NCBI GenBank assembly: GCA_004297735.1
Contig: SCTI01000002.1
Coordinates: forward strand, 64,160 to 128,159
DNA length: 64,000 bases
Source: Patescibacteria group bacterium
GTDB lineage: Bacteria > Patescibacteriota > Saccharimonadia > UBA4664 > SCTI01
Direction: 5' to 3'
Shown: piece by piece, positions 1 to 64,000 of the stretch
Numbering within the stretch: position 1 is the first letter of the stretch
Layout: every line of letters begins with the position of its first letter
Notes under the pieces: generated by a model
The model's database searches: none
Told to the model about the DNA's origin: nothing
Seen by the model: the letters and a program-made list of their open reading frames with translations, nothing else
Position numbers and translations under genes: made by a program

Positions 1-1048
1 TGTCATTATGAGACAACGCTGCTACTTCGGCTTGAATTGCCTGACGGAAAGCCGGAGCCTGGTTAACATCAAAGGTTGAGCGAGGCAGTGGGCCATCGCC
101 ATCAAACCCGGTTGCTACCACCGTAATTTTAATGTGGTCATCCATACTCTCATCTAGCACCGCTCCAAAAATAATGTTGGCGCCAGGATCAACCGCTTCG
201 GTAATCACCTTGGCGGCCTCATCAATCTCGTGCATGCTCATGTTGCGACCACCGGTAATGTTGAACAGAACTCCCTTGGCGCCTTCAACATTAACCTCAA
301 GTAGCGGCGAGTCAATCGCCTGGCGGGCAGCCTGGGTCGCGCGGTTGTCACCCTTACCCACACCAATACCCATTAAGGCTGAGCCGGCGTTTTGCATAAT
401 CGACTTAACGTCAGCAAAGTCCAGGTTAATCAAGCCGTGGACGGTTATAAGATCCGAGATGCCCTGCACACCCTGCTGCAACACATCATCCACCACCTTA
501 AAGGCTTCTAGTAGTGAGGTTTTGCGATCAACCATATCAAGCAAACGGTCGTTGGGAATGGTAATCAAGGTATCAACGTGGTCCTTGAGCTCCTCAATTC
601 CCTGTTCGGCCTGGGTGGCGCGGCGCTCACCTTCAAAGGCAAAAGGCTTGGTAACAATACCAATTACTAGCGCGCCACTCTTGCGAGCCGCGGCCGCCAC
701 CAAAGGAGCCGCACCGGTACCGGTGCCGCCGCCCTCACCCGCGGTAATAAAGACCATGTCGGTATCGCGCAAGGAGTTGGCGATCTCTTGTTCGCTCTCT
801 TCGGCGGCCTTGCGACCAATGGCTGGGTCGGCACCGGCGCCCAGACCCCGAGTTAAATCTTGGCCAATATGAATCTTTTGGCCGGCTCGTGAATGATGCA
901 ACGACTGCGCATCGGTATTAATTGCCACAAACTCGACACCTTGAACCTTTGAATCAATCATGCGCTCAACCGCGGCTGTGCCACCGCCGCCAACGCCGCA
1001 GACCTTAATTCGCGCAAAGGTTTGTATCTCGGGGAGAACCTCAGCCAT
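1..1048 (-). CDS. ftsZ: Cell division protein FtsZ (3' end of gene truncated by window edge; N-terminus [23 protein letters not shown]...)
   Basis: Reverse-strand translation gives canonical FtsZ tubulin-like GTPase motifs (GGGTGTG, NTDAQ); GAAGGAG RBS 12 nt upstream of the ATG; lies downstream of ftsA as expected. Confidence 0.9.
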
Positions 1049-1196
1049 CTTGAATCATATCTCCTTCAACTATCCTTACCACAATACCTCCGGACCCTAC
1101 CGGCATAATGTGCAGTGTAGCCAAATCACGGTTTGAATGCAAATTTTTTGTTCACTTAAGATGGCTAATTTTTAGCGTACACAATTTGTGTTCAAA

Positions 1197-2435
1197 CTAG
1201 GGCAGAAGGTTGCGGAGCGTCTGGCGCAAGCGGGTAACCGTCTGACCAATCCGGGCGTTGGTGCGATCGGCGGGAACTCCGGCGTGCATGTTTTCGAACA
1301 TAAGGCCGACCGGAGCGGCAAAGGCTGGATCGTGAACCTTATCAATTAAGCCGGTTAAGCCGGATGGCTGGCCAATAATTGCGGGTAGCTTAAGGGCATC
1401 TTTGGCAAACTCATCGATACCAGGCATCTTAGCGCCGCCACCGGTTAGCACCACGCCTCCTGGTAGCATGCCGGCCTTACCAACGTTACGAAACTCCTGC
1501 TGAACCATATGAAAGATCTCTTCTAGTCTGGCCTGCACTATGTCGTGCAGATCGCGCTTAGATATAATGCCACCGCCATCGCCACCCAGTTCATCGATCC
1601 GAACCTTTTCGGTTGAGCTAATTCGGCCTGGGTTGGCCTTAACGTACTTGAGTTTAACCTTTTCGGCCACCTCAACATCGGTGCGCAGCCCAATCGCAAT
1701 GTCGTTGGTAATGTGTCCACTACCAACCGGCAAAATACTAGAATAAAGAATCTCGCCCTCCTCATAGACCGCTATGCCGGTGGTACCACCGCCAATATCG
1801 ATAACCGCCGCCCCCAACTCCATCTGCTTTTTGGTTAGAACCGCCCGGGCAGCCGCTACCGGCACCAACGACTGTCCTTCAATATCGATACCGGCCTGAT
1901 ACACGCTACGCTGCAAGTTTTTAATAGCCGGGGTGGCTCCGGTAACAATGTGGGTTTCGACCTCAAGGCGAACGCCGTTCATCCCCACCGGATCTTTAAT
2001 GTTGGTTTGACCGTCCAGACTAAATGAACGAGGGAACATTTGAATAATTTCTCGGTTGGGTGGTAACTGAATGGCGCTGGCGGCCTCTTCGGCGCGACGA
2101 ACATCCTCTATGGTGATCTCCTGGTCGGCTCGGCCAACCGCAATCACCCCGGTTGAGTTCTGGCTGAGGACATGGGCGCCATCGATGTTAATGGTGGCGC
2201 GATCAATTGGTACGCCGCTAATGCGCTCAGCCTCATCAACCGCCGCCGTAATTGACGATACGGTTTCCTCAATATCTATCACCTCGCCGCGGCGCAGACC
2301 CTCAGCCGGAGCCACTCCAACCCCAATAACACTCGGGTTAACCGCCTCGGCTTCGAGCAGGCCAACAATGCAGCACACTTTGGTGCTACCAATATCGAGA
2401 CCAATGTAAATGTTGTCTTGGCTGCGAGCTGCCAC
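1197..2435 (-). CDS. ftsA: Cell division protein FtsA (GTG start)
   Basis: 412 aa actin-like ATPase, IGLDIGSTKVCCIVG N-terminus; GAAGGAG RBS; conserved ftsA-ftsZ order. Confidence 0.9.
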   Translation of the reverse strand: MAARSQDNIYIGLDIGSTKVCCIVGLLEAEAVNPSVIGVGVAPAEGLRRGEVIDIEETVSSITAAVDEAERISGVPIDRATINIDGAHVLSQNSTGVIAVGRADQEITIEDVRRAEEAASAIQLPPNREIIQMFPRSFSLDGQTNIKDPVGMNGVRLEVETHIVTGATPAIKNLQRSVYQAGIDIEGQSLVPVAAARAVLTKKQMELGAAVIDIGGGTTGIAVYEEGEILYSSILPVGSGHITNDIAIGLRTDVEVAEKVKLKYVKANPGRISSTEKVRIDELGGDGGGIISKRDLHDIVQARLEEIFHMVQQEFRNVGKAGMLPGGVVLTGGGAKMPGIDEFAKDALKLPAIIGQPSGLTGLIDKVHDPAFAAPVGLMFENMHAGVPADRTNARIGQTVTRLRQTLRNLLP

Positions 2436-2556
2436 CGGGAAACCGCTCCTTCGCTTTACCTACTGTTTAGTATACCGCTTATGCTAACCTGGGGGCAAGC
2501 CAGGGCCCATCAGGGCGAATCGGACAATAGCTGAAACTCTGCTTAGTATAACAGAA

Positions 2557-3309
2557 TTATGACTGCGTGAGGATTTGAGCGCCCTGCTCGGTGATAACAA
2601 CGGTGTGCTCAAACTGAGCCGACAGGCTGCCATCGGCGGTACGAATGGTCCAACCATCGCCATCAAGCACAATGTCGGCCGAACCGAGCGTTGCCATGGG
2701 CTCGATGGCGATAACCATGCCCGGCTGCAGCTCTGGGCCACGACCGGCCTTACCCTGATTCGGCACCTGCGGCTCCTCCCATAGCTCATAGCCAACCCCG
2801 TGGCCAACCAACTCGGTGATAATACCTAGTTTATGCTGGCGTAAAACCTGCTCGATAGCGGCCGATATGTCACCAACTTGGGCTCCGGGTTGAGCGGCGG
2901 CAATCCCGGCTGCCAGAGCCCGCTGGGTACCTTCTAGTAGACGTTTGGCAGCGGCTTCAGGGCGACCAACCGCCACGGTGATGGCGCCATCGGTAATTCT
3001 GCCCTTATAGCGCACGCCATAATCTAAGCCCACAATGTCACCGTCCATTAGTGGAATGTCGTTCGGGATGCCGTGGACCACCGCATCGTTGACCGAAATA
3101 CAGATCGGATCCGGAAATCCCTGATGCCCCTTAAAGGCGGCCTCGACTCCATGGCGCTTGGTTTCATCGGCCGCTAGTTGTGACAGCTGTCGCGGGGTGG
3201 CTCCTGGCTGAGCGGCCGCCGCAACCGCCTTTAGCACCTGGTCCAAAACCGCTCCCCCCTGACGCAGTCGCTCAATATCGTCGGCGGTTTTAAGCGAGAT
3301 GTTCGGCAT
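2557..3309 (-). CDS. map: Methionine aminopeptidase type I
   Basis: 250 aa; pita-bread fold metal ligands; adk-map adjacency. Confidence 0.9.
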   Translation of the reverse strand: MPNISLKTADDIERLRQGGAVLDQVLKAVAAAAQPGATPRQLSQLAADETKRHGVEAAFKGHQGFPDPICISVNDAVVHGIPNDIPLMDGDIVGLDYGVRYKGRITDGAITVAVGRPEAAAKRLLEGTQRALAAGIAAAQPGAQVGDISAAIEQVLRQHKLGIITELVGHGVGYELWEEPQVPNQGKAGRGPELQPGMVIAIEPMATLGSADIVLDGDGWTIRTADGSLSAQFEHTVVITEQGAQILTQS

Positions 3310-3856
3310 GTAGCACCTCTAAAATACGTTGTTGCACCACCGCCGGCTCGGCGTCAGCGTCGACCTCGCGCAGCAGTCCCTGCTGGCGACACAACTCAAT
3401 GGTTGGCAACGTGTCGCGCTCGTACTCGGCCCATCGCACCTTAATGGTTTCGGGCTGATCATCATGTCGCCCACGTTTAGCCAAGCGCTGCTCAACCTGT
3501 TCGCGCGACAGTTTAAGCAAGATTACCAGGTTGAGCTTACGGCCTAGCGCCGGCAAGTCTTCGTTTAAATGATGCACCTCTCCAGGCTTGCGTGGTGAGC
3601 CATCAAGTACGATACCCGTGTCCGCTGGCAGCTGACGCAGCTTTTCCAGCAACACCTTGTGCACGTAAGGTGACGGCACCAAATGACCGGCGTTCAGCGC
3701 CGCCACCACCGCCGGGTCGATACCGGGCTCCTTGATGTGCTCACGCAGGATGCTGCCGGTCGAAACCGCCTGCCACCCGAGCTCTTCGGCCAATATCCTG
3801 GCCTGAACCGACTTACCGGAGCCAATCGGCCCCATAATAGCTACGACAGGGGCCAT
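3290..3856 (-). CDS. adk: Adenylate kinase
   Basis: 188 aa; P-loop GPIGSGKS; overlaps map by 20 nt. Confidence 0.88.
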   Translation of the reverse strand: MAPVVAIMGPIGSGKSVQARILAEELGWQAVSTGSILREHIKEPGIDPAVVAALNAGHLVPSPYVHKVLLEKLRQLPADTGIVLDGSPRKPGEVHHLNEDLPALGRKLNLVILLKLSREQVEQRLAKRGRHDDQPETIKVRWAEYERDTLPTIELCRQQGLLREVDADAEPAVVQQRILEVLHAEHLA

Positions 3857-4218
3857 ATAAACCCCGTTAGGTACGGCCCAAACACCGCCACCCCAATGGC
3901 GGCCGCACCGACCGCCGCCACCAGCACCGCGCCAGCGGCAATGTCCTTAATAATTCGAACCTGCTGGTTGTGGTTGGGCTCAATTAAGTCCAGGATCTTT
4001 TCGATGGCGGTGTTAACCACCTCCGACACAAACACGATAATAATGGCAAAAAAGATTGCCGCTAGCTCGGCGTTAGACACATTTAGAGCCACCGCTAGTA
4101 GTAGCGCTAACACCGCTATAACCAGGTGAAAACGAGCGTTTCGCTCAACCCGCACCACATGCACCAATCCGCTAAAGGCGGTACGGAGGCTGCGTAAAAA
4201 TCCGATTACTGATTCCAT
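3841..4218 (-). CDS. dgkA: Diacylglycerol/undecaprenol kinase DgkA family
   Basis: 125 aa polytopic membrane protein with DAGK_prokar-like sequence; ybeY-dgkA linkage. Confidence 0.8.
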   Translation of the reverse strand: MESVIGFLRSLRTAFSGLVHVVRVERNARFHLVIAVLALLLAVALNVSNAELAAIFFAIIIVFVSEVVNTAIEKILDLIEPNHNQQVRIIKDIAAGAVLVAAVGAAAIGVAVFGPYLTGFIWPLS

Positions 4219-4658
4219 TTAAAGTCCCTGTATCTTAGGTTTGAGTCGACCATCACTCGCTGCTGAATCGCCTCCATCTGCTGCTGGCCTTCTGGGGTTG
4301 AATGGTCGTAACCGGCAGCATGTAACAATCCGTGCAGCGCTAGCAGTCCCACCTCATCGACCACCTCAATTTGGGCCTGTTCGGCCTGACGAGCGGCGGT
4401 CTCGGTACTTATAACCACGTCGGCGATGGTTGGATCGTCGTTTTCAACCGGCTGATATGGGAAGGTTAGCACATCGGTGGCATAAGCATTACCGGTATAC
4501 TGTGTATTTAACTCGGTTATCTGAGCATCGTCAACCAGCAGCAGGTTCACCATGCCGTCTGGCAACTCAACCTGGTCATCATTGTCGACGGCAGCGGCGA
4601 TCGCCTGAACCGCGGTGGCCAGCTCGGTCGGCCAATCACCCACCAACTGAATCGTCAT
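4206..4658 (-). CDS. ybeY: rRNA maturation endoribonuclease YbeY
   Basis: 150 aa; HGLLHAAGYDH zinc-binding motif. Confidence 0.88.
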   Translation of the reverse strand: MTIQLVGDWPTELATAVQAIAAAVDNDDQVELPDGMVNLLLVDDAQITELNTQYTGNAYATDVLTFPYQPVENDDPTIADVVISTETAARQAEQAQIEVVDEVGLLALHGLLHAAGYDHSTPEGQQQMEAIQQRVMVDSNLRYRDFKWNQ

Positions 4659-5101
4659 TATTGCAGCTTGGCTCGTACCGCTGCCGATACGGCCGCTCCG
4701 TCGGTACGACCGCTAGCGCGTTTGACCACCTCGCCAATCACCTGGCCCATCTGGGCCGGGCCACTTGGCTTGAGCTCGCTTATCACCTGGCTGACAAGAT
4801 CGTCTAGCTCAGACTGGCTCAGCTGCTGCGGCAGGTAGCCCTCAATAATTGCAAGCTCCTGCTGCTCGGAGTCAGCCAGGTCGTCTCGGCCCCCAGCGCG
4901 ATACTGGTCAATGGAGTCACGGCGCTGCTTGGCCTCACGCTGCAACACCTTAAGTGCCTCCGGCTCACCCAGATCATGTCCAAGTTTGATTTTTTCATTA
5001 ATAAAGGCGGTTTTAATTAAACGTAAAACCTGCACGCGATCGGCCTGCTGCTCCTTAAGAGCAGCGGTTAGATCCTGGTTGATGGTATCGATGAGCGACA
5101 T
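4658..5101 (-). CDS. GatB/YqeY domain protein
   Basis: 147 aa helical protein matching the YqeY family. Confidence 0.7.
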   Translation of the reverse strand: MSLIDTINQDLTAALKEQQADRVQVLRLIKTAFINEKIKLGHDLGEPEALKVLQREAKQRRDSIDQYRAGGRDDLADSEQQELAIIEGYLPQQLSQSELDDLVSQVISELKPSGPAQMGQVIGEVVKRASGRTDGAAVSAAVRAKLQ

Positions 5102-5126
5102 CTGATCCCTATCTTAAAGTTGATAA

Positions 5127-5336
5127 TTAGCGATAGAGGGCTTGCTTGGCTTTGTTGGCCTTGCGAGCAGCCTTGCGGATAGCAATTTCGCGTTGAGCCC
5201 GCTTGGTTAGCGGCTTCTCAAACTGACGCTTGCGCCGAGCCACACCCAACACACCTGATTGCTGCACCTTCTTGTTAAAGCGGCGGATCAGGTTTTCGAG
5301 TGATTCTCGTTCATCTTTGCGATTTACTTGCAGCAC
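5127..5336 (-). CDS. rpsU: 30S ribosomal protein S21
   Basis: 69 aa highly basic; RRFNKKVQQSG.. typical of S21. Confidence 0.88.
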   Translation of the reverse strand: MLQVNRKDERESLENLIRRFNKKVQQSGVLGVARRKRQFEKPLTKRAQREIAIRKAARKANKAKQALYR

Positions 5337-5427
5337 GTGCTGTCACCTTCTTTCTTGGTTGATGATTGCTTATTTTGCCTTGAGCAACTTGAGTATTGTA
5401 TCTGATTCTTATCTGTTGCGCAAGAGC

Positions 5428-5473
5428 GGGTCCGACCTAGCAAGAGGTCGGACCCTTTGCTAGGTCGGACCTC
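5428..5473. repeat. Nested palindrome cluster (GGGTCCGACCTAGCAAGAGGTCGGACCC plus a second overlapping arm); member of a short recurring GGTCCGACCTA / CGACCTAGCA motif family
   Basis: Perfect 11 bp stem read directly; related copies at 7961 and 14252. Confidence 0.6.
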
Positions 5474-5474
5474 T

Positions 5475-5795
5475 TTAAGGCGCCATCAGATGGAGGTGTA
5501 GGTGATCCACCTCCTGCCCACCTTTGCGCCCTACGTTGATAGCAACCCGGTAGGCGCCGGTCACTCCCTGCTCCGCCGCCACCTGTCGAGTGGCCTCCAG
5601 CAGGCTTCCAGATAGCTCCGGAGTAGCCTCATCAAGACTGTTAACGTGGTCTTTCGGCACAATCAAGATGTGAACCCGCTCTTTAGGGTGGATATCTTTA
5701 AAGGCCGCAAACTCATCATTCTGCCAGATCAGCCCATCTGGACTGTTAGCCAGCTTACAAAATAGGCAGTCTGGAAGGGTTTGCGTATCGCTCAT
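5475..5795 (-). CDS. HIT family (histidine triad) hydrolase
   Basis: 106 aa; HLHLHLM histidine triad at C-terminus. Confidence 0.85.
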   Translation of the reverse strand: MSDTQTLPDCLFCKLANSPDGLIWQNDEFAAFKDIHPKERVHILIVPKDHVNSLDEATPELSGSLLEATRQVAAEQGVTGAYRVAINVGRKGGQEVDHLHLHLMAP

Positions 5796-5829
5796 ACCCC
5801 CACTCTACCATATTTGAGATGTCCCAAAG

Positions 5830-6110
5830 CAAAGGAAAACCCCGTCCGAAGACGGGGTCCTTTCGTCCCGGCAGATGCCAGGGCGAGGCGATGAGGCTAC
5901 CTGAAGTTGCCCGGGAGACGGAAGGTGCCTCCGTGGACACCTCCACAGGTGGGCCAAGGGTCAATCTGGACCCCAGCTCCGCATGCAGAGGGCTGCTCTC
6001 CAGGAACAAGGGTTCGAGTTGGCGGCGGGCTGCCCCGACGACGTCGAGCCTTGGTCCTCACTACTGAGGTACTGCCGTTACCTGCCAAGTTGATCATCTC
6101 CTTATGGATC
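5830..6110 (-). ncRNA. Candidate structured non-coding RNA (unassigned) ending in an intrinsic terminator (CCCCGTCTTCGGACGGGGTTTTCC at about 5836-5866)
   Basis: About 280 nt with no credible ORF (only overlapping multi-frame junk ORFs), GC-rich, many local helices, clean hairpin plus U-run at the 3' end on the minus strand; tmRNA, RNase P and SRP consensus elements were looked for and not found. Confidence 0.25.
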
Positions 6111-6210
6111 AACAGGTGGGGATCAGGTTGCTTTTATAGTACTCCTAAGCATAAGCATATACAAGGTGGAAATAGGTTGAGAAATAATAGCTTACAGACC
6201 CTAAACGTAC

Positions 6211-6245
6211 TTCGAGGCCGTCATCTGGGAGTGATGACGGCCTCG
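6211..6245 (-). terminator. 12 bp perfect hairpin GAGGCCGTCATC-N7-GATGACGGCCTC downstream of the 104 aa ORF
   Basis: Read directly; no U-run. Confidence 0.4.
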
Positions 6246-6263
6246 TTAAGAGACCCAGGTAGT

Positions 6264-6578
6264 TCAGGCGCGGTTGAGCGAGCGCTCGAGGCGGCGCGCC
6301 TTCCCGTAATGGCCGTTGGCGCGCAGATGCTTGATCTTGCGCTTCAGGTCCAGCTCGTCCAGCTTGGTCTCGTAGAAGACCTTGAGCGAGTTCAGCGCAC
6401 CGGTCAGGAGATCGTGGAGCACACCGGCAAAGGTGCGGTTCTTGATCTGCGCCAACGCTGAGCAGTAGGCCTTTTCGAGAGCCTCACGTCCCTGCCCCAG
6501 CCGGTAGCTGAAGTACAGGCCGTGCTGCACCAGGGTGAGCTTGTTCTGAAGCACTGCTTCGTTCATCTGAGAATACAC
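6264..6578 (-). CDS. Hypothetical protein (about 100 aa; GTG at 6578 or ATG at 6566), high GC3
   Basis: ORF with GAGG RBS; codon third positions strongly G/C unlike backbone genes. Confidence 0.55.
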   Translation of the reverse strand: MYSQMNEAVLQNKLTLVQHGLYFSYRLGQGREALEKAYCSALAQIKNRTFAGVLHDLLTGALNSLKVFYETKLDELDLKRKIKHLRANGHYGKARRLERSLNRA

Positions 6579-6650
6579 CTCATGGGAGTAGATGTCGGAT
6601 GGCGTCCGTGCCAGATGGCCATATCTGATCCTTCAGATATGGGTACTGCT

Positions 6651-6776
6651 TTATCGAGCGTACGCCCGGTGCCGGCGATTTTGCATCACCCTGAGTCCAC
6701 GCAAGAACCTGGCATGCACCGCCGGATGGGGGCGCTTCCGGGTATCTGGCTTGAACCGAGCACGTTTTTGCTTCAT
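6651..6776 (-). CDS. Hypothetical 41 aa extremely basic peptide (MKQKRARFKPDTRKRPHPAVHARFLRGLRVMQNRRHRAYAR)
   Basis: AGGAG RBS 5 nt upstream; below the 60 aa ORF-track cutoff; high GC3; sits between two co-oriented small ORFs. Confidence 0.4.
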   Translation of the reverse strand: MKQKRARFKPDTRKRPHPAVHARFLRGLRVMQNRRHRAYAR

Positions 6777-6783
6777 GCGACTC

Positions 6784-6918
6784 CTACGGGTAGCGCTTGA
6801 ACGGCAGCAGCAACTGCAGGTAACCAACCAGGTAGAACCGGTCGATCACGCGGTTGCCGGTCTGGCCAGGCTTGGTGGGCTTGTACACCAGACGGAAAAA
6901 GCGGAGAAACGCCTCCAT
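6784..6918 (-). CDS. Hypothetical 44 aa protein (MEAFLRFFRLVYKPTKPGQTGNRVIDRFYLVGYLQLLLPFKRYP)
   Basis: GGGAG RBS 8 nt upstream; high GC3; first gene of a compact three-ORF islet. Confidence 0.4.
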   Translation of the reverse strand: MEAFLRFFRLVYKPTKPGQTGNRVIDRFYLVGYLQLLLPFKRYP

Positions 6919-7144
6919 GGCTTCGCTCCCGGGTAGTGGTTTGGGGTACTACACCTTTTGGCCTGAATTCGACCTTAGGGTTATCTAACCTGATTTATAG
7001 CAAATTTACAGATAAATGTCAATTCTGCCTAGATGGTTTTGACGTTTTTGCTAATTAAACATCTAAATAGATCTGAATTGGCTTTTTTGGCTTTCTTAAG
7101 CCAAAGTTTGTTGTTTTCTGAGTGTAATATAAGCATTAAAACTA

Positions 7145-7173
7145 TTGACAAAATGGCCATTTGTTGGTATTAT
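7145..7173 (+). promoter_or_regulatory. Sigma-70-like promoter TTGACA-17-TATTAT
   Basis: Near-consensus -35 and -10 boxes with 17 bp spacing, upstream of the Rpf-like gene. Confidence 0.6.
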
Positions 7174-7333
7174 GTCTCCCGATAGCTTAAAAGTCGTGCC
7201 AATCCGGTACGCTTTTTTGTTATCAGGGCACCTTTTAAACGTCAGCTTTAGTAATAAAGCCGATATAGGTTCGCTCCTGAAGTGCGATAGCAAGATGTAC
7301 TTCAAATGGGAGAAAGGATCACTTCTTACCCCC

Positions 7334-7918
7334 ATGTATAACCTGCATACGCTGGTACTGCTTGTAGCAATGCTAGCCAACCCGGTCCGAATTGCCGCCG
7401 CTTTGCCGATTGCTCTTTCGACCGCTCCCGAGGTTAACGCCTCATCCCCTACTACCGCACCTGTACAAAAGATTACCTTTACCACCCAGGCCGCTCAGCC
7501 GGTAACCATCCCGGCTACTCCTCAGCCCAACATTGAGACTGAGGTGATTGAGCCCCTACGTCAGGCCCAGGCCGCTAAGGCCGAGGCCGAGGCCAAGGCT
7601 GCTGCGATTGCAGCTGCCAAGGAGGCTCAGGCTAAGGTTGCCGCTAAGGCCACTTCTGCCGCTACCACCGAGGCCGCTCCGGCTGCCACCGGTGACGCCT
7701 GGTACAAGCTCCGCTTGTGTGAGTCTGGTAACGATTACACCAAGAACACCGGTAACGGTTATTACGGTGCATACCAGTACAACATTGGTACCTGGAACAA
7801 CTATGGTGGCTTTGCCCGTCCGGACCTCGCTCCGGCCGCGGTACAGGACGCCAAGGCCCAGGCTGACTACGCCCGTCGTGGATTCAGCCCATGGCCTGCC
7901 TGTTCCAAGCGCCTCTAA
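7334..7918 (+). CDS. Secreted Rpf-like transglycosylase-domain protein (signal/TM segment, Ala/Pro/Thr linker, C-terminal resuscitation-promoting-factor-type lysozyme-like domain). Start could also be 7296
   Basis: C-terminal LRLCESGNDYTKNTGNGYYGAYQYNIGTW...GFSPWPAC matches the Rpf/transglycosylase-like domain; the ORF-track start at 7145 lies inside the promoter and is therefore excluded. Confidence 0.75.
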   Translation: MYNLHTLVLLVAMLANPVRIAAALPIALSTAPEVNASSPTTAPVQKITFTTQAAQPVTIPATPQPNIETEVIEPLRQAQAAKAEAEAKAAAIAAAKEAQAKVAAKATSAATTEAAPAATGDAWYKLRLCESGNDYTKNTGNGYYGAYQYNIGTWNNYGGFARPDLAPAAVQDAKAQADYARRGFSPWPACSKRL

Positions 7919-7921
7919 ACT

Positions 7922-7950
7922 AAAAACCGCCCTCTCGTAGGGCGGTTTTT
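7922..7950. terminator. Bidirectional intrinsic terminator AAAAACCGCCCTCTCGTAGGGCGGTTTTT
   Basis: GC stem flanked by A-run and T-run, between convergent genes. Confidence 0.85.
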
Positions 7951-7970
7951 AGTTTGGTAAGAGGTCCGAC

Positions 7971-9248
7971 CTACAGGCCGACCTTGCGCTTCTCTAGCTC
8001 CTTAACCACCGACCCTAGTGGAATCATCTCCTGAGCACCGGAGCGCATATCGCGCAAAATTACGGTCTCTTCTTGAATCTCCTTTTGGCCAATAATGATG
8101 GCGTAAGGCACGTTTAGTTTGTTAGCCCGCTCTAGCTGCGGACCGATGCCGTCGCGATCAACCGCCCCAACCGCGCCAACACCAGAATCAAGCAGCTGCT
8201 CGATTAGAGCAAAGGCGCCTATCCGAGCCGGTTCGCCAAGGCTCGCGACGTACACCTTTACGGCGTGCTCTTGCGGCAGCTCAACCCCCTCTTCTTTTAG
8301 CTCCAGCAGAACCCGCTCCAAACCGATGCCAAAGCCGGCCGCGGGGGTGGGCTTACTTCCGCCCAACTGCTGCACTAAATTATCGTAGCGCCCGCCGGCA
8401 CCCAGGCTGCTCTGTGAGCCTTCGCGTTCACCGTAAAACTCAAACACGGTGTGAGTGTAATAGTCTAAACCGCGAACCAGCAGTGGGTTCAGTTCGTAGT
8501 TAATCTGCATGGCATCCAGGTATTCTAGTACCGCTTCAAAATGCTGCTTGCTTGACTCCGATAGGTAGTTAAGAATTTGCGGTGCCTGCGCCACAATCTT
8601 TTTGGTGGCCCGTTCCTTCGAATCAAGCACCCGCAGCGGGTTGGACTTTAGCCGCTTGCGATCCACCTCGGGCAGCTCCGACTCGTAATCTTTAAGGTAG
8701 GCGGTTAGCGCCTTGAGGTAGTCTTTGCGGTCCTGCTGATCACCTAAGCTATTAAGCTGCAGGGTGACGTTACGCAGGCCAATCATGCGGTAAAAACGCA
8801 TCGCCAGCATCATAATGTGAGCTTCGATGCTTGGCGAACCGTCGCCAATAACCTCTACCCCCAGCTGGTTGAACTGGCGCTGACGACCGGCTTGAGGACG
8901 ATCGTAGCGAAACACCGGACCAGCAAACATTAGACGAACCGGCTGCGGCAAGCTGGCCATACCGTGTTCGATGTAGGCTCGAACCATACCAGCGGTTGGT
9001 TCAGGTCGGAGCGCCACTTCCTTATCGGAGCGGTCGGTAAAAGCGTAGAGCTCCTTGTCGACCACATCGGTACCTTCGCCCACACTCCGTACAAACACCT
9101 CTTTTTCTTCCATAATCGGAAGCTCAATTGGTTCAAAACCGGCGGCACCGGCTAGATGCCTAAAGGTGTCGGTTAGGTATTGATGAGCTTGTTGTTGCTC
9201 CGGCAGTATATCTGGCATACCTCGAACGTGCTGAAACTTTTTGGCCAC
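7971..9248 (-). CDS. hisS: Histidine--tRNA ligase
   Basis: 425 aa class II aaRS with HisRS motifs; GGGAGAAGAG RBS. Confidence 0.92.
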   Translation of the reverse strand: MAKKFQHVRGMPDILPEQQQAHQYLTDTFRHLAGAAGFEPIELPIMEEKEVFVRSVGEGTDVVDKELYAFTDRSDKEVALRPEPTAGMVRAYIEHGMASLPQPVRLMFAGPVFRYDRPQAGRQRQFNQLGVEVIGDGSPSIEAHIMMLAMRFYRMIGLRNVTLQLNSLGDQQDRKDYLKALTAYLKDYESELPEVDRKRLKSNPLRVLDSKERATKKIVAQAPQILNYLSESSKQHFEAVLEYLDAMQINYELNPLLVRGLDYYTHTVFEFYGEREGSQSSLGAGGRYDNLVQQLGGSKPTPAAGFGIGLERVLLELKEEGVELPQEHAVKVYVASLGEPARIGAFALIEQLLDSGVGAVGAVDRDGIGPQLERANKLNVPYAIIIGQKEIQEETVILRDMRSGAQEMIPLGSVVKELEKRKVGL

Positions 9249-9480
9249 AGTATCTCTTCTCCCTACAATCGTAAAACTGACCTAAAGGCTACCACAGATT
9301 AGAGGTCGGGTTCAAGGCTGCCCGCGGGTGGATTGGGCTAGTAGCTTGGGTGAACAAAGCACTCTAATTTTAGGTAGTAAAAAATTTTAAGTACTAAATT
9401 AGAGTGCTTTGCGGCCAGTCGTACCGCCGGCCTACCGCTGCATCACCGACTATTGCATAAAAAATGTATACGTAATTTTT
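9249..9480 (-). promoter_or_regulatory. Structured 5' leader of hisS with a 16 bp AT-rich stem (CAAAGCACTCTAATTT...AAATTAGAGTGCTTTG) and a GGCGGTAC(GA)C box; possible T-box-like regulatory leader, or the relA terminator plus the hisS promoter
   Basis: Long perfect inverted repeat read directly; only partial resemblance to the T-box consensus AGGGTGGNACCGCG. Confidence 0.3.
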
Positions 9481-9492
9481 ACAGGGGCTGTG

Positions 9493-11682
9493 TTAGTTTA
9501 ATACGGTCTGTTTTTCAACCGAAGTCACTCCGTTTTGTAGGCGCAATTCTTGAATTAAGGCGCTCAACGAGAATAAATCGGCCACCTCAACCGTAACGTC
9601 AATGATTGAACGCTCCTCATTCTTACCCTCGTTGTACGTAGCAATTTTAACAATGTTAATACCACGACTAGAGATCAATCCGGTAATGTCATGAACCAGC
9701 CCCAGCCGGTTTTGACAAATCAGGTGCAATTCCGCCTCAACCAAATGAACCTGCATGCTTCCGGGCCGACCCCAGGCACATTCAAACAGTCTTTCGTCAT
9801 CGTTCGGAATATTTTGACAGCCTTTACGGTGCACCGTTACTCCTTTACCTCGAGTAATATACCCAACAATGGCATCGGGTTGCTCCGGGTTGCAGCAGGG
9901 CGCGGTAGAACAAGGTAGCTCCGGCGCGCCCACCACATGCGGCCTAGCGATTGGGCTAGTAGTTGTTTGTTTAACAACGCTTTTTGGCGCCTGAGCATGG
10001 TTGAGGTGCGACAACAAGCGCCGCAAGGCCGAAGCCAACGATAGCGAACCATCGCCCACCGCCGCTAGCAATGAGTCAGCATCATGTAGGTTGAGGTCCT
10101 GGCAGGCTCGGTTGATATTGGCCTTACCAATGTCATCAAACCGCTTTAGACCCCACGTACCTAACTGAGCCTCAATCAGCTGCCGGCCGGTAACAATGTT
10201 GGCGTCGCGACTGGCGGCTTTGAACCAACTTTTTATACGACTTCGTGCCCCGGTGGTCTTAACAAAGTTGAGCCACTGACGATTGGGGGCCGGCTGCTTA
10301 CGCGTGATAATCTCCACCACGTCGCGGTTTTCGAGCGGACGGTCTAGTGGCGCAATTCGGTGGTTTACCCGCGCCCCCTGGGTGCGCAAGCCAACGTCGG
10401 TATGAACCGCAAAAGCAAAGTCGACCGGGGTGGCCCCTTCGGGCAGATCATAAAGGTCGCCCATGGGAGAGAACACAAAGATCCGATCGCGGAACAGATC
10501 AACCTTTAAGTCCTGCATCATGTCGCTGCTGCCGGTTTGCTGAGCCGACAGTGATGCTAAATCTTGAATCCAACTTAGCTTTTTGTTAGGCTTGGCAGCC
10601 GCTTCGCCCTGACGATAACCCTCACCCTGCTTGTGGAGGTCGTACAGCACGTGCGAGGCCAAGCCATACTCTGCCTCTTGGTGCATCTCCGGTGTACGAA
10701 TCTGTACCTCAATAATTCGGCCGTACTTAGCAAAGACCGTGGTGTGGAGCGAACGATAGCCATTGGGCTTTGGCACCGAAATATAGTCTTTGATTCGGTA
10801 TATGAGGGGTTTATATGACTGGTGTAGCAATCCTAGTGCCTGATAGCAGTCGGTGATGCTTGGCACAATAATGCGCAGCGCGGTTAGGTCGTAGATCTTG
10901 GTAATGTCACCATCGGTTTTGGTAAGCTTGCGGTAAATACTGTAGAGGTGCTTGTTACGACCACTCAGCGAATGTGCCTCGATACCATGTTGGCGCAGCA
11001 AAGCGTCTACGTCCTGGCCGAGCTCATCAATGTACTCGCGATTTTCTACCCGGTGGTGAGCCGCCAGCTTCTGAACCAGCTTAAAGGCTACCGGGTTGGC
11101 ATACTCAAAGGCCAGATCCTCCATTTCGGCTTTAAGCGCACCCATACCCAACCGGTCGGCCAGCGGAGCGTAAACGGTTAAACTTTCTTCGGCAATACGG
11201 TGTTGTTTGGCTTCCGGAAGATAGCCCAGCGTCTGCAGGTTGTGTCGCCGATCGGCCAACTTGATCATCAACACCCGCATATCCTTACTCATCGCCAGCA
11301 GCAACTTGCGCATGTTTTCGATACTCGCCGCCTGGCGCTGCTCGGTGGTCTGATCAATTTTGGTGTAACGGACCGTACCAAGCTTGGTAACACCATCAAC
11401 CAATGAGGTGATGGTTGGGCCAAACTGGTCGCTCATTTGCTGCTCGGTTACCGCGGTATCCTCCAGTACATCGTGGAGCAACCCCGCTGCCACGGTTTGA
11501 GCATCCATGCCGATCTCCATAAGGTAGAGCGCTACCTGGCGAGGGTGCTCAATGTAGGATTCGCCACTTTTACGCAGCTGGCCGTCATGTGCCGTGGCTG
11601 CCACCGCATCGGCCAGTTCAATTAACTTACGATCGTCGGCCTGGTACCGTTTTAATTCAGCCTTAAACTCTGCCTGCGACAT
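9493..11682 (-). CDS. relA: Bifunctional (p)ppGpp synthetase/hydrolase RelA/SpoT
   Basis: 729 aa with HD, RelA_SpoT, TGS and ACT regions. Confidence 0.92.
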   Translation of the reverse strand: MSQAEFKAELKRYQADDRKLIELADAVAATAHDGQLRKSGESYIEHPRQVALYLMEIGMDAQTVAAGLLHDVLEDTAVTEQQMSDQFGPTITSLVDGVTKLGTVRYTKIDQTTEQRQAASIENMRKLLLAMSKDMRVLMIKLADRRHNLQTLGYLPEAKQHRIAEESLTVYAPLADRLGMGALKAEMEDLAFEYANPVAFKLVQKLAAHHRVENREYIDELGQDVDALLRQHGIEAHSLSGRNKHLYSIYRKLTKTDGDITKIYDLTALRIIVPSITDCYQALGLLHQSYKPLIYRIKDYISVPKPNGYRSLHTTVFAKYGRIIEVQIRTPEMHQEAEYGLASHVLYDLHKQGEGYRQGEAAAKPNKKLSWIQDLASLSAQQTGSSDMMQDLKVDLFRDRIFVFSPMGDLYDLPEGATPVDFAFAVHTDVGLRTQGARVNHRIAPLDRPLENRDVVEIITRKQPAPNRQWLNFVKTTGARSRIKSWFKAASRDANIVTGRQLIEAQLGTWGLKRFDDIGKANINRACQDLNLHDADSLLAAVGDGSLSLASALRRLLSHLNHAQAPKSVVKQTTTSPIARPHVVGAPELPCSTAPCCNPEQPDAIVGYITRGKGVTVHRKGCQNIPNDDERLFECAWGRPGSMQVHLVEAELHLICQNRLGLVHDITGLISSRGINIVKIATYNEGKNEERSIIDVTVEVADLFSLSALIQELRLQNGVTSVEKQTVLN

Positions 11683-11683
11683 C

Positions 11684-13369
11684 TCACTGAATACCCTTTA
11701 GCACCAGCTGCAGCGTTGATTTACCTTGGTACTGATTGTGTTCTAATAAAGCATGTACCGCCACCTCTTGGCCGGAGCGAAGATTGGGATAGTCTTGGGC
11801 CAAGTTAAAGCCGACCGACTCAAAAATCAATCCTTCGGGGCTAGCTAATCGTAACTTAAGATGCTGCTGGTTTTTACCAATAGTATCGAGGGACACCACC
11901 TTGAGGTTGCGAACCTCGAACACCGGCTGGGTGTTGCCCTGACCAAACGGTTCCAGCTGAGCTAGGGCATGGTACAGCTCCCAGTTCAGCTGGTTGGCGT
12001 CATCAAGATCAATATCGGCAACCCGGTCATTGGTGACCTCAAGCTCCGGCTCAACCTCCAGAAAGTGTTCATTGAGCCCCTGTCGTAACAGATTGATGTT
12101 GTCGGCCGGCAAGGTGAAACCAGCGGCCCCGGCATGCCCTCCAAACCGATCAAACAGCTCGGCGTTGGCGGTGATGCCGTCAATTAGAGGGTAGCCCCCA
12201 GCGCTACGGCCAGACCCCTTGGCTACGCCGTCTCTTAGTTCTAGGACCAAAGCTGGCTTACCCCAGCTTTCGGCCAGCTTAGAAGCCACAATACCCACCA
12301 CTCCGGCCGGCCAGCTACTGTCAGCCAGCACCAGCACCGGATCGCTGGCGTAATCGGCCGCTAGCGCGTTGGCCTCTTCAAAGATACGCTGCTGCTCCAG
12401 TTGGCGCTGATGGTTGAGCTCTTCGAGCTGAAAAGCCAACTGCTGCGCCACAATGGGATCCTTAGTCAGCAATAGCTCTAAGCTGAAGTTGGCATGCTCC
12501 ATCCGACCGGCGGCATTTAAGCGCGGTCCCAGCACAAAACCAATCTGGAACGCCCGCAGCGATTCCGGCTCAACCCCAGCACTTTGCATTAAAGCCACCA
12601 GCCCGACCCGCTTGGTTTTTTGCAGCACCACCAGGCCGTACTTTACCAGGGCACGATTCTCGCCCACTAGCGGCATAACATCACAAACGGTGCCCAGCGC
12701 TACCAGATCAAGTAGCCATTTTTCTTGGCCAACATCCGGCATTCCGGTGCGACTCTGCAGCGCCCGCACCAGCGCAAAGGCTACCCCTACGCCTGCCAGC
12801 TCCTTAAACGGATACTCGTCCCCCGGGCGCTTAGGGTTAACCACCGCTACCGCCTGTGGTATTTGATCCGGGACCTCATGATGATCGGTGATAACCATGT
12901 CGATGCCATGTTCGGCGGCCCAAGCCGCCTCGGCCACCGCGGTTATACCGCAATCAACCGTCAGCACCAGGGTGACGCCCTGGGCCGCTAGCTGCTCTAA
13001 AGCCGCTTGGTTCACACCATAGCCCTCTTTGTAGCGATCCGGTATGTAGCTGAGCGGCTCCAATCCATGAGCCTCCAGCACCTCAACCATCAAAGCGGTT
13101 GAGGACACCCCGTCTATATCGTAATCGCCATAAACCGCCACCTTCTCGCCGGCCACAATCGCACGCTGCAACCGCTCAACCGCCTTGGTCATATCGGTCA
13201 TCAAAAAGGGGTCGGCCAGGTCACGGTGGTAGTCGGGGCGCAAAAAGCGATCAATCGCCTCTTCGCCTTCGATGCCACGCTTGCGCAACAAGTCGCGAAC
13301 CAGCGGTGGGAGTTCACTGGTCGACACCATGGTTTGGTCTATATTTGTACTCGAATCATAACCACTCAT
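11684..13369 (-). CDS. recJ: Single-stranded-DNA-specific exonuclease RecJ
   Basis: 561 aa with DHH and DHHA1 motifs (VITDHH). Confidence 0.9.
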   Translation of the reverse strand: MSGYDSSTNIDQTMVSTSELPPLVRDLLRKRGIEGEEAIDRFLRPDYHRDLADPFLMTDMTKAVERLQRAIVAGEKVAVYGDYDIDGVSSTALMVEVLEAHGLEPLSYIPDRYKEGYGVNQAALEQLAAQGVTLVLTVDCGITAVAEAAWAAEHGIDMVITDHHEVPDQIPQAVAVVNPKRPGDEYPFKELAGVGVAFALVRALQSRTGMPDVGQEKWLLDLVALGTVCDVMPLVGENRALVKYGLVVLQKTKRVGLVALMQSAGVEPESLRAFQIGFVLGPRLNAAGRMEHANFSLELLLTKDPIVAQQLAFQLEELNHQRQLEQQRIFEEANALAADYASDPVLVLADSSWPAGVVGIVASKLAESWGKPALVLELRDGVAKGSGRSAGGYPLIDGITANAELFDRFGGHAGAAGFTLPADNINLLRQGLNEHFLEVEPELEVTNDRVADIDLDDANQLNWELYHALAQLEPFGQGNTQPVFEVRNLKVVSLDTIGKNQQHLKLRLASPEGLIFESVGFNLAQDYPNLRSGQEVAVHALLEHNQYQGKSTLQLVLKGIQ

Positions 13370-13452
13370 CTTGGCCTAAGTATACAGCACATTTAAGAAC
13401 TAAATAATTGCTCGGTAGCGGCCCACACCGGAATGTGTAGGCCGCTCAATGA

Positions 13453-13854
13453 CTAGAACCAGGTGTTGTCTACGACCGAACCGTACGGCAGACCAACTCC
13501 TGGAGGCATGTTCAGGCGATACTTCGCCGCCTCTTCCTGCCTCTCCCACCGCTCGAGCAACCCAATCACTCGGTGACAGAACGACTGATCCTCTATCGAG
13601 CAGTCGATCATGGCCTGATGGTTGGCCCACCAGGTTGCGCGGGCGGTGGACGGGTCGTAAACCCGCCCGTCAGCGTTGGGGCTGCACTTGAGCACCCACT
13701 CCAGCGCGACGCACTCGATGTAGGTCAGCCCGGCCGCTACGAAGTCGCAGCTGCCGTCGGCACGAAGATGCAACTGGTAGCGACGGTGCGCCTCGCGAAG
13801 CGATGGCGTGGGTCGCAGCTGCCGCTTGATGGCCTTGAACAAACTACTCAGCAT
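13453..13854 (-). CDS. Hypothetical protein, member B of a tandem three-paralog family (about 133 aa; internal ATG preceded by a GGAGGAGA RBS)
   Basis: Shares RRY-x5-A[ED]G and V[IT]xxL[DAE][RW]W[DLE] blocks with the two upstream ORFs; start overlaps stop of A (ACATGCTGA). Confidence 0.6.
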   Translation of the reverse strand: MLSSLFKAIKRQLRPTPSLREAHRRYQLHLRADGSCDFVAAGLTYIECVALEWVLKCSPNADGRVYDPSTARATWWANHQAMIDCSIEDQSFCHRVIGLLERWERQEEAAKYRLNMPPGVGLPYGSVVDNTWF

Positions 13855-14231
13855 GTCGTCTCCTCCAGTCGACCAGGCTGATTGACGGTACGAGCTTGGC
13901 TTGAGGCCAGCTCGATCTGACTCTGCCCTTCCCTGCTGTACATCAGCCACCAGTCGAGCACCTTGATGACGTCGATCGCCATCATGCGCGTTGCGTCGGT
14001 AGCCAATGGAGAATCACGTATGCCCGTCCAGTGATCGAGTAGTCGGTGGATCTGGCTCCAGCCTACAGGCTTAAGCTGGCAGTAGGCGGTTAACTCAGCC
14101 TTGGTAACCACTACATGCAGACTAAACGACTCATCCTGCTCGGCCCGCTCGATATACCGAGCCACCTTCTCGTAAGCGATTGGCCAAGCGCGGTGGTTGG
14201 TCCACCACTGGCGCAGTGCCCTAAAGTGCAT
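13848..14231 (-). CDS. Hypothetical protein, member A of the tandem three-paralog family (127 aa)
   Basis: GAGGAGG RBS; paralogous blocks as above; high-GC segment. Confidence 0.6.
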   Translation of the reverse strand: MHFRALRQWWTNHRAWPIAYEKVARYIERAEQDESFSLHVVVTKAELTAYCQLKPVGWSQIHRLLDHWTGIRDSPLATDATRMMAIDVIKVLDWWLMYSREGQSQIELASSQARTVNQPGRLEETTC

Positions 14232-14246
14232 GTCAGCCTCCTCGAC

Positions 14247-14621
14247 CTAGCAGGTCGTTTTTCCCGTCATGCCACTCGGTGCCACCAACGCCTCGGTAGT
14301 ACTGGTCGTGCCACTACGAGCCTGGCGGTCCCAACGAGCCAAAACCGCCGTAACAAAACCTCGGCGCAAAGAGATGCTGGGATCTGTGTGATCCAGAATC
14401 TCCACTCGAGCCGCGAAAGCTTGCTGGGCATTTGAAAACCCATCCCGCCACTGCGCGGCATCGAATTCGCGGCGCAGCAGCCAGACCGAGCGAATTTCGC
14501 CCTCTGCAGCGGCGTACCTCCTGAGCGCTACCTCCTCACTGGCGTACCGACAGGTCGGTAGCACAACCAGGGCGCGAAGAAACTGGCGCCATCCAGGCCA
14601 AACGATCTTCATCAGACTCAC
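14247..14621 (-). CDS. Hypothetical protein, member C of the tandem three-paralog family (124 aa)
   Basis: Paralogous blocks; like A it ends in ...TTC with a duplicated ACGACNTGCT junction. Confidence 0.6.
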   Translation of the reverse strand: MSLMKIVWPGWRQFLRALVVLPTCRYASEEVALRRYAAAEGEIRSVWLLRREFDAAQWRDGFSNAQQAFAARVEILDHTDPSISLRRGFVTAVLARWDRQARSGTTSTTEALVAPSGMTGKTTC

Positions 14622-14734
14622 CCCTTTCGGGCGTTGTAAAGGACTTGCGTACTGCTTACGGTACTACACGTTACTGAGCAGAATACGCCTACCAGCAGGT
14701 AAAATCAATCCGATTATGCCTGCTTAATAAATAT

Positions 14735-15016
14735 TTAATTAACGCGGCGTTTGGAGGCTTGGGATTTAAGGACAATGCTTTGGAGCTCGCGGTAAAGAGC
14801 AAAGCGCTGGTTGGCGCTGTAAACAACGGTGTTTGACTCCTTTGAGGACTTAACAAAGCCAATTGATTCAAGCTTTTTGAGTTCGCGCTGAACGTTACCG
14901 GGATCTTCGCGGATCATCTGGGCCAACGATCTAACATGCGCCTTTACATCCGGATACTTGGTAAAGACGGTGATAATTTTACGGCGGGTTTTAGATGTGA
15001 TAAACACGTCTAGCAT
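14735..15016 (-). CDS. Small winged-helix (ArsR/MarR-like) transcriptional regulator
   Basis: 93 aa; helix-turn-helix plus wing pattern (..SLAQMIREDPGNVQRELKKLESIGFV..). Confidence 0.55.
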   Translation of the reverse strand: MLDVFITSKTRRKIITVFTKYPDVKAHVRSLAQMIREDPGNVQRELKKLESIGFVKSSKESNTVVYSANQRFALYRELQSIVLKSQASKRRVN

Positions 15017-15057
15017 TGTGACTTCTACAACTCTTTATAGAAGCTATACTACCGGAG

Positions 15058-15960
15058 CTATGGCCGTTTGGCAATCCGCTTTTGCTTGTAATTATGCCAA
15101 CTTACCAGCAAAGGTGCGGCGTTAAAGATTGAGGAGTAGGTGCCGGCAGCAATACCTATTAGGAGTGCCAACACAAACTGCTGAATCGACTGGCCGCCAA
15201 ACAGATAAAGTGCCAGAAGTGTTAAAAGAACGGTTAATGAAGTGTTGAGTGAACGAGCCAAGGTTTCAAGAATACTGTTGTTGACGATTTGCTCAAACTC
15301 CCCACGTTGGCGGCGCAGATTCTCGCGAATTCGGTCAAACACCACAATGGTATCGTGCACCGAAAAACCAATTACGGTTAAGATTGCCGTAACAAACAAG
15401 GCATCAATCTCAACCTCAAAGAAGACTCCCAGTAGCGAGAACACTCCCAGTAGCAAAAAGGCATCGTGGAGCATGGTAATAATAGCAGTGACACCAAAGT
15501 TCCAACTGGTCATTGGCGGTGGTACATTGCGGAAGGCAAAGGCGATGTACAGCACAATAGCCAGCGAGGCCAGAGCGATGCTAATAACGGCCTTTTTAGT
15601 AATGTCGGCACTAACCGATGGACCAACGTTTTCGTAACGTACCTCTGGATGACCGGAGCCTTGTAGCTGCGAGGATAATGTCTGCCGATCAAGCTGTTGG
15701 CGCTTCACATCATCGCTACTGCTACGGTAACGGATCAGGGTGTTGTTGCCGGCACTAATAACGGTAACATCTTTGAGCTGTTGCTGATCGGCGATACGCA
15801 GCACCTCGACCTGCTCTACCCCACCCTGCACCTCCATTAACTGACCGCCCCTAAAATCGATACCCAACTTAAGGCCATGCAACATTAATGAGATTGCGCC
15901 TGGTACAATGATGGCCAGCGAAATAGCGTACCACAGCTTGCGTCGTCCGATTATGTTCAT
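15058..15960 (-). CDS. secF: Protein translocase subunit SecF
   Basis: 300 aa, six TM, SecD/SecF family. Confidence 0.88.
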   Translation of the reverse strand: MNIIGRRKLWYAISLAIIVPGAISLMLHGLKLGIDFRGGQLMEVQGGVEQVEVLRIADQQQLKDVTVISAGNNTLIRYRSSSDDVKRQQLDRQTLSSQLQGSGHPEVRYENVGPSVSADITKKAVISIALASLAIVLYIAFAFRNVPPPMTSWNFGVTAIITMLHDAFLLLGVFSLLGVFFEVEIDALFVTAILTVIGFSVHDTIVVFDRIRENLRRQRGEFEQIVNNSILETLARSLNTSLTVLLTLLALYLFGGQSIQQFVLALLIGIAAGTYSSIFNAAPLLVSWHNYKQKRIAKRP

Positions 15961-17300
15961 GGTCGCTCCACCTCCGCACTGCGCACACCGTAAAAGCTTG
16001 GCTTTTGGCCCCAGCTGTAGCGCAAGCTAAGGCGCAAAAGCGTACGCGTCACCACGATGGCGGTAAACATGCTTATGAGCACACCCAAGCCCAGGGTTAC
16101 GGCAAACCCTTTAATCAGCGCGGTCCCCGAAAACAGGTACAGAATTACGCAGGTAATGATGGTGGCAACGTTGGAATCACGAATCGAGGTCCAGGCTCGA
16201 TCAAAGGCCGACTCTAAGGCGGTAGCAAAGGCCTTACCGCTACGTAGCTCTTCCTTCATTCGTTCAAACACTAGGATGTTAGCGTCAACCGCCATACCAA
16301 TACTCAAGATGAATCCAGCGGTTCCAGCCAGGGTTAGAACGATGGAATACGGAGTCAGGCCACTGATTTTATAAATCGTTAATGTCAGTAGCGTATAAAT
16401 AATAAGCGCACCAACGGCAAACACTCCGGCCAAGCGGTAATACGCCACCATAAAGGCTGCCACAACAGCCAAGCCGATAATACCGGCGACCAAGCTCTTG
16501 GCGATCGACTCGCGACCCAGGGTGGGGCCAACGGTGCGCTCTTCGACCAGGGTTACCGGAATCGGCAAAGCGCCGGCGGTAATCTGGTCGGCCACGGTGC
16601 GGGCCTCGGCGATTGAACCAAAGTTGCCCTCCAACTGGGCCCGCCCGTCGGTAATTGGCGAGCTAACGGTGGCCGGCCCAAAGATTGGCTGGTCATCCAG
16701 CAGGGTTAGCAGCTGGCCGTTGGTCTTATTTAGGCGGGTGGTGAGATCACCAAACTGCTTGGTGGCCGGACCCTTCATCTGGAGCGTAACCACCGGTTGG
16801 TTGGACTGACTAAAGCCCACCTCGGCCTTTTCGACGTCCTTACCGGTAATCCCGGTCTCGGTAGGCGTTTGGGTTGAGGGATCAACCTCTAAAAAGGTTA
16901 GCTGCGCGGTCTTACCAATCTTGTTAACCGCCTCAGCCACATTTTGAACCCCTGGCAGCTCAACGATTACACGATCGCTACCCTGACGCTGAACGGTGAT
17001 CTCGGAGGTACCGGCCGGGTTGGCGCGCTTTTGGATTACGTCAATGAGGCCGGTCATGGCCTTTTCGCGGTCGGTTTGGTTGAGCTTGGCCAGCTCAGCC
17101 GCATCGGCCTTAAAGACCAAGTGGGCGCCACCCTGTAAGTCGAGTCCCTGCTTAACCTCCAGGTTGACGTTCTTAATTCCGACAAGTTTAAGCAGGTCGC
17201 TTTCTCGCGGCCAGGTGATAAGTGCGGTGACAATGGTCAGCGCCAGGATTAGCCAAACTTTGGTTCGTAAACTCACAACGTAGTGTAGTGTAGCGTACAA
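15957..17300 (-). CDS. secD: Protein translocase subunit SecD (true start probably the GTG at 17276)
   Basis: 447 aa SecD with periplasmic domain and RND-like TM bundle; overlaps secF by 4 nt. Confidence 0.88.
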   Translation of the reverse strand: MYATLHYVVSLRTKVWLILALTIVTALITWPRESDLLKLVGIKNVNLEVKQGLDLQGGAHLVFKADAAELAKLNQTDREKAMTGLIDVIQKRANPAGTSEITVQRQGSDRVIVELPGVQNVAEAVNKIGKTAQLTFLEVDPSTQTPTETGITGKDVEKAEVGFSQSNQPVVTLQMKGPATKQFGDLTTRLNKTNGQLLTLLDDQPIFGPATVSSPITDGRAQLEGNFGSIAEARTVADQITAGALPIPVTLVEERTVGPTLGRESIAKSLVAGIIGLAVVAAFMVAYYRLAGVFAVGALIIYTLLTLTIYKISGLTPYSIVLTLAGTAGFILSIGMAVDANILVFERMKEELRSGKAFATALESAFDRAWTSIRDSNVATIITCVILYLFSGTALIKGFAVTLGLGVLISMFTAIVVTRTLLRLSLRYSWGQKPSFYGVRSAEVERP

Positions 17301-17308
17301 TTAAGAGT

Positions 17309-19264
17309 ATGAGCAAGGTGGCGACAAAAAATTACGTGGTGGTTTCACCGCTTACCTACACCGGCGCCGAAACGCGCGGCTTTACCTATGACAGCGGCGA
17401 ACAAGAGCTGCCGGTCGGTCAGATCGTCAAAGTGCCTCTTGGGCGGCGCCAGAGCCTGGGCGTGGTTACTCAAATCAACCTACCTAAACCAGAATTCGCT
17501 ACCAAGCCGGTTAGCGAGGTGCTCGACCTCCCGCCTCTACCCGCACATATCACCAATCTTGCAACCTGGATGCAAGATTACTACTACGCCAGCGCTAAGT
17601 CGGTCTGGCAGACCCTGCTACCGGCCGGCATCACGCGTAAGCGACGAATAAAAGAGGTTGAGCCAAGCCCGCTCACTCTTAAACCCTCAACCGAACCACT
17701 TACCGCCGAGCAGGAGGCTGCAATTAAGGTGGTTGAAACTGGCCAGCGCCCGACCACTCTGATTCGGGGCGTTACTGGGGCTGGCAAGACCCGTATTTAC
17801 ATGGAGCTGGTGGCGACCGAGCTGGCCAAGGGTAACTCGGCCATTATCTTGGTGCCAGAGATCGCCCTTACGCCTCAGCTGCTAGCGTTGTTTCACGCTC
17901 GCTTCCCTAACCGCATCCTGGCTTATCATTCAACCTTAACCGAGAGCCAAAAACATGTGGCCTGGCAACGTGCCCTGCTCAGCGAGGAGCCAATGGTGGT
18001 GGTTGGCGCCCGATCGGGTCTGTTTTTGCCACTAGCGCGTCTTGGCCTGGTGGTTATTGATGAGTGCCACGAAACCAGCTACAAGCAAGAACAGAACCCG
18101 CGCTACCACGCCGTAACCGCCGCCGCTCAGCTGGCTCGCCTGGCCGGCGCCAAGCTGGTGCTCGGGAGCGCCACCCCTGGCGTCCAAGAGGCTTACTTGG
18201 CGAGCGAAGGGCGCCTCAACCTAGCCGAGCTAACCAAGCGCGTCCAAAACCGTAGCCACCCCGAGATCAAGGTAATTGATATGCGTCAGGCCGAGGTCAA
18301 ACAGTGCGGCAGTCAGATCTCCCGGCCACTGCTACAAGCACTAACGGAAACGCTGGAGGCTGGCCGCCAATCTTTACTGTTTATTAACCGCCGCGGTAGC
18401 GCCAGTAGTCATCAGTGTGACGATTGTGGCTACGTCAGCAGTTGCCCCACCTGCCATCTGCCTCTTACCTTCCACGGCGATCGCACCAAGCTGCTCTGCC
18501 ACATCTGTAACTACCAGCTCACCCCACCAGCAATCTGTCCCGAATGCAGCCATGCCAGCTTTAAGTTTCTTGGTGGCGGCACGCAGCGAATTGAGGCCGA
18601 CATTCAGCGGCTGCTGCCAAAAGCTCGACTGGCGCGACTCGATAAAGACAGTGCTCGCGGCCACGACCTGGCCGAACTTCACCGCCAGCTCCACGCCGGT
18701 GAGATCGACATCTTGATTGGCACCCAGATGATCGCCAAGGGCCTGGACCTGCCGGCCCTCGACACGGTTGGGGTGATTAACGCCGACACCATGCTGCACA
18801 TGCCCGACTACAGCGCCAGCGAGCGCACCTATCAGCTCCTCACCCAGGTGGCAGGTCGAGCTGGGCGGGGCGATGCCAGCGGCATGGTCTACATTCAGAC
18901 CCACAGCCCAACTCACCCGGCGGTGACCGCAACGGTTAACGGCGACTACTGGAAGTTCGCCAATGCTGAGCTAGCGGAGCGCCAAGAACATGGCTACCCA
19001 CCCTTCCGCTATCTGTTAAAGCTAACCGTGTCCCACCAGGATAAAGCCACCGCCTCTAGAAGAGCCCAGGAGCTATATGGTAAACTTGGCCAGGTAGAGC
19101 AGGTTCGCCGTCTCGGTCCCGCCCCCGCTTTATACGACCGCGCCGGAGGTCAGTACCACTGGCATATCATCGTTAAAGCCGCCTCCCGCCCCCGCTTGCT
19201 AGCTGTTGCTAAGCTGTTGCCGGACTGGTGTAAGACCGATATTGACCCGATTAATCTGCTATAA
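17309..19264 (+). CDS. priA: Primosomal protein N' (PriA helicase)
   Basis: 651 aa, DEAD/DEAH helicase motifs plus Cys-rich zinc-binding region (CDDCGY..CPTCH..CHIC..CPEC); TACAAT box 7 nt upstream of the ATG suggests leaderless mRNA. Confidence 0.9.
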   Translation: MSKVATKNYVVVSPLTYTGAETRGFTYDSGEQELPVGQIVKVPLGRRQSLGVVTQINLPKPEFATKPVSEVLDLPPLPAHITNLATWMQDYYYASAKSVWQTLLPAGITRKRRIKEVEPSPLTLKPSTEPLTAEQEAAIKVVETGQRPTTLIRGVTGAGKTRIYMELVATELAKGNSAIILVPEIALTPQLLALFHARFPNRILAYHSTLTESQKHVAWQRALLSEEPMVVVGARSGLFLPLARLGLVVIDECHETSYKQEQNPRYHAVTAAAQLARLAGAKLVLGSATPGVQEAYLASEGRLNLAELTKRVQNRSHPEIKVIDMRQAEVKQCGSQISRPLLQALTETLEAGRQSLLFINRRGSASSHQCDDCGYVSSCPTCHLPLTFHGDRTKLLCHICNYQLTPPAICPECSHASFKFLGGGTQRIEADIQRLLPKARLARLDKDSARGHDLAELHRQLHAGEIDILIGTQMIAKGLDLPALDTVGVINADTMLHMPDYSASERTYQLLTQVAGRAGRGDASGMVYIQTHSPTHPAVTATVNGDYWKFANAELAERQEHGYPPFRYLLKLTVSHQDKATASRRAQELYGKLGQVEQVRRLGPAPALYDRAGGQYHWHIIVKAASRPRLLAVAKLLPDWCKTDIDPINLL

Positions 19265-19303
19265 ATTCATTAAACCTTTATTAAATACTCCTAGATTTAA
19301 ACC

Positions 19304-19873
19304 ATGAGCGCCAAACAGACCACAAAAACCAGCCCCAAAGACGACATTATTAGCCTGCCCGATCCTCGCCTGCACACCAAGTCGCAGCGCATCGGCTATA
19401 TCGACGAATCAACCCAGCAGCTCGCCGAGCACATGATTGCCGCTACTCTCGACTGGGAGGAGTCACGCGACCACGAGTTTGGGGCTGCTCTGGCCGCCGT
19501 CCAGTTAGGCAAGCTTTACCGTGTGGTTGTCATCCGTAACGAGTTTGAAGACAAAGCCGACAAAAGCTTTGGCGTCTTTATTAACCCCGAGATCGTCAAG
19601 GTTGAGGGTGAGCCAGAAGAGGCCATGGAGGGCTGCCTAAGCGTACCAGATCGTTACGGTATGGTTGCCCGCTACCCCAAGGTTAAGGTAAAGGCGCTCA
19701 ACCTCGAAGGCAAGCCAGTAAGGATCACCGCTACCGGCTTTTTGGCTCGGGTCTTTCAGCACGAGATCGATCACACCAATGGCAAGCTGTTTGTTGACCA
19801 CATTACCGACCCAAACAAGCTTTTTACCCTTCAACCTGACGGCAATTTTAGTAAGTATTCTCCTAAAAAATAA
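19304..19873 (+). CDS. def: Peptide deformylase
   Basis: GCLSVP and QHEIDH(TNG) motifs. Confidence 0.9.
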   Translation: MSAKQTTKTSPKDDIISLPDPRLHTKSQRIGYIDESTQQLAEHMIAATLDWEESRDHEFGAALAAVQLGKLYRVVVIRNEFEDKADKSFGVFINPEIVKVEGEPEEAMEGCLSVPDRYGMVARYPKVKVKALNLEGKPVRITATGFLARVFQHEIDHTNGKLFVDHITDPNKLFTLQPDGNFSKYSPKK

Positions 19874-19891
19874 ACGTGCTACCATACCACT

Positions 19892-20806
19892 ATGGATGAC
19901 CACCGAATCGTCTTTTTTGGCACCAACGACGTTGGCGTTCCGGTTTTGGAGCACCTCATCGACGCCGGCTATGATCTGGTAGCGGTTGTTACTAAGCCCG
20001 ATGCGCCCAGCGGCCGCGGACGCGAGCTAACCGCCCCCGAAGTTAAAACCATTGCCGAAAAAGCCGGCATTCCGGTGCTCCAACCAGAGCTGCTGGATGA
20101 TGATTTTGTGGAAGAGCTCCGAGACCTTAGCCCGACCGTTGGCATCTTGGTGTCCTATGGCAAGATCATCCCCGAAGAGGTGCTCGACCTATTTGAACCT
20201 GGCATTATCAACATTCACCCCTCGTTACTGCCTAAGTACCGTGGCTCCTCCCCCATTGAGCAAGCCATTTTAAACGGTGATAAAGAGACCGGTGTCAGCT
20301 TAATGCTCCTCGATGAGGGCATGGACACCGGTCCGGTTTATTTAACCGTTAAAGCTCCATTAACTGGGACCGAAACCAAACCCAAGCTATACGACCAGCT
20401 TAGTCAGCTCGGTGCTATTACCCTAGTCGAGCACCTCGAGGACATTTTGGGCGGTGATTTGTCGGCCACCCCGCAAGATGACCAAGAGGCCACCATCGCC
20501 CCGCGCATCAGCAAGCAAGACGGCTTGATCGACTGGAGTAAACCAGCTACCCAACTGGAACGCGAGGTTCGAGCTTACCTGGGCTGGCCCGGCAGCCGCA
20601 CCACTCTGTTTGACCGCGATGTGACCGTAACGGCAGCAAGTGTTGAGGAAGATAGCGATACCAGCCTGGCTCCCGGTGAGGCCAAGCCGGTTTATGGCAG
20701 CATCGAGGTCGGTACTGGCAACGGTATACTCAAAATTGAACGCTTACAGCCAGTTGGCAAAAAAGAAATGACCGCGGCAGAGTTCCTGCGCGGCCTTCGT
20801 TTGTAG
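19892..20806 (+). CDS. fmt: Methionyl-tRNA formyltransferase
   Basis: 304 aa, formyl transferase N- and C-domains, def-fmt operon. Confidence 0.9.
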   Translation: MDDHRIVFFGTNDVGVPVLEHLIDAGYDLVAVVTKPDAPSGRGRELTAPEVKTIAEKAGIPVLQPELLDDDFVEELRDLSPTVGILVSYGKIIPEEVLDLFEPGIINIHPSLLPKYRGSSPIEQAILNGDKETGVSLMLLDEGMDTGPVYLTVKAPLTGTETKPKLYDQLSQLGAITLVEHLEDILGGDLSATPQDDQEATIAPRISKQDGLIDWSKPATQLEREVRAYLGWPGSRTTLFDRDVTVTAASVEEDSDTSLAPGEAKPVYGSIEVGTGNGILKIERLQPVGKKEMTAAEFLRGLRL

Positions 20807-20908
20807 GGCGTTTTCGTTCCGCCCTGTTTCTATATCTCTATTATAGAGTAAGCTTTTCGACCATTACAAGACTTGTTCTTATCTGGCAATGCGCCTATCC
20901 TTAGAATC

Positions 20909-22660
20909 ATGAAAAATATTATAAAAGTCTTTGGCTACGTTCGGCACATCAAGCGCTACATGATCATACTGGCTCTACTTGGCCTCGGAATGTCGCTGCT
21001 TAACGTTATTCAGCCTTATATATTTAAGGTAATTGTTGATGAGCTTGTTCGTTCAACTAGTGACCCTAGCTTTACCCCTCAAATAATTTGGTACTTGCTT
21101 GGCGGACTGTTGGTGTTGCGCATTTTTTCTTCGGTAATAAACTACTTTAATAACATCTACGGCAACACTGTCTACCTTGGTTTTGTAAAAGATTTACGCC
21201 AAACTATTTTAGCTCACGTTACCAAGCTATCAATTGACTACTTCGAAAAAAGCCGCACCGGAGCAGTTATGCAGCGAGCTACCGGCAACTCCGCTGAGAT
21301 CGCCAATTGGTTCTACAACAGCGCCAGCAACATACTTGGGCAGATTTTAAGCACACTATTAGCTCTGTCTTTGATATTTTTTGTAAGCTGGCCGGCTGGC
21401 TTACTGGTTCTGGTGGGGGCAGTCTTGTTCTACAGTCAGCAAATACCAGTCATGCGTAAATACCGGCCAATCGGCACTCAAATGCAAAAGGCTATGGAGC
21501 GGTCACAGGGATACGTTCAAGAAACTATAGCTCATATCGCAACGGTTCGTAGTTTTGGCGGCGAGTCAGGGGCGCTTAAGAGGCACCTTGAGGCTCTCAC
21601 TGAATGGGGAGATCTATTAATAAAGCGTGACTCCGCCATGGAGCGCAACGTACTCCTAAGACAGTTTACGATTAGTCTAACTCTGGTTGGAGCGGTAGCA
21701 ATTGTGGCTTATGGCGCCGTTAACGGCTACCACACAACCGGTGACATCCTCCTCATCTCTTTATATGTGCAGCAGATTAGCGGCAGCTTATGGCCACTTG
21801 GCCGCTTTTACCTTAGCGTACACGAAACCGATATCACCGCGGAGCGCATCGTTGAAATGCTAGAAACTCCACCAACCGTGGTGGATGCTCCAAACGCCAA
21901 GGAATTGACTGAGATTACAACCGTCGAGTTCAAGAATGTTAGCTTTAAGTACCCGGGCAAGCGCAAGCTCACCCTAAACAAGGTTTCGTTTAAGGTTGAG
22001 CCGGGCCAGACGCTAGCCCTGGTGGGCCCGAGCGGTACCGGCAAGACAACCGTGACTAAGTTGCTGCTGCGCTTTTACGATGTGAGCGATGGCGCGATTT
22101 TAATTAACGGCACAGATATCCGTGAGTTTACTCAAGAGTCACTGCGGCGCCACATGGGCGTGGTCATGCAAGACGTGGCCCTGTTTAACGACACGGTTGA
22201 GGCCAACCTGCAGCTGGCACGGCCGGAGGCGACCTCGGCGGAAGTGCGAGCGGCGGCCAAGCAGGCTCATGCCAGCGTGTTCATTAATAAGCTGAGTGAG
22301 AAATACCAGACGCTGGTTGGCGAACGCGGGGTTAAGCTGAGTGGTGGCGAGAAGCAGCGGGTGGCGATTGCTCGCGCCATATTAAAGCAGCCGCAGTTGA
22401 TTATTTTGGATGAGGCGACCAGCGCACTGGACAGCGAGAGCGAACAGCAGGTACAAGCCGGCTTGCAGGAGCTGATGCAGGATCGGACCGCGATTGTGAT
22501 CGCTCACCGCTTGAGCACCATTATGGGTGCTGATCAGATTGTGGTGATGAAGGACGGTGCGGTGGCTGAGACCGGCAATCACGACAGCCTGTCGGCGAAG
22601 CAGGATGGTCTATACGCCAAGCTGGTCAGCCTGCAGCGCAAAGGGTTCGTAAAAGGCTGA
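20909..22660 (+). CDS. ABC exporter, fused permease/ATP-binding protein (MsbA-like)
   Basis: Six TM helices, Walker A GPSGTGKTT, signature LSGGEKQR, Walker B ILDEATSALD. Confidence 0.88.
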   Translation: MKNIIKVFGYVRHIKRYMIILALLGLGMSLLNVIQPYIFKVIVDELVRSTSDPSFTPQIIWYLLGGLLVLRIFSSVINYFNNIYGNTVYLGFVKDLRQTILAHVTKLSIDYFEKSRTGAVMQRATGNSAEIANWFYNSASNILGQILSTLLALSLIFFVSWPAGLLVLVGAVLFYSQQIPVMRKYRPIGTQMQKAMERSQGYVQETIAHIATVRSFGGESGALKRHLEALTEWGDLLIKRDSAMERNVLLRQFTISLTLVGAVAIVAYGAVNGYHTTGDILLISLYVQQISGSLWPLGRFYLSVHETDITAERIVEMLETPPTVVDAPNAKELTEITTVEFKNVSFKYPGKRKLTLNKVSFKVEPGQTLALVGPSGTGKTTVTKLLLRFYDVSDGAILINGTDIREFTQESLRRHMGVVMQDVALFNDTVEANLQLARPEATSAEVRAAAKQAHASVFINKLSEKYQTLVGERGVKLSGGEKQRVAIARAILKQPQLIILDEATSALDSESEQQVQAGLQELMQDRTAIVIAHRLSTIMGADQIVVMKDGAVAETGNHDSLSAKQDGLYAKLVSLQRKGFVKG

Positions 22661-22787
22661 GGCATGCCCCTCGGCCCTGTTCGTATCTGGGTTTGCCTTG
22701 AATTTATGCTCAAATATGCTACTATGTGGTATCGCTGGTAAGCGCTAGGTAGGGCTTACACAAACTTCGACACTTGGAGATGGTCAC

Positions 22788-23135
22788 GTGACCGTTTTGG
22801 GATTTTGGAGCAACCTGATGCTGAACGAAGAGTCGGGGTTCGGATGGCAGCTCATCAACCTGATCATCGGCGGTGGCTGCGTCTTCCTGGCATGGTTCTG
22901 GCAAACCAAGTTCCCGGCTGGATTCAGCCGGCTACAGAACGTGATCAAGGAGCTGTACCGACCACTTGACCCAAATGACGACCCGGCAGAGGTTCGGGCG
23001 GAGCGCGTCAAGATGATCAACGAAACTGCTAAATTGACCGCTGGACGTGGTACCGCTCGGTCAATCTTAGTTTTCGCGGTAGGAGGCATTGGTGTCGCCT
23101 TCATCACCACGGTGCTCAACAGCGCCTTCAATTAA
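22788..23135 (+). CDS. Small hypothetical membrane protein (115 aa, GTG start)
   Basis: Two hydrophobic helices, GGAGA RBS. Confidence 0.5.
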   Translation: MTVLGFWSNLMLNEESGFGWQLINLIIGGGCVFLAWFWQTKFPAGFSRLQNVIKELYRPLDPNDDPAEVRAERVKMINETAKLTAGRGTARSILVFAVGGIGVAFITTVLNSAFN

Positions 23136-23254
23136 CCTGACCCGCCACAACGTATAAGTAAGTGCGTTGTGGCGGGCTCCCACATTCACGTTGCATAGAA
23201 GTATGTTATTATATGTCTTTCTCCTGAAAGTAACTCAAAAAGAAGGTAACTACC

Positions 23255-23890
23255 GTGAGCAAAACCCTGCTCATCGTTGACGCCCCAAACATCAATTCAA
23301 CCGTGGCTAGCTTCCTGAGTGTTGTGTACCGGCAGCAGGGCTACATCCCGAAATCGTATGAACTACCTCACTACGAAGCGCTCATCGCTTATTGGTCACG
23401 ACCGGAGTCTGAACTCATAGCCTGGTTGATGGCCAATGTTAATCCAGGCCAGGCTGAAAGTCGCTGGCTCGCCTGTGCACGCAACGGAGGCTTTAGCGTA
23501 ATCACTAAGCCCAGATCCGTGGTCAACGGAGAGGTCGACTTCGATATAAATCCATCGGATATTGACGAAGAAATGGTAGCTCGCTTCAAGCAAACGCTTT
23601 GGAACGAACCGCTAGATCGAGTGATCGTGGTCTCCCACGACGGCAAGCGATGGCGAACGCTGTTAATGCTTGCTCGGCAGCTCGGCTTTAATGTCATCGT
23701 CATGGGGTTTCGCGAAGCCTCAGAGTGGCAAACGGTTGGTGCCTCCAGCAATCTCTGGACCTTTGTCGACCTACGTCGAGTCTCTGGCTTCATCGACGCA
23801 CCGCTCCCCGAGGTACCGCCCATTCGCCAGCCCATACAGCTCCTAGATCAGATGGAGCAGCTCCTCTGGCCTCCCGAGCACTCCGCTTAA
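23255..23890 (+). CDS. NYN/LabA-like (PIN-fold) domain protein
   Basis: N-terminal LIVDAPNIN and downstream acidic residues typical of NYN nucleases; GTG start with AAGAAGG RBS. Confidence 0.5.
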   Translation: MSKTLLIVDAPNINSTVASFLSVVYRQQGYIPKSYELPHYEALIAYWSRPESELIAWLMANVNPGQAESRWLACARNGGFSVITKPRSVVNGEVDFDINPSDIDEEMVARFKQTLWNEPLDRVIVVSHDGKRWRTLLMLARQLGFNVIVMGFREASEWQTVGASSNLWTFVDLRRVSGFIDAPLPEVPPIRQPIQLLDQMEQLLWPPEHSA

Positions 23891-23911
23891 GCCCTCCCTC
23901 GTGGAGGGCTA

Positions 23912-24241
23912 TTACTTTTCTAAAGCTTTATTTTGGCTCTGGTCAAGCACCTCTTGAGCCCCAAAGTGAAGTTCAGCTTTTACCGCGTCGGTTTCGGCGC
24001 GAACAAGCTCGGGGTAAGCCGGATACAGTTCAGCCAACTTCTTGAATACCGCTTCGTCACCATCTTCGACAGCCTCATCTAGCTGCTTTAATTGCTCCTC
24101 GCTTAGCAGATCACTCAGCTTCAACGCCACTCGATTTTGCACCACCTCGGACAGCTGTGCCGCCAGCTCCAACTTCTGCTCTTCGGTGGCCTGGCCGTAA
24201 CCTATATCTTGATAAAACTGATCATCTAGCTTCATGCTCAT
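23912..24241 (-). CDS. Hypothetical acidic helical protein (109 aa)
   Basis: ORF immediately downstream of the 603 aa gene, same strand. Confidence 0.5.
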   Translation of the reverse strand: MSMKLDDQFYQDIGYGQATEEQKLELAAQLSEVVQNRVALKLSDLLSEEQLKQLDEAVEDGDEAVFKKLAELYPAYPELVRAETDAVKAELHFGAQEVLDQSQNKALEK

Positions 24242-24244
24242 CTC

Positions 24245-26056
24245 CTATTTATACTTGTAAATTGAATTGGTAATATCGGCCTTTTCCAGCCTCCAGTATG
24301 GAACATCTTCATTGGTGCGAAACTCTAGCTTAGGCAGTAGCTCCTGCTTAACTTGAGCCTGATCGGCGGGTGAAAGGCTTTTAAATTCCTTGATATTTTC
24401 CAGGTGCTTACTTAAAACCGTGGCCTTTGAGTCTAAACTTCCACTATCGTAATCCTTAATCACATCCGGATAGCTATGATCTGGGTCGTAGGTAAGCGTT
24501 AGGCGCTTGTCAGCCAGCCCCGCCCCAGGGTAATCCGGTTGCTCCACATGAGATCCACCAAGGCTAACATGCTGCGCCTCGTGTACCGGTGCGTCCGGGG
24601 TTAATGCATCAACAATGCGGGTAGCGCCCGCCGCCAATGCTGCCGCGCTTGCGATCACAACGCCGATCCGATTGACTCGCTTATCGGACTTAAGGCGGGC
24701 AGACTCAGCTTCCATTTGACCAAGCAAAGTCTTACTTAAACCATCAGTGAGATTTCCCTCACTTTCGATATTCTGGTTTAGCTGACTGCTGCCAGCCTCC
24801 GACAAAACTGAAATTAAGGCTTTATCCTCATCGCTCAATTCGGTATCAGGCCGATCGGTAAAATGGCCTAAGGTATTGGCTATTTTTTGAAGATCAGGAT
24901 CATCGCTAACCTCATCTTTATCTAAATAAATACCTTGCTTTTCGGCGGAATCAAGCAGCCCCTTACCCTTCTTCGCCCTCCGGTCCACCATCGCTTCGGC
25001 GCCAGCTTTACCACTTAGGTATGCTCCACCAGCCCGGAGCGCAAAAACCCCGGCTGCAGCCACGCCCAGCCCACTAGCCAACAGCACACCACCACCTACG
25101 CCCATTGCCACACCGGCGCCAATACGTATCTTCTTATTCTGCTGCCACCAACGCACAAACTTAGCACCTGCTCCCAACTGCTTTTCACGAGCCTCTTGCT
25201 CAAGGGTTGAACGCTGCGCCATTTCGTAGGCTAAACGCTGCGTTATGAGTCGAGACTGATCTTCTTTGGTGAAAGCTTCGCCACTGTTAAGGGCTTTGAG
25301 TGCCGCTTCGGCTACCTCATTAATAATTGTTTTGTTAATCTCATTGACATAGGCCGCCTCCAGCTCTGACAGCTCCTCTTTGTCAACCTTGGCAAAGATA
25401 GTCCGGCGTTCATAAGCCCGCATTGCCACCAACTCGGCCCTTGTTCGAACTAACTGCTGATGCTTTGATAAATCGGGGTCATCAAAATCAATGTGAGTGG
25501 CTAGCTCATCTTTATGCACAGTAAATATTCGGTCGTACATGCTTTGAGCCCGCCCCAGCAAGACTTTTGGTGTCCACTTTTTAGATTCGCCGGTTGGTTC
25601 ATTCGACTTTGTCTCATCTGGATTTGGGCTGGCTGGCTGGTTGGTTGTTCCTGCGCCCTCATCTTCTTCAACCTGACGCCTCCAGTCGTCAAGACCATTC
25701 ACTGGCGATGCGTCGGGGTTAGGGAGAGGAGCGGGAGGGTTATCCTGCTGTTCTAGCTGTTGGCGCCAGTCGTCTAGGCCAGTATTGACCGGCTCCGGCT
25801 CACCTTTAATGTGTCGCATAAGAGCTTGCTTTAATTGATTATCGTCCGGTACGAGTAATGTCTCCTCCTGGACGTACTCAAGGGCCTTGCGAGTCGCCTC
25901 GGCGCTATAGGGATGATTATGCAGGTACTCATTAACAGTAGCGCGGAGCTCCCCATTCTCCAAAGCATCAAGTTGCTCAGCCTCAGGGGTGACTGTTTCG
26001 GGACCAGTTTGGGGATGTTGACGCTCCGTCATAGATAGATACCTTACAGGAATCAT
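24245..26056 (-). CDS. Large hypothetical membrane-associated protein with internal GLDDWR(Q/R)Q(L/V)E repeats and a Gly/Ala-rich TM segment
   Basis: 603 aa ORF, backbone-like GC; repeated motif NxGLDDWRxQxExxD twice. Confidence 0.6.
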   Translation of the reverse strand: MIPVRYLSMTERQHPQTGPETVTPEAEQLDALENGELRATVNEYLHNHPYSAEATRKALEYVQEETLLVPDDNQLKQALMRHIKGEPEPVNTGLDDWRQQLEQQDNPPAPLPNPDASPVNGLDDWRRQVEEDEGAGTTNQPASPNPDETKSNEPTGESKKWTPKVLLGRAQSMYDRIFTVHKDELATHIDFDDPDLSKHQQLVRTRAELVAMRAYERRTIFAKVDKEELSELEAAYVNEINKTIINEVAEAALKALNSGEAFTKEDQSRLITQRLAYEMAQRSTLEQEAREKQLGAGAKFVRWWQQNKKIRIGAGVAMGVGGGVLLASGLGVAAAGVFALRAGGAYLSGKAGAEAMVDRRAKKGKGLLDSAEKQGIYLDKDEVSDDPDLQKIANTLGHFTDRPDTELSDEDKALISVLSEAGSSQLNQNIESEGNLTDGLSKTLLGQMEAESARLKSDKRVNRIGVVIASAAALAAGATRIVDALTPDAPVHEAQHVSLGGSHVEQPDYPGAGLADKRLTLTYDPDHSYPDVIKDYDSGSLDSKATVLSKHLENIKEFKSLSPADQAQVKQELLPKLEFRTNEDVPYWRLEKADITNSIYKYK

Positions 26057-26189
26057 TCTACTTAAGCTTACGGGTATTGTCGAACCAATATGAGATAAAC
26101 ATTCAGGGGATATGTGGTCTGGCCACCGGAGCGAGCTTATGCCCGCCCCGGTGAACCATGTTCGCTAACTGCGCGAACGCGACCTACTG

Positions 26190-27206
26190 CTACCAGCCGG
26201 CGGGATCGCCCATGGGGGCGATCGGGATGGCCGGCTGGGCCGGTGCAGGGGCCGGCACCGCGGGTGCTCCGTCGTCCGGAACTCCCGAGCTGTCGGGCCC
26301 GGTCGGCTCAGCGACATCGTCATCGGTGATGACGATCTTCTTGGCCGCCTTCTTGGCCTTGCGCCGGTCCCGCCATCCCGGCATCGAGTTGGCGAGCGAA
26401 GCCGCGAACTCCGGGTCTTCCGCCAGCCTACTCTTGAGCTGGGCAGACAGACCGTCGAGCCAGCCGTCGTCCTCGGCGAGGGCCCGGCCGACCTCGGTGG
26501 CAAAGGCCACCGGGTCGAGCTGATCGACCCGATCGGACAGAGCGGTCAGCTGATCCAGGAACCCGGGGTCATCCTCGGTGGCCTGGATGGTCTGAGCCAG
26601 CTCATTGAGACTGGTCAGAACCTCGGCCATCTGATCGCCAGACGGCGGCTGGCCGGGATCTCCGGTGCCACCGGCGGGAACCGGAGCGAGCGGCGGGCCC
26701 GGATCGGGGACCAGATCCGCCAGCTCCTTGCGCACCTCGCGCTCCGCCTGCGCCCTTCGGCGCTGCTGGAGCGCCACCTCATCGTCGAGCTCGAGCTCCT
26801 TAGCCCGAGCATCGATCACCCGGTCGGCGGCCTGCCTGAGGGAGTGCTCCCCCGCCTGGCGCTCCCGGCGAACCTCATGTCGCAGCGCGTCGAGCGAGGG
26901 CGGCTGGGGTGCCGTCTGCCGGAACTGGTCCAGCATCGACGCGACAGCCTCCTGAGCGGCCTGGCTGGCGATGCGCTCGGCCTCCTGCCGGGTCACACCG
27001 CCATCCTCGCGCCGCGAACGGCGCTGGGAGCCCTGCCTCGGAGTCGGGGACTCCTCAGCGGCAGGGGTGGGTGCCACCGGCGGTTCGGCCGGCGGAGCGT
27101 CCTGCGAGGGCGCCCCATCCGAGGCCGGAGCCTCGTCGGGGAATGCGTCATCGAGGGCGGAGGCGAGGTCGCCGCCGCCCGTTCGTGTACCGGCCATGTT
27201 GTTCAT
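26190..27206 (-). CDS. Hypothetical acidic Pro/Ala-rich, largely disordered protein (338 aa); island gene 3
   Basis: High-GC ORF, ATGA overlap with the upstream gene. Confidence 0.6.
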   Translation of the reverse strand: MNNMAGTRTGGGDLASALDDAFPDEAPASDGAPSQDAPPAEPPVAPTPAAEESPTPRQGSQRRSRREDGGVTRQEAERIASQAAQEAVASMLDQFRQTAPQPPSLDALRHEVRRERQAGEHSLRQAADRVIDARAKELELDDEVALQQRRRAQAEREVRKELADLVPDPGPPLAPVPAGGTGDPGQPPSGDQMAEVLTSLNELAQTIQATEDDPGFLDQLTALSDRVDQLDPVAFATEVGRALAEDDGWLDGLSAQLKSRLAEDPEFAASLANSMPGWRDRRKAKKAAKKIVITDDDVAEPTGPDSSGVPDDGAPAVPAPAPAQPAIPIAPMGDPAGW

Positions 27207-28540
27207 GCCTCCTGGGCAGTCGAGTTGAACTTCTTCTGAACCGCCGCCTCAACTTCGACGGCGACCTTCTTGATCACGTGGTTCGGAGCCTTCCCGCCAA
27301 AGTTGGCCTGGAGGAATCCGATCCACGCACGGGGGTCCTGCGCCGCTTCGCGGTTGCCCTTGAAGCTGGGGATGAGCTCACGGATCAGCGCTTGCTGAAT
27401 CCGCTCCTTCCACTGCTCGTCGGTCAGCGCCTCTTCAGCAGAGGAAGCCGGCGACGAACCGTTGACGGTCTGGGCTTGCTGGCCCATCGCTGGAGCGGTA
27501 CGGGACCGTAGTTCGGCCATCCGAGCCTTGAATCCAGCCGTGTCATCACTGACCTTCTCGCCAGCCTGAACCTCCTGTTCAGCCTGTTCCTTTAGCTCCT
27601 CGAAAGAAGCGTGGCGATGCAGGAGCCGCATCACAGCTTGCGTCAGCATGCCGGCGTTACGCGCCGGATAGCCGGCAACCAACATGGCCACCCGGAAGTA
27701 CCAGGACGTGACCGACGAAACCGAGGGATGGTTATCCCGCGAGTTCGTCGAGCCATGAACGTTCTCGTACTTCTCGCGCTGCATGTTGACCTTCAGGTCA
27801 CCCTGAAGAACGCTGGAGTAGCTGACGAAGGCGCCCTCCACCTTGAAGTGAGGGTCATTTTCGGGGTCGTGCCGGTAAGGCATCGATACTTCTGCGACGC
27901 TTAGCTCCGGCAATGCAGCCGTAACCAGCTCCAGCGCTTCTTCCCGACTCAGATCACGAGGATCATCCTTCGGGAAGCCCATGCGCCGAATTGCTTCTTG
28001 CACCATCTCCGGGTGCTTGCTGAGCATGTTGGGCGGATCGCCCAGATCTTGGACTGTGAGGGCCACGATGGGCTCCTCCTTTCCGGCGGGTCGCCCCGCC
28101 CTCTTGGCTTGATCAGGCCGCGCTGAGCGCGGTGCATCTTGGCGAGGACGGCATTGCCGCCTCCAGCTGCGAATCTGAGCACGAAGCTCACCATCCGACA
28201 CCGAGAACAGCGCCTTGGCTACCTCCTCCCGCTTACCCTGATACACAGGATGGCGGATACCCAGGACCCTCATCAGATCCTGTAGGTAATTGAAGAAAGC
28301 AACCTCGATCTCCTCCACCGAAGCGGCGGAAACCGGGCCGTTCTGGTCTTCCGGAACGACGAACTCGTACTTATTCCACACCACCACCCCGCGGTCGCGG
28401 CGGAAGTGAAAGTCCGACTGACGCCTCAGCGCTCGGTGGCGCAGTTGGCAAAGGACCTCCAGGGCTCCTTCTCTGTCGAGCTCAAGAGGATGAATTGAAT
28501 TCAACCCCAAAGCTGCAACAATGAAGGAGTGGTTGTACAT
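27203..28540 (-). CDS. Hypothetical protein (about 445 aa); island gene 2 (internal ATG with GGAGA RBS preferred over the longer ORF-track start at 28651)
   Basis: High-GC ORF; no recognisable family motif by eye. Confidence 0.6.
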   Translation of the reverse strand: MYNHSFIVAALGLNSIHPLELDREGALEVLCQLRHRALRRQSDFHFRRDRGVVVWNKYEFVVPEDQNGPVSAASVEEIEVAFFNYLQDLMRVLGIRHPVYQGKREEVAKALFSVSDGELRAQIRSWRRQCRPRQDAPRSARPDQAKRAGRPAGKEEPIVALTVQDLGDPPNMLSKHPEMVQEAIRRMGFPKDDPRDLSREEALELVTAALPELSVAEVSMPYRHDPENDPHFKVEGAFVSYSSVLQGDLKVNMQREKYENVHGSTNSRDNHPSVSSVTSWYFRVAMLVAGYPARNAGMLTQAVMRLLHRHASFEELKEQAEQEVQAGEKVSDDTAGFKARMAELRSRTAPAMGQQAQTVNGSSPASSAEEALTDEQWKERIQQALIRELIPSFKGNREAAQDPRAWIGFLQANFGGKAPNHVIKKVAVEVEAAVQKKFNSTAQEA

Positions 28541-28691
28541 CGTTTCTCCGTTGGTAACGGGTCTATCCGATGTCACGTGCCGCTCCTTTCGCGGTCGTGG
28601 GTTTGCAGTAGATCTCAACAGACTGTATTGGGTGCTTTTACACCACAACATAGCCCATGAATATCTATCTCTATTAAGCTGTCAAAGAGTT

Positions 28692-28713
28692 ATTGCCTAC
28701 AGATATAGGCAAT
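28692..28713. promoter_or_regulatory. Operator-like palindrome ATTGCCTA-CAGATA-TAGGCAAT in the AT-rich promoter region of the island operon
   Basis: Perfect 8 bp inverted repeat read directly. Confidence 0.45.
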
Positions 28714-28770
28714 AAAATAATTTATCATATTTTAGTTAAAAAGTCAATGGTTATTGCGAGCATAAGCTCA

Positions 28771-28816
28771 ATAAAAACAAAGGCGGGCGGAGGAGCTGGT
28801 GTGCTCCCCCGCCCGT
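28771..28816 (-). terminator. Strong intrinsic terminator (GC stem GGCGGGCGGAGGAGC/GCTCCCCCGCCCG plus TTTGTTTTTATT on the minus strand)
   Basis: Hairpin plus U-run downstream of the 299 aa gene. Confidence 0.8.
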
Positions 28817-28838
28817 TTCACCTGCCCGGCGAAGATGT

Positions 28839-29738
28839 TCAGGCCGCGACGGCCTGTTCGTCATTCCGGATGTCATCGCTCAACCGACAGAAAGAGTCGA
28901 GAGCTGCCAGCTTGAGCAGCAGATCCCGGTGGCTGGTCTGATCGTCGGTCGGATTGATCAGCGGACGCAGCAGCTCAGACGGCATGCCGCGAAGTGCCTC
29001 CTTGAGCTCTTTGCGGACGAGCTGCTCTCGCATCACGCAGTACCACTCATGAAGATGAACCCCGCCCCTATCGAGCTTCTCTACGTAGGACTCCGCCAGC
29101 AAGCAAGCAAGCTCTAGCTTTACCAGCTCATCCTCACTGCACTGCAGTACCGCAGTGACGCGTCCGGAAGTCAAGATTTGTAGCTCCGGGTTGGACTTAA
29201 GTGCCTCCAGGAGCGCCCTGTGGTTCTGCCGCAGGGCGTTGGCGCGCGCACCCACCTCTTTGCGGCGAACGATAGTCGAAGCCCACTGGTGAGCCCGTGT
29301 CATCAGATCGAACTTATCGATCGATTCCTCGGGCGAGGCATCTTCAGGGTGCGAATACAACATATCCCGCAAGAGCAAGCTGAGGTCACGCGGATAGGGG
29401 TTCGGATTGCCTAATGGGTACATCTTGACCAGGTTGCGTCGGTAGTACTCCACCATGCCGGCCAGCACCACCCCCAGCACTATCTCAGCTTCTGGGTTTG
29501 GCTGATCGAGGAGGTCCTCTTCGCCTTCGGCACAGAGCGTTGAGTCTACGCCCTGCAGCAACTCCACCTCATGAATAGTGAGGAAATTTTCACCTAGACG
29601 CGGGATGAAGTGCTCGGCGCTCGCACACGCTTGAGGCCACCACCGCAGCTCTTCTGTGCGGAAGTACTCCGCCACCGGATGCTTCTGTTCGAGGGCCGCC
29701 CTGGTTAGGGCAAGACTGGCATCGGTCGTGCTAGACAC
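28839..29738 (-). CDS. Hypothetical protein (299 aa, GTG start, GGGGAG RBS); island gene 1
   Basis: High-GC ORF with its own promoter and terminator. Confidence 0.6.
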   Translation of the reverse strand: MSSTTDASLALTRAALEQKHPVAEYFRTEELRWWPQACASAEHFIPRLGENFLTIHEVELLQGVDSTLCAEGEEDLLDQPNPEAEIVLGVVLAGMVEYYRRNLVKMYPLGNPNPYPRDLSLLLRDMLYSHPEDASPEESIDKFDLMTRAHQWASTIVRRKEVGARANALRQNHRALLEALKSNPELQILTSGRVTAVLQCSEDELVKLELACLLAESYVEKLDRGGVHLHEWYCVMREQLVRKELKEALRGMPSELLRPLINPTDDQTSHRDLLLKLAALDSFCRLSDDIRNDEQAVAA

Positions 29739-29781
29739 GTCACTCCCCTTTCGGGATTGAACAACAAAGATGTGTGGTGCG

Positions 29782-29799
29782 CTTGGTGTTCACACCAAG
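29782..29799. promoter_or_regulatory. Palindrome CTTGGTGT-TC-ACACCAAG just downstream of a TTGTAA-17-TAAAGT promoter for the 299 aa gene
   Basis: Perfect 8 bp inverted repeat. Confidence 0.45.
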
Positions 29800-29851
29800 A
29801 TTAAGCGCTACTTTACCACTTTTAAGATGGTTTTACAACCGGATATCAGAT

Positions 29852-30178
29852 CTATAAATCATTCATGATCCGAGCGATGTGCTCGGCGTATTGGCCGCTG
29901 CCATCATGTTTAAAGTGGATGCGTGGCACAAACTTAGTGGTCATGCGGGCCGCTACCGCCCGTTGGATCTGGCTGCGAGCGCCAACCGCACGGCGCATCA
30001 AGGCCTCTTGCTCTTCCTCGGAGTCGGCAATCACGCTCAACCAAACCGTTGCCTGGCGCAGGTCCGGCGAGACATCAACGGTGGTAACGCTCAGCTGCGG
30101 GGCGGCTAGCTGCTCTCGAAGTTCGGCGGCAACCAGCTGTTGCACCAAGCTAGCGACTTTGTCGGTACGTTGACTCAT
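29852..30178 (-). CDS. rbfA: Ribosome-binding factor A
   Basis: 108 aa RbfA; infB-rbfA order. Confidence 0.88.
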   Translation of the reverse strand: MSQRTDKVASLVQQLVAAELREQLAAPQLSVTTVDVSPDLRQATVWLSVIADSEEEQEALMRRAVGARSQIQRAVAARMTTKFVPRIHFKHDGSGQYAEHIARIMNDL

Positions 30179-30180
30179 AG

Positions 30181-31974
30181 CTACAGAGTACGCTGGCGAG
30201 TCTCGGTGGTAAAGAACTCGAGACGATCGTCGACTTCAATTTTGGTGTTAATCGCCACGTTCAAGCCACACTGCTCACCTTCAACCACCTGCTTAACCTT
30301 GTTTTGCTCTTTTTGGACGTTGGTTATGCGACCGGTGGCAATCACCTCTTTGTCGCGCTTTACGCGCACCTGTACGTCTGGCTCAACCTTACCGGTGAGC
30401 ACCTCACCACCACAAATAACCTCGGCCTTGGTGGTCTTAAACACACCCAAAACCTTGAGTTCGCCGACCGGTAGCTCAATCACCTCCGGTGCCAGCATTT
30501 GGGTTAGAGCGGTGCGGACGTCATCAAGTAGCTCGTAAATAACTTTATATAGACGAATCTGAACCTTTTCGCGATTAGCCAACTGCTTAACCGCCGAACC
30601 AATTGAGACGTTAAAGCCCATTACTAGAGCGCCCGCGGTTGCGGCAAAATTAATGTCGGATTCACTAATGTCGCCAATGCCCTGGCTAACCACTTTGACC
30701 GCGACCTCATCGTTTTTAAGATCACCCAAGCTGGTAATAAGCGACTCCAGCGAACCCTGAACGTCGGCCTTTACCACCACGTTGAGCTCCTTAATTTTGC
30801 CGGCGCTAATGGCCTCGGTTAAATCACTGGCATCAATGCTTTTAACTCGCACCATGCTCTTAATTGAGTTTTGGCGCTGGTTGGCGACGCTACGATCGCG
30901 GGCGGTTTTTTCGTCGGCCACAGCGTAAAAGACGTTACCAAAGTCTGGCACCGCTTTAAATCCGGTCACCACCGCCGGCATACCCGGATCGGCTCCCTTG
31001 AGCTTCTTGCCCCGGTAGTCACCCAAGCTGCGAACCTTGGCGTAGGTGCTGCCACTAACGATGTAGTCGCCAACCGCCAAGTTGCCGTGCTGGACCAGAA
31101 TGGTGGCCACCGGACCACGACCGGTCTCGAGGTGCGACTCGATTACCACACCTTCAGATGGGCCGCTCGGGCGAGCCCGCAGCTCCTCCAGGTCGGCTAC
31201 CAGTAGCACCACATCAAGCAGCTTGTCGATGTTGGTACCGGCTTTGGCCGAAACATCAACCATTACGGTCTTACCGCCCCACTCTTCGGGCACCAGCTCT
31301 AACTCGCTCAGCTCCTGGCGTACTCGGTTGGGGTCTGCGCCCGGCTTATCAATCTTGTTAATTGCAATTACGATCTGAACGCCAGCCTCTTTAGCGTGAC
31401 GAATCGCCTCTTTGGTTTGCGGCTTTACGCCGTCATCGGCCGCCACCACAATAATGGCCACATCGGTTAAACGGGCGCCGTGAGCACGAATGGCCGAAAA
31501 GGCTTCGTGACCCGGAGTGTCCAAAAAGGTAATCCAGCGGTCCTTGCGCTTAATCTGGTAGGCACCAATGTGCTGAGTAATGCCGCCCGACTCACCGGAT
31601 ACAACGTTGGTTTGGCGAATAGCGTCAAGCAGCGAGGTTTTACCGTGGTCGACATGACCCATAACTGCAACAACCGGTGGACGAGTCTCGCCCTCGCCCT
31701 TGGCCAGCTTGGTAGCTCCCTCGGCCGGGCCATCCTGAGTCACCGCTTCGGCCTTAACCTCAAAACCAAGGTCGGAGCCAATAATGGCGGCGGTATCAAA
31801 ATCGATCTGCTCATTGATGGTAGCCATAACGCCGTTCTTCATTAGCTCGGCAATAACGCTGGTTACCGGGACTCCCAACTTACCGGCAAACTCACCCACC
31901 CCAATAATTGGGGCAATCTCAATTTGCTTGGTTGTGGTTGTTTCGGACATAAATTCACCTTCGATTCTGGCCAA
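30181..31974 (-). CDS. infB: Translation initiation factor IF-2
   Basis: 597 aa, G-domain GHVDHGKT, DTPGH, NKID. Confidence 0.92.
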   Translation of the reverse strand: MARIEGEFMSETTTTKQIEIAPIIGVGEFAGKLGVPVTSVIAELMKNGVMATINEQIDFDTAAIIGSDLGFEVKAEAVTQDGPAEGATKLAKGEGETRPPVVAVMGHVDHGKTSLLDAIRQTNVVSGESGGITQHIGAYQIKRKDRWITFLDTPGHEAFSAIRAHGARLTDVAIIVVAADDGVKPQTKEAIRHAKEAGVQIVIAINKIDKPGADPNRVRQELSELELVPEEWGGKTVMVDVSAKAGTNIDKLLDVVLLVADLEELRARPSGPSEGVVIESHLETGRGPVATILVQHGNLAVGDYIVSGSTYAKVRSLGDYRGKKLKGADPGMPAVVTGFKAVPDFGNVFYAVADEKTARDRSVANQRQNSIKSMVRVKSIDASDLTEAISAGKIKELNVVVKADVQGSLESLITSLGDLKNDEVAVKVVSQGIGDISESDINFAATAGALVMGFNVSIGSAVKQLANREKVQIRLYKVIYELLDDVRTALTQMLAPEVIELPVGELKVLGVFKTTKAEVICGGEVLTGKVEPDVQVRVKRDKEVIATGRITNVQKEQNKVKQVVEGEQCGLNVAINTKIEVDDRLEFFTTETRQRTL

Positions 31975-32152
31975 TTATGGCCGGTAGTTTGTTAGCGCAA
32001 GCGCTGCTGCAAGTGTAAAACCCGCGCCCCGGCTGATGGCCGGTGGTTTGAGTGTCGGCTAAAACCGTGCCACCCTGACGCACCCAGCGCTGCAGCTGCG
32101 CTTGAGGACGCTTGGTCCGGCAGACTCGACAGCTACGCTGCGGCTCCGCCAC
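31955..32152 (-). CDS. ylxR: YlxR/DUF448 family protein (nusA-infB operon RNA-binding protein)
   Basis: 65 aa; CRVCRTKRPQAQLQRWV...GRGFYTC pattern. Confidence 0.65.
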   Translation of the reverse strand: MAEPQRSCRVCRTKRPQAQLQRWVRQGGTVLADTQTTGHQPGRGFYTCSSACANKLPAIIGQNRR

Positions 32153-32157
32153 CGGGC

Positions 32158-33303
32158 CTACTCCTTATCGCTAGCGGCTTTAGTAGCAGTAGCTGGCTTA
32201 AGACTGAGGCTGAGCTTGTGGGCCTCGGGGTCGATGGCAATAATGCGGAACTTCTTCTTTTCGCCCACCTTAACCAGCTTGGTTGGGTCCTCAACGTGCT
32301 CGGTGCTGAGCTCGGAGATGTGAACCAGCGCCTCAACCACTGGTGTCACCTGGACAAAAGCCCCAAACGGAGTAATTCGAGTGATGGTACCCTCAACCTC
32401 AGAGCCGACTTTTAGGCCCTTAACCTCGTTAGCCCAGGGATCGTCCTGCAGCTGCTTCATGCTCAAGCTGAGCTTGTCGCGGTCAATCGAGATAATCTTG
32501 GCCTCGATCTCCTGGCCAACCTTAACGTACTTGGCCGGACTATCGACTCGATCCCAGGCAATCTCGGAGATGTGAACCAGCCCTTCGACGCCTTCGACGT
32601 TGACGAAGATACCAAAGTCAACCACACCGGTGACCACACCCTTAACGGTGGTGCCAACCTTCATTAGAGCGACTTTGCTCTCGGTGTCTTCGCGGCGGGC
32701 GGCTTTTTCGGATACGATCAACTTGTTGTCGCGACGATCCAAGTCGAGCACACGTACCTGAAGCGGCTTACCAACCAGCCCGGTTAGGCGGTTGTGAATC
32801 TCATCGCGATCGGCACCAGATACACGGGGGTAGTTTTCGGCGCTTAGCTGCGACACCGGCAAGAAGCCACGAATGCCTTCAACCTCAATTAAAAGGCCTC
32901 CCTTGTTGGCGTCAAATGGGCTGACTGGGAACACCTCGCCGCTATCTAGACGTTGCTGTAACGCCTCCCATCCCTTTTCTTTAGCTACCTTCTTAAGGCT
33001 GAGGATGGCGTAGCCATCATCGCTCTCCGGCTCAATAACGCCGGCGCTAATGGTGTCGCCAGGCTGAAGGTTGCCGGCCTGCTCAATTTCGCGACCGATC
33101 ACCAGACCGGTACCGCGCGGACCGAGATCTAGCCAGATCTCGTGCTTATCAGCAGCGATAATGCTGCCTTCAATCACATCGCCGGACGACATTGCCGGAA
33201 CGCTATGATCAGCGAGCAGCTCCTCCATGGTTAGTTTGGTTGATTTTTTAGTTGTGGTTGGCACTGTATACAATACTTCCTTGTGTTGAGATTTCACCGA
33301 CAA
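32158..33303 (-). CDS. rpsA: 30S ribosomal protein S1 (four S1 domains)
   Basis: 381 aa with four repeated S1 OB-fold motifs. Confidence 0.85.
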   Translation of the reverse strand: MSVKSQHKEVLYTVPTTTKKSTKLTMEELLADHSVPAMSSGDVIEGSIIAADKHEIWLDLGPRGTGLVIGREIEQAGNLQPGDTISAGVIEPESDDGYAILSLKKVAKEKGWEALQQRLDSGEVFPVSPFDANKGGLLIEVEGIRGFLPVSQLSAENYPRVSGADRDEIHNRLTGLVGKPLQVRVLDLDRRDNKLIVSEKAARREDTESKVALMKVGTTVKGVVTGVVDFGIFVNVEGVEGLVHISEIAWDRVDSPAKYVKVGQEIEAKIISIDRDKLSLSMKQLQDDPWANEVKGLKVGSEVEGTITRITPFGAFVQVTPVVEALVHISELSTEHVEDPTKLVKVGEKKKFRIIAIDPEAHKLSLSLKPATATKAASDKE

Positions 33304-33378
33304 ACCGTCAGTCAGCCGCCAAAACCGCCGTAATGGCGGTTTTTGACAATAGAAGACACTCCACGTCAGTGATTAAGG

Positions 33379-33861
33379 TTATTGTACCCTATCTATTGCT
33401 CCAGGTAAAGAGAGTGCTTGACGACGGCTTCGGCGATACGCCCAAGCCATAACAATCGTTGCGGTTAGACCGACTGTGGTACTAAACTCTCCCCCGGTTT
33501 TAGGAGTGGTGGCAACTCCAGCTGGCACCGCTGCGTGCGCACCGGTAGCCGGAGTGGTTGTGGTGCCTGCAGGAGCTGGCTTGGTAGTAGCTCCGGCGGT
33601 TGGCTGACCACTTTTTTGGGTTGAACCGGTTGAGCCGCTCGTACCACTGTTGCCGCCCGAAGTGCTCGACTGACCCGACTTAGACTGATCGGTCTGGTTC
33701 TTATTTTGATCCTGGCTAGCGGTTTGCTCTTGCTTGGTGGTTTGGCTGGCCTGGTTATTCTTATCTTGACGCTGTTGGCTGCCATACAAAAAGGTAGCTG
33801 CCACCACTACTGCAACCAGCAGTAGTCCGGCAATAGTGGTTAAAAGCTCTCTCCGCCTCAT
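33379..33861 (-). CDS. Ser/Thr/Gln-rich surface protein with an LPXTG-like C-terminal sorting signal (TPKTGGE plus hydrophobic segment plus RRSRR)
   Basis: N-terminal TM/signal, low-complexity middle, C-terminal PKTG-hydrophobic-basic tail. Confidence 0.55.
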   Translation of the reverse strand: MRRRELLTTIAGLLLVAVVVAATFLYGSQQRQDKNNQASQTTKQEQTASQDQNKNQTDQSKSGQSSTSGGNSGTSGSTGSTQKSGQPTAGATTKPAPAGTTTTPATGAHAAVPAGVATTPKTGGEFSTTVGLTATIVMAWAYRRSRRQALSLPGAIDRVQ

Positions 33862-34135
33862 AATGATCCTCCTTACAGCGGCCGCCTCGCTTGTCTCACT
33901 AATATCTGCCCGCAGTATAAAACCGGTGGCCCATAAAAACAACAAAAAATCTCACCAATACGTCAAGATGGGGTCCGGAGAAAACAGGAAATACAAGGAG
34001 GTGAGCACTCATATATGCCTGCCACTCTGGGCCCCATCTCAACCTACTGATGAGATAATGGCAGATAATAACATAATGACCGCACCTTGTCAAAGGATGG
34101 TGGCCTGTCTCAACCTTAAGCGTTATACTAGAACC

Positions 34136-34975
34136 ATGTATATTGGCGTAGATATTGGCGGCTCAAAGATCTTGGTGGTGGCAGGAAATGCCAAGCACCA
34201 GATCCTGCGCCAACAAAAAATAAAAACCCCCGAAGACGGGCATCAGGGTGTAATTGAGATTATCCACTTAATCGAGCAGGTTGCCGCCGGCGATGAGATT
34301 AAAAGCATCATTGTGGCTTCGGCCGGGCCCCTCGACTTTAAGAATGGCTGTATTCGCGAGAGCTCACCCAACATGCATGGCTGGCGTGGCACTAAGCTGA
34401 TTGAACCAATCAAGAACCACTTCAAGCGCCCCACCGAGCTGGTGGCCGATACCGCGGCGGCGGCGGTTACTGAAGCCACCATTGGCGCCGCCAAAGGCGA
34501 GGAGTTTGTTTTGTATGTCACCATCAGCACCGGGGTTGGAGCGGCGTTAGTAGCCGGCGGCGAGGCCTACCAGGGCGTAACCGGTATTGAGGCTGGTCAT
34601 ATTATTATCGACCCGGACGGTCCGCCTTGCGGCTGCGGCGGGCGCGGTCACTTTGAGGCCATGGTTAGCGGCAAAGCCATCAAAAAGAAGTACGGTTTGT
34701 TTGGCTACCAGATTACCGACCCTAAGATCTGGGATGAAATTGCGGCCACCATGGCACTCGGATTTCACAGCTTAATCGTCAGCTACTCCCCTTCCGTCAT
34801 AGTGATTGGCGGTGGAGTTGGGGTTCACTACGCCAAGTTTCATGACTTTTTAATGAAGCATTTGGCCGAGCTACATCCACTCTATCCTCTACCAGAAATC
34901 CGCCAGGCCAAGTACATTGAAACTGCGGTGGCCTACGGTGCCCTAATTTTGGCAGCGCAGCATTACAGTAGCTAG
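34136..34975 (+). CDS. ROK family sugar kinase/regulator (glucokinase-like)
   Basis: MYIGVDIGGSKIL N-terminus and CGCGGRGHFE zinc motif; TATACT box 6 nt before the ATG (leaderless). Confidence 0.8.
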   Translation: MYIGVDIGGSKILVVAGNAKHQILRQQKIKTPEDGHQGVIEIIHLIEQVAAGDEIKSIIVASAGPLDFKNGCIRESSPNMHGWRGTKLIEPIKNHFKRPTELVADTAAAAVTEATIGAAKGEEFVLYVTISTGVGAALVAGGEAYQGVTGIEAGHIIIDPDGPPCGCGGRGHFEAMVSGKAIKKKYGLFGYQITDPKIWDEIAATMALGFHSLIVSYSPSVIVIGGGVGVHYAKFHDFLMKHLAELHPLYPLPEIRQAKYIETAVAYGALILAAQHYSS

Positions 34976-35196
34976 TGGCTCTTCTAGTGGCTCCGCAACT
35001 GGCTACTTCACTCACTATCACGTTCGTTGCGTAGGCAGTTGCTTCGCCATCATATCGGAGCGCAGTTTGTGCCTCCGCAGTGAGCGTGGTAGCGAACGCA
35101 GGAGCCACAAACGGAGCGACCGGCGGAGGCAAGCTAACCGCTTATGCTTGCTGTAGGGTTTTGAGCGGGCGTATAGTAGATTCATAACGCAGGAGG

Positions 35197-35697
35197 GTGC
35201 GCTTGCAGGGCATTATTAACGACTTCCCCCAGTTTGAGTTTGTAGCCGGCTCAATCTTTGTCTGGTCACCTCAGTATCAGGCGATCATGTACGATCGCAA
35301 GCGAATTCGCAGCAATGAAGGGCGCTTAGCGCTGCTTCACGAAATCAGCCACGCCGTTTTAGGGCATCGCATTTACAAGTACGATATCGAATTGATTGCC
35401 ATGGAGGTCGACGCCTGGGAGAAGACCCGCGAACTAGCCCAAAAGTACCAGGTAACGGTAGACGAAGAGCATATCGCCGAATGCATCGCTAGCTACGACC
35501 ACTGGATTACCAAGCGTTCAACCTGTCCCGACTGCGACAGCTTTTGCCTGCAGCAAGCTCGCGACCAGTACCGCTGCTTTGCCTGTGGGGCGGTCTGGGA
35601 GGTCAACTGGCGCAAAGATCGCCGAGTCACCCGCCGAGTGGTTGATCGCGAAATCCACCGCGCGGCTCTCCCTCTGCAGTTCGCTGAGCGTAAATAA
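35197..35697 (+). CDS. ImmA/IrrE-family (HEXXH) zinc metallopeptidase-like protein with C-terminal Cys4 zinc ribbon
   Basis: HEISHAVLGH motif; CPDCDS...CFACG. Confidence 0.55.
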   Translation: MRLQGIINDFPQFEFVAGSIFVWSPQYQAIMYDRKRIRSNEGRLALLHEISHAVLGHRIYKYDIELIAMEVDAWEKTRELAQKYQVTVDEEHIAECIASYDHWITKRSTCPDCDSFCLQQARDQYRCFACGAVWEVNWRKDRRVTRRVVDREIHRAALPLQFAERK

Positions 35698-35715
35698 TTA
35701 GCTGCCACCAACACC

Positions 35716-35743
35716 AAAAACCCCTTCGAGTGAAGGGGTTTTT
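35716..35743. terminator. Bidirectional terminator AAAAACCCCTTCGAGTGAAGGGGTTTTT
   Basis: Perfect stem with flanking A and T runs. Confidence 0.85.
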
Positions 35744-35766
35744 GGTTGACTTAATTAGTCGCTAAA

Positions 35767-35976
35767 TTAGCTAGCGTCTGAAGCGCTGGCCTTGCGGCGG
35801 CGCGAACGCTGACCGCCAACACGACCGGCCTGACGAGCCAGTTCGGGGTTCTTAGCAAAACCACCACCGCGGCTCTTACGACCACCGATGCGACCAATAG
35901 TCTGGTAGAAGTTGGTGCCGTAGCGCTGCTTGTTGGTAATAGCGGCGGCAATACCACCCATCTTTGTACCTGACAT
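35767..35976 (-). CDS. KGG-repeat general stress protein (YciG/con-6-like)
   Basis: 69 aa; GGRKSRGGG...GRVGGQRS repeats. Confidence 0.65.
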   Translation of the reverse strand: MSGTKMGGIAAAITNKQRYGTNFYQTIGRIGGRKSRGGGFAKNPELARQAGRVGGQRSRRRKASASDAS

Positions 35977-36200
35977 AACTTAATCTCCATTTAGTGCTTA
36001 GTCTTCATTGTGCCAAAAACGGCACTCAACCGCTTTGGCTTTTTTACCAAAAGCGTTTCGATAAAAACGAACCATCTTTTGGGAAAAACATCATAAGAGG
36101 TTTAGACAATTGCTATACTATCATATTATGCTTATGTTGTCAACTATTGCTGGGCTGATTTTGTATACACCCTTGGCGGCGCTTTGCATCACGGCTATAC

Positions 36201-36713
36201 TTGAGCACGAATATGACTCAACTGATATTAATTTTAGATGATTTGCGCAGCACCGCTAACGTTGGCTCCATCCTTCGTAGTGCCGATAGCTTTGCGGTTG
36301 AGCTAGTCTATGCCTGCGGCTCTACTCCTTATCCACGGCTGGTTAAAGATGAGCGTGACCCGGTGGTTATCAATCGCAATAGCCGAGCAATTGCTCGAGC
36401 CGCGTTGGGCGCCGAACAGACCGTTAGGGTTGAACACATCGATAGCTCAATCGCCGCTATTGAGGCGTGTCGCCAAAATGGCTGGACAATAATTGGGCTC
36501 GAACAAGACGCAAATGCCACTCCAATGCACCAATTTAAGCCGCCTCAAAAAACTGCGCTGGTAGTGGGTGCGGAGGTCACCGGTTTGAGCCAAGCCACCA
36601 AAATGGCCTGCGACCAGCTAGTTGAGATCGCTCAATTCGGTAGTAAAGAGTCGCTCAACGTAGCGGTGGCTACCGGCATCGCCTTGTACCGGCTACGTTC
36701 AGAATCTGTCTGA
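36201..36713 (+). CDS. SpoU/TrmH family RNA 2'-O-methyltransferase
   Basis: 170 aa SPOUT fold motifs (LVVGAE..G.S, NVAVATGIALY). Confidence 0.75.
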   Translation: MSTNMTQLILILDDLRSTANVGSILRSADSFAVELVYACGSTPYPRLVKDERDPVVINRNSRAIARAALGAEQTVRVEHIDSSIAAIEACRQNGWTIIGLEQDANATPMHQFKPPQKTALVVGAEVTGLSQATKMACDQLVEIAQFGSKESLNVAVATGIALYRLRSESV

Positions 36714-37558
36714 GCCGCTAACATTAAACTATCGTGTTCACGTTCCATCCAAAAGGCGTTTGCACGGATAAACTGCTTTGCCATTGGTAGCGTATCGGCT
36801 ATGTGCTGAATATGCTGGGCGTAGACCTCCCGATTTGGGTTGCCTAGCTGCTGCTTAAGCATAATGGTGTAGCTCCGGTCCACCTCAACCAGCCGCTCAA
36901 GTAGCTGAGACAACTCAACCGGCGCTAGTTTACGGTAAGCCTTAATCACCCCAGCCTTCGAATCATCAACCAGCTCTACCCCCTTAAGGTCCAGCAAGCT
37001 ACGAACCGAGTTAACCGCTACCTCGAGACCCTTGGTTAGCACCTCAATATGACGCTTATCCTCCATATCAACCGAGGTGAGATCATCAATTGCTTTGCCG
37101 ACATAGCGCAGTTTAAAGCTAAGATACTCCGCCGCATCGCCATAGGCGTTATAAAAATCGGTTCGCAGCAGCGGCAAAAAGTTTTGCTTAATCAAGCCAC
37201 CCTGCTGCACCACATTGCTAAGATGCTGGTAGAAGCCATAGCTGATGGTATGAAATCGGGTTTGAGCAATGATGGTGTCAACTAAAATGACCGCCAGATC
37301 CAGGTGGCGGTCGGCGCAGCGCTGGCGGAGGCCGGCTATGGCCTGGCGAGCTGACGCCGTATCACGGTAGTATATGACCAGGTCGATGTCGCTTCTTAGG
37401 TTGTGCGTGCCATGAATGATTGAGCCGGCCACAATGGCTCCTATAATATCTTCGCAGCCTTCAACGGTCTGCCAAATGTCTTGTTTGCCGGCGCGAAAAT
37501 CGGCGTCTTGCGGCACCCGTTTTGCGACCACTTCGGAATAACGAAAAACTCGACCCAT
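36632..37558 (-). CDS. Nucleotidyltransferase-fold protein (GS-x9-DIDLV motif) with helical C-terminal domain
   Basis: AIVAGSIIHGTHNLRSDIDLVIYY minimal NTase signature; 3' end overlaps the convergent SpoU gene by about 80 nt. Confidence 0.6.
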   Translation of the reverse strand: MGRVFRYSEVVAKRVPQDADFRAGKQDIWQTVEGCEDIIGAIVAGSIIHGTHNLRSDIDLVIYYRDTASARQAIAGLRQRCADRHLDLAVILVDTIIAQTRFHTISYGFYQHLSNVVQQGGLIKQNFLPLLRTDFYNAYGDAAEYLSFKLRYVGKAIDDLTSVDMEDKRHIEVLTKGLEVAVNSVRSLLDLKGVELVDDSKAGVIKAYRKLAPVELSQLLERLVEVDRSYTIMLKQQLGNPNREVYAQHIQHIADTLPMAKQFIRANAFWMEREHDSLMLAAQTDSERSRYKAMPVATATLSDSLLPN

Positions 37559-37710
37559 AACCGGTAACTCCCCTTACGCTTATTATTATAGGCACGTTAA
37601 TTCCGCTTACGCTAGTCAAAAATGTTTACCTGGGAAAAGAATTGATAATTACTAATTGAGGTGCCGCGCCTGGTTGGCGCAGCACCTCTAAAGCCGATCA
37701 GCGGTGGCGA

Positions 37711-38058
37711 CTACTGGATCCTGGTAACCGTTCCGTCGCGGTTGAGTCGCCAGTACAGCCGAGAGCGACCGCGCGTTTTGGCGACAACACTCCCGGCCGC
37801 GACGATCTCGCCGGCGAACTCTCCGGTGGCGCCGGCTGCCGACACGTACTGAGTGGTGCCACTGCCAGGAAGGCCGCGCCCAACGACTTGCTTGGCCCGA
37901 CTGGTCAGCTGGTTCGGGTCGACTCCCTCCCTGCAGAGCACCCGTCGGCAGACGCCAACGCGGTTGACGGCTGATCTGCCGGGGCGGTCCTGCCTCCTTG
38001 CAGCGCTACTTCGAGCGGCCCCGCCTTCGAGCAGCTCGTCGCGCAACTGGCTGTTCAT
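37711..38058 (-). CDS. Small hypothetical protein (115 aa) in a 65% GC islet
   Basis: GGAGAG RBS before ATG; GC3-rich. Confidence 0.45.
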   Translation of the reverse strand: MNSQLRDELLEGGAARSSAARRQDRPGRSAVNRVGVCRRVLCREGVDPNQLTSRAKQVVGRGLPGSGTTQYVSAAGATGEFAGEIVAAGSVVAKTRGRSRLYWRLNRDGTVTRIQ

Positions 38059-38221
38059 GAACTCTCCTTCTGGTTGCAAAACCGGTGGATACTCTTTTAT
38101 ACCTTGCAATCGAGTATAAGCACAAGCTTTATTTAATACAAACTCACCTTGACACCAGATCGTAACAGATGTAGCTTAGAGGCAAGCATAAGCATTAATT
38201 CACGACGTTAGGGTCGCGTTC

Positions 38222-40102
38222 ATGCCAAAAACCAAAACCAACCATCATCCCGACCATCCCGTCTCCGAGGTTTACTTTCCGCTCAAGCCACGAATGAAGC
38301 TGGGTCGTCGAACCGCTAGCTGGCTAATGGCCACCTTTGCCCTGGTCGGAGTGGTGACAATTTGGACCAGCGCCGCGGCCACTAAGCCCCTGGTAACGCT
38401 ACAGGCCGAACAAATGAAGCCGGACCGCTCGTCGGTATTCGCCTTTTACGATCAAAGGGCGGTCGGCAAGGCCGCTACGGTGATGTTTGGTAACTCAACC
38501 ATTACCACCACCAACGTCCAGCTAAGCCAGGAGGCGCAGGAGGTCACAATCCGGGCACGTAGCCAGCGGTGTTTGGGTTCGCCGCAGCTACAGCTCAAAG
38601 TTGATAACAAGGCGGTCGGTATGGCAACGGTATCGGCCAGCGGCTATAGCGAGTACCGCATTGCCACCAAGATTCCAGCCGGAACCCACACCATTGGTGC
38701 GAGCTTCATTAATGATTACTACAACTGGGGGCGTCACTGTGATCGCAATTTGATTATCGATCAAATAGAGATTCGTGGTGCTTCGCTGGTTAGCTCAATC
38801 CCTACCCCGCCGGTAATTATTGCGCCCCACGATACCGATAAGGATGGTGTGGCCGATACCACCGACGGCTGCGATACTCAACCGGGTCCGGCCACCAATC
38901 AGGGTTGCCCATTACAGCAAACCGGTGTCCAAGCTAAGACCGCCGGGAGCTTTATTGATAGCATTGGCGTTAACACCCATATCGGGTATGGCTCCTACCC
39001 TTACAACGACATTCAAAAGGTTAAGGATGGTCTGCAAAAGCTCGGCATTCGCAACGTGCGTGATGGCGACTATCTCAACAATCCAACCGGACAGGCTCGG
39101 CTAAAGACCCTATTTGATGCCGGTATTAAAACCGACCTATTGACCAACAGTGACGATCTGGTGGCTACACTCAATAATATTAAAAGCTACCCCCAAGGCA
39201 AGGTAGCTGCTCTTGAAGGCATTAACGAGCCGGACTGCTTCTTGAAGGATAAGCGTAGCGATTGGGTTGAGTTTACCCGTAACTACCAAAAAGACTTTTG
39301 GAATCGAGTTAAGAACGATGCTACCTTGCAAAATGCCGATATCCTCAGCCCCGCCTACTGTCGCGCCGAGACCGCCGCTACAGTTGGCGACCTGAGTCCC
39401 TACTTTGAATATAGCGCCATTCATCCCTACCCTGGCGGCTGGGCGCCAGAAAAAGCCATTGCCGACCAGCTTAAGCTATCGGCCTCGGCTAGCGGCGGCA
39501 AGCCGTTCTACGCCACCGAAACCGGCTACCATAATGCAATCTATACTCAGTCGGGGCACAACCCCGCCACCCAGAGGGCCAGTGGTATCTACATGCCTCG
39601 CCTATTCCTGAGCTACTATCTGGCCGGGATTAAGCGCACCTACAGCTATGAGCTGGTCGACCAGCGCCCTGCCAACACCTGGAATTTGATCTTTGACCAC
39701 GAAGGCAACTTTGGAATGCTCAACTATAACTTTAGTGAGAAGCCGGCTGGAGCTGCAATTCGCCGACTGACCACCCTGCTGGGTGATACCAACACCAACT
39801 TCCAGCCCGGCAAGCTCGACTACAGTGTTAGCGGCGACACCTCCAACCTGCAACAGCTGCTGGTGCAGCGTCCTAATGGTACCTTCTACCTGGTGCTGTG
39901 GCGTACCGATAGCGTTTGGGATGTACCAACCCGACGCGACCTCCCGATTGTTAACAAACCCTTAACCGTTAAGGTTGGTAATGAGGCTCGCAACGTTAAG
40001 GTTTATAACATCAACACCGGCGATGCTCCAACCATCACAGCCAAGGTGGCACAGCTCCAACTCAACCTCGGCCCCGAGGTACAGATACTCGAAATACAAT
40101 AA
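38222..40102 (+). CDS. Secreted multidomain glycoside hydrolase (GH-A clan, GINEPD acid/base and ATETGY nucleophile motifs) with N-terminal carbohydrate-binding-like domain and thrombospondin-type-3-like Ca-binding motif
   Basis: 626 aa; N-terminal TM/signal; DKDGVADTTDGCD motif; NEP and TE catalytic motifs. Confidence 0.65.
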   Translation: MPKTKTNHHPDHPVSEVYFPLKPRMKLGRRTASWLMATFALVGVVTIWTSAAATKPLVTLQAEQMKPDRSSVFAFYDQRAVGKAATVMFGNSTITTTNVQLSQEAQEVTIRARSQRCLGSPQLQLKVDNKAVGMATVSASGYSEYRIATKIPAGTHTIGASFINDYYNWGRHCDRNLIIDQIEIRGASLVSSIPTPPVIIAPHDTDKDGVADTTDGCDTQPGPATNQGCPLQQTGVQAKTAGSFIDSIGVNTHIGYGSYPYNDIQKVKDGLQKLGIRNVRDGDYLNNPTGQARLKTLFDAGIKTDLLTNSDDLVATLNNIKSYPQGKVAALEGINEPDCFLKDKRSDWVEFTRNYQKDFWNRVKNDATLQNADILSPAYCRAETAATVGDLSPYFEYSAIHPYPGGWAPEKAIADQLKLSASASGGKPFYATETGYHNAIYTQSGHNPATQRASGIYMPRLFLSYYLAGIKRTYSYELVDQRPANTWNLIFDHEGNFGMLNYNFSEKPAGAAIRRLTTLLGDTNTNFQPGKLDYSVSGDTSNLQQLLVQRPNGTFYLVLWRTDSVWDVPTRRDLPIVNKPLTVKVGNEARNVKVYNINTGDAPTITAKVAQLQLNLGPEVQILEIQ

Positions 40103-40125
40103 TAAAAAGCCTAAATCGGCACACA

Positions 40126-40154
40126 AAAAGAGCTCGCATAAACGAGCTCTTTTT
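40126..40154. terminator. Bidirectional terminator AAAAAGAGCTCGCATAAACGAGCTCTTTTT
   Basis: Perfect stem plus A and T runs between the GH gene and 5S rRNA. Confidence 0.85.
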
Positions 40155-40158
40155 GAAA

Positions 40159-40272
40159 ATCCGGCACCGACCTACTTTCCCCATAAAGAGTATCATCGGC
40201 GCTGAGGAGCTTAACTTCGGTGTTCGGGATGGGAACCGGTGTGGCCTCCTCGCTAAAAGCACCGGGCTACCA
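40159..40272 (-). rRNA. rrf: 5S ribosomal RNA
   Basis: Reverse complement matches the bacterial 5S core (..CACACCGGTTCCCATCCCGAACACCGAAGTTAAGC..GCGCCGATGATAC..). Confidence 0.9.
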
Positions 40273-40289
40273 GCTAAACACGTGGTTTA

Positions 40290-43550
<3,261 letters not shown>

Positions 43551-43960
43551 TTACGATTCGTTTGACGAGCGATGTATGGTTACAAATTCATGTTTCCACC
43601 CATCACTCATTGGTTGGTATTGCATCTGTTTATGATCGTAAAAATTCATAAACAGTACCCAAAACAATTACATGGGAAGTAATTGTTTCGTCTTAAAATT
43701 CATTTAATTTTCAAAAAACAACTCCGCGGTTTGTACCTCGCGGAGCCCACATTCAAACAGACAAATTTACCTAGCCCGAGAACGTGCCTCCGTTAGTGCT
43801 GGTTAATTGTCTACTCATATATGAGCTCCAATAGTCGAAATTAAGAGTACCAAAATAACCAGGTGGTGTAAAGAGGTTAATTGTGACAAAAATAACAACG
43901 CCCCTCGCAGGTATTTACAACACTACGAGTGACGCTGAAATGTCGGGATAAATTAAGCGA

Positions 43961-44290
43961 CTAAGCGGCGTCGCGCTGTTCAGCGGCAGGCTGTTCGGGC
44001 GAGGCTTGAGCGGCCTTAGCGGCGGCAGCAGCTTCAACTCGAGCCCGTGCCTCCTCGAGGTTAGCTGGAGCTGAGGCAGTCTCGGCAGCTACCTGCGTAA
44101 GAGCCTCATCGCGTTCGATGGTGCGCAAAGTTTCATTTGTGCTATCCATTACACGACGACCTTCTAGCTTGGCCTCCGCCAACTCACCGTTTGCCTCCTT
44201 AAGGGCATCACGATGAAACAGATTCCCAATTCGATTGAGGAATCCACCTTTTTCTTGCTCTTGCGGGGCTGGATTTTCTGGTCCTGGCAT
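43961..44290 (-). CDS. Hypothetical helical Ala/Glu-rich protein (109 aa)
   Basis: ORF followed by the bidirectional terminator at 44354-44377. Confidence 0.45.
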   Translation of the reverse strand: MPGPENPAPQEQEKGGFLNRIGNLFHRDALKEANGELAEAKLEGRRVMDSTNETLRTIERDEALTQVAAETASAPANLEEARARVEAAAAAKAAQASPEQPAAEQRDAA

Positions 44291-44353
44291 GTTTTTGTTT
44301 TTCCTTAATGGTAACCCTATTATACCTGATGAAAGCGCTTATGTAAATACAAC

Positions 44354-44377
44354 AAAGCCGCCGGTTAGGGCGGCTTT
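44354..44377. terminator. Bidirectional terminator AAAGCCGCCGGTTAGGGCGGCTTT
   Basis: Read directly. Confidence 0.8.
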
Positions 44378-44397
44378 GTTTGAGCGTTAGACGCTAC

Positions 44398-44607
44398 TTA
44401 AGCGGCTGGTGCTTCGCCTTCTGCTGGTGCAGGTTCAGCGGGTGCCTCAGGCGCAGAAGCTGGCTCTTCAACCGGGGCTTCCGGAGCTGGAGCGGGTGCT
44501 TCTGGCGCAGGAGCAGCCTCAGGAGCATCTACTACTGGCTCAGCAGCTGGCGCATCGGTGACCGGTACGTCGGTTGCTGGTACGGCTGGAGTGTTTTCTT
44601 CTTGCAT
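44398..44607 (-). CDS. Possible small acidic Pro/Ala/Glu-repeat protein (69 aa)
   Basis: ATG with AGGAA upstream; low-complexity in GC-rich DNA, so it could be spurious. Confidence 0.3.
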   Translation of the reverse strand: MQEENTPAVPATDVPVTDAPAAEPVVDAPEAAPAPEAPAPAPEAPVEEPASAPEAPAEPAPAEGEAPAA

Positions 44608-44781
44608 ACTACCTGATTCCTATTTAGGTTTTGTTTGGTACCTCTCTATTATTTCACGTCACCCAGCATAAGCACAATAGTGAGTTGGTTTGAATGATTA
44701 CGCTTATGCATGCATATAGCTGTTATGCATAGTATTATTACCCGGTACGCCGTGTACGTCCCTACCCAAGGAGAGTCCACT

Positions 44782-45117
44782 GTGACCACCGCCACCGCAC
44801 CGATCATCTCGGTTACACCGGGTCGTTCACTGGCCCAGCGCATGGACGCGCTGCAGAAGGCCAACGAGATCCGTACTCGTCGTGCTCAGCTCAAGCGCGA
44901 CCTCAAGGCCGGCCGAGCGTCGATCCGTGAGATCCTGCTGAACCCGCCGGTGTGGCTCGAGACCGCCAAGGTCTTCGACATGCTGCTGGCGACGCCGAAG
45001 TACGGCCGGGTCAAGGTCAACAAGATCCTGGCCCAGTGCCGCATCTCCCCCAGCAAGACGATGGGCGGTCTGTCGGAGCGCCAGCGCAGCGAGCTGGCCT
45101 CCCTACTCCGCCAGTAG
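44782..45117 (+). CDS. Actinobacterial-type integration host factor (mIHF/sIHF family), paralog 1 (GTG start, AAGGAGAG RBS)
   Basis: 111 aa; aligns along its length with mycobacterial mIHF (..QRxxALxKAxxxRxxRAxLKxxLKxG..G.VKVxxxL..I.P.....GLxxRQRxxL..). Confidence 0.8.
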   Translation: MTTATAPIISVTPGRSLAQRMDALQKANEIRTRRAQLKRDLKAGRASIREILLNPPVWLETAKVFDMLLATPKYGRVKVNKILAQCRISPSKTMGGLSERQRSELASLLRQ

Positions 45118-45132
45118 CGGCACGCTGCCCCA

Positions 45133-45172
45133 CGCGCGGGTTCCCTCACCGGAACTCGCGCGTTTCGCTTTT
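45133..45172 (+). terminator. Intrinsic terminator (CGCGCGGGTTCC..GGAACTCGCGCG plus TTTCGCTTTT)
   Basis: Hairpin with one mismatch plus U-run after mIHF paralog 1. Confidence 0.7.
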
Positions 45173-45256
45173 AAAAGTCCTTATGCTTGAGCCGGCTTAT
45201 GGTTACTGATACTCTGCCCAGGTAGGTGTGAACATATCCATTTAGGGGGTGCTGCC

Positions 45257-45685
45257 GTGACGACGGCAACCATTACTCTGCCGCCCAGGAAGGGTGAGCA
45301 ACCGCAGCACTTGGCCGCTCTTGAGCGCGCCAACGAAGTTCGACTGGCCCGAGCCGAGCTCAAGCGCAGGATCGGCACTGGCGAGACCAACGTCAGCAGA
45401 ATTGTGCTGTCGACCCCTCCAGAAGCAGCCGGCATGACCGTGGCTGATCTGCTGATGGCGCAAAAGCGCTGGGGTCGAACTCGCACGCGCAAGTTCCTGC
45501 TCGGGATTCCGATCACCGAAACCAAGACGGTTGGGAGCCTGACCGAACGGCAGCGCAACGCCATCGCCAAGGCCCTGGAGGCTCCCACCGAGGCCTCAAC
45601 GACCACTCCGAGCCGCGAAGAGCGCATCGAGGCTTTCGCCGCTCAGATGCAGCGCTCGGGCGAGCCCGGTCGAACGGCTAGCTAA
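45257..45685 (+). CDS. Actinobacterial-type integration host factor (mIHF/sIHF family), paralog 2 (GTG start) with extended C-terminus
   Basis: 142 aa; same VTTAT N-terminus and mIHF core as paralog 1. Confidence 0.78.
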   Translation: MTTATITLPPRKGEQPQHLAALERANEVRLARAELKRRIGTGETNVSRIVLSTPPEAAGMTVADLLMAQKRWGRTRTRKFLLGIPITETKTVGSLTERQRNAIAKALEAPTEASTTTPSREERIEAFAAQMQRSGEPGRTAS

Positions 45686-45826
45686 TCGACCAGGCCGCCT
45701 GCACACCAACGGGGCCTCATCTCACACCGGAGATGGGGCCCAAATCGACTCTACCAAGATTACGTCCTTATAAAGCCATCATATGGTTGCCAGCAGCGCC
45801 ATTTTCTGCTTAAATACTTTCGTTGT

Positions 45827-45903
45827 GGGCTTGTAGCTCAGCTGGTTAGAGCGCGTCACTGATAATGACGAGGTCGCAGGTTCGAGTCCTGCCAAGCCCA
45901 CCA
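45827..45903 (+). tRNA. tRNA-Ile (anticodon GAT)
   Basis: Cloverleaf with 7 bp acceptor stem, GGTTCGAGTCC T-arm, CTGATAA anticodon loop, CCA end; TTGCCA-17-TTAAAT promoter upstream. Confidence 0.92.
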
Positions 45904-45924
45904 TTTTTGTATCTATCCCCACTT

Positions 45925-46001
45925 GGGGCATTAGCTCAGCTGGCTAGAGCACCTGCTTTGCAAGCAGGGGGTCATCGGTTCGAATCCGATATGCTCCACC
46001 A
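45925..46001 (+). tRNA. tRNA-Ala (anticodon TGC) with G3:U70 identity pair
   Basis: Cloverleaf, CTTTGCAA anticodon loop, GGTTCGAATCC T-arm, CCA end. Confidence 0.92.
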
Positions 46002-46107
46002 TTCATTATTTAAATGCTTAAGCTCTTGCTATCTTAAGCGTTTTATGTTATTATAGTGCAACTTGTTGGGGTATACGAATCCCTAACCTGAGCACACTGG
46101 AGACCCG

Positions 46108-46893
46108 ATGGTTCCTCCGTTCGTCACCAAGCTGTTCCGCAATCCGTGGCCGGAGACGGTCCCGAACGGGACCCTGATCCGCATCTTCGCCGATGCGGTC
46201 GAGCAGACCTACAGCAGCCTCGTGCCGAAGTGGCAGGAGAGCGGCGAGCTGGATCCCGAGAAGGACTCCTTCGCCGGGGTCATCCTCGATCCGACCAACC
46301 CGCGTGAGGCGACGACCATCGCCGAGCGCGTCATGATCGTGTTCGGCTGGGGGCCGGATATGGCCGACTTCGTCCCCAATGGGATGTCCAAGGCGGACTC
46401 CCAGGAGCGCTTCGGCATCCCCAACGGATGGCTGATCGAGAACGCCAGCTACTGCATCGCCGACGGCGAGTTCACATGGGGTCACTCCGCTGGCGTCGAC
46501 TACCTCATCGAGGGCATCGACGAGACCACCGTCATCTTCGACGGTGGCGGCAGCGGCTACTCCGCCGAGCAGGACAAGAAGGTCGTACAGGAAGTCGGCG
46601 AGCTGGGCCTCCTGAAGATCAAGGAGATCCGCGACGCCTGGCTGGCCGCCCGGCGTGCCGAGGAGGCCGGCCGTCGCTGGTACAACAACAGCGACACGCC
46701 CGACCCGAAGTACGCGCAGATCCTGACCATGCCGGTCATCGCGGCCATTGGCCCTGAGGAGCTGCGCGGCGGCCCCACCCCGGACTGGATGAAGTCGGCG
46801 GGCGCTGTCGTCAAGCCGACCATGGAACCGGGCATCTCCGCGTTCGGTTCGCCGACCATGGCGCCGGGCATCGCACCCAGCGGCCACTCGTAG
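46108..46893 (+). CDS. Hypothetical soluble protein (261 aa) with extreme GC3 (about 90%)
   Basis: Nearly every codon ends in G/C, contrasting with backbone genes; followed by two tandem hairpin terminators (46900-46960). Confidence 0.6.
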   Translation: MVPPFVTKLFRNPWPETVPNGTLIRIFADAVEQTYSSLVPKWQESGELDPEKDSFAGVILDPTNPREATTIAERVMIVFGWGPDMADFVPNGMSKADSQERFGIPNGWLIENASYCIADGEFTWGHSAGVDYLIEGIDETTVIFDGGGSGYSAEQDKKVVQEVGELGLLKIKEIRDAWLAARRAEEAGRRWYNNSDTPDPKYAQILTMPVIAAIGPEELRGGPTPDWMKSAGAVVKPTMEPGISAFGSPTMAPGIAPSGHS

Positions 46894-47007
46894 GCCCCAG
46901 GCCTACAACGCCCTCGAAGAGGGTTTTCACAGCACTACGTTGTGGAAGCCCCTTCGGGGGCCTTTCACTTTCTTATCCCTATTACCATAAGCTGTTATAC
47001 TGCAACC

Positions 47008-47289
47008 ATGGAACTGTTTAATCAAATCCTATTCGGTGGGCTAGCTATGGCTGCCGGCGTGGCGATGGTTAAGTACAGCTTTTGGCTAACCAATCAAACC
47101 GGTAGCATCGGCACCGTTGAGCGCTACATGGGTGCCGGCTCAACCTATACCTTTTATAAAATACTGGGAATTATCGTAATTATCGGTGGCCTGTTTTACA
47201 TGACCGGCATGCTCACCCCAATTATGGAGTGGCTATTCGCTCCGCTAGCTCCAATATTTGCGCCGTTTAGGGGCCAAAACGGCTCGTAA
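47008..47289 (+). CDS. Small hypothetical membrane protein (93 aa); leaderless (TATACT 6 nt upstream of ATG)
   Basis: Three hydrophobic helices; same GTTATACTnnAACCATG context as the ROK gene. Confidence 0.5.
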   Translation: MELFNQILFGGLAMAAGVAMVKYSFWLTNQTGSIGTVERYMGAGSTYTFYKILGIIVIIGGLFYMTGMLTPIMEWLFAPLAPIFAPFRGQNGS

Positions 47290-47298
47290 AGCCGTCTC

Positions 47299-47715
47299 CT
47301 ACCGGCGGCGATGGTGCCGTAATTTAACCGCATGCAGCCTGGCCAGGTTGCGCTCAACCAAGTGATGAGTGGCGCGAATATCCGACTCTTCTTTATGAGT
47401 CTCTAAGGCAGCCTTGGCCTCGGCCAACGCCTGATGCGCCCGGTGTTCATCAATGCTATCGACGTGCTCAGCGGTTTCGGCACTAACCTCAACCGTGTCG
47501 CCGTCAACCCGCAACAGCCCGCCGCCGACGGCAAAATGATCATGCTCATCAGAGTCTTTACGGGCAGTAACATGAACCACCCCCGGGCGCAGCGAAATCA
47601 CCAAGCTGGTGTGGCCCGGCATGATCGAAACATCGCCCTCAACCGTAGGCACAACCAACTCATACACCTCGCTATCGAGCAAAACTCCTTCGGGTGAAAT
47701 CAAGCGGGCTAGCAC
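47299..47715 (-). CDS. atpC: ATP synthase F1 epsilon subunit
   Basis: 138 aa; last gene of the operon. Confidence 0.85.
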   Translation of the reverse strand: MLARLISPEGVLLDSEVYELVVPTVEGDVSIMPGHTSLVISLRPGVVHVTARKDSDEHDHFAVGGGLLRVDGDTVEVSAETAEHVDSIDEHRAHQALAEAKAALETHKEESDIRATHHLVERNLARLHAVKLRHHRRR

Positions 47716-47718
47716 GCC

Positions 47719-49140
<1,422 letters not shown>

Positions 49141-50034
49141 CTATGCGTCGGTTAAGGCGGCCACTCCACCACTAATCTCGGCCAGCTCTTGGGTAATGGC
49201 GGCTTGGCGGGCGGTGTTGTAGGCCAGGGTTAGTTCATCAATAAGCTCGCTGGCGTTGTCGGTAGCGTTTTGCATTGCCAGCATACGCATGGCATGCTCA
49301 CTGGCCACCGCGTTGGTAGCAGCATCAAGCAGGGCGGCCTGTGCCCAACCGGTAGCGACCGAGGTAATCGCCTCTTCGGCGGTTGGCTCAAGGGTGAGCG
49401 AGCCGGAGTCACCAGGTTTCGATTCAACGCCGTCGGTTCCGGAGTCGGCGGTCAGGGGTAACAACTCGGTGGTAGCCACCTGTTGATTGAGCGACGAGAT
49501 AAACCGCGTAGTTAGTACCATAACCGAGCTGATCTCGCCCAGACGGTAACGGTCTAGCAGACTGGCGGCCATCCCTCGGACCGCTCGCATATCTGGACTA
49601 ACGGTTAAACCGGGATACAGGCTAATCGCCTCAACCTGTTTAAGGCGATTGGTCATCTGCTCGACCTGCTGCCCAATCGCGGCCACCTCAACCTTGGTGC
49701 CCGCCAGGGTGTACTGGCGCACCAACTGGCGCAATCCGGATTCAATGCGACTTAAATAGGCGCCGGCCAGACCACGATCGCTAGCAAACACCACAATCAG
49801 CGCCGGAGCCTGCGGGTTGGGCGCCTGTGCCAACGGGTGTAAGCGCCAGTCATCGGTGGTGGCGGCTTCGGCCAAGACCCGGTTGAGCTGTTGGCGATAA
49901 ACGGTAGCCGACTGAGCCGCATTGGCAGCCGCTCGCAGCTTGCTGGCCGCCACCAACTGCATCGCTTTGGTGATCTGGCGAGTGCTGGTCACTGAGCGAA
50001 TCCGGCGCTTAATGGCAGTGGTTCCGGCAGCCAT
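49141..50034 (-). CDS. atpG: ATP synthase F1 gamma subunit (start at MAAGTTAIKRRI..)
   Basis: ITKAMQLVAASKLR N-terminal helix. Confidence 0.88.
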   Translation of the reverse strand: MAAGTTAIKRRIRSVTSTRQITKAMQLVAASKLRAAANAAQSATVYRQQLNRVLAEAATTDDWRLHPLAQAPNPQAPALIVVFASDRGLAGAYLSRIESGLRQLVRQYTLAGTKVEVAAIGQQVEQMTNRLKQVEAISLYPGLTVSPDMRAVRGMAASLLDRYRLGEISSVMVLTTRFISSLNQQVATTELLPLTADSGTDGVESKPGDSGSLTLEPTAEEAITSVATGWAQAALLDAATNAVASEHAMRMLAMQNATDNASELIDELTLAYNTARQAAITQELAEISGGVAALTDA

Positions 50035-50036
50035 TA

Positions 50037-51602
50037 TTAAGCCTCCGCTCCAGGTTGACGACGGTATGGTGCCAGCGCCTTGGTGGCACACTGCAACAGC
50101 TCATCGCGACTATCGGCCGACAGTTTGTCGCCCTGGTTGACCTGTTTGGTTAACTTAGCGTGGTGCTCGGTTAAATTATTGAGCGCCGCACGAATAGCGT
50201 CGGTCATATCATCCATTGAAACCTGATCAAACAGACCCTCTTCGCCAGCTAAAAGCAAGATTGACTGCTCAGCCACGCCCAGTGGGCTGTACTGCGGCTG
50301 TTTAAGGATGGCGGTCATCCGCTCACCGCGCACCAAGCGCTGCTTGGTTTCAGCATCCAGATCAGACGAAAACTGACCAAAGCTAGCGACTTCGCGGTAC
50401 TGAGCCAGATTAATTCGCAATGAACCGGCCAGCTTTTTGATAACTGGCGGCTGAGCCGCTCCACCCACCCGCGAAACACTTAATCCAACGTTAATGGCGG
50501 GGCGAGTACCCTGGTTAAACAGATCGGTATCTAAAAAGATTTGGCCGTCGGTAATACTAATCACATTGGTTGGAATGTAGGCGCTAACATCGCCGGCCTG
50601 GGTTTCAATAATTGGCAGCGCGGTCAGCGAACCACCACCCTGCTTGTCGCTCAGCTTGGCGCTGCGCTCCAGTAAGCGTGAGTGCAGGTAGAACACGTCT
50701 CCCGGGAAGGCCTCGCGACCTGGTGGACGGCGCAGTAGCAACGACAGCTGTCGGTAAGCCTGGGCGTGCTTGGTAAGGTCGTCGTAAATAATTAACGCGT
50801 CGCCCTTGTTGTCGCGGAACTCCTCGGCCATGGCGGTGGCGGCATAGGGAGCCAAATACTGCAACGCTGCCGCATCCGATGCCCCGGCCGCCACAATAAT
50901 GGTGTTATCCAGCGCGCCGGCCTGGCGCAGCTTTTCGGTCAGCTGAGCCACTCGCGACAGCTTCTGCCCAATTGCCACATACACGCTGACTACACCGCTG
51001 TCCTGCTTGGTTTGGTTGATGATAGTGTCGACAGCGATTGCGGTCTTACCGGTACCACGGTCACCAATGATCAATTGGCGCTGGCCGCGGCCAACTGGGG
51101 TAACCGCATCGATCGAAACCAAGCCGGTGGCCAAGGGCTGGTGTACCGACTGGCGGCTCATCACGTCAGGAGCCGGAGCCTCAACCGGGCGACGAGTCTT
51201 GGTTTTAATCTCACCCTTACCGTCCAGGGGCCGCCCCAGCGGATCAACCACTCGACCCAACAACGCCTTGCCGGCCGGAACTGTTAGCAGTTGATTGGTT
51301 GAGGTAACCCTCGCCCCCGCCATAATCGCTTGATCATCGCCAAGTACCACCGCGCCAACCTGATCCTGCAACAGGTTGAGCACCAAAGCCTGGACGCTGC
51401 CGGCAGCGGTCTCAATTTCAACCACCTCGCCCATCCGCTGGCTGCTCAGGCCTTCGTAGCTCACCACGCCATCACCCACCTTGAGCACTCGCCCCTCCGC
51501 CTTAAGCTCGGCCGGCGCCGAAAGTCCCTTAGCCGAATCAATAAGAGCCTGTTTGACCGCTGAAACATCGATTTTGGGGGTAGATTTTTGGGTATTAGCC
51601 AT
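50037..51602 (-). CDS. atpA: ATP synthase F1 alpha subunit
   Basis: 521 aa; GDRGTGKT P-loop. Confidence 0.95.
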   Translation of the reverse strand: MANTQKSTPKIDVSAVKQALIDSAKGLSAPAELKAEGRVLKVGDGVVSYEGLSSQRMGEVVEIETAAGSVQALVLNLLQDQVGAVVLGDDQAIMAGARVTSTNQLLTVPAGKALLGRVVDPLGRPLDGKGEIKTKTRRPVEAPAPDVMSRQSVHQPLATGLVSIDAVTPVGRGQRQLIIGDRGTGKTAIAVDTIINQTKQDSGVVSVYVAIGQKLSRVAQLTEKLRQAGALDNTIIVAAGASDAAALQYLAPYAATAMAEEFRDNKGDALIIYDDLTKHAQAYRQLSLLLRRPPGREAFPGDVFYLHSRLLERSAKLSDKQGGGSLTALPIIETQAGDVSAYIPTNVISITDGQIFLDTDLFNQGTRPAINVGLSVSRVGGAAQPPVIKKLAGSLRINLAQYREVASFGQFSSDLDAETKQRLVRGERMTAILKQPQYSPLGVAEQSILLLAGEEGLFDQVSMDDMTDAIRAALNNLTEHHAKLTKQVNQGDKLSADSRDELLQCATKALAPYRRQPGAEA

Positions 51603-51990
51603 GGATTGCTCCTAGTTTAGTTAGTTTATGTTGCACGGTATCACGCACGACGTGATCACCCACACGTGCCTCAAAGCCACCAATCAGCTCCGGTTTAACC
51701 TGGTTGGTGTAGCTGTAGTGGCTGAGCCCAGCCTGCTTAGCTAGAGCGGCCGCAATCTGGTCAAGCTCGGCAGGAGCCAGCTCGTGAGCGGTGGTAATGG
51801 CAATCTCGGCCGTCTGATGCCGGCGAATAATCTCTTGCTCAATCGCCTGGACTAGCGAATCAACCTGATTACTGTAACCATTATCGGCCGCCAATTGCAT
51901 GGTAGCCGCCGCCAGCCCCTCCAGCGGCTGATGCTCCAACTGGTCTACAAACTGCGCCGCTAGCGCTCGCTTTGATAGTTTTGGTGTCAC
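51595..51990 (-). CDS. atpH: ATP synthase F1 delta (OSCP) subunit, short form
   Basis: 131 aa, ELIGGF..GD C-terminal motif. Confidence 0.75.
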   Translation of the reverse strand: MTPKLSKRALAAQFVDQLEHQPLEGLAAATMQLAADNGYSNQVDSLVQAIEQEIIRRHQTAEIAITTAHELAPAELDQIAAALAKQAGLSHYSYTNQVKPELIGGFEARVGDHVVRDTVQHKLTKLGAIHG

Positions 51991-52514
51991 TACTTGGCCG
52001 CTCCGGTTAATGCTTTTTTAACACTAGCCGCATCAGCCTTAGGACTGATCTCGCCACGAGTGACCTCGGTGGTAGCGGTGGCAACCACCTCACCCATCTC
52101 TCTAAGCAGCTCAGCCTGCGCCTTAGCCTGCTGGGAGGCCAAATGGCGCTCACCTTGGGCGACGGCCGCCTGAGCGTTCCCACGAGCCTCCGCAACGATC
52201 TGCTTGGCCTCATGCTCGGCTTCCAAGCGGGCGTCGGCAATCAACTGCTTAGCCTCGGTCTTGGCAGCCGCCAGCACCTTGTCGCGCTCATCCTGAGCCT
52301 GGGCCGCCTCAAGCTTGGCCTGCTGAGCCTGCTGCAAACTAGCTTCAATTGCCTTACGGCGCTTTTCGAGCAGGTTGATGATTGGCGGAAAGGCATACTT
52401 TTGCAGCACCCAGTACAGGATGGCAAAGTTGATCAACTGGAAGACCAGCGCCCCCAGGTTAATCCCTAGTGCGCCCAGTCCCCCGGTACTTTCGGCTGCA
52501 AACATGAACTGCAT
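51990..52514 (-). CDS. atpF: ATP synthase Fo b subunit
   Basis: N-terminal TM plus long Ala/Gln/Glu coiled coil. Confidence 0.85.
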   Translation of the reverse strand: MQFMFAAESTGGLGALGINLGALVFQLINFAILYWVLQKYAFPPIINLLEKRRKAIEASLQQAQQAKLEAAQAQDERDKVLAAAKTEAKQLIADARLEAEHEAKQIVAEARGNAQAAVAQGERHLASQQAKAQAELLREMGEVVATATTEVTRGEISPKADAASVKKALTGAAK

Positions 52515-52547
52515 CTTAAATTATTTTCTCCTTAAACCCCTTCATCC

Positions 52548-52775
52548 CTACAAGAACAGGATGATGAAAGCGAACAGCAAGGCAAAGATGGCTAGAGCCT
52601 CGGTAAAGGCAATACCCAAAATCATGGTCTGCTGTACCTTGCTTTGCGATTCTGGGTTACGACCGATCGCCTCGACTGCCTTAGCGGCGATTAAGCCAAT
52701 GCCGATACCCGGTCCAATCGCGCCGATGGCGATGGTTAGGCCGGCGGCTAGGTTCTTCATACTTTCTGCGTCCAT
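52548..52775 (-). CDS. atpE: ATP synthase Fo c subunit (start at MDAESMKNL.., AAAGGAGAA RBS)
   Basis: Hairpin of two TM helices with conserved carboxylate. Confidence 0.85.
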   Translation of the reverse strand: MDAESMKNLAAGLTIAIGAIGPGIGIGLIAAKAVEAIGRNPESQSKVQQTMILGIAFTEALAIFALLFAFIILFL

Positions 52776-52797
52776 TATTTTCTCCTTTAATCGTTCT

Positions 52798-53529
52798 TTA
52801 ATGAGCTGCTTCGTGGCTGGTCGACATTGCAATAAACACCATCGTCAGCATCGTGAATACCAGTGCTTGAATAAAGCCAACAAAAATCTCGAGCCCCCAA
52901 AATGGCGTGGGTCCGAGTAGCGGCAGGAGCGCCGAAATCACGATCAGAAGCACCTCTCCTGCAAAGATATTACCAAATAATCGGAAAGAGAACGAGATCA
53001 CCCGGGTAGATTCTAGAATAATCTCCTGTACACCCAGAATATTCATCATCGGATTACTCGAAAAGTACCGTCGTAGGTTGCCAATGACGCCAAGCTCCCT
53101 AATCGCGTAAACCTGGGTCAAAATCACCGAGATCAGAGCCAAGGCAATGGTGGCGCTGAGGTCGGCCGTGACCGCCCGGAACAAAGGCACCTCACCAATG
53201 GTAATGGTGTTAAAACCAGGAAGTTGGGCAAACCAGTTGTTGCCCAAAATAAATAGAAAGATTGTGGCCAAGAACGGAAAGTACTGGAGGGCTCGTTGGC
53301 GACTGCCAAACACTCCCACCATCTGGTCAAGCAGGGTTTCAATCAAGGCCTCAATCGCCCCGGCAAAGCCACCAGCTGGGTGCAGCTTAATCTGGCGGGC
53401 GGCGTACACCATGCCCCCTCCTATCAGGACCGTGGTGATCACCGCGGTCAACATAGAGTTGGTAACCACAAAAGAACCGATATGCGCTATCGGTTCAGGT
53501 GCCAAACTTACATGCATTTCGGCGGCCAT
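52798..53529 (-). CDS. atpB: ATP synthase Fo a subunit
   Basis: 243 aa polytopic; conserved Arg-containing helix (..RLFGNIFAGE..). Confidence 0.88.
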   Translation of the reverse strand: MAAEMHVSLAPEPIAHIGSFVVTNSMLTAVITTVLIGGGMVYAARQIKLHPAGGFAGAIEALIETLLDQMVGVFGSRQRALQYFPFLATIFLFILGNNWFAQLPGFNTITIGEVPLFRAVTADLSATIALALISVILTQVYAIRELGVIGNLRRYFSSNPMMNILGVQEIILESTRVISFSFRLFGNIFAGEVLLIVISALLPLLGPTPFWGLEIFVGFIQALVFTMLTMVFIAMSTSHEAAH

Positions 53530-53580
53530 ATGGACTCCATTACCTGGTGATTATAGCAGCTACTTGCTGTCGATGGAATA

Positions 53581-53603
53581 TGTAGATACAATGTAGATAC
53601 AAT
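53581..53603. repeat. Tandem direct repeat (GTAGATACAAT)x2 in the divergent atpB/mazE promoter region
   Basis: Read directly; candidate operator. Confidence 0.5.
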
Positions 53604-53647
53604 TTACATAGGTCGAGTTAAGAATTATTTAATGTCGGGGTGCTAGC

Positions 53648-53923
53648 ATGAGATCTCAGATAACTAAATGGGGCAACAGTATGGCGGTACGCATACCAAA
53701 AGAAATCCTAGAGCAAACTGGGATCAAGGCACAGCAAACGGTCGATATCCGGGCTCAGGAGGGCGCAATCGTGATTGAACCTGCACTAAGTCGCGAGGAG
53801 CAGCTTAAACAACTGGTTGAGCAGATTACTCCTGAAAACAGGCATGAGCTGATTGACTGGGGCGAGGATGTAGGTGGGGAGATTTTGGAGCCATATGAAG
53901 GCGAAATACCAAAGTTTGACTAG
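53648..53923 (+). CDS. mazE: MazE/AbrB-type antitoxin
   Basis: SpoVT/AbrB swapped-hairpin N-terminus KWGNSMAVRIPKEIL. Confidence 0.8.
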   Translation: MRSQITKWGNSMAVRIPKEILEQTGIKAQQTVDIRAQEGAIVIEPALSREEQLKQLVEQITPENRHELIDWGEDVGGEILEPYEGEIPKFD

Positions 53924-54242
53924 AGGCGATGTCGTTTGGGCCAACTTAAGCCCTTCCAAGGGCTCGGAGCAGCGTGGGCTCAGACCGGTTATCATACTAA
54001 CACCTACGATATATCATGCCAAAAGCGGCATAATTGTGGTTTGCCCAGTAACTTCTCGGAGTAAAGGGTACCCATTTGAGGTCCCGCTCCCCCTATCAGG
54101 CACAGTTAGGGGCGTGGCTCTGTGCGATCAGATAAGAAGCATTCATGTTACCTCAAGGGTGAAGGGATTTGCCGGTCAGGTATCGAGTAGAACCCTGGCT
54201 GAGATCGAAGAAAAGCTCAAAATATTATTGCAGTTTAGCTAG
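53895..54242 (+). CDS. mazF: MazF/PemK-family endoribonuclease toxin (start ATG overlapping mazE by 29 nt)
   Basis: GDVVWANLSP..G.EQ.G.RPVIIL..VVCPVTS pattern. Confidence 0.8.
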   Translation: MKAKYQSLTRGDVVWANLSPSKGSEQRGLRPVIILTPTIYHAKSGIIVVCPVTSRSKGYPFEVPLPLSGTVRGVALCDQIRSIHVTSRVKGFAGQVSSRTLAEIEEKLKILLQFS

Positions 54243-54280
54243 GACTGAGTTCTTTAGTATTCTACTGCTATAATCACCCC

Positions 54281-54841
54281 ATGACTAAAGTATCGGTTGA
54301 GTACGCTCACATATACACGAATCAACAGATTGCTGAGGAGCATCAAGTATCGCTCCAGGTTTTGAGCGGGGTTACTCAGGAGCTAGAAAATGCGGGTAAG
54401 AGTAGTTCTCTGGTGGTTCTGGTTGATGACTACTCCTTCCCCGATCCATCATTCGACTATAGCAAGTTCTCTGAATGGCTTGAGACACAGGGCTTTAAAC
54501 CTGATTTATTGTTTCGAGAGAGCCAACTGATACCTGTATGCGACGAGGTGCTTTCGCTCGTTAACGACACGCAATTGAAGACTCAGATCAATGACTACAT
54601 TAGGGCTAAAAAGTACCCTTGTTCATTATTTATTGCAGCGTGGTACCTACTTCGCCTTGGCAAGATTCAATCTCAGCTCTACCCTGTAGCACTACAATCG
54701 GATGAGCTGATTAATATCCTTCCCGAGAGCTTTAAGCCATTTGAAGATAAGGGGCTGGAAATTATCAAGGCTACCAAGTTTGCTAATGCCGCAGACTCTA
54801 TAAGTTATAAGTTCTTGCCCGGCCGACTTATTGCAGTTTAA
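54281..54841 (+). CDS. Hypothetical protein (186 aa) in a low-GC (about 44%) segment
   Basis: Clean ORF with a hairpin terminator downstream; composition differs from the backbone in the opposite direction to the GC-rich islets. Confidence 0.5.
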   Translation: MTKVSVEYAHIYTNQQIAEEHQVSLQVLSGVTQELENAGKSSSLVVLVDDYSFPDPSFDYSKFSEWLETQGFKPDLLFRESQLIPVCDEVLSLVNDTQLKTQINDYIRAKKYPCSLFIAAWYLLRLGKIQSQLYPVALQSDELINILPESFKPFEDKGLEIIKATKFANAADSISYKFLPGRLIAV

Positions 54842-54914
54842 ATGACTTGAGCGCCTCGACCGGGGTGTCGAAGCGCTCTCTGTGGCTTAGATGGCGGCGA
54901 CTCACTCGGAGTAA

Positions 54915-55106
54915 CTACTCTCCGTTTATCGAGCCGTCATAACCGTGAAGAGACACGATTGCGTAGCCATGATCACGGTTGGTGTTGCAGGTGTCGGTAG
55001 CAGCAGCGAGAGCCGCTACTAGGCCGAGAGCCCCGGCCCCGATGAGGCCAATCATCCTCCAGGGGTGCCCCCAGATGGCACCGGTCAGACGACCAAGGAT
55101 GATCAT
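54915..55106 (-). CDS. Tiny membrane peptide 4 of 4 (about 63 aa, single TM)
   Basis: ATGA overlap with the preceding peptide; GC-rich islet. Confidence 0.45.
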   Translation of the reverse strand: MIILGRLTGAIWGHPWRMIGLIGAGALGLVAALAAATDTCNTNRDHGYAIVSLHGYDGSINGE

Positions 55107-55246
55107 GGGCGCCACCCCGCCCCGTCTTCCTCGATGTCGACCCAGAGAAGCTCATCAGACCCCTTTGAACCGATCACCGCAACCAGGCCAATGGCCCCGA
55201 ACAAGGCGGCCACGGCGGCGGCCAGCTTGCGCTTCTTGTGCGTCAT
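55103..55246 (-). CDS. Tiny membrane peptide 3 of 4 (47 aa, MTHKKRKLAAAVAALFGAIGLVAVIG..)
   Basis: GGGAGGAGAG RBS; ATGA start/stop overlaps on both sides. Confidence 0.45.
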   Translation of the reverse strand: MTHKKRKLAAAVAALFGAIGLVAVIGSKGSDELLWVDIEEDGAGWRP

Positions 55247-55380
55247 GACCTGCTCTCCTCCCGGTAGGGAACGACGTTGTACTGGCGCGGCCTGATGCGA
55301 TCGTGAATTGAGTATGCGATGAGAGGAGCGATGAAGTAGGCCGCTACAGCCATCAACCCCAGCTTTACTACTCTACCCAT
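55243..55380 (-). CDS. Tiny membrane peptide 2 of 4 (45 aa, MGRVVKLGLMAVAAYFIAPLIAYSI..)
   Basis: GGAGGTAGGTG RBS; stop overlaps next ATG. Confidence 0.45.
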   Translation of the reverse strand: MGRVVKLGLMAVAAYFIAPLIAYSIHDRIRPRQYNVVPYREESRS

Positions 55381-55394
55381 CACCTACCTCCGAT

Positions 55395-55538
55395 CTAGTA
55401 GCCGTCGGCGTGATCGCGCTCGATCGCCCGTGAAGCAAAATGAGCTCCGATGAAGCCAAACACTGCCGCAATCAAGGCAGAGGCTATCACGATTCCGGCG
55501 CAAACGAGGACAATGTCGGTCGTACTCAGGTTTGGCAC
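55395..55538 (-). CDS. Tiny membrane peptide 1 of 4 (47 aa if GTG start with GGGAGG RBS; the ORF-track start at 55646 lies inside the 16S terminator hairpin)
   Basis: Single hydrophobic helix IVLVCAGIVIASALIAAVFGFIGAHF. Confidence 0.4.
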   Translation of the reverse strand: MPNLSTTDIVLVCAGIVIASALIAAVFGFIGAHFASRAIERDHADGY

Positions 55539-55599
55539 AGCACCTCCCAGGGTGAGAATTTGCTTATGCTGGGTAGAATTTAACCATAAGCCAGGAGCC

Positions 55600-55632
55600 A
55601 AAGCAACAAAAAACCACCCTTGGGGTGGTTTC
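55600..55632 (-). terminator. Intrinsic terminator downstream of 16S rRNA (AAACCACCCCAAGGGTGGTTTTTTGTTGCTTT on the minus strand)
   Basis: Stem plus U-run read directly. Confidence 0.8.
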
Positions 55633-55835
55633 AGCGTTGAAATCAAAGTAGTGCAGTGTAAGGGCCATACAGTTCACCCATCGTTGTGCTGATCTAGTCA
55701 GCGAGGTCTCTCATAAAGAGAGATCGACCTAGAAGTATCGCAGCCGATATCAAGAGCACGTCTTGCGACAGCTCAATTAACATCGGTCTGGCCGTAGGTC
55801 ATGCCTACGGAACATGTTGCCATGTCATTCTCCCT

Positions 55836-57347
<1,512 letters not shown>

Positions 57348-57631
57348 TTGATACTCCGAAGAGTATCTGGTTGTTTGAACCCGCTGCTAACTGTTGTTAA
57401 CTTTGGTTATTCTCAAAAGTGAACTGATGGTTTTCGTTTACACTGCACTACTTTAGATTTCAACTTGCAGCGTCAGGCGTATGGAGCTGGTGCCACCCAA
57501 AGCGCGTGCACGCTTTGGCAGACAAAAAATAGCCGACCCTTGGGCCGCTATCTAAGTGAGCTTCACACTTTCAAGACGTTAAGCCCAATTCTACTGGAGT
57601 GTTGCAATTGTGTCAACAGGTAAGACGTGGT

Positions 57632-59422
57632 TTAAGACTGGGGTTGGTTCTGATCTGGTGAGCCGGCAGACGACTGCTGCTCATCGAGACGATCAAGCGG
57701 ACTGTGGTGCGGAATAATGGTTGGTGCCACCGCACCATCTTCGAATGGAGCTTTTAGCTCGGTATTTGCGACCTCAATGTGGTGCTGCCCTGGCGGCTGA
57801 TAGGCCTGCGGGTCGTTTGCTGGGGGCTGAACGGCCGATGCGGCGGCCGGATTATTGGTTGGATTACTGGTTGGGGTTGCCGACACTGGCGCGGCCGCCT
57901 CGGGAGTAACACCAGCCGTCATATAACTTGAGGCGTCATAGCCACTCGATTGGCTGCGGCGGCGAATGAACCAAATACCACCCGCAATTAGCAGTAGCAG
58001 TACCACTACTAGGCTGATTATCATCGGCAGCAAGTTGCTTTGCTTAACGCCGGCTACCAGTATGGTTTGAGCGGTGTCGGACTCAAAGCTAAAGCCACCG
58101 GCATCTTGGTTGTAGGCAGTATCGCTCTTTTGCCACTGATTGTCCTTGTAGCCATACAGCACCGGCTTAAGCTGACCCATAGCGTCCTTGTCTACATTAA
58201 TGGTGTACTTAACCGGCTGCTTAAAGGTTTCGATGGTGTCACCGTTGGACTTTTTACAGATCAGCTTATAGGGTGAAGATTTGGCCTCGGTCCCCTTTGG
58301 CAGAGCCACCTCAATCTCTTTGTCTTCAATAATGCGACAGTCGGCCTCCTCTTCGAGGGCTCCAGCCGGGATAACCACCGCCACGGCAGCGTTTTCGCTT
58401 GAAATAGTGGTTTCCTCGTCGGTCTTGGCGTTAGGCTGGAACTGACCGGTCGCAATCTCGCCGTCAACGCTCGCGCTGGCGTTGATGGCGGCATCGTAGG
58501 CAATAACTCGGTAGTAGTAGGTCTTAGAGTAATCGGCGCCAGTGTCGGTATAGGTTGTGTCGGTAACGTTGTCGTTAAGCATGTCCCAGGCGGTCTTATC
58601 GGTAGAGCGCTCAACGCTGTAACGTGATACCCCTATATTATCGGTTGCGGCGGTCCAACTTAAAGCCACCATGCCAGATGAAGGCGAGGTGATTTTTAGA
58701 TCGGTTGGTGGATTCGGTGGAGTTGAATCAGTTTGGCTCGCAGCCGGGGTCGAAGCAGCCGGGGCGGCGGCGGGAGCGCTGGAGCGAGCCGCTGAGCTCG
58801 AGGCGACCTTGGGCTTGGCCGCCGGTGCTGAAGCTGGTTTTGGTGCTGCGGCAGCTGGTGCTGGTACAGGGCAGCCGCCGTTACTGGACGGCCCCGACTG
58901 AGTTGGACAGCGATCATCTTTGTCTGACACATTATCATTGTCAGCATCAGGATAGCGAACGTAAAACTCTAGATTATTGGTGACGCCGGCGGTTATGCTT
59001 ACCGGAATATTGGACTTGATCGGACTATTCGGAGCCACCTCCATACCAGCTGGAAGATTGGTAAACTGGTTAAAGAAAACGTTGAACTTCGTACAGTAGT
59101 CAATACAACCAAAACCGCCGAGCTGCCCATTGCCATTACCGTCAAAAGGCATCCACCCACCGGTTACTCCGCGTCCACTATCTTCAAAAATGCTTACATA
59201 AATATAGGTACCACTTGAAGGTGGAGCTTTTTTTTGACCGCCCGATACGTCATACATCCTCACGATCATTCCGGTGGGGTTATTGTAGGCAAATGATCCT
59301 CGCAGCCACAGATAGCCCAGGCCGGCCGACAAGACAATTAGCAGCATTGCAACTACAGCGCTAAACCTCCGGCTGCGGATTAGCTTAGCGGCGCGCTTCT
59401 TTTTAGGATGCTTTTTGACCAT
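57632..59422 (-). CDS. Surface protein with N-terminal signal anchor, thrombospondin-type-3-like motif, Pro/Ala linker, fibronectin type III domain and C-terminal TM anchor
   Basis: 596 aa; DNDNVSDKDDRCP motif; FN3-like LSWTAATDN..YYYRVIAYD; TTACAG-17-TATAAT promoter 11 nt from the ATG. Confidence 0.6.
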   Translation of the reverse strand: MVKKHPKKKRAAKLIRSRRFSAVVAMLLIVLSAGLGYLWLRGSFAYNNPTGMIVRMYDVSGGQKKAPPSSGTYIYVSIFEDSGRGVTGGWMPFDGNGNGQLGGFGCIDYCTKFNVFFNQFTNLPAGMEVAPNSPIKSNIPVSITAGVTNNLEFYVRYPDADNDNVSDKDDRCPTQSGPSSNGGCPVPAPAAAAPKPASAPAAKPKVASSSAARSSAPAAAPAASTPAASQTDSTPPNPPTDLKITSPSSGMVALSWTAATDNIGVSRYSVERSTDKTAWDMLNDNVTDTTYTDTGADYSKTYYYRVIAYDAAINASASVDGEIATGQFQPNAKTDEETTISSENAAVAVVIPAGALEEEADCRIIEDKEIEVALPKGTEAKSSPYKLICKKSNGDTIETFKQPVKYTINVDKDAMGQLKPVLYGYKDNQWQKSDTAYNQDAGGFSFESDTAQTILVAGVKQSNLLPMIISLVVVLLLLIAGGIWFIRRRSQSSGYDASSYMTAGVTPEAAAPVSATPTSNPTNNPAAASAVQPPANDPQAYQPPGQHHIEVANTELKAPFEDGAVAPTIIPHHSPLDRLDEQQSSAGSPDQNQPQS

Positions 59423-59468
59423 ATTAAGGCCATTATACGATAAAAACGCTTATGCTGTAAGTGATATT

Positions 59469-60341
59469 TTAACGGCGTTTTTTGGCGCGGGCCTTAGCGG
59501 CGCGCCGCTTTTTATTTGGCCCCTCAAACCAGATATCCTTACTGTCCTTGTCGCTAAGTTCGGCTAGCTGCAAAGGAACGTGTGGGCCATAGCTGTATGC
59601 CAGTAAAGCAAAGGTTGCCAGCGAGACGATTAGCAGCAAGCTTGGCCACAACAACCAGTTGGCTCCGGCAATGTTTTGCGAGATTAAGAAGACCAGCCCA
59701 AAACCAATAGCTGCAAAAACCAAGGCTGCCCAGAATCCTAGATGAATTGCCTGAACAATAGCCGGAACCCGACGATACCGGCGAATCACATAAAAGCGGG
59801 CCACAAAGGCCGCCACCACGAATACGGTCGACACCAGCAGTACGGCATACTCAACCATTTGGCCAACTGGTGTTGTAACAAAATCAACGACTCCACCTAG
59901 CTGATTGGCGTTAAACAACGCGGCAAACAGCAATCCAATAATCGCTCCGGCCATTACTTCGAGCGGCTTATGCCCCAGGATTTCGCGCAGCTTGTGCGGT
60001 GGGTGCTTAACCGGCACATTCCCTTCGTTCAATCCGTCGAGAATGGCGTTAATGGCTGCCGCTTGTTCGCCGGTAGAGCGCCTCACGCCAAAAGAGTCGT
60101 ACATCACGATGGCAGCGAAGATGGCCGAAAGCCCAAAGATGGCTGACTGCGGTCCATCAATCAAAAAGGCGGTAAAAGCCAGCGAGCTGACCACGGCTGA
60201 ATGTACGCTGGGCATACCACCGGAGGCATAAAGGTAACGAAAATCGATGCGCCCCTGCCCGGCGGCTACTAAAAACTTGAGCACCTGCGTAATCATCCAA
60301 ACCAGTAGCGGGATGACTATGTAGGGGTTATACAGGTTCAT
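59469..60341 (-). CDS. DUF212/divergent PAP2-family membrane protein with basic C-terminal tail
   Basis: [14 protein letters not shown] motif. Confidence 0.6.
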
Positions 60342-62952
60342 CGCCGTTCTCCTTGGCGGGCAGTGTTGCCCCGTCGGAATCGGTGCTGCCAACCGCATCG
60401 GCATCCAGTTGAACCTCGCTGATCAAGGCGATTGAGGCCACCTTGTCGCCTTCTTTGAGGCGCATTATGCGAACGCCCTGTGTTGATCGGCCAATCAGCG
60501 ATACGTCCTTAAGGGCCATTCGAATAACCTGTCCTTGGGTTGAAACAATCACCATATCATCTTTGTCGCTTTGAATCGCTCGCACATCCAGAGTCTTGCC
60601 GGTCTTATCGCTAACCACCCCGGCGCGAATACCAACCCCACCGCGAGCGTGCGTGGTGAACTGATCAACCTTGGTTCGCTTACCGTAGCCGTTCTCCATT
60701 ACCACCAGCAGCTGCATGCCGGGCTGAACCACGTCCATACCTACCACACTGTCGCCGCTGCGCAAACGGATACCGCGTACGCCGCGTGTAGCTCGGCCCA
60801 TCGGTCGGGCATCGGTCTCTTTAAAGCGTATAGCCTGAGCCAAGGCGGTCGACATCACAATCTCGTCGCTGCCGCTGGTCTGCTTGACCCAGCGCAGCTC
60901 GTCGCCGGCATCGAGCTTAATGGCAATCAAGCCGTTAGCGCGGACGTTGGCATAGTCGGTTAAGGGCGTCTTTTTGACGGTTCCGTGCAAAGTTGCCATA
61001 AACAAGTACTTGCCGGCGGTATCCTTGTTAAAGGTGTTGAGTGAGGTCACCTTTTCGTCTGGACCCAGCTGTAACAGGTTGACGATCGCCTGGCCTTTGG
61101 CGGTGCGGCTAGCAGCTGGAATCTCATAGCCCTTCAGTCGGAAGACGCGACCCTTGTTGGTGAAGAACAGCACCATATCGTGGTTATAGGTAAGAACTAG
61201 GTGTTCAACCACATCCTCTTCTTTGGTGGTCATACCCATGATGCCCTTGCCGCCACGGCCCTGGCTGCGATAGGTGTTGGCCGGGATTCGCTTAATGTAG
61301 TTACCCTGCGTTAAGGTGATGATAACCTGCTCGTTTGGCACCAGCTCCTCTTCGCTAAACTTGCCTAGCTCTTGGTCGATAATCTGGGTTCGGCGCTTGT
61401 CGCCAAACTTTTCTTTGAGTTCACTTAGCTCTTCTTTAATAATGCGCAGAATCTCTTTTTCGTCGGCCAAGATGGCTTCGAGTTTAGCAATTAGGTCGCG
61501 CAAGAAGGCTAAGCGATCTTCAATCTCTTGGCGCTCAAGGCCGGTTAAACGACCAAGCTGCATCGAGATGATAGCTTTAGCTTGAATGGTGGTAAGTTTG
61601 AACTTCTTAACCAGGTTCTTGCCGGCCTCTTCGCGGTTTTTGCTAGCGCGGATGGTGGCGATTACCTCATCAATGTGGTCGAGGGCGATCTTGAGTCCCT
61701 CTAAGATGTGGGCCTCGTCTTTGGCCTTACGCAGCTCAAACTCGGTGCGACGTCGAACCACTTGCTGGCGGTGTTTTACAAACTCACGCAGCATCATCTC
61801 AAGCGTCATGACACGCGGCTGAATTCCGTCAACCAACGCCAACATATTCACATGGAATGAGGTCTGCATTGGTGTCAGCTTATATAGCTGGTTAAGAATC
61901 TTTTTAGGATAGCTGTCCTTTTTAAGCTCAATCACCACCCGAATACCCTTGCGGTTGGACTCATCGCGTAGATCGGCAATCCCTACCACCCGCTTGTCCT
62001 TGTGGAGTTCAGCAATCTTGGCTACTAATGATGATTTATTAACCGCGTATGGGATCTCGGTAATTACAATCTGCTGGTTACCCTTTTTATCCTCCTCAAC
62101 CTCGGCCACCGCTCGGACCACGATCGAGCCCTTGCCGGTTCCGTAGGCCTGACGAATTGCGGCGGTACCGTAAATAACGCCACCGGTTGGAAAGTCCGGA
62201 CCCTTAATGTACTGCATTAGGTCGTCAACGGTAGCCTCGGGATTGTCGATCAAATGAGCAATGCCGTCGGCAAGCTCAGACAGATTATGCGGCGGAATGT
62301 TGGTAGCCATACCAACCGCAATACCCATCTGGCCGTTCAGCAACAGGTTTGGAATCTTAGCCGGGAGCACTACCGGCTCTTTTTCGTTGCCATCGTAGTT
62401 AGGGCGGAAATCAACCGTCTCTTTTTCGATATCAAACAGCATCTCGGCGGCAATGCGAGTCATGCGAGCCTCGGTATAACGCATGGCGGCCGGTGGATCG
62501 CCGTCAATTGAGCCGTAGTTACCCTGGCCGTCTACCAATGGGTAGCGCGAGCTGAACTCCTGAGCCAAACGCACCATGGCGTCGTAAATGGCGCTATCGC
62601 CATGAGGGTGGTACTTACCCATTACATCACCAACCACGTTGGCACTCTTACGGTAGCGAGCCGACGGGCGCAGACCGGTGTTGTTCATTGAATACAGAAT
62701 GCGGCGATGAACCGGCTTTAATCCATCGCGGACATCGGGCAGCGCGCGCGACACAATCACGCTCATGGCGTAATCGAGGTAACGATTCTCCATGACGTCT
62801 TCAATTGAGGTAGCCTCTAGGGTGCCGGCGGTGGAGTCGCGCTCAATCTCCATAAGCGCGTTGGCTTGATCGACAGACTCAGCGGTAACCTCTTCTGGAG
62901 TAACTTCTTCGGGGGTTTCTTCAATTGGTGACTGGTTTTCTTCGGGGTTCAT
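60328..62952 (-). CDS. gyrA: DNA gyrase subunit A
   Basis: 874 aa; active-site region [10 protein letters not shown]-terminal beta-pinwheel repeats. Confidence 0.95.
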
Positions 62953-62954
62953 CT

Positions 62955-64000
62955 TTAAATATCCAGGTTAACAACATCTTTGGCGTGAGTTTGAATGAAG
63001 TTCTTGCGCAACAACACCTCTTCGCCCATCAACTTATTAAAGATGGCATCGGCTTTTTCGGCGTCGGTAATACTAACCTTCATGAGCACCCGGTTGGCCG
63101 GGTCCATAGTGGTCTCCCACAGCTGATCGGCATTCATCTCGCCCAAACCCTTGTAGCGAGAGCTGGTTGCACCGAGCTCTTTGATTTTGGCGCCAATGGC
63201 ATCAATCATTTCTGGCTCTTCCTCTTCAGCCTCTGGAGCGGTGGCACCCGGAACAATATCGGCTCCTGGCTCATCGGCTTCATCCTCGGCCGGAGCGGGT
63301 TTTGGCTCGTCCTTGATCTTGCCACTACGCTTAGCCTCAAGTAGCTGGTCAACCAGCTCCTCTCGCTCCTCGTCGCTAAAGACGTAGTGCTTTTTGCGGC
63401 CAAGCTGTACTAGGTGTAGAGGCGGTTTAGCGATAAAGAGGTGTCCTCTTTGAATAACTTCCGGCATATTACGGAAGAAAAAGGTCAACAGCAGGGTTGA
63501 AATATGAGCGCCATCAACATCGGCATCGGTCATAATCACGATACGTCCATACCGCAGCTTACTTATGTCGAACTGGTCACCAATGCTGGTGCCCATGGCG
63601 ACAATTAAGTTCTTGATCTCATTATTACTAAGCATCTTATCGAGACGAGCGCGCTCAACGTTGAGAATTTTACCACGGAGCGGCAAAATCGCCTGGAACT
63701 CCGAGTCACGACCGTTCTTGGCTGAGCCGCCGGCCGAGTCGCCCTCAACAATAAACAGCTCACTGCGCATGCGATCCTTGGTACGACAGTCGGCCAGCTT
63801 GTCGGCCATCGAGATGCTGTCGAGCGCACCCTTACGCATAACGGTGTCGCGGGCGGCCCGGGCGGCCAGTCGAGCGCGGGCGCTAAGAGTCGCCTTGCCC
63901 ACAATCTTCTTACCCTCATTGGGGTTTTCTTCCATGTAGTAGTTGAACCACTCGCTCATCACCTGCTCAACCACACCGCGGACCTCGGGTGAACCCAGCT
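62955..64000 (-). CDS. gyrB: DNA gyrase subunit B (C-terminal part; N-terminus lies beyond the window end)
   Basis: TOPRIM motifs EGDSAGG and DADVDGAHI; reading frame continues open to position 64000. Confidence 0.92.

What the first reader, a model, noticed from the sequence alone, without database searches (positions are those of the whole stretch)
13440..14640. Tandem triplication of a small (about 125-135 aa) uncharacterised protein family in a GC-rich segment between recJ and a small wHTH regulator
Three consecutive minus-strand ORFs (13453-13854, 13848-14231, 14247-14621) share conserved blocks: an N-terminal Trp-rich stretch, RRY-x5-A(E/D)G followed by a hydrophobic strand, LDH/IDC-x-D/E, and a C-terminal V(I/T)xxL(D/A/E)(R/W)W(D/L/E)(R/M)(Q/Y) helix. 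This is visible on direct alignment. Two members end with ...TTC* and the junction ACGACNTGCT(G/A) is duplicated, showing unit duplication including the junction. Each has a strong SD and stop/start overlaps couple A to B. Segment GC is about 62% against about 54% in the flanks. I do not recognise the family.
Basis: seen in the sequence. Interest (0 to 1): 0.7.

Follow-up and report, generated by a model that had tools for sequence, protein, structure and literature searches.

The report
Variable orphan small-gene cassette in Saccharibacteria
Three real but very divergent sister genes for small helical proteins of unknown function sit in a self-contained, strain-variable cassette found only in one narrow group of Saccharibacteria; this is a new orphan family with one rapidly varying member, not a recent triplication and not a known system.

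Summary
The three minus-strand ORFs exist: A 13453-13854, B 13848-14231, C 14247-14612. Compared directly with each other they are not above shuffled controls. Orthologues and intermediates from related Saccharimonadia genomes change this. A and C join one family (profile-profile P 2.7e-6, 0/600 shuffles). B joins weakly (p about 0.002), supported by an independent AlphaFold model with the same five helices in register.

This is not a recent triplication. A, B and C are old subtypes, each with its own orthologues, and there is no DNA similarity between the units. Related genomes carry A plus either B or C; only this window has all three.

The cassette has its own conserved promoter/leader and a covarying terminator hairpin. 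It lies between a wHTH gene and recJ, which are directly adjacent in 99 of 108 Saccharibacteria loci.

No relative was found in 1.84 billion representative proteins, nor in the Pfam, PHROGs, PADLOC, NCBIfam, PDB, phage or plasmid searches.

A and B are under purifying selection but evolve faster than their neighbours. The middle of A falls to 52-65% nucleotide identity between strains whose flanks are 93-100% identical.

Function is unknown. My best guess is non-enzymatic binding proteins with strain-specific specificity.

The parts
14622..14734 (-). Cassette promoter and 5' leader: -35 TTGATT (14703-14708), 17-nt spacer with a variable centre, -10 TATTCT (14680-14685), then invariant blocks GTGTAGT and CAAGT.C.TACAA and the SD AAAGGGGTGAG
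   Evidence: A seven-locus alignment shows long invariant runs although synonymous sites of the flanking genes are near saturation. The same TTGAC-N17-TAT(T/C)CT arrangement is seen in L004, L002 and L001. Promoter function is inferred, not shown. The consensus scanner did not flag it, because it matches 8 of 12 positions against a threshold of 9.
14247..14612 (-).
   Evidence: Annotated product P0019. End-to-end similarity to L164u: z 8.1, 0/3000 shuffles, Gumbel p 1.8e-5. Its 5' and 3' ends align at DNA level with the first gene of L161, L164 and L081. The whole unit (14241-14642) is absent from L162, L163 and L165.
14243..14257 (-). 6-bp hairpin CGACCT-GCT-AGGTCG spanning the stop codon of C; it overlaps the first copy of the junction repeat ACGACCTGCTAG (14247-14258)
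   Evidence: Its role is unknown.
13848..14231 (-). Gene B (B subtype), 127 aa; its stop overlaps the start of A (ATGCTGA)
   Evidence: Orthologues in L162, L163, L165 and P0028 at about 60-63% aa identity, dN/dS 0.16-0.22. Profile against the rest of the family: score 22.3 versus 11.9+-2.4 in shuffles, 0/600, p about 0.002, collinear over 95 columns. An AlphaFold model built from B-type sequences only has the same five helices as A.
13848..13859 (-). Second copy of the junction repeat, ACGACATGCTGA (B stop overlapping A start)
   Evidence: The same junction joins B-type to A in L162, L163 and L165. It joins the C/D-type gene directly to A in L164. The B unit is therefore bounded by the two repeat copies.
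13453..13854 (-). Gene A (A subtype), 133 aa. It has a conserved N-terminal third, a hypervariable middle (about residues 54-97, helix 4 region), a conserved helix 5 and a conserved disordered tail ending in an aromatic residue
   Evidence: Nine orthologues (L081, L161-L165 = P0018 and P0020-23, and P0027) at 50-73% identity to winA where measured; dN/dS 0.24-0.56. Mean pN of the middle is 0.41 against 0.21 and 0.24 for the ends. AlphaFold pLDDT 78.8.
13417..13446 (-). 12-bp G+C-rich hairpin 6 nt after the stop of A; probably a terminator or mRNA-end structure of the cassette
   Evidence: dG -24.4 kcal/mol, z -4.3. Conserved in 5 loci, with 4 pairs changed on both sides and kept.
13370..13416 (-). 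Invariant recJ upstream region with -10-like TATACT (13379-13384) about 9 nt before the recJ ATG; recJ appears to keep its own promoter
   Evidence: The TATACT-N8-12-ATG arrangement is also present in L003, L001, L004 and L005, whether or not the cassette is there.

Best explanation
What it is (shown):
- The window comes from a Saccharimonadia (Patescibacteria) genome.
- Positions 13417-14734 are a self-contained cassette on the minus strand: its own promoter/leader, three translationally linked genes C-B-A, and a terminator-like hairpin.
- The cassette lies between a wHTH gene and recJ, which are normally directly adjacent.
- A, B and C are anciently diverged paralogues of an orphan family found only in a narrow clade and only at this site.
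- Family members are soluble proteins of about 105-135 aa, Trp-rich in this window, predicted to form a five-helix bundle. The only invariant residues are E-x2-A in helix 3 and L-x2-W in helix 5.
- Array content is polymorphic between related genomes (A with B, A with C/D, or all three). The B unit is bounded by a 12-nt junction repeat.

How it most likely works (inferred):
- The invariant residues look like packing residues and there is no catalytic-looking motif, so the proteins probably act by binding, not catalysis.
- The conserved stop/start coupling suggests co-production, perhaps as hetero-oligomers of A with an upstream paralogue.
- The middle of A (helix 4 region) is a strain-specific specificity surface. 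Deeply diverged alleles are exchanged by recombination within the conserved ends of the gene.
- This pattern is typical of proteins that recognise or neutralise a variable partner (immunity-like, inhibitor or self/non-self discrimination).
- The partner is unknown.
For: Source and annotation.

Synteny:
- wHTH abuts recJ in 99 of 108 loci. Inserts occur only in the close clade.
- The family HMM finds 18 members among 15,593 ORFs of 165 loci plus the window, all of them in this slot.

Restricted distribution:
- A profile search of 1.84 billion representatives gives 8 hits, all from this clade.
- Word-indexed searches of 5.8 billion proteins return only clade members.

Coding status: dN/dS is 0.24-0.56 for A and 0.16-0.22 for B, against 0.09 or less for recJ and the wHTH gene.

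Paralogy:
- C versus L164u p 1.8e-5; L081X versus L164u p 4e-4.
- A-type versus C/D plus others: hhalign P 2.7e-6; empirical 0/600 shuffles, p 1e-7.
- B versus the rest: p 0.002.
- The leave-one-out HMM ranks the left-out member first among non-training ORFs for A/L081Y, C, L004a and L002a.

Structure:
- A helices: 2-13, 19-28, 45-57, 59-83, 87-114.
- B helices: 3-13, 20-32, 44-56, 58-73, 79-116, from an alignment with no A-type sequence.
- The R-Y, E-x2-A and L-x2-W motifs fall in the same helices in both models.

Polymorphism and junctions.

Hypervariable middle of A:
- L162 and L165 are 93-100% identical through secF, the wHTH gene and most of B, 52-65% inside A, and 86-94% again at its 3' end.
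- L162 and L163 are identical for the first 53 codons of A, then 63-73% identical.

Own regulatory signals.

Soluble, no transmembrane segment.
Against: - Hetero-oligomerisation is inferred only from translational coupling.
- B's sequence link is weak. Its best local match to A is in a different register: A 69-80 against B 3-14.
- dN/dS in the variable middle is below 1 (0.2-0.8). This points to imported old alleles, not demonstrable positive selection.
- Several comparison contigs are short metagenome assemblies (0.98-1.8 kb).
- The AlphaFold alignments are shallow (12 and 2 sequences).
Confidence: 0.5

Rival explanations
1. Toxin-antitoxin-like addiction module: the upstream gene (B or C/D type) is an antitoxin and A is the toxin. 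The module was inserted as a selfish element between housekeeping genes.
For: - Small coupled gene pairs with 7-nt stop/start overlap.
- A is always last, and the upstream partner is interchangeable.
- Own promoter with a palindromic element in the spacer.
- Patchy distribution.
Against: - The two components are homologous to each other, unlike type II TA pairs (established knowledge).
- No DNA-binding or known toxin/antitoxin domain in Pfam, NCBIfam or PADLOC.
- L002 has a single family gene.
- The variable partner in this locus is A's own middle region, not only the upstream gene.
Confidence: 0.1
2. Lineage-specific accessory or regulatory factors of the surrounding housekeeping operon. For example, modulators of RecJ, RelA or the wHTH protein, with the conserved aromatic-terminated tail of A docking onto a partner the way SSB C-terminal tails dock onto RecJ.
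For: - Fixed position immediately upstream of recJ-relA in every genome that has the family.
- The disordered tail of A-type proteins is conserved, ending ...D-x-T-(W/Q)-F or ...T-Q-M-F.
- That SSB tails end in acidic residues plus a terminal Phe and bind RecJ comes from my own knowledge and was not tested here.
Against: - RecJ, RelA and the wHTH protein are highly conserved (dN/dS 0.09 or less), whereas A's middle region is hypervariable. A conserved partner does not explain that.
- Most Saccharibacteria do without the cassette.
- The cassette is insulated by its own promoter and hairpin, and recJ keeps its own -10 element.
- The second tail allele (FFGSTTGYTQMF) is not acidic.
Confidence: 0.12
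3. The three ORFs are not all paralogues. B in particular could be an unrelated orphan gene that shares only size, composition (Trp/Arg-rich, helical) and location with A and C.
For: - Direct pairwise comparisons are at noise level.
- B-type against the C/D, L004 or L002 profiles alone is not significant: P 0.15-0.65.
- The leave-one-out HMM did not recover B.
- All-helical predictions can look alike.
Against: - B against the pooled non-B profile gives a collinear 95-column alignment that beats all 600 column shuffles.
- The four family-invariant residues and the R-Y motif fall in the same helices of an independently predicted B model.
- In L164 a C/D-type gene occupies B's slot with the identical junction.
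Confidence: 0.12
4. Young, nearly neutral genes (possibly born de novo in this intergenic slot) with no important function. The variability would reflect relaxed constraint.
For: - No homologue anywhere outside a narrow clade and a single locus.
- Loss of B or C in relatives.
- Other Saccharibacteria have unrelated small ORFs in the same gap.
- Elevated dN/dS relative to the neighbours.
Against: - dN/dS is clearly below 1 over saturated dS for A and B.
- Conserved regulatory sequences and a covarying hairpin.
- Conserved coupling junctions.
- The variability of A is sharply localised between conserved ends rather than diffuse.
Confidence: 0.1
5. Targeted hypermutation of A by a diversity-generating retroelement (these are common in Patescibacteria, from my own knowledge).
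For: A localised hypervariable stretch within an otherwise conserved gene.
Against: - No second (template) copy of any part of the array in the 64-kb window.
- No reverse transcriptase among the neighbouring genes.
- Identity falls to about 52%, far below what adenine-only mutagenesis gives.
- The variable part is in the middle of the gene and about 250 bp long.
Confidence: 0.02

Closest known systems
Tandem arrays of immunity proteins of polymorphic toxin systems ('orphan' immunity clusters; my own knowledge of Zhang, Aravind and colleagues, 2012)
   Same: Small soluble non-enzymatic proteins. Tandem arrays of highly divergent paralogues. Copy number and content vary between close strains. 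Fast evolution. Often no recognisable domain.
   Different: No toxin gene or toxin remnant nearby. No match to any Imm or defence model. Genes are translationally coupled. The family is fixed at a single chromosomal slot in one clade.
Specificity ('pherotype') loci such as staphylococcal agr or Bacillus comQXP (my own knowledge)
   Same: A sharply bounded hypervariable segment, with deeply diverged alleles, flanked by near-identical sequence in closely related strains and reshuffled by recombination.
   Different: No peptide precursor, processing enzyme or sensor kinase is present. The variable segment lies within one small helical protein.
Type II toxin-antitoxin modules
   Same: Two small overlapping genes, own promoter, patchy distribution, inserted between housekeeping genes.
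   Different: The components are paralogues of each other. There is no DNA-binding antitoxin domain or known toxin fold. One to three genes per array.
WXG100/Esx pairs (Pfam PF06013)
   Same: Small Trp-containing helical proteins encoded as coupled tandem paralogue pairs, with conserved C-terminal tails.
   Different: Five helices rather than a helical hairpin. No W-x-G turn motif. No Pfam match. I know of no type VII secretion genes in Saccharibacteria; this was not tested here.
Diversity-generating retroelement target proteins
   Same: Localised hypervariability in a Patescibacteria gene.
   Different: No template repeat and no reverse transcriptase nearby. The divergence is not adenine-specific.

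Membership tests
The orphan family defined here (wHTH-recJ slot family of a Saccharimonadia clade) | Significant profile similarity to the other members: gene A | tested here: met
   A-type profile against C/D plus others: hhalign P 2.7e-6, 88% probability, collinear over 76 columns. 0/600 shuffles, p 1e-7. Leave-out HMM E 0.0016 and 0.082 among 10,332 ORFs.
The orphan family defined here | Significant profile similarity to the other members: gene C | tested here: met
   C against L164u p 1.8e-5, end to end. C/D profile against A-type: 0/600 shuffles, p 6e-5.
The orphan family defined here | Significant profile similarity to the other members: gene B | tested here: inconclusive
   B-type against the pooled rest: P 0.0036 by hhalign, 0/600 shuffles (p about 0.002), collinear over 95 columns. 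It is not significant against the sub-profiles alone, and the first leave-one-out HMM did not recover it.
The orphan family defined here | Invariant E-x2-A in helix 3 and L-x2-W in helix 5; five-helix order | tested here: met
   Invariant in the alignments of 8, 11 and 12 members. The AlphaFold models of A and B place the motifs in equivalent helices. C was not modelled.
The orphan family defined here | Location between the wHTH gene and recJ, same strand | tested here: met
   All 18 members found lie in this gap.
Type II toxin-antitoxin module | Antitoxin with a DNA-binding domain (RHH, HTH, AbrB, etc.) and a toxin of a known superfamily | tested here: not met
   No Pfam, NCBIfam or PADLOC match for any member.
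Type II toxin-antitoxin module | Two unrelated components | tested here: not met
   The upstream and downstream genes are homologous.
Diversity-generating retroelement target | Template repeat/variable repeat pair and a nearby reverse transcriptase | tested here: not met
   No repeat of the array within 64 kb. The neighbours are secDF, the wHTH gene, recJ, relA and hisS. The rest of the 495-kb contig was not available.
WXG100 / Esx | About 100-aa helical hairpin with a W-x-G turn; Pfam PF06013 | tested here: not met
   No Pfam hit at E <= 10. The models have five helices.
LuxR/GerE or sigma-70 region 4 HTH (considered because of the 'LT-x2-E-x2-A-L' motif) | Match to the HTH profiles | tested here: not met
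Polymorphic-toxin immunity proteins | Adjacent or remnant toxin gene, or a match to a known Imm family | tested here: not met
   No neighbouring toxin. No Pfam hit. Functional immunity is not testable with these tools.
Phage- or plasmid-borne gene | Relatives in phage, viral-contig or plasmid collections | tested here: not met
   tblastn against phages: none. Plasmids: only E 0.2-0.4 noise. IMG/VR: none. PHROGs: none.

The most novel reading that the evidence does not exclude
The cassette is a previously unrecognised strain-specificity module of Saccharibacteria. Coupled paralogous helical proteins would form a complex whose hypervariable helix-4 surface on A recognises or neutralises a matching variable partner, such as a toxin from the host or from competitors, a phage protein, or a kin-recognition factor. 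The family may have arisen de novo in this intergenic slot and diversified by in-place duplication and recombination.
Probability: 0.2. Interest if true: 0.7.

Novelty: new variant of a known kind. Interest (0 to 1): 0.4.

Why it matters
- Saccharibacteria are ultra-small epibionts with very reduced genomes, so genes they keep and diversify are candidates for host, competitor or phage interactions.
- This cassette is a clean, compact example of a clade-restricted family, with no relative among 1.84 billion representative proteins.
- It shows presence/absence polymorphism of paralogues. One member has a sharply bounded allelic hypervariable segment between near-identical strains.
- If that segment is a specificity surface, the locus would be a handle on strain-level conflict or recognition in a group where almost nothing of that kind is known. 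It would also be a tractable case of orphan-family birth and diversification.
- If not, it is one more lineage-specific hypothetical family, of which Patescibacteria genomes hold many.

Tried and rejected
- A structured RNA instead of genes: no Rfam match in 13300-15100, even at E <= 1.
- Genes on the other strand: the plus-strand ORFs are short and have no orthologues.
- Known domains: Pfam, PHROGs, PADLOC, NCBIfam and PDB sequences all gave nothing above noise.
- Recent duplication: no DNA similarity between the units.
- DGR: no template repeat.
- Mobile-element origin: no relatives in phages, plasmids or IMG/VR. The family alignment was too divergent for a pattern scan.
- Exact-sequence contig look-up of B: not on record.
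- Further family copies elsewhere in the window or in 165 related loci: none. A recurrent weak hit at window 51993-52520 stayed at E 0.2-1.6 and dropped out with the full HMM.
- Literature search for a described hypervariable locus near recJ in Saccharibacteria: nothing relevant.
- Correlation between the A tail allele and the upstream partner type: none visible among six loci.
Full report
**Source and layout.**
- Exact-sequence look-up identifies the ORFs as hypothetical proteins TAK88869 and TAK88870. The neighbours are TAK88868 (RecJ) and TAK88872 (ArsR-type regulator). All come from a 494,657-bp contig of a Patescibacteria MAG.
- Relatives of the regulator are all Saccharimonadia/Saccharibacteria.
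- On the minus strand the gene order is secD, secF, wHTH (14735-15016), C, B, A, recJ (11684-13369), relA.

**Checking the observation.**
- The three ORFs, their Shine-Dalgarno sequences, the 7-nt B/A overlap (ATGCTGA), the shared ...TTC* ends and the twice-occurring junction ACGACNTGCTRR are all present.
- C most likely starts at the ATG at 14612. That is the annotated start and it matches the orthologous leaders.
- GC is 60.0% against a window mean of 54.3%. This puts the segment in the top 5.4% of equal-sized windows, a modest excess.
- The claimed similarity is not visible statistically on direct comparison. BLASTP E-values are 0.011, 38 and 0.034. Smith-Waterman against shuffles gives p = 0.013, 0.32 and 0.065.

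**Synteny shows what the segment is.**
- I used the conserved wHTH protein as an anchor and fetched 160 loci from genome and metagenome collections.
- In 99 of the 108 loci that have recJ downstream, the wHTH gene and recJ are adjacent, with a gap of 150 bp or less and often overlapping.
- Inserts of 0.5-1.4 kb occur in the window's close relatives. A few distant genomes have gaps holding unrelated small ORFs.
- The wHTH gene is therefore not co-conserved with the family.
- The close relatives carry one to three small same-strand ORFs in the gap:
  - A-type orthologues (50-73% aa identity to the window's A) in L081, L161-L165 and P0027.
  - B-type orthologues (about 62%) in L162, L163, L165 and P0028.
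  - A C/D type in L161 and L164.
  - More distant members in L081 (X), L004 (two genes) and L002 (one gene).
- blastn of the oriented segment shows that L162, L163 and L165 lack exactly the C unit (window 14241-14642).
- L081, L161 and L164 have a C/D-type gene joined to A and lack B.
- Only the window has C, B and A together.
- In L164 the C/D-type gene ends ...RRTTC and overlaps the A start through the same ACGACATGCTGA junction that joins B to A in the window. The 3' end of window C aligns with the L164 gene at DNA level.
- The B unit is therefore bounded by two copies of the 12-nt junction repeat. This fits gain or loss of a unit by recombination at that repeat.
- There is no DNA similarity between the units themselves, so this is not a recent triplication.

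**Are they paralogues?**
- Multiple alignments of 8, 11 and 12 members always give the same invariant columns: E-x2-A and, 45-53 residues later, L-x2-W.
- Pairwise links through intermediates are significant:

| Pair | p |
|---|---|
| C vs L164u (end to end) | 1.8e-5 |
| L164u vs L161u | 1.5e-11 |
| L081X vs L164u | 4e-4 |
| L004a vs L004b | 4e-4 |

- Profile-profile comparison gives A-type against C/D plus others P 2.7e-6 (88% probability, collinear). A-type against L002a gives 2.9e-5.
- Column-shuffle controls that I ran:

| Comparison | Observed score | Shuffles | Reached in 600 | p |
|---|---|---|---|---|
| A-type vs C/D plus others | 39.8 | 11.7+-2.3 | 0 | 1e-7 |
| C/D vs A-type | 28.2 | 11.6+-2.3 | 0 | 6e-5 |
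| B-type vs all non-B | 22.3 | 11.9+-2.4 | 0 | about 0.002 |

- The B alignment is collinear over 95 columns.
- Leave-one-out HMMs ranked the omitted member first among about 10,000 background ORFs for A/L081Y, C, L004a and L002a. They did not recover B.
- B is therefore the weak link in sequence.
- An AlphaFold model of B built from B-type sequences only has core pLDDT 78-94 and helices 3-13, 20-32, 44-56, 58-73 and 79-116.
- The A model has pLDDT 78.8 and helices 2-13, 19-28, 45-57, 59-83 and 87-114.
- The R-Y, E-x2-A and L-x2-W motifs sit in the equivalent helices of both models.
- I take A and C as paralogues with good confidence and B as a probable one.
- Unexplained: the best local A/B match is out of register. 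A 69-80 (ARATWWANHQ) matches B 3-14 (ALRQWWTNHR) with hhalign P about 0.002.

**Are they genes?**
- dN/dS is 0.24-0.56 for A-type and 0.16-0.22 for B-type pairs at largely saturated dS. recJ gives 0.05-0.09 and the wHTH gene 0.06 or less.
- They are coding and constrained, but evolve several-fold faster than their neighbours.
- C is supported by protein-level conservation with L164u where the DNA no longer aligns.
- The proteins are soluble (no hydrophobic segment) with pI about 5-10. In this window they contain 3.8-5.5% Trp, against 0.7% in the long ORFs of the window.

**Regulatory anatomy.**
- The 113 bp between the wHTH stop and C are strongly conserved among seven loci. They contain TTGATT-N17-TAT(T/C)(C/G)T, a variable centre in the spacer, invariant GTGTAGT and CAAGT.C.TACAA blocks, and the SD.
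- L004, L002 and L001 have the same promoter-like arrangement.
- Six nucleotides after the A stop lies a 12-bp G+C hairpin (13417-13446). Its dG is -24.4 kcal/mol with z -4.3. Four of its pairs are changed on both sides and kept across five loci.
- Downstream, recJ keeps a TATACT element about 9 nt before its ATG in all these genomes, with or without the cassette.
- The cassette thus looks like an insulated transcription unit. This is inferred from sequence, not shown.

**Hypervariability of A.**
- Within A-type genes the middle (alignment columns 53-99, helix 4 region) has mean pN 0.41. The ends have 0.21 and 0.24.
- L162 and L165 are 93-100% identical at nucleotide level through secF, the wHTH gene and most of B. 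Identity falls to 52-65% for about 250 bp inside A and returns to 86-94% at its 3' end.
- L162 and L163 are identical through the first 53 codons of A and then drop to 63-73%.
- Both dN and dS are high in the variable part, and dN/dS stays below 1. I read this as exchange of old, deeply diverged alleles by recombination within the conserved ends, not as recent point-mutation selection.
- The disordered tail of A comes in two allelic forms (...PYGSVVDNTWF and ...PFFGSTTGYTQMF). These assort independently of the upstream gene type.
- No template repeat or reverse transcriptase is nearby, so a diversity-generating retroelement is unlikely.

**Comparison with what is known.**
- Nothing matches above noise in Pfam, PHROGs, PADLOC, NCBIfam or PDB sequences.
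- A full HMMER profile search of 1.84 billion representatives gives only 8 hits, all from this clade.
- There are no relatives in phages, plasmids or IMG/VR.
- The closest known kinds are behavioural analogies only: immunity-gene arrays of polymorphic toxin systems, pherotype-type specificity loci and TA modules. Each fails at least one defining feature (see the membership table).

**Mechanism and verdict.**
- Shown: a clade-restricted, polymorphic, insulated cassette of three old paralogues of an orphan five-helix family, one of which carries a bounded allelic hypervariable segment.
- Inferred: non-enzymatic binding proteins, co-produced and possibly heteromeric, with strain-specific recognition or neutralisation of an unknown partner.
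- Interest is moderate. Orphan families are common in Patescibacteria, but the localised hypervariability and clean cassette structure make this one a reasonable candidate for a conflict or recognition function.

Noticed in passing
window 40381-43552 (-), 55838-57346 (-), 40159-40266 (-): The 23S rRNA match spans 3172 nt against a 2925-position model, so about 250 nt are extra (possible insertion or intron). The 16S gene lies 12 kb away from the 23S-5S pair, with protein ORFs and two plus-strand tRNAs (45827-45998) in between, so the rRNA genes are unlinked.
   Followed up: no
window 26190-27206 (-): The most G+C-rich part of the window (67-69% against 54%) encodes a 338-aa low-complexity Pro/Ala/Asp/Glu-rich protein. 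It lies between two other large, charged, repeat-like ORFs (24245-26056 and 27203-28651).
   Followed up: no
L001 6355-6792 and L002 904-1122: Two relatives carry a different small ORF just upstream of recJ. It has a hydrophobic segment and a similar acidic, Gly/Pro-rich C-terminus (GGRGDEPRPPGH / GWGEDRPGHQ) and is unrelated to the family. The same gap hosts other cargo too.
   Followed up: partly
window 13379-13384 and the equivalent positions in L001, L003, L004 and L005: recJ has a conserved TATACT only about 8-12 nt upstream of its ATG and no clear Shine-Dalgarno sequence. This suggests a leaderless or very short-leader recJ mRNA in this clade.
   Followed up: partly
window A residues 69-80 (about 13615-13650) against B residues 3-14 (about 14190-14225): An out-of-register local match, ARATWWANHQ / ALRQWWTNHR, is the best direct A/B similarity (BLASTP E 0.011; hhalign P about 0.002). 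It could be chance, an internal repeat or segment shuffling.
   Followed up: partly
window 14686-14702 and the aligned columns in L081 and L161-L165: The centre of the promoter spacer (CCT-N6/7-GGCG) is hypervariable between otherwise invariant flanks and partly palindromic. It could be an operator whose sequence varies by strain.
   Followed up: no
L163 (983 bp), L164 (1646 bp), L165 (1787 bp): Three independent metagenome contigs break at or just after gene A. This would fit assembly fragmentation caused by strain heterogeneity at this locus.
   Followed up: no

Follow-up and report, generated by a model that had tools for sequence, protein, structure and literature searches.

Layout of the locus and its counterparts in relatives

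The window analysed here, a stretch of 64,000 nucleotides, carries three genes on the minus strand directly downstream of the rpsA-ylxR-infB-rbfA block. The last conserved gene of that block, rbfA (29852-30178, minus strand; PF02033, E 1.7e-20), is the upstream anchor of the locus, and its position is kept in the related contigs L005, L006 and L009. It is followed on the same strand by g299, in the slot named gene A (28839-29738; 299 aa, GTG start preceded by AAAGGGGAG), by g457, or gB (27203-28576; 457 aa, GTG start preceded by AAGGAG), and by g338, or gC (26190-27206; 338 aa). An alternative ATG start of gB at position 28540 gives the 445-aa product called by NCBI. The gB and gC reading frames share an ATGA overlap, which confirms the basis on which an earlier note, made on this DNA from its letters, had proposed that the last two genes are coupled; Shine-Dalgarno sequences lie ahead of both starts. 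Long antisense ORFs are present too. The downstream anchor is a membrane protein gene on the minus strand (24245-26056), whose 603-aa product is called as 595 aa in L002, another assembly of the same organism. This fast-evolving protein has its hydrophobic segments within residues 312-482 and shows 24-26% identity to LysM-bearing proteins of 582-604 aa that L005 and L006 encode in this position. After it lies a DUF5663 gene (23912-24241), 41% identical to the relatives' counterpart.

Comparison with relatives, in a sample of four lineages and about six alleles all taken from metagenome contigs, showed that the order rpsA-ylxR-infB-rbfA-gA-gB-gC-membrane protein-DUF5663-ABC-fmt-def-priA is common to the three other lineages. 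Specifically, L004/L005, L006-L008 and L009/L010 carry rpsA-ylxR-infB-rbfA-gA-gB-gC-LysM protein-DUF5663-ABC-fmt-def-priA-secD. The identity of the relatives to the window is 81% for IF2, 83-85% for RpsA, 70% for the ABC protein and 26-28% for gB. Pairwise comparison ranks the gB and gC identities as it ranks those of the backbone, with L005 and L009 closest, followed by L006 and then by the window, and neither an integrase nor att repeats nor a nearby tRNA was found around the block. Since the same slots with the same neighbours recur in three other lineages, the view of the block as an island inserted into an otherwise syntenic region fails.

The locus consists of two parts. The first is a replaceable one-gene slot right after rbfA, occupied by g299 here and in one other, small contig, L001. 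In the three other lineages (L005, L006 and L009) the gene in this slot, of 256-268 aa, is unrelated to g299 and weakly NYN-like; it has the GC3 of the backbone (0.52-0.58) and gives no BLAST match to g299. The second part is the two-gene operon gB-gC, both members of which occur together in every related genome found. Co-occurrence, which the earlier note listed as a check for the trio, holds for gB and gC; g299 is not part of the conserved unit.

As previously stated for all three products, none matches a described family, and no function emerged from Pfam, PHROG, NCBIfam, PADLOC, PDB, phage, plasmid or fold matches. The description of all of them as orphans was too broad, given that g299 has one homologue (P0003 in L001, 55% identity) and gB a small family, gC having positional counterparts only. 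The g299 product is soluble, acidic and all-helical; its AF2 model is confident, and helical, for residues 155-295 alone, the fold search returned non-specific hits without a significant match, and neither an HTH nor another DNA-binding domain turned up in it. Both gB and gC are predicted to be soluble, acidic and partly disordered. The clade-restricted gB family (P0005-P0008 and the gB of L009; 26-28% identity, pairwise E 1e-13) shares the conserved blocks LG(L/F)P..P, AGYPA.N.G.LT.A..LL.R..(S/T)F and NG. Its AF2 model is poor (pLDDT 46), and gB itself gave no match in Pfam, PHROG, NCBIfam, PADLOC, PDB or the phage and plasmid sets. The relatives' gB proteins carry a basic tail and a Cys/His motif, a hint of possible nucleic-acid binding. 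The gC product is strongly acidic (pI 4.4), Ala/Pro/Asp-rich and largely disordered or coiled-coil. Its positional counterparts in relatives (318-327 aa) have a similar composition and layout, and homology between these and the window protein is not detectable (hhalign probability 0.35%). Across the four lineages the reading frames keep their lengths, 431-457 aa for gB and 318-338 aa for gC.

Transcription signals and leaders

The two transcription units with signals of their own, as described in the earlier note, were both recovered. Upstream of g299, a putative promoter (29810-29838, minus strand; TTGTAA-17-TAAAGT) is a weak sigma-70-like element with 8/12 consensus positions; the promoter scan made no call there, and its -10 aligns with TATAGT in L001. 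No terminator lies between rbfA and this promoter, so that read-through from the infB-rbfA operon is possible. A few bases past the likely transcript start lies an inverted repeat (29782-29799, minus strand; CTTGGTGT-GA-ACACCAAG), previously called a perfect palindrome, which is real but interrupted, with 8-bp arms around a 2-nt centre. As RNA, this region folds no better than its shuffles (z -1.0). At the same place L001 has a different repeat (GCGATC-cagct-GATCGC), and the leader that follows, GCGCACCACACA...TTGTTGTTCAAT...AAAGGGGAGTGAC-GTG, is conserved. The strong intrinsic terminator of g299 (28771-28815, minus strand) is confirmed as a 13-bp stem (28784-28815, 11 GC pairs) followed by a T-run; it is nearly identical in L001 and has functional equivalents in L005 and L006. 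Between the window and L001, these non-coding stretches are visibly better conserved than g299, whose product is 55% identical.

The gB-gC operon promoter (28719-28747, minus strand) reads TTGACT-17-TG-a-TAAATT, with an extended -10, and is almost invariant across lineages (TTGACT-17-TGnTAWATT); its core, TTGACTTTTTA..TATGATA.ATT, is invariant in 4/4 loci (alignment A5). The predicted transcript opens, from about +4, with an inverted repeat (28690-28715, minus strand). This is the second repeat reported as a perfect palindrome, at 28692-28713, and it too exists in interrupted form, with 10-bp arms and a 6-nt spacer. By chance, inverted repeats of 10 bp are rare in 4.4 kb, and those of 8 bp are not. 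The hairpin has a predicted energy of -12.7 kcal/mol, and 0/500 shuffles fold as well. At the same offset the relatives have stems of different sequence (9 bp in L005/L009, 7 bp in L006 and 6+2 bp in L001). Further along, a conserved box, TTTGACAGCT (28677-28686, minus strand), lies 32-34 nt past the -10 in every lineage, with no usable -10 downstream of it. The whole leader measures roughly 140 nt or more. In its remaining part (28577-28676, minus strand; RNA fold z -4.84), another long hairpin (about 28609-28667) is joined by a CA-rich stretch and by the Shine-Dalgarno sequence AAGGAG. The corresponding site in the relatives carries a hairpin, GGUYC-GCAA-GGACC or GGGUC-UGUU-GACCC, with UGYAG after it, and in L005 a terminator lies downstream of gC. 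Rfam gave no match.

Since the repeats stay at the 5' end of the transcript as their sequence changes, and contain G.U pairs in two lineages (L005/L009 and L006), the supposed palindromic operators would be better explained as RNA hairpins. That they are instead operators for a regulator encoded in the locus, such as g299, within a regulated two-unit module, we regard as quite unlikely: the two repeats have no sequence relation to each other, relatives with a different gene A keep a hairpin there in another sequence and with G.U pairs, and g299 offers neither a DNA-binding domain nor a specific fold hit. Stem-loops at the 5' terminus are known to stabilise bacterial mRNAs, as in the ompA-type 5' UTR hairpins of E. 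coli and the 5' stabilisers of Bacillus. Like these, both transcripts of the locus have a stable hairpin predicted a few nucleotides from the predicted 5' end, conserved in position and not in sequence; the TTTGACAGCT box and the second leader hairpin have no known counterpart in those systems. The 5'-terminal hairpin probably stabilises the predicted gB-gC mRNA, which would start from a near-consensus promoter with an extended -10 and offer a strong Shine-Dalgarno later in its leader. The quality of promoter, Shine-Dalgarno and hairpin together suggests high expression of gB-gC.

Base composition and divergence of gB and gC

The raised GC of the block described in the earlier note is confirmed, with a mean of about 60.6% where the window has about 54%, but the excess is uneven. 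Specifically, g299 (58.9% GC, GC3 0.70) and g457 (59.4%, GC3 0.69) compare with a backbone GC3 of about 0.60 and with 0.67 in rbfA, and only g338 is a clear outlier (71.5%, GC3 0.82). Karlin codon bias gives the same picture, with 0.32 for g299 and 0.35 for g457, both within the backbone spread (0.26 +/- 0.09), and a deviating 0.48 for g338. It is the relatives that make the compositional case strong; in the window itself gB shows a small GC3 excess (0.69 vs 0.60) and an unremarkable codon bias. In the relatives, GC3 reaches 0.81-0.86 in gB and 0.90-0.92 in gC, with a backbone at 0.47-0.55, and A occupies 1-3% of third codon positions in the two genes against 19% in infB. At four-fold sites, C<->G changes account for 25/51 differences in gB and gC and for 7/130 in neighbouring genes (p 8e-11); at the greater distance between L005 and L006 the counts are 48/93 and 78/726 (p 8e-19), a share of about half in the two genes and of 5-11% in neighbours over both comparisons. 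In the latter pair, 43-65% of backbone four-fold sites differ, and GC4 of gB and gC is still 0.80-0.86. Therefore, G or C is actively maintained at the third positions of gB and gC in these relatives, and the high GC is not the relic of a transfer for which it had been taken.

Across whole bacterial genomes, synonymous sites are drawn towards GC by selection or by biased gene conversion. The locus resembles such cases in its excess of GC-preserving synonymous changes relative to neighbours, but here the effect is extreme (GC3 0.9 vs 0.5) and limited to two adjacent genes, and flanking genes within the same recombination tract are unaffected.

That tract is seen between L005 and L009, whose core proteins are 99.5-100% identical (dS 0.01-0.06), as is gene A at 99.6%. 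By the Nei-Gojobori method, which is rough in badly aligned patches, gB (65% identical) has a dN/dS of 0.73 and gC (80% identical) one of 1.0, values near 1 that fit diversifying and relaxed selection alike. The neighbouring LysM gene has a dN/dS of 0.075, at a dS of 0.33 equal to that of gB and gC. Promoter and leader are 98-100% identical; divergence begins just after them, inside gB. It is strongest, with indels and a nucleotide identity of 40-50%, towards the 3' end of gB and where gB meets gC. The N-terminal 120 codons of gB show a pN/pS of about 0.2, and codons 121-159 carry 13 non-synonymous and 0 synonymous changes. A recombination import of about 5.4 kb, which extends over the LysM and DUF5663 genes and part of the ABC gene as well, accounts for part of this divergence. 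The gB and gC proteins change in sequence at about ten times the rate of their neighbours and are mosaic between strains through recombination.

Origin and possible role of the locus

We favour, with a probability of about 0.6, the interpretation that this hypervariable chromosomal locus, made of two independent parts, has been inherited vertically within a Patescibacteria clade, and that its three genes form a fixed, fast-evolving locus common to related Patescibacteria and not a recent foreign insertion. The locus may nevertheless have been acquired horizontally long ago, at the base of that clade. The earlier proposal of a recently acquired three-gene island encoding an accessory defence or host-interaction system could appeal to a GC content above the backbone, especially in gC, to genes with their own promoter and terminator and to proteins without a family match that are nearly missing from 5.8 billion database proteins. 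It is nonetheless highly improbable: synteny across lineages with only 81% IF2 identity largely refutes it, the gB and gC identities follow the backbone ranking, g299 lies outside the conserved unit, synonymous sites have turned over and are still GC-rich, and PADLOC matched no allele, so that neither it nor PHROG supports a defence role. The locus is like a classical horizontally acquired island in that its base composition is atypical, its transcription signals are its own and its products have no known function; unlike one, it lacks mobility genes, an att/tRNA border, patchy distribution and GC amelioration.

The conserved position could also be that of a fixed landing site. There, homologous recombination on the conserved promoter and on the flanks downstream would replace the gB-gC alleles time and again with others from an outside high-GC pool (an unseen mobile element, or DNA of a high-GC host such as Actinobacteria), and the high GC would be a donor signature that is continually refreshed. 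The rarity of A at third positions resembles high-GC genomes, the genes diverge strongly between a promoter and flanks that are almost identical, the L005-L009 tract and its mosaic patches are clear, the L001 gene after the promoter starts differently from g457, and contigs often end at the locus (L001, L003, L004 and L008). We consider this overwriting unlikely: a full phmmer scan of 1.84 billion representatives gave no homologue outside these Patescibacteria contigs, nor did phages, plasmids and IMG/VR, or genome and metagenome scans seeded with g299 or conserved DNA; moreover, the identities rank as the backbone does, and LysM, DUF5663 and ABC genes in the same tract have normal GC. A different explanation would dispense with gB and gC as functional proteins, selection acting on a GC-rich property of the nucleic acid (a structured RNA or DNA feature) or on a disordered polypeptide of any sequence, with long ORFs persisting because stop codons are rare in GC-rich DNA. 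The dN/dS of 0.7-1.0, the selection visible at synonymous sites, the long antisense ORFs and the absence of conserved sequence between gC of the window and of relatives would fit. This is very unlikely given that blocks of gB residues remain conserved at an identity of 26%, a distance at which the DNA is saturated, that its first 120 codons are constrained, that the annotated frame shows GC3 > GC1 > GC2, and that Shine-Dalgarno sequences and ORF lengths are maintained.

Within the favoured interpretation of a vertically inherited locus, a close parallel is offered by replacement-type flexible genomic islands ('metagenomic islands'), described in marine and halophilic prokaryotes as hypervariable loci whose place between core genes is fixed. 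The locus shares with them the fixed position in all relatives, strain-level divergence far above that of the core, a non-homologous gene swap in one slot, and recombination tracts and assembly breaks at the locus. Unlike them, it is tiny, with three genes in 3.6 kb, contains neither glycosyltransferase nor surface-polysaccharide genes, encodes products without signal peptide or membrane segment, and has a GC content that exceeds the backbone and is actively maintained. The extreme strain-level divergence of gB and gC is compatible with some interaction or conflict interface. Tentatively, gB and gC could be a pair of abundant proteins that works at an interface with the host cell, a phage or the cell envelope and is subject to diversifying or very relaxed selection; the fast-evolving membrane protein encoded next to them may be a partner.

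The locus downstream of rbfA in the window and in its relatives

The three ORFs that the earlier note singled out as a high-GC island are present in the window, part of a metagenome-assembled Patescibacteria (CPR) genome, where NCBI lists them as 'hypothetical protein EPO04_02075/02080/02085, Patescibacteria group bacterium'. They lie on the minus strand, in a region running from rpsA (33303-32158, -) through a YlxR-like ORF between rpsA and infB (-), infB (31974-30181, -) and rbfA (30178-29852, -) to g299, which occupies the slot right after rbfA (the gene A slot; 29738-28839, -), followed by gB (g457; 28576-27203, -) and gC (g338; 27206-26190, -). Genes for a 603-aa membrane protein (26056-24245, -) and a DUF5663 protein (24241-23912, -) come next and, beyond the latter and on the plus strand, an NYN gene, a small ORF, an ABC transporter gene, fmt, def and priA, in this order. 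The ATGA overlap proposed for gB and gC is confirmed. By eye, no signal peptide was seen in the three window proteins, nor was any hydrophobic segment found in them; all are acidic, and gC (pI 4.4) consists for 77% of Ala, Pro, Gly, Asp, Glu, Arg, Ser, Thr and Gln.

Profile scans with Pfam, PHROGs, NCBIfam and PADLOC gave nothing significant for the three window proteins and eight proteins of relatives. Specifically, PADLOC-DB 2.0 returned noise only (E 0.03-0.04) and 0 defence-system model matches, so that the suggested defence role is unsupported. A match of window gB to a microvirus DNA pilot protein (phrog_27063, E 0.0018) was rejected, since it covers one helical stretch, is absent in four homologues and is accompanied by no capsid or replication gene. 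DUF5763 (PF19067) was likewise discarded for gB: it scored 16.8 bits against a gathering threshold of 26.3, in the relatives' protein P0006 only, and window gB lacks the Cys/His motif. Sequence-profile searches of the PDB yielded only coiled-coil or Arg-rich noise (ATP synthase b, TPR, lambda N), AF2 modelling of gB from 3 sequences reached a pLDDT of 46, too low for a fold search, and an internal duplication in window gB is no more than hinted at by a 21-aa motif (E 0.03).

Word-indexed homology searches recovered the window's own copies and one g299 homologue (P0003, 55% identity), carried by the 1.5-kb contig L001. An exhaustive phmmer scan with gB added two weak matches, P0005 and P0006 (E ~2e-4), and through their contigs and cluster mates further lineages were reached. 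Outside these contigs, no gB homologue was found in 1.84 billion representative proteins, phages, plasmids and IMG/VR; tblastn against phages (with g457, g299 and the gB of the relative's contig L005) and against plasmids (with L005 gB) gave no match, and nothing came from scans of IMG/VR, GTDB genomes and JGI metagenomes seeded with two conserved non-coding 23-27-mers or with the alignments of g299 and gB. For g299 and the conserved DNA, these same sources together with the genome and metagenome scans likewise gave no homologue outside the contigs. A literature search on hypervariable or GC islands in Saccharibacteria returned nothing relevant.

In the three related, metagenome-derived lineages (L004/L005, L006-L008 and L009/L010) the gene order is rpsA-ylxR-infB-rbfA-[gene A]-gB-gC-LysM membrane protein-DUF5663-ABC-fmt-def-priA-secD, with gB of 431-458 aa, gC of 318-327 aa and the LysM membrane protein of 582-604 aa. 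Identities to the window are 81% for IF2, 83-85% for RpsA, 80-84% for Def, 70% for ABC and 65% for Fmt, falling to 41% for DUF5663, 26-28% for gB (pairwise E 1e-13) and 24-26% for the membrane protein, which is hence also fast-evolving. The gB alignment retains the blocks LG(L/F)P..P, AGYPA.N.G.LT.A..LL.R..(S/T)F and NG; the relatives' N-terminus carries a basic tail and a Cys/His motif (the sub-threshold DUF5763), both absent from window gB. Homology of window gC with the relatives' gC is not demonstrable (hhalign probability 0.35%), and the two are alike in position, size, composition and layout. The gB-gC pair sits at the identical site in 4/4 recovered lineages, a small sample in which no lineage without it was found.

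The same does not hold for g299. In L005, L006 and L009 gene A encodes an unrelated protein of 256-268 aa at backbone GC3 (0.52-0.58), which bears a weak resemblance to the NYN protein of the window (E 2e-4). The three genes do not, therefore, co-occur as a trio: g299 fills a replaceable slot, and the constant part is gB-gC only. The window's NYN-domain gene (23255-23890, +) lies between DUF5663 and the ABC transporter, a position empty in the relatives, which have their distantly NYN-like gene right after rbfA (L005 9044-9850, L006 8974-9744); this placement suggests a relocation or replacement tied to the arrival of g299. The 603-aa membrane protein (24245-26056, -) lacks the C-terminal LysM of its L005 counterpart (PF01476, E 2.3e-8, above the Pfam cutoff), and the L006 and L009 counterparts have a precomputed weak LysM match. 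On L001, the gene at 1318-1515 lies behind the conserved promoter and leader; the contig ends after 66 aa of its N-terminus, which resemble neither g457 nor the gB of the relatives, and the gene may be a gB variant or a different cassette.

Promoters, leaders and inverted repeats

Among the signals proposed earlier, the terminator of the g299 unit was recovered as a 13-bp GC-rich stem with a T-run (28815-28771), and gB-gC indeed has a promoter of its own, TTGACT-17-TAAATT with a TG extension (28747-28719). The promoter ascribed to g299, TTGTAA-17-TAAAGT, is present as a sequence and lies 14 nt past the rbfA stop, but it matches the consensus at just 8/12 positions and, as no terminator separates it from rbfA, read-through from the infB-rbfA operon is possible. 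No T-run terminator follows gC in the window; a terminator-like hairpin lies 3' of gC in L005, so that gB-gC is a separate unit there. The observation made in the earlier note is largely real.

All 4/4 aligned loci share an unchanged core of the gB promoter, TTGACTTTTTA..TATGATA.ATT. A comparison of the window with L001 shows the leader of g299, the terminator and the gB promoter to be visibly more conserved than the DNA that codes for g299 (product 55% identical). Directly after the -10 of the gB promoter a hairpin is found in every lineage, at equal offset and with differing sequence: 11 bp in the window (-12.7 kcal/mol, with 0/500 shuffles folding as well), 9 bp with G.U pairs in L005/L009, 7 bp with one U.G pair in L006 and 6+2 bp in L001, as judged from per-sequence folds (the four-leader MAFFT alignment being poor). 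A TTTGACAGCT box, conserved in all lineages, is positioned 32-34 nt after this -10 (window 28677-28686, -; L005 ~9968-9977) with no -10 downstream of it; beyond the box the leader holds a second hairpin, whose loops are of GNRA type in L005 and L006, and then, past a CA-rich stretch, a strong Shine-Dalgarno sequence. The window leader RNA folds with a z of -4.8, and an Rfam search of the leaders gave nothing.

These data bear on the two 'perfect palindromes' previously regarded as operators. Both exist as inverted repeats, but both are interrupted, as 8+2+8 (29782-29799) and 10+6+10 (28690-28715), and the g299 repeat is swapped in L001 for another one upstream of the conserved leader. Binding sites for a regulator are disfavoured because position is kept but not sequence, G.U pairs occur and the two repeats are dissimilar; on these grounds we favour 5'-terminal RNA hairpins.

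Strain-level divergence and base composition

L005 and L009 belong to one species, with core proteins 99.5-100% identical (dS 0.01-0.06) and gene A 99.6% identical. Between them gB is 65% identical in amino acids (dN 0.26, dS 0.36, dN/dS 0.73) and gC 80% (dN 0.135, dS 0.13, dN/dS 1.0); the next gene, encoding the LysM protein, is 95% identical (dN 0.025, dS 0.33, dN/dS 0.075), and promoter and leader are 98-100% identical. Divergence climbs within gB to a maximum at its 3' end and at the junction with gC, where indels occur and nucleotide identity is 40-50%; the most divergent stretch is the gB C-terminus plus the first ~40 gC codons. By mid-gC identity is back to 93-99%, the level at which most of gC remains where the gB C-terminus is replaced, and towards the end of gC divergence increases once more. 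Identity of ~90-93% then extends across LysM, DUF5663 and part of ABC, until 100% identity resumes at about L005 position 15,500. The pattern is that of a recombination import with hyperdivergent mosaic patches. In the same comparison, pN/pS of gB is ~0.2 over the first 120 codons and 0.5-1.3 elsewhere, with 13 non-synonymous and 0 synonymous changes in codons 121-159. Between L005 and L006, whose IF2 is 89% identical, gene A is 58% and gB and gC are 44% identical. Pairwise identities of gB and gC, taken as such and not as a tree, rank as those of the backbone do: L005-L009 closest, then L006, then the window.

As regards composition in the window, the block of ~60-65% GC described earlier averages ~60.6%, against ~54% for the window, but the excess is unevenly spread. 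Both g299 and gB have 59% GC, with GC3 of 0.70 and 0.69 (backbone ~0.60; rbfA 0.67), and gC is the sole clear GC outlier (71.5%, GC3 0.82). By Karlin codon bias g299 (0.32) and gB (0.35) fall inside the backbone spread of 0.26 +/- 0.09, and gC is at 0.48.

In the relatives the contrast is sharper, GC3 being 0.47-0.55 in the backbone, 0.81-0.86 in gB and 0.90-0.92 in gC, with A at only 1-3% of gB-gC third positions versus 19% in infB. At four-fold sites with identical amino acids, C<->G exchanges make up 25/51 of the L005-L009 differences in gB+gC, compared with 7/130 in LysM, DUF5663, ABC, infB and priA (odds ratio 17, p 8e-11). Third-position changes polarised with L006 number 53 S>S, 24 S>W and 9 W>S in gB, and 5, 35 and 32, respectively, in LysM. 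Over the longer L005-L006 distance, at which 43-65% of backbone four-fold sites differ, GC4 of gB and gC is still 0.80-0.86 and C<->G accounts for 48/93 of their four-fold differences versus 78/726 in the backbone (p 8e-19). Synonymous sites have thus turned over while G or C was kept, and flanking genes in the same recombination tract are unaffected by the GC excess. A force acting now, on gB and gC only, therefore holds them GC-rich, their GC being maintained and not inherited.

A second GC-rich patch of the window (45-47 kb, 60-62% GC) contains tandem paralogues of 135 aa (44710-45117, +) and 142 aa (45257-45685, +) that each match an S13-like H2TH domain (PF22525; E 8.5e-7 and 6e-3, respectively), a fold known from the mIHF-type nucleoid proteins of actinobacteria; GC3 is 0.80 in the first of them, and the two add to the candidate high-GC genes of this genome. 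Adjacent genes for tRNA-Ile(GAT) and tRNA-Ala(TGC), a pair typical of the rRNA spacer, are found at 45827-46001 (+), outside any rRNA operon. The 5S and 23S genes are adjacent (40159-43552, -), and the 16S gene (55838-57346, -) is ~12 kb off, so that there is no linked rRNA operon; for 23S, a 2925-nt model matches over 3172 nt, which suggests an insertion.

Origin, maintenance and possible role of the locus

The earlier proposal of a three-gene island inserted into a syntenic region is not supported. It accounts for the atypical composition of gC (GC3 0.82) and of the relatives' gB-gC (0.81-0.92). Against it stand the identical slots in the relatives, the lack of an integrase, recombinase, transposase or other mobility gene in the ORFs from 23.2 to 30.2 kb, and the lack of a flanking direct repeat pair (att) or an adjacent tRNA, tRNAs occurring only at 45.8-46.0 kb; high GC as a mark of transfer fails because it is maintained and not donor-inherited. 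A known replacement-type hypervariable locus resembles this one more closely: here too a single position between conserved core genes is used in all relatives, divergence lies far above that of the core (99.5-100%, against 65% for gB and 80% for gC), and one slot holds non-homologous content (g299 versus the NYN-like gene A, with the L001 gene starting differently). A polymorphic toxin with a downstream immunity gene may fit the divergence at the gB C-terminus and the start of gC; no toxin, trafficking or immunity domain is detectable, and most of gC stays conserved where the gB C-terminus is replaced. A diversity-generating retroelement target is disfavoured, since the island DNA is repeated nowhere else in the 64-kb window, has no paralogues, and varies gene-wide and with indels. 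The data are best explained by vertical inheritance of a hypervariable locus in two parts, a replaceable slot after rbfA and a strongly promoted gB-gC operon.

The GC force may stem from selection at the level of nucleotide sequence or mRNA, from conversion that is biased locally, or from alleles being exchanged within a high-GC pool. An antisense gene as its cause was discarded, as the long antisense ORFs show no conservation when the window is compared with its relatives, and the standard accounts of GC, namely mutation bias, amelioration after transfer and genome-wide biased conversion, do not predict the gB-gC pattern. Under the two-part reading, evolution of the gB and gC proteins would be close to neutral or driven by diversifying selection, in genes whose GC is actively held high. 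Our best guess at a role, and a rather doubtful one, is that they act at an interaction interface, perhaps jointly with the fast-evolving membrane protein encoded next to them. We consider still less probable the broader proposal that gB-gC is a type of locus not described before: a fast-diversifying, strongly expressed pair on which a local, gene-specific force imposes the composition of high-GC bacteria within mid-GC genomes of ultra-small, probably host-dependent bacteria. The cause would be nucleotide-level selection on the two genes, or alleles continually exchanged with a hidden pool of high GC, such as the host or an element that moves between host and epibiont; with either cause, the locus would mark the molecular interface of the symbiosis.

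Unannotated genes abound in the genomes of Patescibacteria, and one such 'orphan island' proves to be a stable, clade-wide locus, which changes how it is read. Its most interesting feature, gene-specific GC maintenance, provides a clean natural example of base composition kept up gene by gene, with genes at GC3 ~0.9 beside genes at ~0.5 in one recombination tract. The locus also gives a handle on strain-level diversification, a near-invariant promoter and leader driving proteins 65-80% identical between strains with an identical core. If gB-gC act at a host or phage interface, they would offer both a marker of, and an entry point to, the epibiotic lifestyle.

Follow-up and report, generated by a model that had tools for sequence, protein, structure and literature searches.

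A pair of actinobacterial-type mIHF genes between the unlinked rRNA genes of a Patescibacteria genome

Organization of the locus

The window analysed here, i.e., the whole stretch of 64,000 nucleotides, lies within a contig of 494,657 bp from a metagenome-assembled genome (MAG) that NCBI names 'Patescibacteria group bacterium'. The nearest relatives of its AtpD protein are found in Patescibacteria/Saccharibacteria MAGs, at no more than 77% identity, and the carrier probably belongs to the class Saccharimonadia of the Patescibacteria; an earlier, sequence-only reading was right in taking the genome to be non-actinobacterial. Besides the genes described below, the backbone carries ordinary housekeeping genes (gyrA, relA, priA). 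The features of the region are as follows.

40159-40266, minus strand: 5S rRNA gene (Rfam, 85.9 bits)
40381-43552, minus strand: 23S rRNA gene (Rfam, 2677 bits; 97.0% identity with the sister genome L002)
43961-44290, minus strand: ORF109, small protein (GC3 0.45; codon log-likelihood ratio -0.96, backbone-like)
44398-44607, minus strand: ORF69, acidic Pro/Ala/Glu-rich small protein (GC3 0.31, native)
44703-44781, plus strand: mIHF-1 promoter and 5' UTR (CTTATGCATG element, then Shine-Dalgarno GGAGAG, then GTG)
44782-45117, plus strand: mIHF-1, 111 aa, GTG start, canonical actinobacterial-type mIHF
45132-45173, plus strand: mIHF-1 intrinsic terminator (GC-rich hairpin and T-run; 13-bp stem with 9 GC pairs)
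45180-45256, plus strand: mIHF-2 promoter and 5' UTR (CTTATGCTTG element, then Shine-Dalgarno AGGGGG)
45257-45685, plus strand: mIHF-2, 142 aa, divergent mIHF paralogue with a C-terminal tail of about 35 aa
45827-45903, plus strand: tRNA-Ile(GAT), opposite strand to the rRNAs (100% identity in L002)
45925-46001, plus strand: tRNA-Ala(TGC), opposite strand to the rRNAs (100% identity in L002)
46026-46054, plus strand: ORF261 promoter-like site (TTGCTA-17-TATTAT with TG)
46108-46893, plus strand: ORF261, GlcG/HbpS-like (DUF336-like) fold and disordered C-terminal tail
46948-46961, plus strand: terminator-like hairpin after ORF261 (GCCCCTTCGGGGGC, then a T-rich run; kept in L002)
47008-47289, plus strand: ORF115, native small membrane protein (MELFNQ...; likely start the ATG at 47008)
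47299-53529, minus strand: F1Fo ATP synthase operon, atpC to atpB (AtpD 95.7% identity in L002)
55838-57346, minus strand: 16S rRNA gene (Rfam; 98.6% identity with L002)

The 16S and 23S rRNA genes are 12.3 kb apart with protein-coding genes between them, and this split of the operon, already recognised from the sequence alone, is common to the window and L002. The 5S and 23S genes form the highly conserved left flank of a variable region, and the atp operon, located between the tRNA genes and the 16S gene, forms its conserved right flank. The tRNA-Ile(GAU) and tRNA-Ala(UGC) genes indeed lie inside the segment, oriented opposite to the 23S-5S and 16S genes, which are unlinked; the tRNA genes are native, former spacer tRNAs that are inverted relative to both rRNAs, and the block that they form with their spacer (45827-46001) is 98.9% identical to that of the relative L092. 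Among 80 other Patescibacteria atpD loci, none carried rRNA/tRNA genes or the mIHF/ORF261 genes within 10 kb on either side.

The small proteins of the region mark its boundaries. ORF109, weakly conserved in the relatives L002 and L087, is a native, fast-evolving gene outside the transferred DNA. ORF69 is the conserved left boundary of the slot that holds the mIHF genes, with 80% identity over its full length in L002 and 85-89% identity over residues 1-38 in L087 and L093. The right boundary of the ORF261 slot is ORF115, whose counterpart in L002, a 92-aa gene starting at the equivalent ATG, is 76% identical.

The two mIHF proteins and their relatives

The first protein, mIHF-1, scores 70.5 bits against the NCBIfam profile NF041260 (actino_IHF, cut-off 60), covering profile positions 8-99 of 102, and 30.1 bits against Pfam PF22525 (H2TH_5), above the curated threshold of 27; its residues 15-105 match the structures of Mycobacterium tuberculosis mIHF (6TOB, E 5.2e-11) and Streptomyces coelicolor sIHF (4ITQ, E 2.2e-6). 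The second one, mIHF-2, stays under both cut-offs (48.9 bits for NF041260 and 17 bits for PF22525), though it aligns with NF041260 along its length; it matches 6TOB over residues 8-105 (E 6.2e-9) as well as 4ITQ. These alignments bear out the proposal that both ORFs belong to the mIHF/sIHF family. From the sequence comparison, the N-terminal helix and the DNA-binding core of helix-two-turns-helix (H2TH) type are retained in both proteins.

Regarding their origin, mIHF-1 shows 77-84% amino acid identity with the canonical mIHF of Solirubrobacterales, and all the named proteins among its best 120 matches (74-84% identity) are from Solirubrobacterales or Actinomycetota. In turn, mIHF-2 is 64-72% identical to a second paralogue, located at another chromosomal site in the same Solirubrobacteraceae, and is best filed, on these matches, as a member of a divergent paralogue subfamily common to this family; the Solirubrobacteraceae proteins with 70-72% identity are encoded on contigs of 72% GC with conserved aminotransferase/glyoxalase/MMPL/Mce neighbours. 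Since the best matches of both proteins are in Solirubrobacterales, they do not fall in the lineage of the backbone genes, and the actinobacterial origin put forward in the sequence-only reading stands. The nearest named relative of both is the Solirubrobacteraceae MAG GCA_016462625.1, in which the two genes are on different contigs and the canonical copy is found within the classical pyr-mIHF-gmk-rpoZ-coaBC context; the neighbourhood pyr-mIHF-gmk-rpoZ is absent at the window locus, where rRNA, tRNA and atp genes flank the pair. The nucleotide identity between mIHF-1 and this canonical copy (gene JHC95) is 81% and ends at the ORF ends. A local duplication was rejected, given that mIHF-1 and mIHF-2 are only about 38% identical and that they correspond to two different genes of Solirubrobacteraceae. 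Judging from these similarities, mIHF-1 was acquired from a Solirubrobacterales-like donor, and the donor of the pair was an actinobacterium of the order Solirubrobacterales (class Thermoleophilia). The restriction of mIHF/sIHF to Actinobacteria is thereby broken, the carrier being a Patescibacterium; in agreement with the suggestion that such a pair was undescribed outside Actinobacteria, no account of mIHF in Patescibacteria or Saccharibacteria turned up in a literature search.

The vehicle could have been a phage, i.e., the mIHF genes would have arrived on a virus and not as naked host DNA. Relatives with 58-76% identity are present on eight IMG/VR viral contigs of 67-73% GC, from which gmk, rpoZ, coaBC and pyrD, the neighbours on the chromosome, are missing, and some neighbouring genes on these contigs match phage endolysin or PHROG families. 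However, identity is higher with the chromosomal copies of Solirubrobacterales (77-84%) than with those on the 'viral' contigs, which could themselves be host fragments that contain a prophage, and the locus itself shows neither phage genes nor attachment repeats, with no PHROGs family matching the proteins of the window. A viral route is therefore considered unlikely.

ORF261

ORF261 has a GlcG/HbpS-like fold; nevertheless, no match to PF03928 (DUF336) or to any other Pfam family was obtained for 44 members of its family. It had been regarded as an orphan and as part of the actinobacterial DNA. The protein is not an orphan, being a member of a rare family (about 200 aa), and its assignment to actinobacterial DNA is not supported: the family members are found in Saccharimonadales-type genomes, where these genes have native composition. 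The family thus looks patescibacterial, which fits poorly with a simple actinobacterial origin, while ORF261 itself shows donor-like codon usage. Of three signs of horizontal acquisition (atypical composition, distant closest relatives and patchy presence), ORF261 shows two, atypical composition and patchy presence, and mIHF-1 and mIHF-2 show all three.

Composition and expression signals

The values of GC3 are 0.87 for mIHF-1, 0.73 for mIHF-2 and 0.91 for ORF261, against about 0.60 for the backbone (0.49-0.70 in some 50 backbone ORFs). The figure of near 90% initially attributed to the three genes is therefore right for two of them, mIHF-1 and ORF261, and too high for mIHF-2. Likewise, the description of 43961-46960 as a high-GC island applies to the three plus-strand genes and not to ORF109 and ORF69, which are native, and intergenic GC in the region falls to 36-37%, in line with the AT-rich character ascribed to the promoters and terminators. 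Synonymous codons were also compared by a likelihood ratio of Solirubrobacteraceae usage versus window backbone usage. The log-likelihood ratios were +0.19 for mIHF-1, -0.28 for mIHF-2 and +0.31 for ORF261, with reference values of -0.70 +/- 0.14 for backbone genes and +0.43 +/- 0.06 for Solirubrobacteraceae genes.

The motif CTTATGCWTG occurs five times in the window versus 0.25 expected (a 20-fold enrichment); it sits 77-83 nt upstream of three start codons and is present before both mIHF genes. A leader identical in kind precedes the lone mIHF-2 gene of L087 and L093, the -10 region of the ORF261 promoter-like site resembles that of the ORF115 promoter, and the terminator hairpin of mIHF-1 is kept in L002. 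Each foreign ORF lies behind a native-type promoter.

Presence and absence in related genomes

The comparison set comprised six close relative lineages, represented by independent assemblies. All six carry mIHF-2; mIHF-1 is present in four and missing from L087 and L093, where the junction is clean; and ORF261 is lacking in one, L092, in which the ORF115 homologue comes immediately after tRNA-Ala. In L087 and L093, mIHF-1 may have been lost or may never have been gained; the three genomes with 23S data are about equidistant (96.4-97.8% identity). The mIHF-1, mIHF-2 and ORF261 genes hence form three cassettes, each with its own pattern of presence and absence, ORF261 being a third one that varies separately from the mIHFs.

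This pattern bears on the possibility, raised in the sequence-only reading, that a single island of actinobacterial DNA was integrated at the tRNA-Ile/tRNA-Ala locus. Three high-GC3 genes do lie within 2.2 kb around two tRNA genes, and tRNA genes are classical integration sites. Against a single insertion, the cassettes come and go individually in close relatives, and both the tRNA genes and the DNA between the genes are conserved and native. The donor carries its two mIHF genes at separate places, and homology to the donor stops at ORF boundaries. In addition, no direct repeat of the 3' end of either tRNA was found within three mismatches, and no integrase is evident among the ORFs at 43.5-47.3 kb, from the 23S gene to the atp operon, the six main ORFs giving no integrase profile match. 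Insertion of one contiguous block is, from this evidence, very improbable.

The abrupt switches in GC and codon usage, together with the metagenomic source of the genome, could also reflect a chimeric assembly or a binning artefact in which actinobacterial reads were joined into a Patescibacteria contig. This misassembly, named as an alternative from the beginning, is to all intents excluded, given that the architecture recurs in assemblies made independently, namely L001 (same sample as the window), L002 (281 kb, a JGI contig), L003, L087 and L090-L094. At least eight assemblies, which differ in sample and assembler, show identical junctions, the foreign ORFs are found behind native promoter motifs, and the divergence of their orthologues between relatives keeps pace with that of the genomes.

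Evolution of the copies

Between the window and L002, dN/dS is 0.33 for mIHF-1, 0.35 for mIHF-2 and 0.38 for ORF261, versus 0.03-0.14 for backbone genes; selection on the mIHF proteins is purifying but relaxed. The residues of the H2TH motif are invariant in the mIHF copies, and the patescibacterial proteins evolve faster than those of the donors. The dS values are 0.92 for mIHF-2, 0.62 for mIHF-1 and 0.43 for ORF261, with the backbone at 1.2 or higher. GC3, the codon log-likelihood ratio and dS give one ranking, i.e., mIHF-2, then mIHF-1, then ORF261, and mIHF-2 is probably the older acquisition of the two mIHFs; compositional constraint, rather than a later arrival, could however explain why dS is lower in the genes of high GC3.

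The patescibacterial mIHF copies occupy identical insertion sites. They share derived residues in five columns of mIHF-1 and two of mIHF-2, versus approximately none in random-donor controls, and their third-position identity is higher among themselves than to donors. Each patescibacterial protein resembles donor proteins just as closely as it does its orthologues in Patescibacteria, and a clade of patescibacterial copies was not recovered in the protein neighbour-joining trees (about 20% bootstrap), so that synteny and a few characters are what supports a single origin of each gene. The genes may have been re-acquired repeatedly, or their alleles replaced, from donor DNA.

Proposed origin and function

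From these results, it is probable that the genes were transferred stepwise from host to episymbiont at a recombination hot spot, and were kept as working nucleoid proteins. The region between the unlinked 23S-5S genes and the atp operon would be a hot spot of gene gain and loss, where two different members of the mIHF/sIHF family were taken up in separate events from a Solirubrobacterales donor. The counterpart of the second Solirubrobacteraceae paralogue, mIHF-2, would have entered first, the canonical mIHF-1 would later have been set immediately upstream of it, and ORF261 would have been inserted downstream of the native tRNA-Ala gene. In each case, the donor coding sequence alone would have been retained, with a native-type promoter and ribosome-binding site before the ORF and a hairpin terminator after it. 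Uptake may have proceeded by natural transformation with host DNA, and the cassettes may have passed from one relative to another by recombination in the conserved flanking rRNA, tRNA and atp sequences. Saccharibacteria grow on Actinobacteria, the known hosts of the cultivated strains, and are naturally competent (PMC10633639). A literature search found no Solirubrobacterales (Thermoleophilia) reported as a Saccharibacteria host; since both mIHFs seem to have been taken from this order, it would most plausibly include the host of the epibiont, as suggested by gene similarity.

With respect to function, sIHF and mIHF bind double-stranded DNA without sequence preference, and DNA bending or compaction as well as an effect on topoisomerase I have been reported for sIHF (PMC3627587) and mIHF (PMC3724605). 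From the conserved H2TH motifs, the mIHF pair most likely binds and bends DNA irrespective of sequence, in the role of nucleoid-associated proteins on the recipient's own chromosome. Alternatively, these proteins might be directed to the host, acting on imported high-GC host DNA or as effectors inside host cells. Both paralogues of the donor set have been assembled side by side and retained, their sequences change faster than those of the donor proteins, and Saccharibacteria are documented to live as epibionts that import DNA (PMC10633639); but the locus shows no evident secretion signal or delivery system, proteins that bind DNA without sequence preference (PMC3627587) would not be expected to be specific for the host, and the idea is purely inferential, which makes a host-directed role improbable.

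A broader proposal, to which we give a small chance, is that host genes continue to flow into the hot spot, and that the epibiont has rebuilt the two-paralogue mIHF set to use it on host-derived DNA, either to package or process the high-GC DNA that it imports or to disturb the nucleoid of the host. Imported host DNA would then recombine repeatedly between the ultra-conserved rRNA, tRNA and atp genes and gain native promoters, and the cassettes would spread among related epibionts by homologous recombination. Such a flow would also account for the GC3 of 0.83-0.91 that the genes retain despite the saturated synonymous sites of the backbone between sister genomes.

Under the stepwise transfer that we favour, an episymbiont of the Patescibacteria with a tiny genome would have taken actinobacteria-specific DNA-packaging genes from Solirubrobacterales, which are soil actinobacteria. 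Acquisition from host to episymbiont is already known in Saccharibacteria.

Comparison with known systems

Both proteins of the window are homologous over their full length to mIHF (Rv1388, 6TOB) and sIHF (SCO1480, 4ITQ), with which they share a size of about 110 aa, the long N-terminal helix and H2TH core, and the conserved GRVK/GRTR and GxL(S/T)ERQR motifs; the closest donor copy is in the mIHF-gmk-rpoZ context. In contrast with the known members, described as Actinobacteria-specific, the copies reported here are in a Patescibacterium, between split rRNA genes and behind native promoters, and mIHF-2 differs further in its sub-threshold profile scores and its C-terminal tail. ORF261 differs from GlcG, HbpS, EfgA and PduO-C (DUF336, 'haem-degrading') in its low identity (11-18%), in the lack of a Pfam match and in its greater length, with a core of about 200 aa plus the disordered tail.

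Unlinked rRNA genes are known in bacteria with reduced genomes, and the distance between the 16S and 23S genes of the window, with coding genes in the gap, resembles that arrangement; here, however, the spacer tRNAs were kept but inverted, and the gap is a site of gene acquisition. As in tRNA-associated islands and integrative elements, genes of foreign composition adjoin tRNA genes, but integrase, att/tRNA-end repeats and a contiguous foreign block are all missing, and the cassettes vary independently. Finally, the arginine deiminase system of Saccharibacteria (PMC8764695) is also a case of an epibiont with a reduced genome that gains ready-made genes from the surrounding bacteria; in contrast with that metabolic cargo, the genes described here encode a pair of chromatin proteins, probably gained stepwise at a single hot spot.

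Gene and RNA layout of the locus

The interval between the 23S and 16S rRNA genes contains two genes that encode proteins of the actinobacterial mIHF/sIHF type, together with the genes for tRNA-Ile and tRNA-Ala; this arrangement had been noticed in the sequence-only reading, and it was confirmed with Rfam, ARAGORN, the NCBIfam model NF041260 and the third-position GC content (GC3).

Features of the split rRNA operon, in the 23S to 16S direction
40159-40266, minus strand: 5S rRNA (Rfam)
40381-43552, minus strand: 23S rRNA (Rfam)
43961-44290 (ORF109) and 44398-44607 (ORF69), minus strand: small ORFs, the first after the 23S rRNA gene
44782-45117, plus strand: mIHF-1, 111 aa, after the small minus-strand ORFs
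45257-45685, plus strand: mIHF-2, 142 aa, between mIHF-1 and the tRNA genes
45827-45903, plus strand: tRNA-Ile(GAT) (ARAGORN and Rfam)
45925-46001, plus strand: tRNA-Ala(TGC) (ARAGORN and Rfam)
46108-46893, plus strand: ORF261, 261 aa, after the tRNA genes
Start probably at 47008, plus strand: small membrane-protein ORF (ORF115), after ORF261
Minus strand: ATP synthase (atp) operon, after the small membrane-protein ORF
53874-54242, plus strand: PemK/MazF toxin gene, after the atp operon and before the 16S rRNA gene
55838-57346, minus strand: 16S rRNA (Rfam)

Besides atp, the large genes of the window are ordinary housekeeping genes, i.e., gyrA, relA/spoT, priA, infB, recJ, secD and hisS, and the matches of AtpD among the GTDB species representatives were Patescibacteria/Saccharibacteria MAGs only, with no more than 77% identity. 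The 23S rRNA gene is 3172 nt long (3176 nt in the related contig L002) versus 2925 positions in the bacterial model, which implies insertions of about 250 nt.

Family membership and nearest relatives of the mIHF proteins

The model NF041260 ("integration host factor, actinobacterial type", cut-off of 60 bits) aligned with the whole domain of both proteins, with 70.5 bits for mIHF-1 and 48.9 bits, i.e., below the cut-off, for mIHF-2. Among proteins of solved structure, the mIHF from M. tuberculosis (6TOB) was matched with E values of 5e-11 and 6e-9, respectively, and sIHF from S. coelicolor (4ITQ) was matched by both. The H2TH motif is invariant in mIHF-1 as GRVKVNK...SKT.GGLSERQR and in mIHF-2 as WGR.R..KFL...E.KTVG.LT.RQR. 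By sequence tests mIHF-1 passes as a member of the mIHF/sIHF family, and mIHF-2, being under the curated cut-offs, reads as a divergent paralogue. These two proteins and ORF261 correspond to the NCBI records EPO04_02170, EPO04_02175 and EPO04_02190, which are annotated as hypothetical proteins from a "Patescibacteria group bacterium" and lie on a 494,657-bp contig. The nucleoid proteins sIHF and mIHF have been called actinobacteria-specific; their H2TH domain binds DNA without sequence preference, and topoisomerase I is modulated (PMC3627587; see also PMC3724605, PMC6155035 and PMC10028186).

The 119 best matches of mIHF-1 show 74-84% identity, and every named one belongs to Solirubrobacteraceae, Capillimicrobium or Actinomycetota. 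The best matches of mIHF-2 form two groups: a handful of patescibacterial orthologues, and proteins of 120-132 aa with 70-72% identity, encoded on 72%-GC contigs in a shared context of aminotransferase, mIHF-2, glyoxalase, MMPL and Mce genes; the latter include JHC95_08740 from a "Solirubrobacteraceae bacterium". The MAG that contains this gene, GCA_016462625.1, also has the closest named relative of mIHF-1 (JHC95_08985), on a separate contig and in the classical pyr-mIHF-gmk-rpoZ-coaBC neighbourhood. Given that mIHF-1 and mIHF-2 are only about 38% identical to each other, a local duplication is not at their origin; each is the counterpart of a separate gene in a Solirubrobacteraceae-like donor. 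The actinobacterial origin initially proposed for the pair is well supported, and it narrows to the order Solirubrobacterales. As a separate observation, the second mIHF-like paralogue of Solirubrobacteraceae (122-132 aa; 6001-6369 in contig L088 and 1430-1828 in contig L084) falls under the Pfam and NCBIfam cut-offs, has a conserved aminotransferase/glyoxalase/MMPL/Mce neighbourhood, and is apparently unannotated ("hypothetical protein").

Regarding the vector, it is a minor possibility that a phage carried the mIHF genes into the recipient. Relatives of mIHF with 58-76% identity are encoded on eight IMG/VR viral contigs (L099-L106, 67-73% GC), without gmk, rpoZ, coaBC or pyrD as neighbours, and some of the adjacent genes match endolysin or PHROG families, which indicates that mobile mIHF copies exist in the donor gene pool; however, the chromosomal copies are nearer to the window gene than the viral ones, and for this reason phage transfer is ranked low. 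At an E value threshold of 1e-4, neither mIHF protein of the window had a matching family in PHROGs.

Composition, codon usage and the ORF261 family

The three genes had been described as having a GC3 near 90%; this holds for mIHF-1 (0.87) and ORF261 (0.91) but not for mIHF-2 (0.73), the values of about 50 backbone ORFs being 0.49-0.70. A local process that raises the GC content was rejected as the source, because adjacent native ORFs have a GC3 of only 0.31-0.54 (0.45 for ORF109 and 0.31 for ORF69); the intergenic DNA dips to 36-37% GC. Codon usage was expressed as a per-codon likelihood ratio of the synonymous usage of Solirubrobacteraceae versus that of the window backbone. This ratio is +0.19 for mIHF-1, -0.28 for mIHF-2 and +0.31 for ORF261, the reference sets being at -0.70 +/- 0.14 (backbone genes) and +0.43 +/- 0.06 (Solirubrobacteraceae genes).

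Other ORFs of the window also depart from the backbone. The 338-aa ORF at 26190-27206 (minus strand; 71% GC, GC1 0.79, GC3 0.82) has a codon ratio of +0.07, nearer to Solirubrobacteraceae than to the backbone, and its Pfam search gave no match. It was rejected as a proven transfer, since a low-complexity protein with many Ala, Pro, Asp and Glu residues by itself raises GC; either the gene is a further foreign one, or the amino-acid content of its product may account for its composition. The ORFs at 13453-13950 and 37711-38109 (both minus strand; GC3 0.73 and 0.71, codon ratios -0.24 and -0.32), likewise without a match in Pfam, could be earlier acquisitions that have since been ameliorated in part; the CTTATGCTTG promoter motif precedes the second of them.

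ORF261 had been regarded as an orphan gene, and indeed a word-indexed protein search returned only its orthologue in L002. Nevertheless, a profile search among 1.84 billion representatives revealed 66 family clusters, whose members have about 200 aa and E values down to 1e-38, so that this description no longer stands. Of 30 clusters, one has an organism name, "Candidatus Saccharimonadales bacterium", and the two homologues with readable contigs occur in small-genome contexts of 49-54% GC, with a GC3 equal to that of their neighbours. No Pfam family matches any member, and a tblastn search with ORF261 against GenBank phages gave no match. For its structure model a 44-sequence alignment was used, an alignment of 2 sequences having given a pLDDT of 34. 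The amino-acid composition of ORF261 is family-like and its synonymous sites resemble those expected at a genomic GC content of about 70%; possibly the gene passed through a high-GC genome, or its donor was an unsampled high-GC member of the family.

Variation of the locus among relatives

Related loci were recovered by exact-protein look-ups and from the contexts of homologues, in independent samples and assemblers; the look-up of mIHF-1 matched no contig, even though the clustered database includes this protein.

Related loci
L001 (Logan, same run as the window): identical ORF261 protein; ORF261-atpC junction
L002 (JGI Ga0098074_1000018, 281 kb): 98.6% (16S), 97.0% (23S) and 95.7% (AtpD) identity to the window; same gene order, i.e., CBM60 protein, 5S/23S, both mIHF genes, both tRNA genes, ORF261 homologue, atp operon, 16S
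L003 (Logan SRR11048275, 9.65 kb): ORF261 homologue P0122 (also that of L002), ORF115 homologue, atp operon
L087 (Logan): 5' part of 23S 97.2% identical to the window; one mIHF-2-type gene only, immediately next to the ORF69 homologue
L093/L094 (Logan): contig without rRNA genes; layout as in L087
L090 and L091 (Logan and ENA): contigs without rRNA genes; both mIHF genes
L092 (ENA): same mIHF-2 protein as L091; tRNA-Ile/Ala block 98.9% identical to the window

The matching locus in independent samples and assemblers rules out an assembly artefact. In L002 the GC3 values are 0.83 (mIHF-1), 0.76 (mIHF-2) and 0.87 (ORF261 homologue). The cassette of mIHF-1 (approx. 44713-45180 in the window) is missing from L087, and in L092 mIHF-2, tRNA-Ile and tRNA-Ala are followed directly by the ORF115 homologue, so that ORF261 (approx. 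46011-46961 in the window) is absent. The comparison with related genomes thus shows that the locus recurs, with mIHF-2 in six of six lineages, mIHF-1 in four of six, and ORF261 in two of the three that could be scored; this differing presence indicates three independently variable cassettes. The tRNA genes are native to the locus, each being 100% identical between the window and L002; a repeat of either tRNA 3' end was found nowhere in the window, and no integrase was evident among the ORFs of the interval that holds the cassettes. Taken together, these results do not agree with the single tRNA-associated island previously envisaged.

Within 10 kb on either side of atpD in 80 other Patescibacteria loci, there was no mIHF, ORF261, ORF115, rRNA gene or copy of these tRNA genes; therefore, the split-rRNA/atp arrangement and the acquisitions are specific to this small clade. 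Between the 23S rRNA gene and the ORF109/ORF69 pair the extra gene differs by relative, i.e., an 80-aa ORF in L002 (7604-7846), a 149-aa ORF in L087 (1666-2115) and a bactofilin/DUF8173 protein of 384 aa in L093 (125-1279). None of these is present in the window, and such different insertions mark this interval as a hot spot. At the site of the PemK gene, L002 has a MazE-PemK pair (17661-18255) and L003 only MazE, so that the split rRNA operon contains a further module that varies.

Expression signals

The similarity of mIHF-1 to its JHC95 relative (81% nucleotide identity over 312 nt) stops at the ORF boundaries, and the alignment of mIHF-2 to the donor loci also covers only coding sequence. 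Both mIHF genes have a CTTATGCWTG element 77-79 nt upstream of their GTG start; a box similar to a -10 element and a Shine-Dalgarno sequence come after it. This element occurs five times in the window (35141, 38183 on the minus strand, 40327, 44703 and 45180) versus 0.25 expected; in four cases a start codon follows at a distance of 56-83 nt, and the fifth copy is located between the 5S and 23S rRNA genes, on the other strand. Its presence ahead of two unrelated genes (35141 and 38183) identifies it as a native promoter feature, probably an UP or -35 element of the organism. In L087 and L093, the leader of the lone mIHF-2 gene is the same as that of mIHF-2 in the window; a metagenome scan with the conserved leader pattern recovered only the L002 contig, the DNA pattern being probably too specific. 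ORF261 has a promoter-like site (TTGCTA-17-TATTAT), which in its -10 region is similar to the promoter of the native gene that comes next, and a GC-rich hairpin with a T-run follows mIHF-1 and also ORF261. A duplicated promoter module of 95 bp was dropped as a firm claim, given that one 10-nt motif and a loose similarity are what is shared. The coding sequence thus came from the donor, and the promoters and ribosome-binding sites from the recipient.

Selection, age and probable shared origin

Substitution rates between the window and L002 were estimated by the Nei-Gojobori method.

Substitution rates, window versus L002
atpD: dN/dS 0.025, dS 1.16
Other backbone genes: dN/dS 0.03-0.14, dS 1.16-1.7 (atpC saturated)
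mIHF-2: dN/dS 0.35, dS 0.92
mIHF-1: dN/dS 0.33, dS 0.62
ORF261: dN/dS 0.38, dS 0.43

The acquired genes are under relaxed purifying selection. GC3, codon ratio and dS, although the apparent dS is limited by composition, all rank mIHF-2 as the oldest, followed by mIHF-1 and ORF261, matching the presence/absence pattern. At the protein level every patescibacterial mIHF copy is at least as near to the donor proteins as to its own orthologues; third-position identity is 0.57-0.66 among the patescibacterial copies versus 0.41-0.57 to the Solirubrobacteraceae copies of JHC95 and L084, although one patescibacterial copy reaches 0.59 to these donor-type copies. Derived residues common to the patescibacterial copies occupy five columns in mIHF-1 and two in mIHF-2, as compared with approximately zero in random donor subsets. 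This pattern fits single acquisitions with subsequently faster protein evolution in the recipient; we infer the monophyly of the patescibacterial copies, for which the NJ bootstrap value is about 20%.

The three genomes with 23S data are nearly equidistant (96.4-97.8%), so that the 23S rRNA does not polarise gain versus loss of mIHF-1. If mIHF-1 and ORF261 arrived after the window and L002 had separated, recombination through the conserved flanks must have carried them from one lineage to another. Natural competence and growth on Actinobacteria are known for Saccharibacteria (PMC10633639), from which we infer that both recombinational spread and uptake of host DNA are plausible. At A62 and Y74 of mIHF-1 the window has the donor state and L002, L090 and L091 share the derived M and L, whereas the C-terminal tail of mIHF-2 groups the window with L090 and L091; given these conflicting groupings, the two neighbouring genes may differ in their history, owing to recombination with donor DNA or among the lineages.

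Comparison with known systems

The locus is a clean and moderately surprising case of stepwise capture of host-type genes. It provides a compact natural example of a reduced-genome symbiont domesticating foreign ORFs, in a mode that involves only the coding sequence, native promoters and a hot spot beside conserved RNA genes; moreover, the cassettes apparently differ in age, so that they offer a direct view of amelioration. The mIHF genes also give a testable host prediction for this uncultivated Patescibacteria clade, i.e., Solirubrobacterales, which are abundant soil actinobacteria; in the literature found, no epibiont of this order is known.

A full-text literature search found no paper that links mIHF with Patescibacteria or Saccharibacteria; the pair would be the first mIHF/sIHF found documented outside Actinobacteria, with two distinct paralogues gained. 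That Saccharibacteria gain genes from surrounding bacteria is established (PMC8764695); transfer from host to symbiont had been described for this group before, and the general principles are left unchanged by this locus.

Follow-up and report, generated by a model that had tools for sequence, protein, structure and literature searches.

A candidate coupled operon of small single-helix membrane proteins downstream of the 16S rRNA gene in an uncultivated Patescibacteria bacterium

In Escherichia coli, AcrZ, KdpF, CydX, and MgtS are small accessory or regulatory membrane proteins. Such proteins are often unannotated and are often translationally coupled in operons. In an uncultivated Patescibacteria bacterium, four small genes directly downstream of the 16S rRNA gene code for products that resemble them; the genes lie in a stretch of 64 kb analyzed here (the window). 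Like AcrZ, KdpF, CydX, and MgtS, the predicted proteins are shorter than about 65 aa and have one transmembrane (TM) helix without a cleavable signal, with size and TM helix both checked in this work. Unlike the E. coli proteins, they show no similarity to a curated family and have no partner-complex genes adjacent, several different proteins are encoded in a row, and their evolution is very fast. The closest GTDB species representative by AtpB is a Saccharibacteria MAG with only 52% identity.

Other known systems share some of these features. Similar to the type I toxins Hok, Fst, TisB, and Ldr, the window proteins are short, single-TM, lineage-restricted, and encoded near other toxin-antitoxin loci, and each of the four ORFs is small and hydrophobic with one TM segment. 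However, Hok, Fst, TisB, and Ldr are encoded singly, under repression by an antisense RNA, and mostly end in a basic C-terminus, while here two to four coupled genes with strong Shine-Dalgarno (SD) sequences code for proteins with acidic tails. Two to four tandem leaderless small ORFs per operon are also found for aureocin A70, garvicin KS, and enterocin L50. Those bacteriocins are paralogues of 30-44 aa, cationic and amphipathic, whose genes stand beside ABC transporter and immunity genes. The window peptides are instead mutually unrelated, with acidic tails and classical TM anchors, and no transporter is encoded nearby. Neither paralogous, cationic, amphipathic peptides nor adjacent ABC transporter and immunity genes were found, so the locus lacks these hallmarks of the leaderless multi-peptide bacteriocins.

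Like AtpI and AtpZ, the products are small membrane proteins encoded on the same strand as the atp operon, upstream of atpB. In one Saccharibacteria relative (L003), a 78-aa ORF with two TM segments is found directly before atpB; no small ORF precedes atpB in relatives at 63% AtpB identity. AtpI and AtpZ have two to four TM helices whereas the window proteins have one each. We rejected an AtpI or AtpZ equivalent given that there is no Pfam match and that the unit has its own terminator, with convergent mazFE before atpB. This hairpin and mazFE part the small ORFs from atpB, which has a separate TATAAT box. A diversity-generating or repeat-driven cassette was also rejected, with no template/variable repeat pair in the 64-kb window. 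The region has no repeats elsewhere in the window except for a 26-nt rRNA processing-stem match.

The small ORFs are neighbored by the 16S rRNA gene, a 186-aa orphan, mazEF, and the atp operon (Table 1). A first-pass annotation of the window had described four consecutive minus-strand ORFs of 47, 45, 47, and 63 aa. All are present, as are both of the ATGA overlaps it listed, between the ORF2 stop and the ORF3 start (55246-55243) and between the ORF3 stop and the ORF4 start (55106-55103). It had also assigned a strong SD to each. This holds for ORF1, ORF2, and ORF3, with GGAGG 4, 6, and 10 nt from the start codon, respectively, and fails for ORF4, where only a weak GGTG is found upstream. The density of GGAGG in the window is about 1.06 per kb per strand, and we estimate the probability of its occurrence before three of the four starts by chance at about 1e-5 or less. 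The locus thus has the sequence features of a coupled operon, with ATGA or TGATG junctions and an ORF4 without a strong SD of its own, and coupling is predicted.

Table 1. Positions of the small ORFs and of the elements around them in the 64-kb window.
Feature	Position	Strand	Description
23S-5S rRNA genes	40159-43552		Unlinked to the 16S gene; atp operon, two tRNAs, and mazEF in between
3' hairpin ending the small-ORF unit	54849-54878		12-bp stem; -23.3 kcal/mol, z = -5.6
ORF4	54915-55106	minus	ATG start; 63 aa; without canonical SD; one TM segment
ORF3	55103-55246	minus	ATG start; 47 aa; SD GGAGG 55261-55257; one TM segment
ORF2	55243-55380	minus	ATG start; 45 aa; SD GGAGG 55391-55387; one TM segment
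ORF1	55395-55538	minus	GTG start; 47 aa; SD GGAGG 55547-55543; one TM segment
Promoter-like region	55566-55606	minus	-35 TTGCTT 55606-55601; 17-nt spacer; TGG and -10 TTAAAT 55586-55578
Intrinsic terminator hairpin, end of 16S unit	55610-55632	minus	10 pairs, then T-run
16S trailer	55636-55660		96% complementary to 16S leader
16S rRNA gene	55838-57346	minus	
16S leader	57439-57464		

The single hydrophobic helix claimed for each ORF was also found, as one 19-residue stretch per ORF with a Kyte-Doolittle mean of 2.1-2.9. ORF3 has a basic N-terminus, the TM segment, and an acidic tail ending DIEEDGAGWRP. In both ORF3 and ORF4, as in all the small proteins but ORF1 and ORF2, the N-flanks are net-basic and the C-flanks net-acidic. 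ORF2 has a basic N-flank and a net basic C-flank, and the flank charge of ORF1 is ambiguous. With the exception of ORF2, the C-flank net charge among the small proteins is -2 to -5. Tail peptides of the small proteins include GSDELLWVDIEEDGAGWRP and HGYAIVSLHGYDGSINGE. An AlphaFold2 model of ORF4 is one long helix of low confidence (pLDDT 62). Signal-peptide cleavage was rejected as a feature of the ORF4 family, as the AxA site of the window protein is not conserved and the relative L083 has a Pro at +1. Among the four peptides themselves, only the ORF1-ORF3 similarity was nominally significant (z = 4.1), a local hydrophobic alignment uncorrected for 21 comparisons.

Automated annotation had been expected to miss these genes. 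Three of the four, ORF1 to ORF3, are indeed missing from the NCBI annotation; ORF4 is carried there (TAK88914.1, EPO04_02255), and all four were predicted by the gene caller applied to a Logan assembly that includes the locus.

The unit is bounded on both sides. The complementary trailer and leader of the 16S gene pair and form a processing stem. The hairpin that follows the 16S gene and its trailer has a folding energy of -18.2 kcal/mol (z = -4.0), in agreement with the described place of the ORFs downstream of the 16S terminator. In L083 and L163, two related contigs, the terminator stem differs in sequence with pairing that is equally good. Within the promoter-like region, a 25-nt block (55566-55590, CTTATGGTTAAATTCYACCYAGCAT) is nearly identical in the window, L083, and L163; the conserved promoter block sequence is CTTATGGTTAAATTC. 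The hexamers were read from the sequence by eye and a stricter promoter scan did not list the site, so we infer its promoter function. On the plus strand, promoter-like matches are found only at 55532-55579, where they coincide with the AT-rich minus-strand -10 region and point away from the ORFs. The 3' hairpin is nearly identical in L083 and L163. Another relative, L167, has a hairpin of other sequence at the same place (-25.7 kcal/mol). In the relatives, the 3' hairpin stands back to back with the 3' end of the convergent mazF. The bounding hairpins, the promoter-like block, and the ATGA overlaps fit the self-contained operon of small single-helix proteins that had been proposed, with coupling predicted.

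The region had also been described as a compositional islet with 64% GC. That value is confined to the central 300 nt. The four-ORF stretch as a whole has 59.4% GC versus a window mean of 54.3%, at the 90th percentile of segments of the same size, and many other stretches of the window have at least 60%. At that percentile the region is not exceptional, and both a GC islet and horizontal transfer were dropped; the low-GC neighboring gene, a recent 603-bp insertion, is the odd one. Dinucleotide shuffles gave at least four same-strand ORFs of at least 40 aa in 44% of cases, and 9% reached equal coverage. The ORF tiling by itself is within chance.

Coding potential was scored by codon-usage log-odds, with 30 long window genes as the training set, and the scores were compared with those of real-gene chunks and of spurious ORFs. 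For each of the four ORFs, the annotated frame outscored the other five. Among real-gene chunks, ORF3 scored at the 48th percentile, with no spurious ORF as high, ORF1 at the 25th, and ORF4 at the 12th. ORF2 scored at the 8th percentile, a score equaled by 21% of the spurious ORFs. The bona fide gene mazF was at the 4th. The long antisense ORFs have spurious-like codon scores and are interrupted in relatives.

With AtpB as the starting point, we found L083, a JGI contig with 90% AtpB identity to the window. Searches for exact protein matches gave L163 and L164, which form one lineage, L165 and L166, which have the same locus sequence as L083, and L167, from a third lineage. The synteny of an fn3 gene, the 16S gene, small ORFs, convergent mazFE, and the atp operon is common to five related contigs representing three further lineages. 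From fn3 to atpB, the gene order in L083, L163, L165, and L166 is the same as in the window. Between the window and L083, DNA identity is 76-78% in the coding flanks and about 95% in the rRNA, and blastn of the small-ORF stretch (55566-54879) against L083 gave no match. Synonymous sites between the window and these lineages are saturated (dS 0.75-2.8), so the conservation that remains reflects constraint.

Homologues of ORF4 are encoded at the same place in all three lineages. P0006 (L083, L165, and L166) and P0007 (L163 and L164) are 69 aa and P0010 (L167) is 61 aa, each 40-47% identical to ORF4. Counting the window, the family has four members in four lineages with 16 invariant columns in the alignment, and every member is encoded upstream of convergent mazFE. 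The members are about 60-70 aa long; they have M-x-I at the N-terminus, HPW ahead of the G/A-rich TM helix, and DH...HGYD(G/A)S at the C-terminus. In cross-lineage comparisons the sense frame scored 95-106 and any other frame 74 or less. At 11 of the 16 invariant residues the codons have changed synonymously, and the dN/dS of the family against the window is about 0.24. In an exhaustive profile search of 1.84 billion representative proteins, the members had E-values of 1e-38 to 7e-5. No further convincing member was found in those 1.84 billion proteins, the other matches being two long repetitive proteins. By this conservation, ORF4 founds a new small-protein family restricted to a narrow Patescibacteria lineage.

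For the other ORFs the comparative evidence is uneven. The ORF that precedes the ORF4 homologue in L167 ends ...SELYDAEIETDGMWRP, with a stop codon that shares the sequence ATGA with the following start. Like it, ORF3 ends ...DELLWVDIEEDGAGWRP with the same ATGA overlap onto ORF4. The similarity of the two tails has p of about 0.001, with a shared C-terminus ...DG.WRP. In L163, the junction before the ORF4 homologue is TGATG instead of ATGA. The middle gene of this sister clade, gene B, codes for 49 aa, has the TGATG junction, and shares SELYD...DIE with the tails of ORF3 and the L167 protein. The N-terminal half of gene B also has a marginal similarity to ORF2 (z = 4.5, p of about 0.001, uncorrected), the only similarity found for ORF2; both resemblances of gene B are statistically weak. 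In the L083 lineage the 5' 108 nt of gene B were lost while the locus was kept, suggesting that at least gene B is dispensable. Gene A, a 39-aa TM ORF in the relatives, occupies the ORF1 position behind a matching SD. ORF1 and gene A share no significant similarity, and the searches made detected no homologues of ORF1 and ORF2. A six-frame comparison of ORF1 to ORF3 with genes A and B of L163 gave no sense-frame conservation. This comparison is uninformative because its best scores came from low-complexity antisense frames.

Taken by gene, the distal pair of ORF3 and ORF4 is the conserved two-gene core, and each is very probably translated and belongs to a new family of narrow distribution. 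ORF1 is probably a gene. ORF2 is the weakest of the four and its status as a gene is uncertain. ORF1 and ORF2 would both be lineage-specific or diverged beyond recognition. Conservation of the reading frames in related genomes, on which the first-pass annotation let its proposal depend, was thus found for ORF4 in three lineages with a synonymous pattern and for ORF3 in the L167 tail and ATGA junction, and not for ORF1 and ORF2. The four-ORF arrangement is not itself conserved, as the relatives carry two or three genes; by lineage, the locus has two, three, or four.

Across the window and the three other lineages, identity is 86-92% for MazE and 64-84% for MazF versus 40-47% for the ORF4 family. 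Between L163 and L083, dS is 0.19 for gene A and 0.15 for gene C, the ORF4-family member, with flanking genes at 0.12-0.40. For the same pair, dN/dS is 0.19 for gene A (five synonymous versus three non-synonymous changes) and 0.48 for gene C (seven versus 11, only 18 substitutions in all). Pooling genes A and C, we estimate by a binomial calculation that the excess of synonymous changes has p of about 0.01. These patterns argue for fast protein evolution with islands of constraint at the locus and not for neutral decay.

Searches beyond these relatives gave little. Pfam-A, NCBIfam, PHROGs, PADLOC, and the PDB sequences yielded no match, the best E-values being 0.02 or weaker and far from the cut-offs, and a PDB search with a profile of the four ORF4-family sequences found nothing. 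There was no tblastn match in the phage and plasmid collections. A word-index search with ORF4 found itself alone. The same search with ORF1, ORF2, and ORF3 concatenated returned nothing at E ≤10, not even the peptides present in the collection, so the negative is weak for peptides of less than 50 aa. Nothing was found when JGI metagenome contigs and IMG/VR were scanned with back-translated patterns from the four peptides; two of the six patterns spanned junctions of the joined peptides and were of no use. No larger protein matching the concatenated peptides was found in 5.8 billion sequences, JGI metagenome contigs, viral contigs, phages, and plasmids. No Rfam family was found in the small-ORF region, and no literature on the locus was found.

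The reading we favor, with moderate confidence, is that the locus forms an independent polycistronic unit of about 0.7 kb coding for small single-pass membrane proteins that make up an accessory small membrane-protein complex. Transcription would start from the conserved σ70-like promoter directly after the 16S terminator, with a 5' end expected near 55571, and end at the strong hairpin. Ribosomes would load at the GGAGG before ORF1, ORF2, and ORF3. As ORF4 has no SD, it would probably be translated mainly by termination-reinitiation at the ATGA overlap, tying its output to that of ORF3. Reinitiation is plausible because both the window ORF4 and its L167 homologue lack an SD, with AGGAG present in the lineage with TGATG. 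By the positive-inside rule, the products would insert N-in/C-out, so that short acidic tails with His and Tyr residues would face outward from the membrane. The helices may then pack into a small hetero-oligomer, their richness in small residues (G/A) suggesting helix-helix packing. Such a module appears to be accessory and fast-evolving rather than housekeeping. The first-pass annotation had offered membrane-acting toxins, bacteriocin-like peptides, or small regulatory subunits; small subunits of a membrane complex are the most plausible of the three.

The evidence could also be read with only ORF3 and ORF4, perhaps with ORF1, as coding. ORF2, and possibly ORF1 as well, would then have arisen by chance in a GC-rich leader or would be sequence that has recently decayed or only just been born. 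The frequency of ORF tiling in the shuffles is consistent with this, as are the ORF2 codon score, which at the 8th percentile overlaps the spurious distribution, the lack of sense-frame conservation between the ORF1-ORF3 region and genes A and B of L163, and the differing gene number among relatives. However, both ORF1 and ORF2 combine a start codon and a perfect GGAGG at a suitable distance with a TM segment and a best-of-six codon score, and both were predicted by the gene caller. In addition, the ORF2 stop overlaps the ORF3 start as ATGA and gene A, the positional counterpart of ORF1, has a dN/dS of 0.19. We therefore regard chance or decayed proximal ORFs as rather unlikely. It is very improbable that the whole region is non-coding, whether as a spacer that drifts rapidly, a gene for an RNA, or a single larger membrane-protein gene that has broken up. 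The failure of blastn against L083 despite flanks 76-95% identical, the lack of matches to known families, and the long ORFs on the opposite strand might suggest it. Yet the ORF4 frame is kept in three other lineages with synonymous sites saturated, each ORF has its own start and ORF1 to ORF3 their own SD, and the antisense ORFs look spurious by codon score and are broken in the relatives. No larger protein was matched and no Rfam family is present. For ORF3 and ORF4, these comparisons appear largely to refute a non-coding origin.

A membrane-active toxin module, either a type I-like or holin-like small toxin translated together with partner or immunity proteins, or a leaderless bacteriocin of several peptides, could account for the rapid evolution through conflict. 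The sizes, single TM segments, and G/A-rich helices resemble those of pore-forming small toxins. The variable gene content and the 40-47% identity of the ORF4 family next to 86-92% for MazE, evolution much faster than that of the neighbors, point the same way, as does the constant adjacency to the mazEF toxin-antitoxin pair. The latter is equally explained by common descent. Moreover, the tails are acidic and not cationic, the peptides are not paralogues of each other, and the flanks are the 16S gene and mazEF with no ABC transporter or immunity gene adjacent. PADLOC, PHROGs, Pfam, NCBIfam, and the phage and plasmid collections gave no match, there is no antisense promoter apart from the shared AT-rich -10 region, and dN/dS is below 1. 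We consider a toxin module improbable. More speculative still, and given little weight by us, is a conserved "slot" next to mazEF in which promoter and terminators would be fixed while outward-facing peptides are swapped, lost, or reshaped facing an antagonist. If so, the antagonist might be encountered in host-cell contact or be a phage of this episymbiont, or the peptides might be a self-protection and membrane-toxin pair, with ORF3 and ORF4 as the core.

Under the favored reading of an accessory membrane-protein unit, the locus is a fairly ordinary set of lineage-specific small proteins and does not by itself open a major question. Its ORF3-like and ORF4-like families of small proteins had no annotation as families, and the comparisons give evidence that they are translated, in a phylum whose small proteins have hardly been explored. 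The ATGA junction persists across lineages, which makes the locus a compact system in which to test translational coupling, and it is equally suited to the study of small membrane-protein genes that are gained, fused, or lost between close relatives. The source sample has the run accession SRR8426595; for the sister lineage, the run accession SRR11048275 occurs in papers on a cyanophage isolated from the Serangoon Reservoir, Singapore.

Beside the small-ORF unit, on its mazEF side, the window carries a 603-bp insertion (54225-54840) that is missing in all relatives and that brings with it a low-GC gene for a 186-aa orphan protein. A 13-bp direct repeat without mismatches, TTATTGCAGTTTA, bounds the insertion; one copy makes up the 3' terminus of mazF and the other that of the inserted ORF. 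The orphan was without a match to any family in the family searches and is a singleton within a collection of 15 billion proteins. The TATAAT of the CTGCTATAATCACC site upstream of this gene lies only 6 nt 5' of its ATG, a spacing that suggests a leaderless mRNA. The other copy of the 14-nt sequence, in inverted orientation, precedes atpB. In the neighboring atpB-mazE intergenic region the tandem repeat of ATGTAGATACA sits ~47 nt ahead of mazE and may serve as an operator for MazE autoregulation.

Features at and around the small-ORF locus (window coordinates unless a related contig, L163 or L083, is named)
Feature	Position	Strand	Remark
186-aa orphan gene, low GC	54281-54841	plus	gene of the insertion (54225-54840)
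Gene B	L163 809-958		set against ORF2 and ORF3 of the window
fn3-domain protein, 596 aa, C-terminal hydrophobic stretch	57632-59422	minus	just upstream of 16S
Stretch from ORF4-homologue stop to terminator, roughly 110 nt	L163 1170-1260; L083 9151-9250
16S trailer/leader complementary match, 26 nt, 96%	55636-55660 and 57439-57464
Exact 14-nt inverted copy CTGCTATAATCACC	53546-53559 and 54265-54278		upstream of atpB / upstream of 186-aa gene
Perfect tandem 11-nt repeat ATGTAGATACA x2	53580-53601		atpB-mazE intergenic region

Among the sister-clade small ORFs, gene B of L163 resembles ORF2 in its N-terminal half, and its tail is like that of ORF3 and the L167 tail, with weak statistics for these similarities. 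This apparently hybrid make-up hints at a deletion-fusion or at a duplication between lineages. Further 3', the stretch that follows the ORF4 homologue (gene C) differs between L163 and L083 at only about 4 positions, a divergence below the synonymous divergence of the adjacent genes (15-19%), and has no counterpart in the window.

The roughly 200-nt 16S trailer is nearly identical in relatives, and its complementary match to the leader is probably the pre-16S processing stem. The fn3-domain gene is also unusually diverged between the window and L083: blastn gives no match between the two for 58732-59414, and outside that part identity is only 71%.

Within the stretch 40159-57346 of the window, the 16S gene is unlinked from 23S-5S by a gap of about 12 kb, which holds the atp operon, two tRNAs, and mazEF; the same unlinked arrangement is found in L083. 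No intron family was reported at the gathering threshold in the 23S rRNA, where the match (40381-43552) spans 3172 nt versus 2925 nt for the model and thus has about 250 extra nt.
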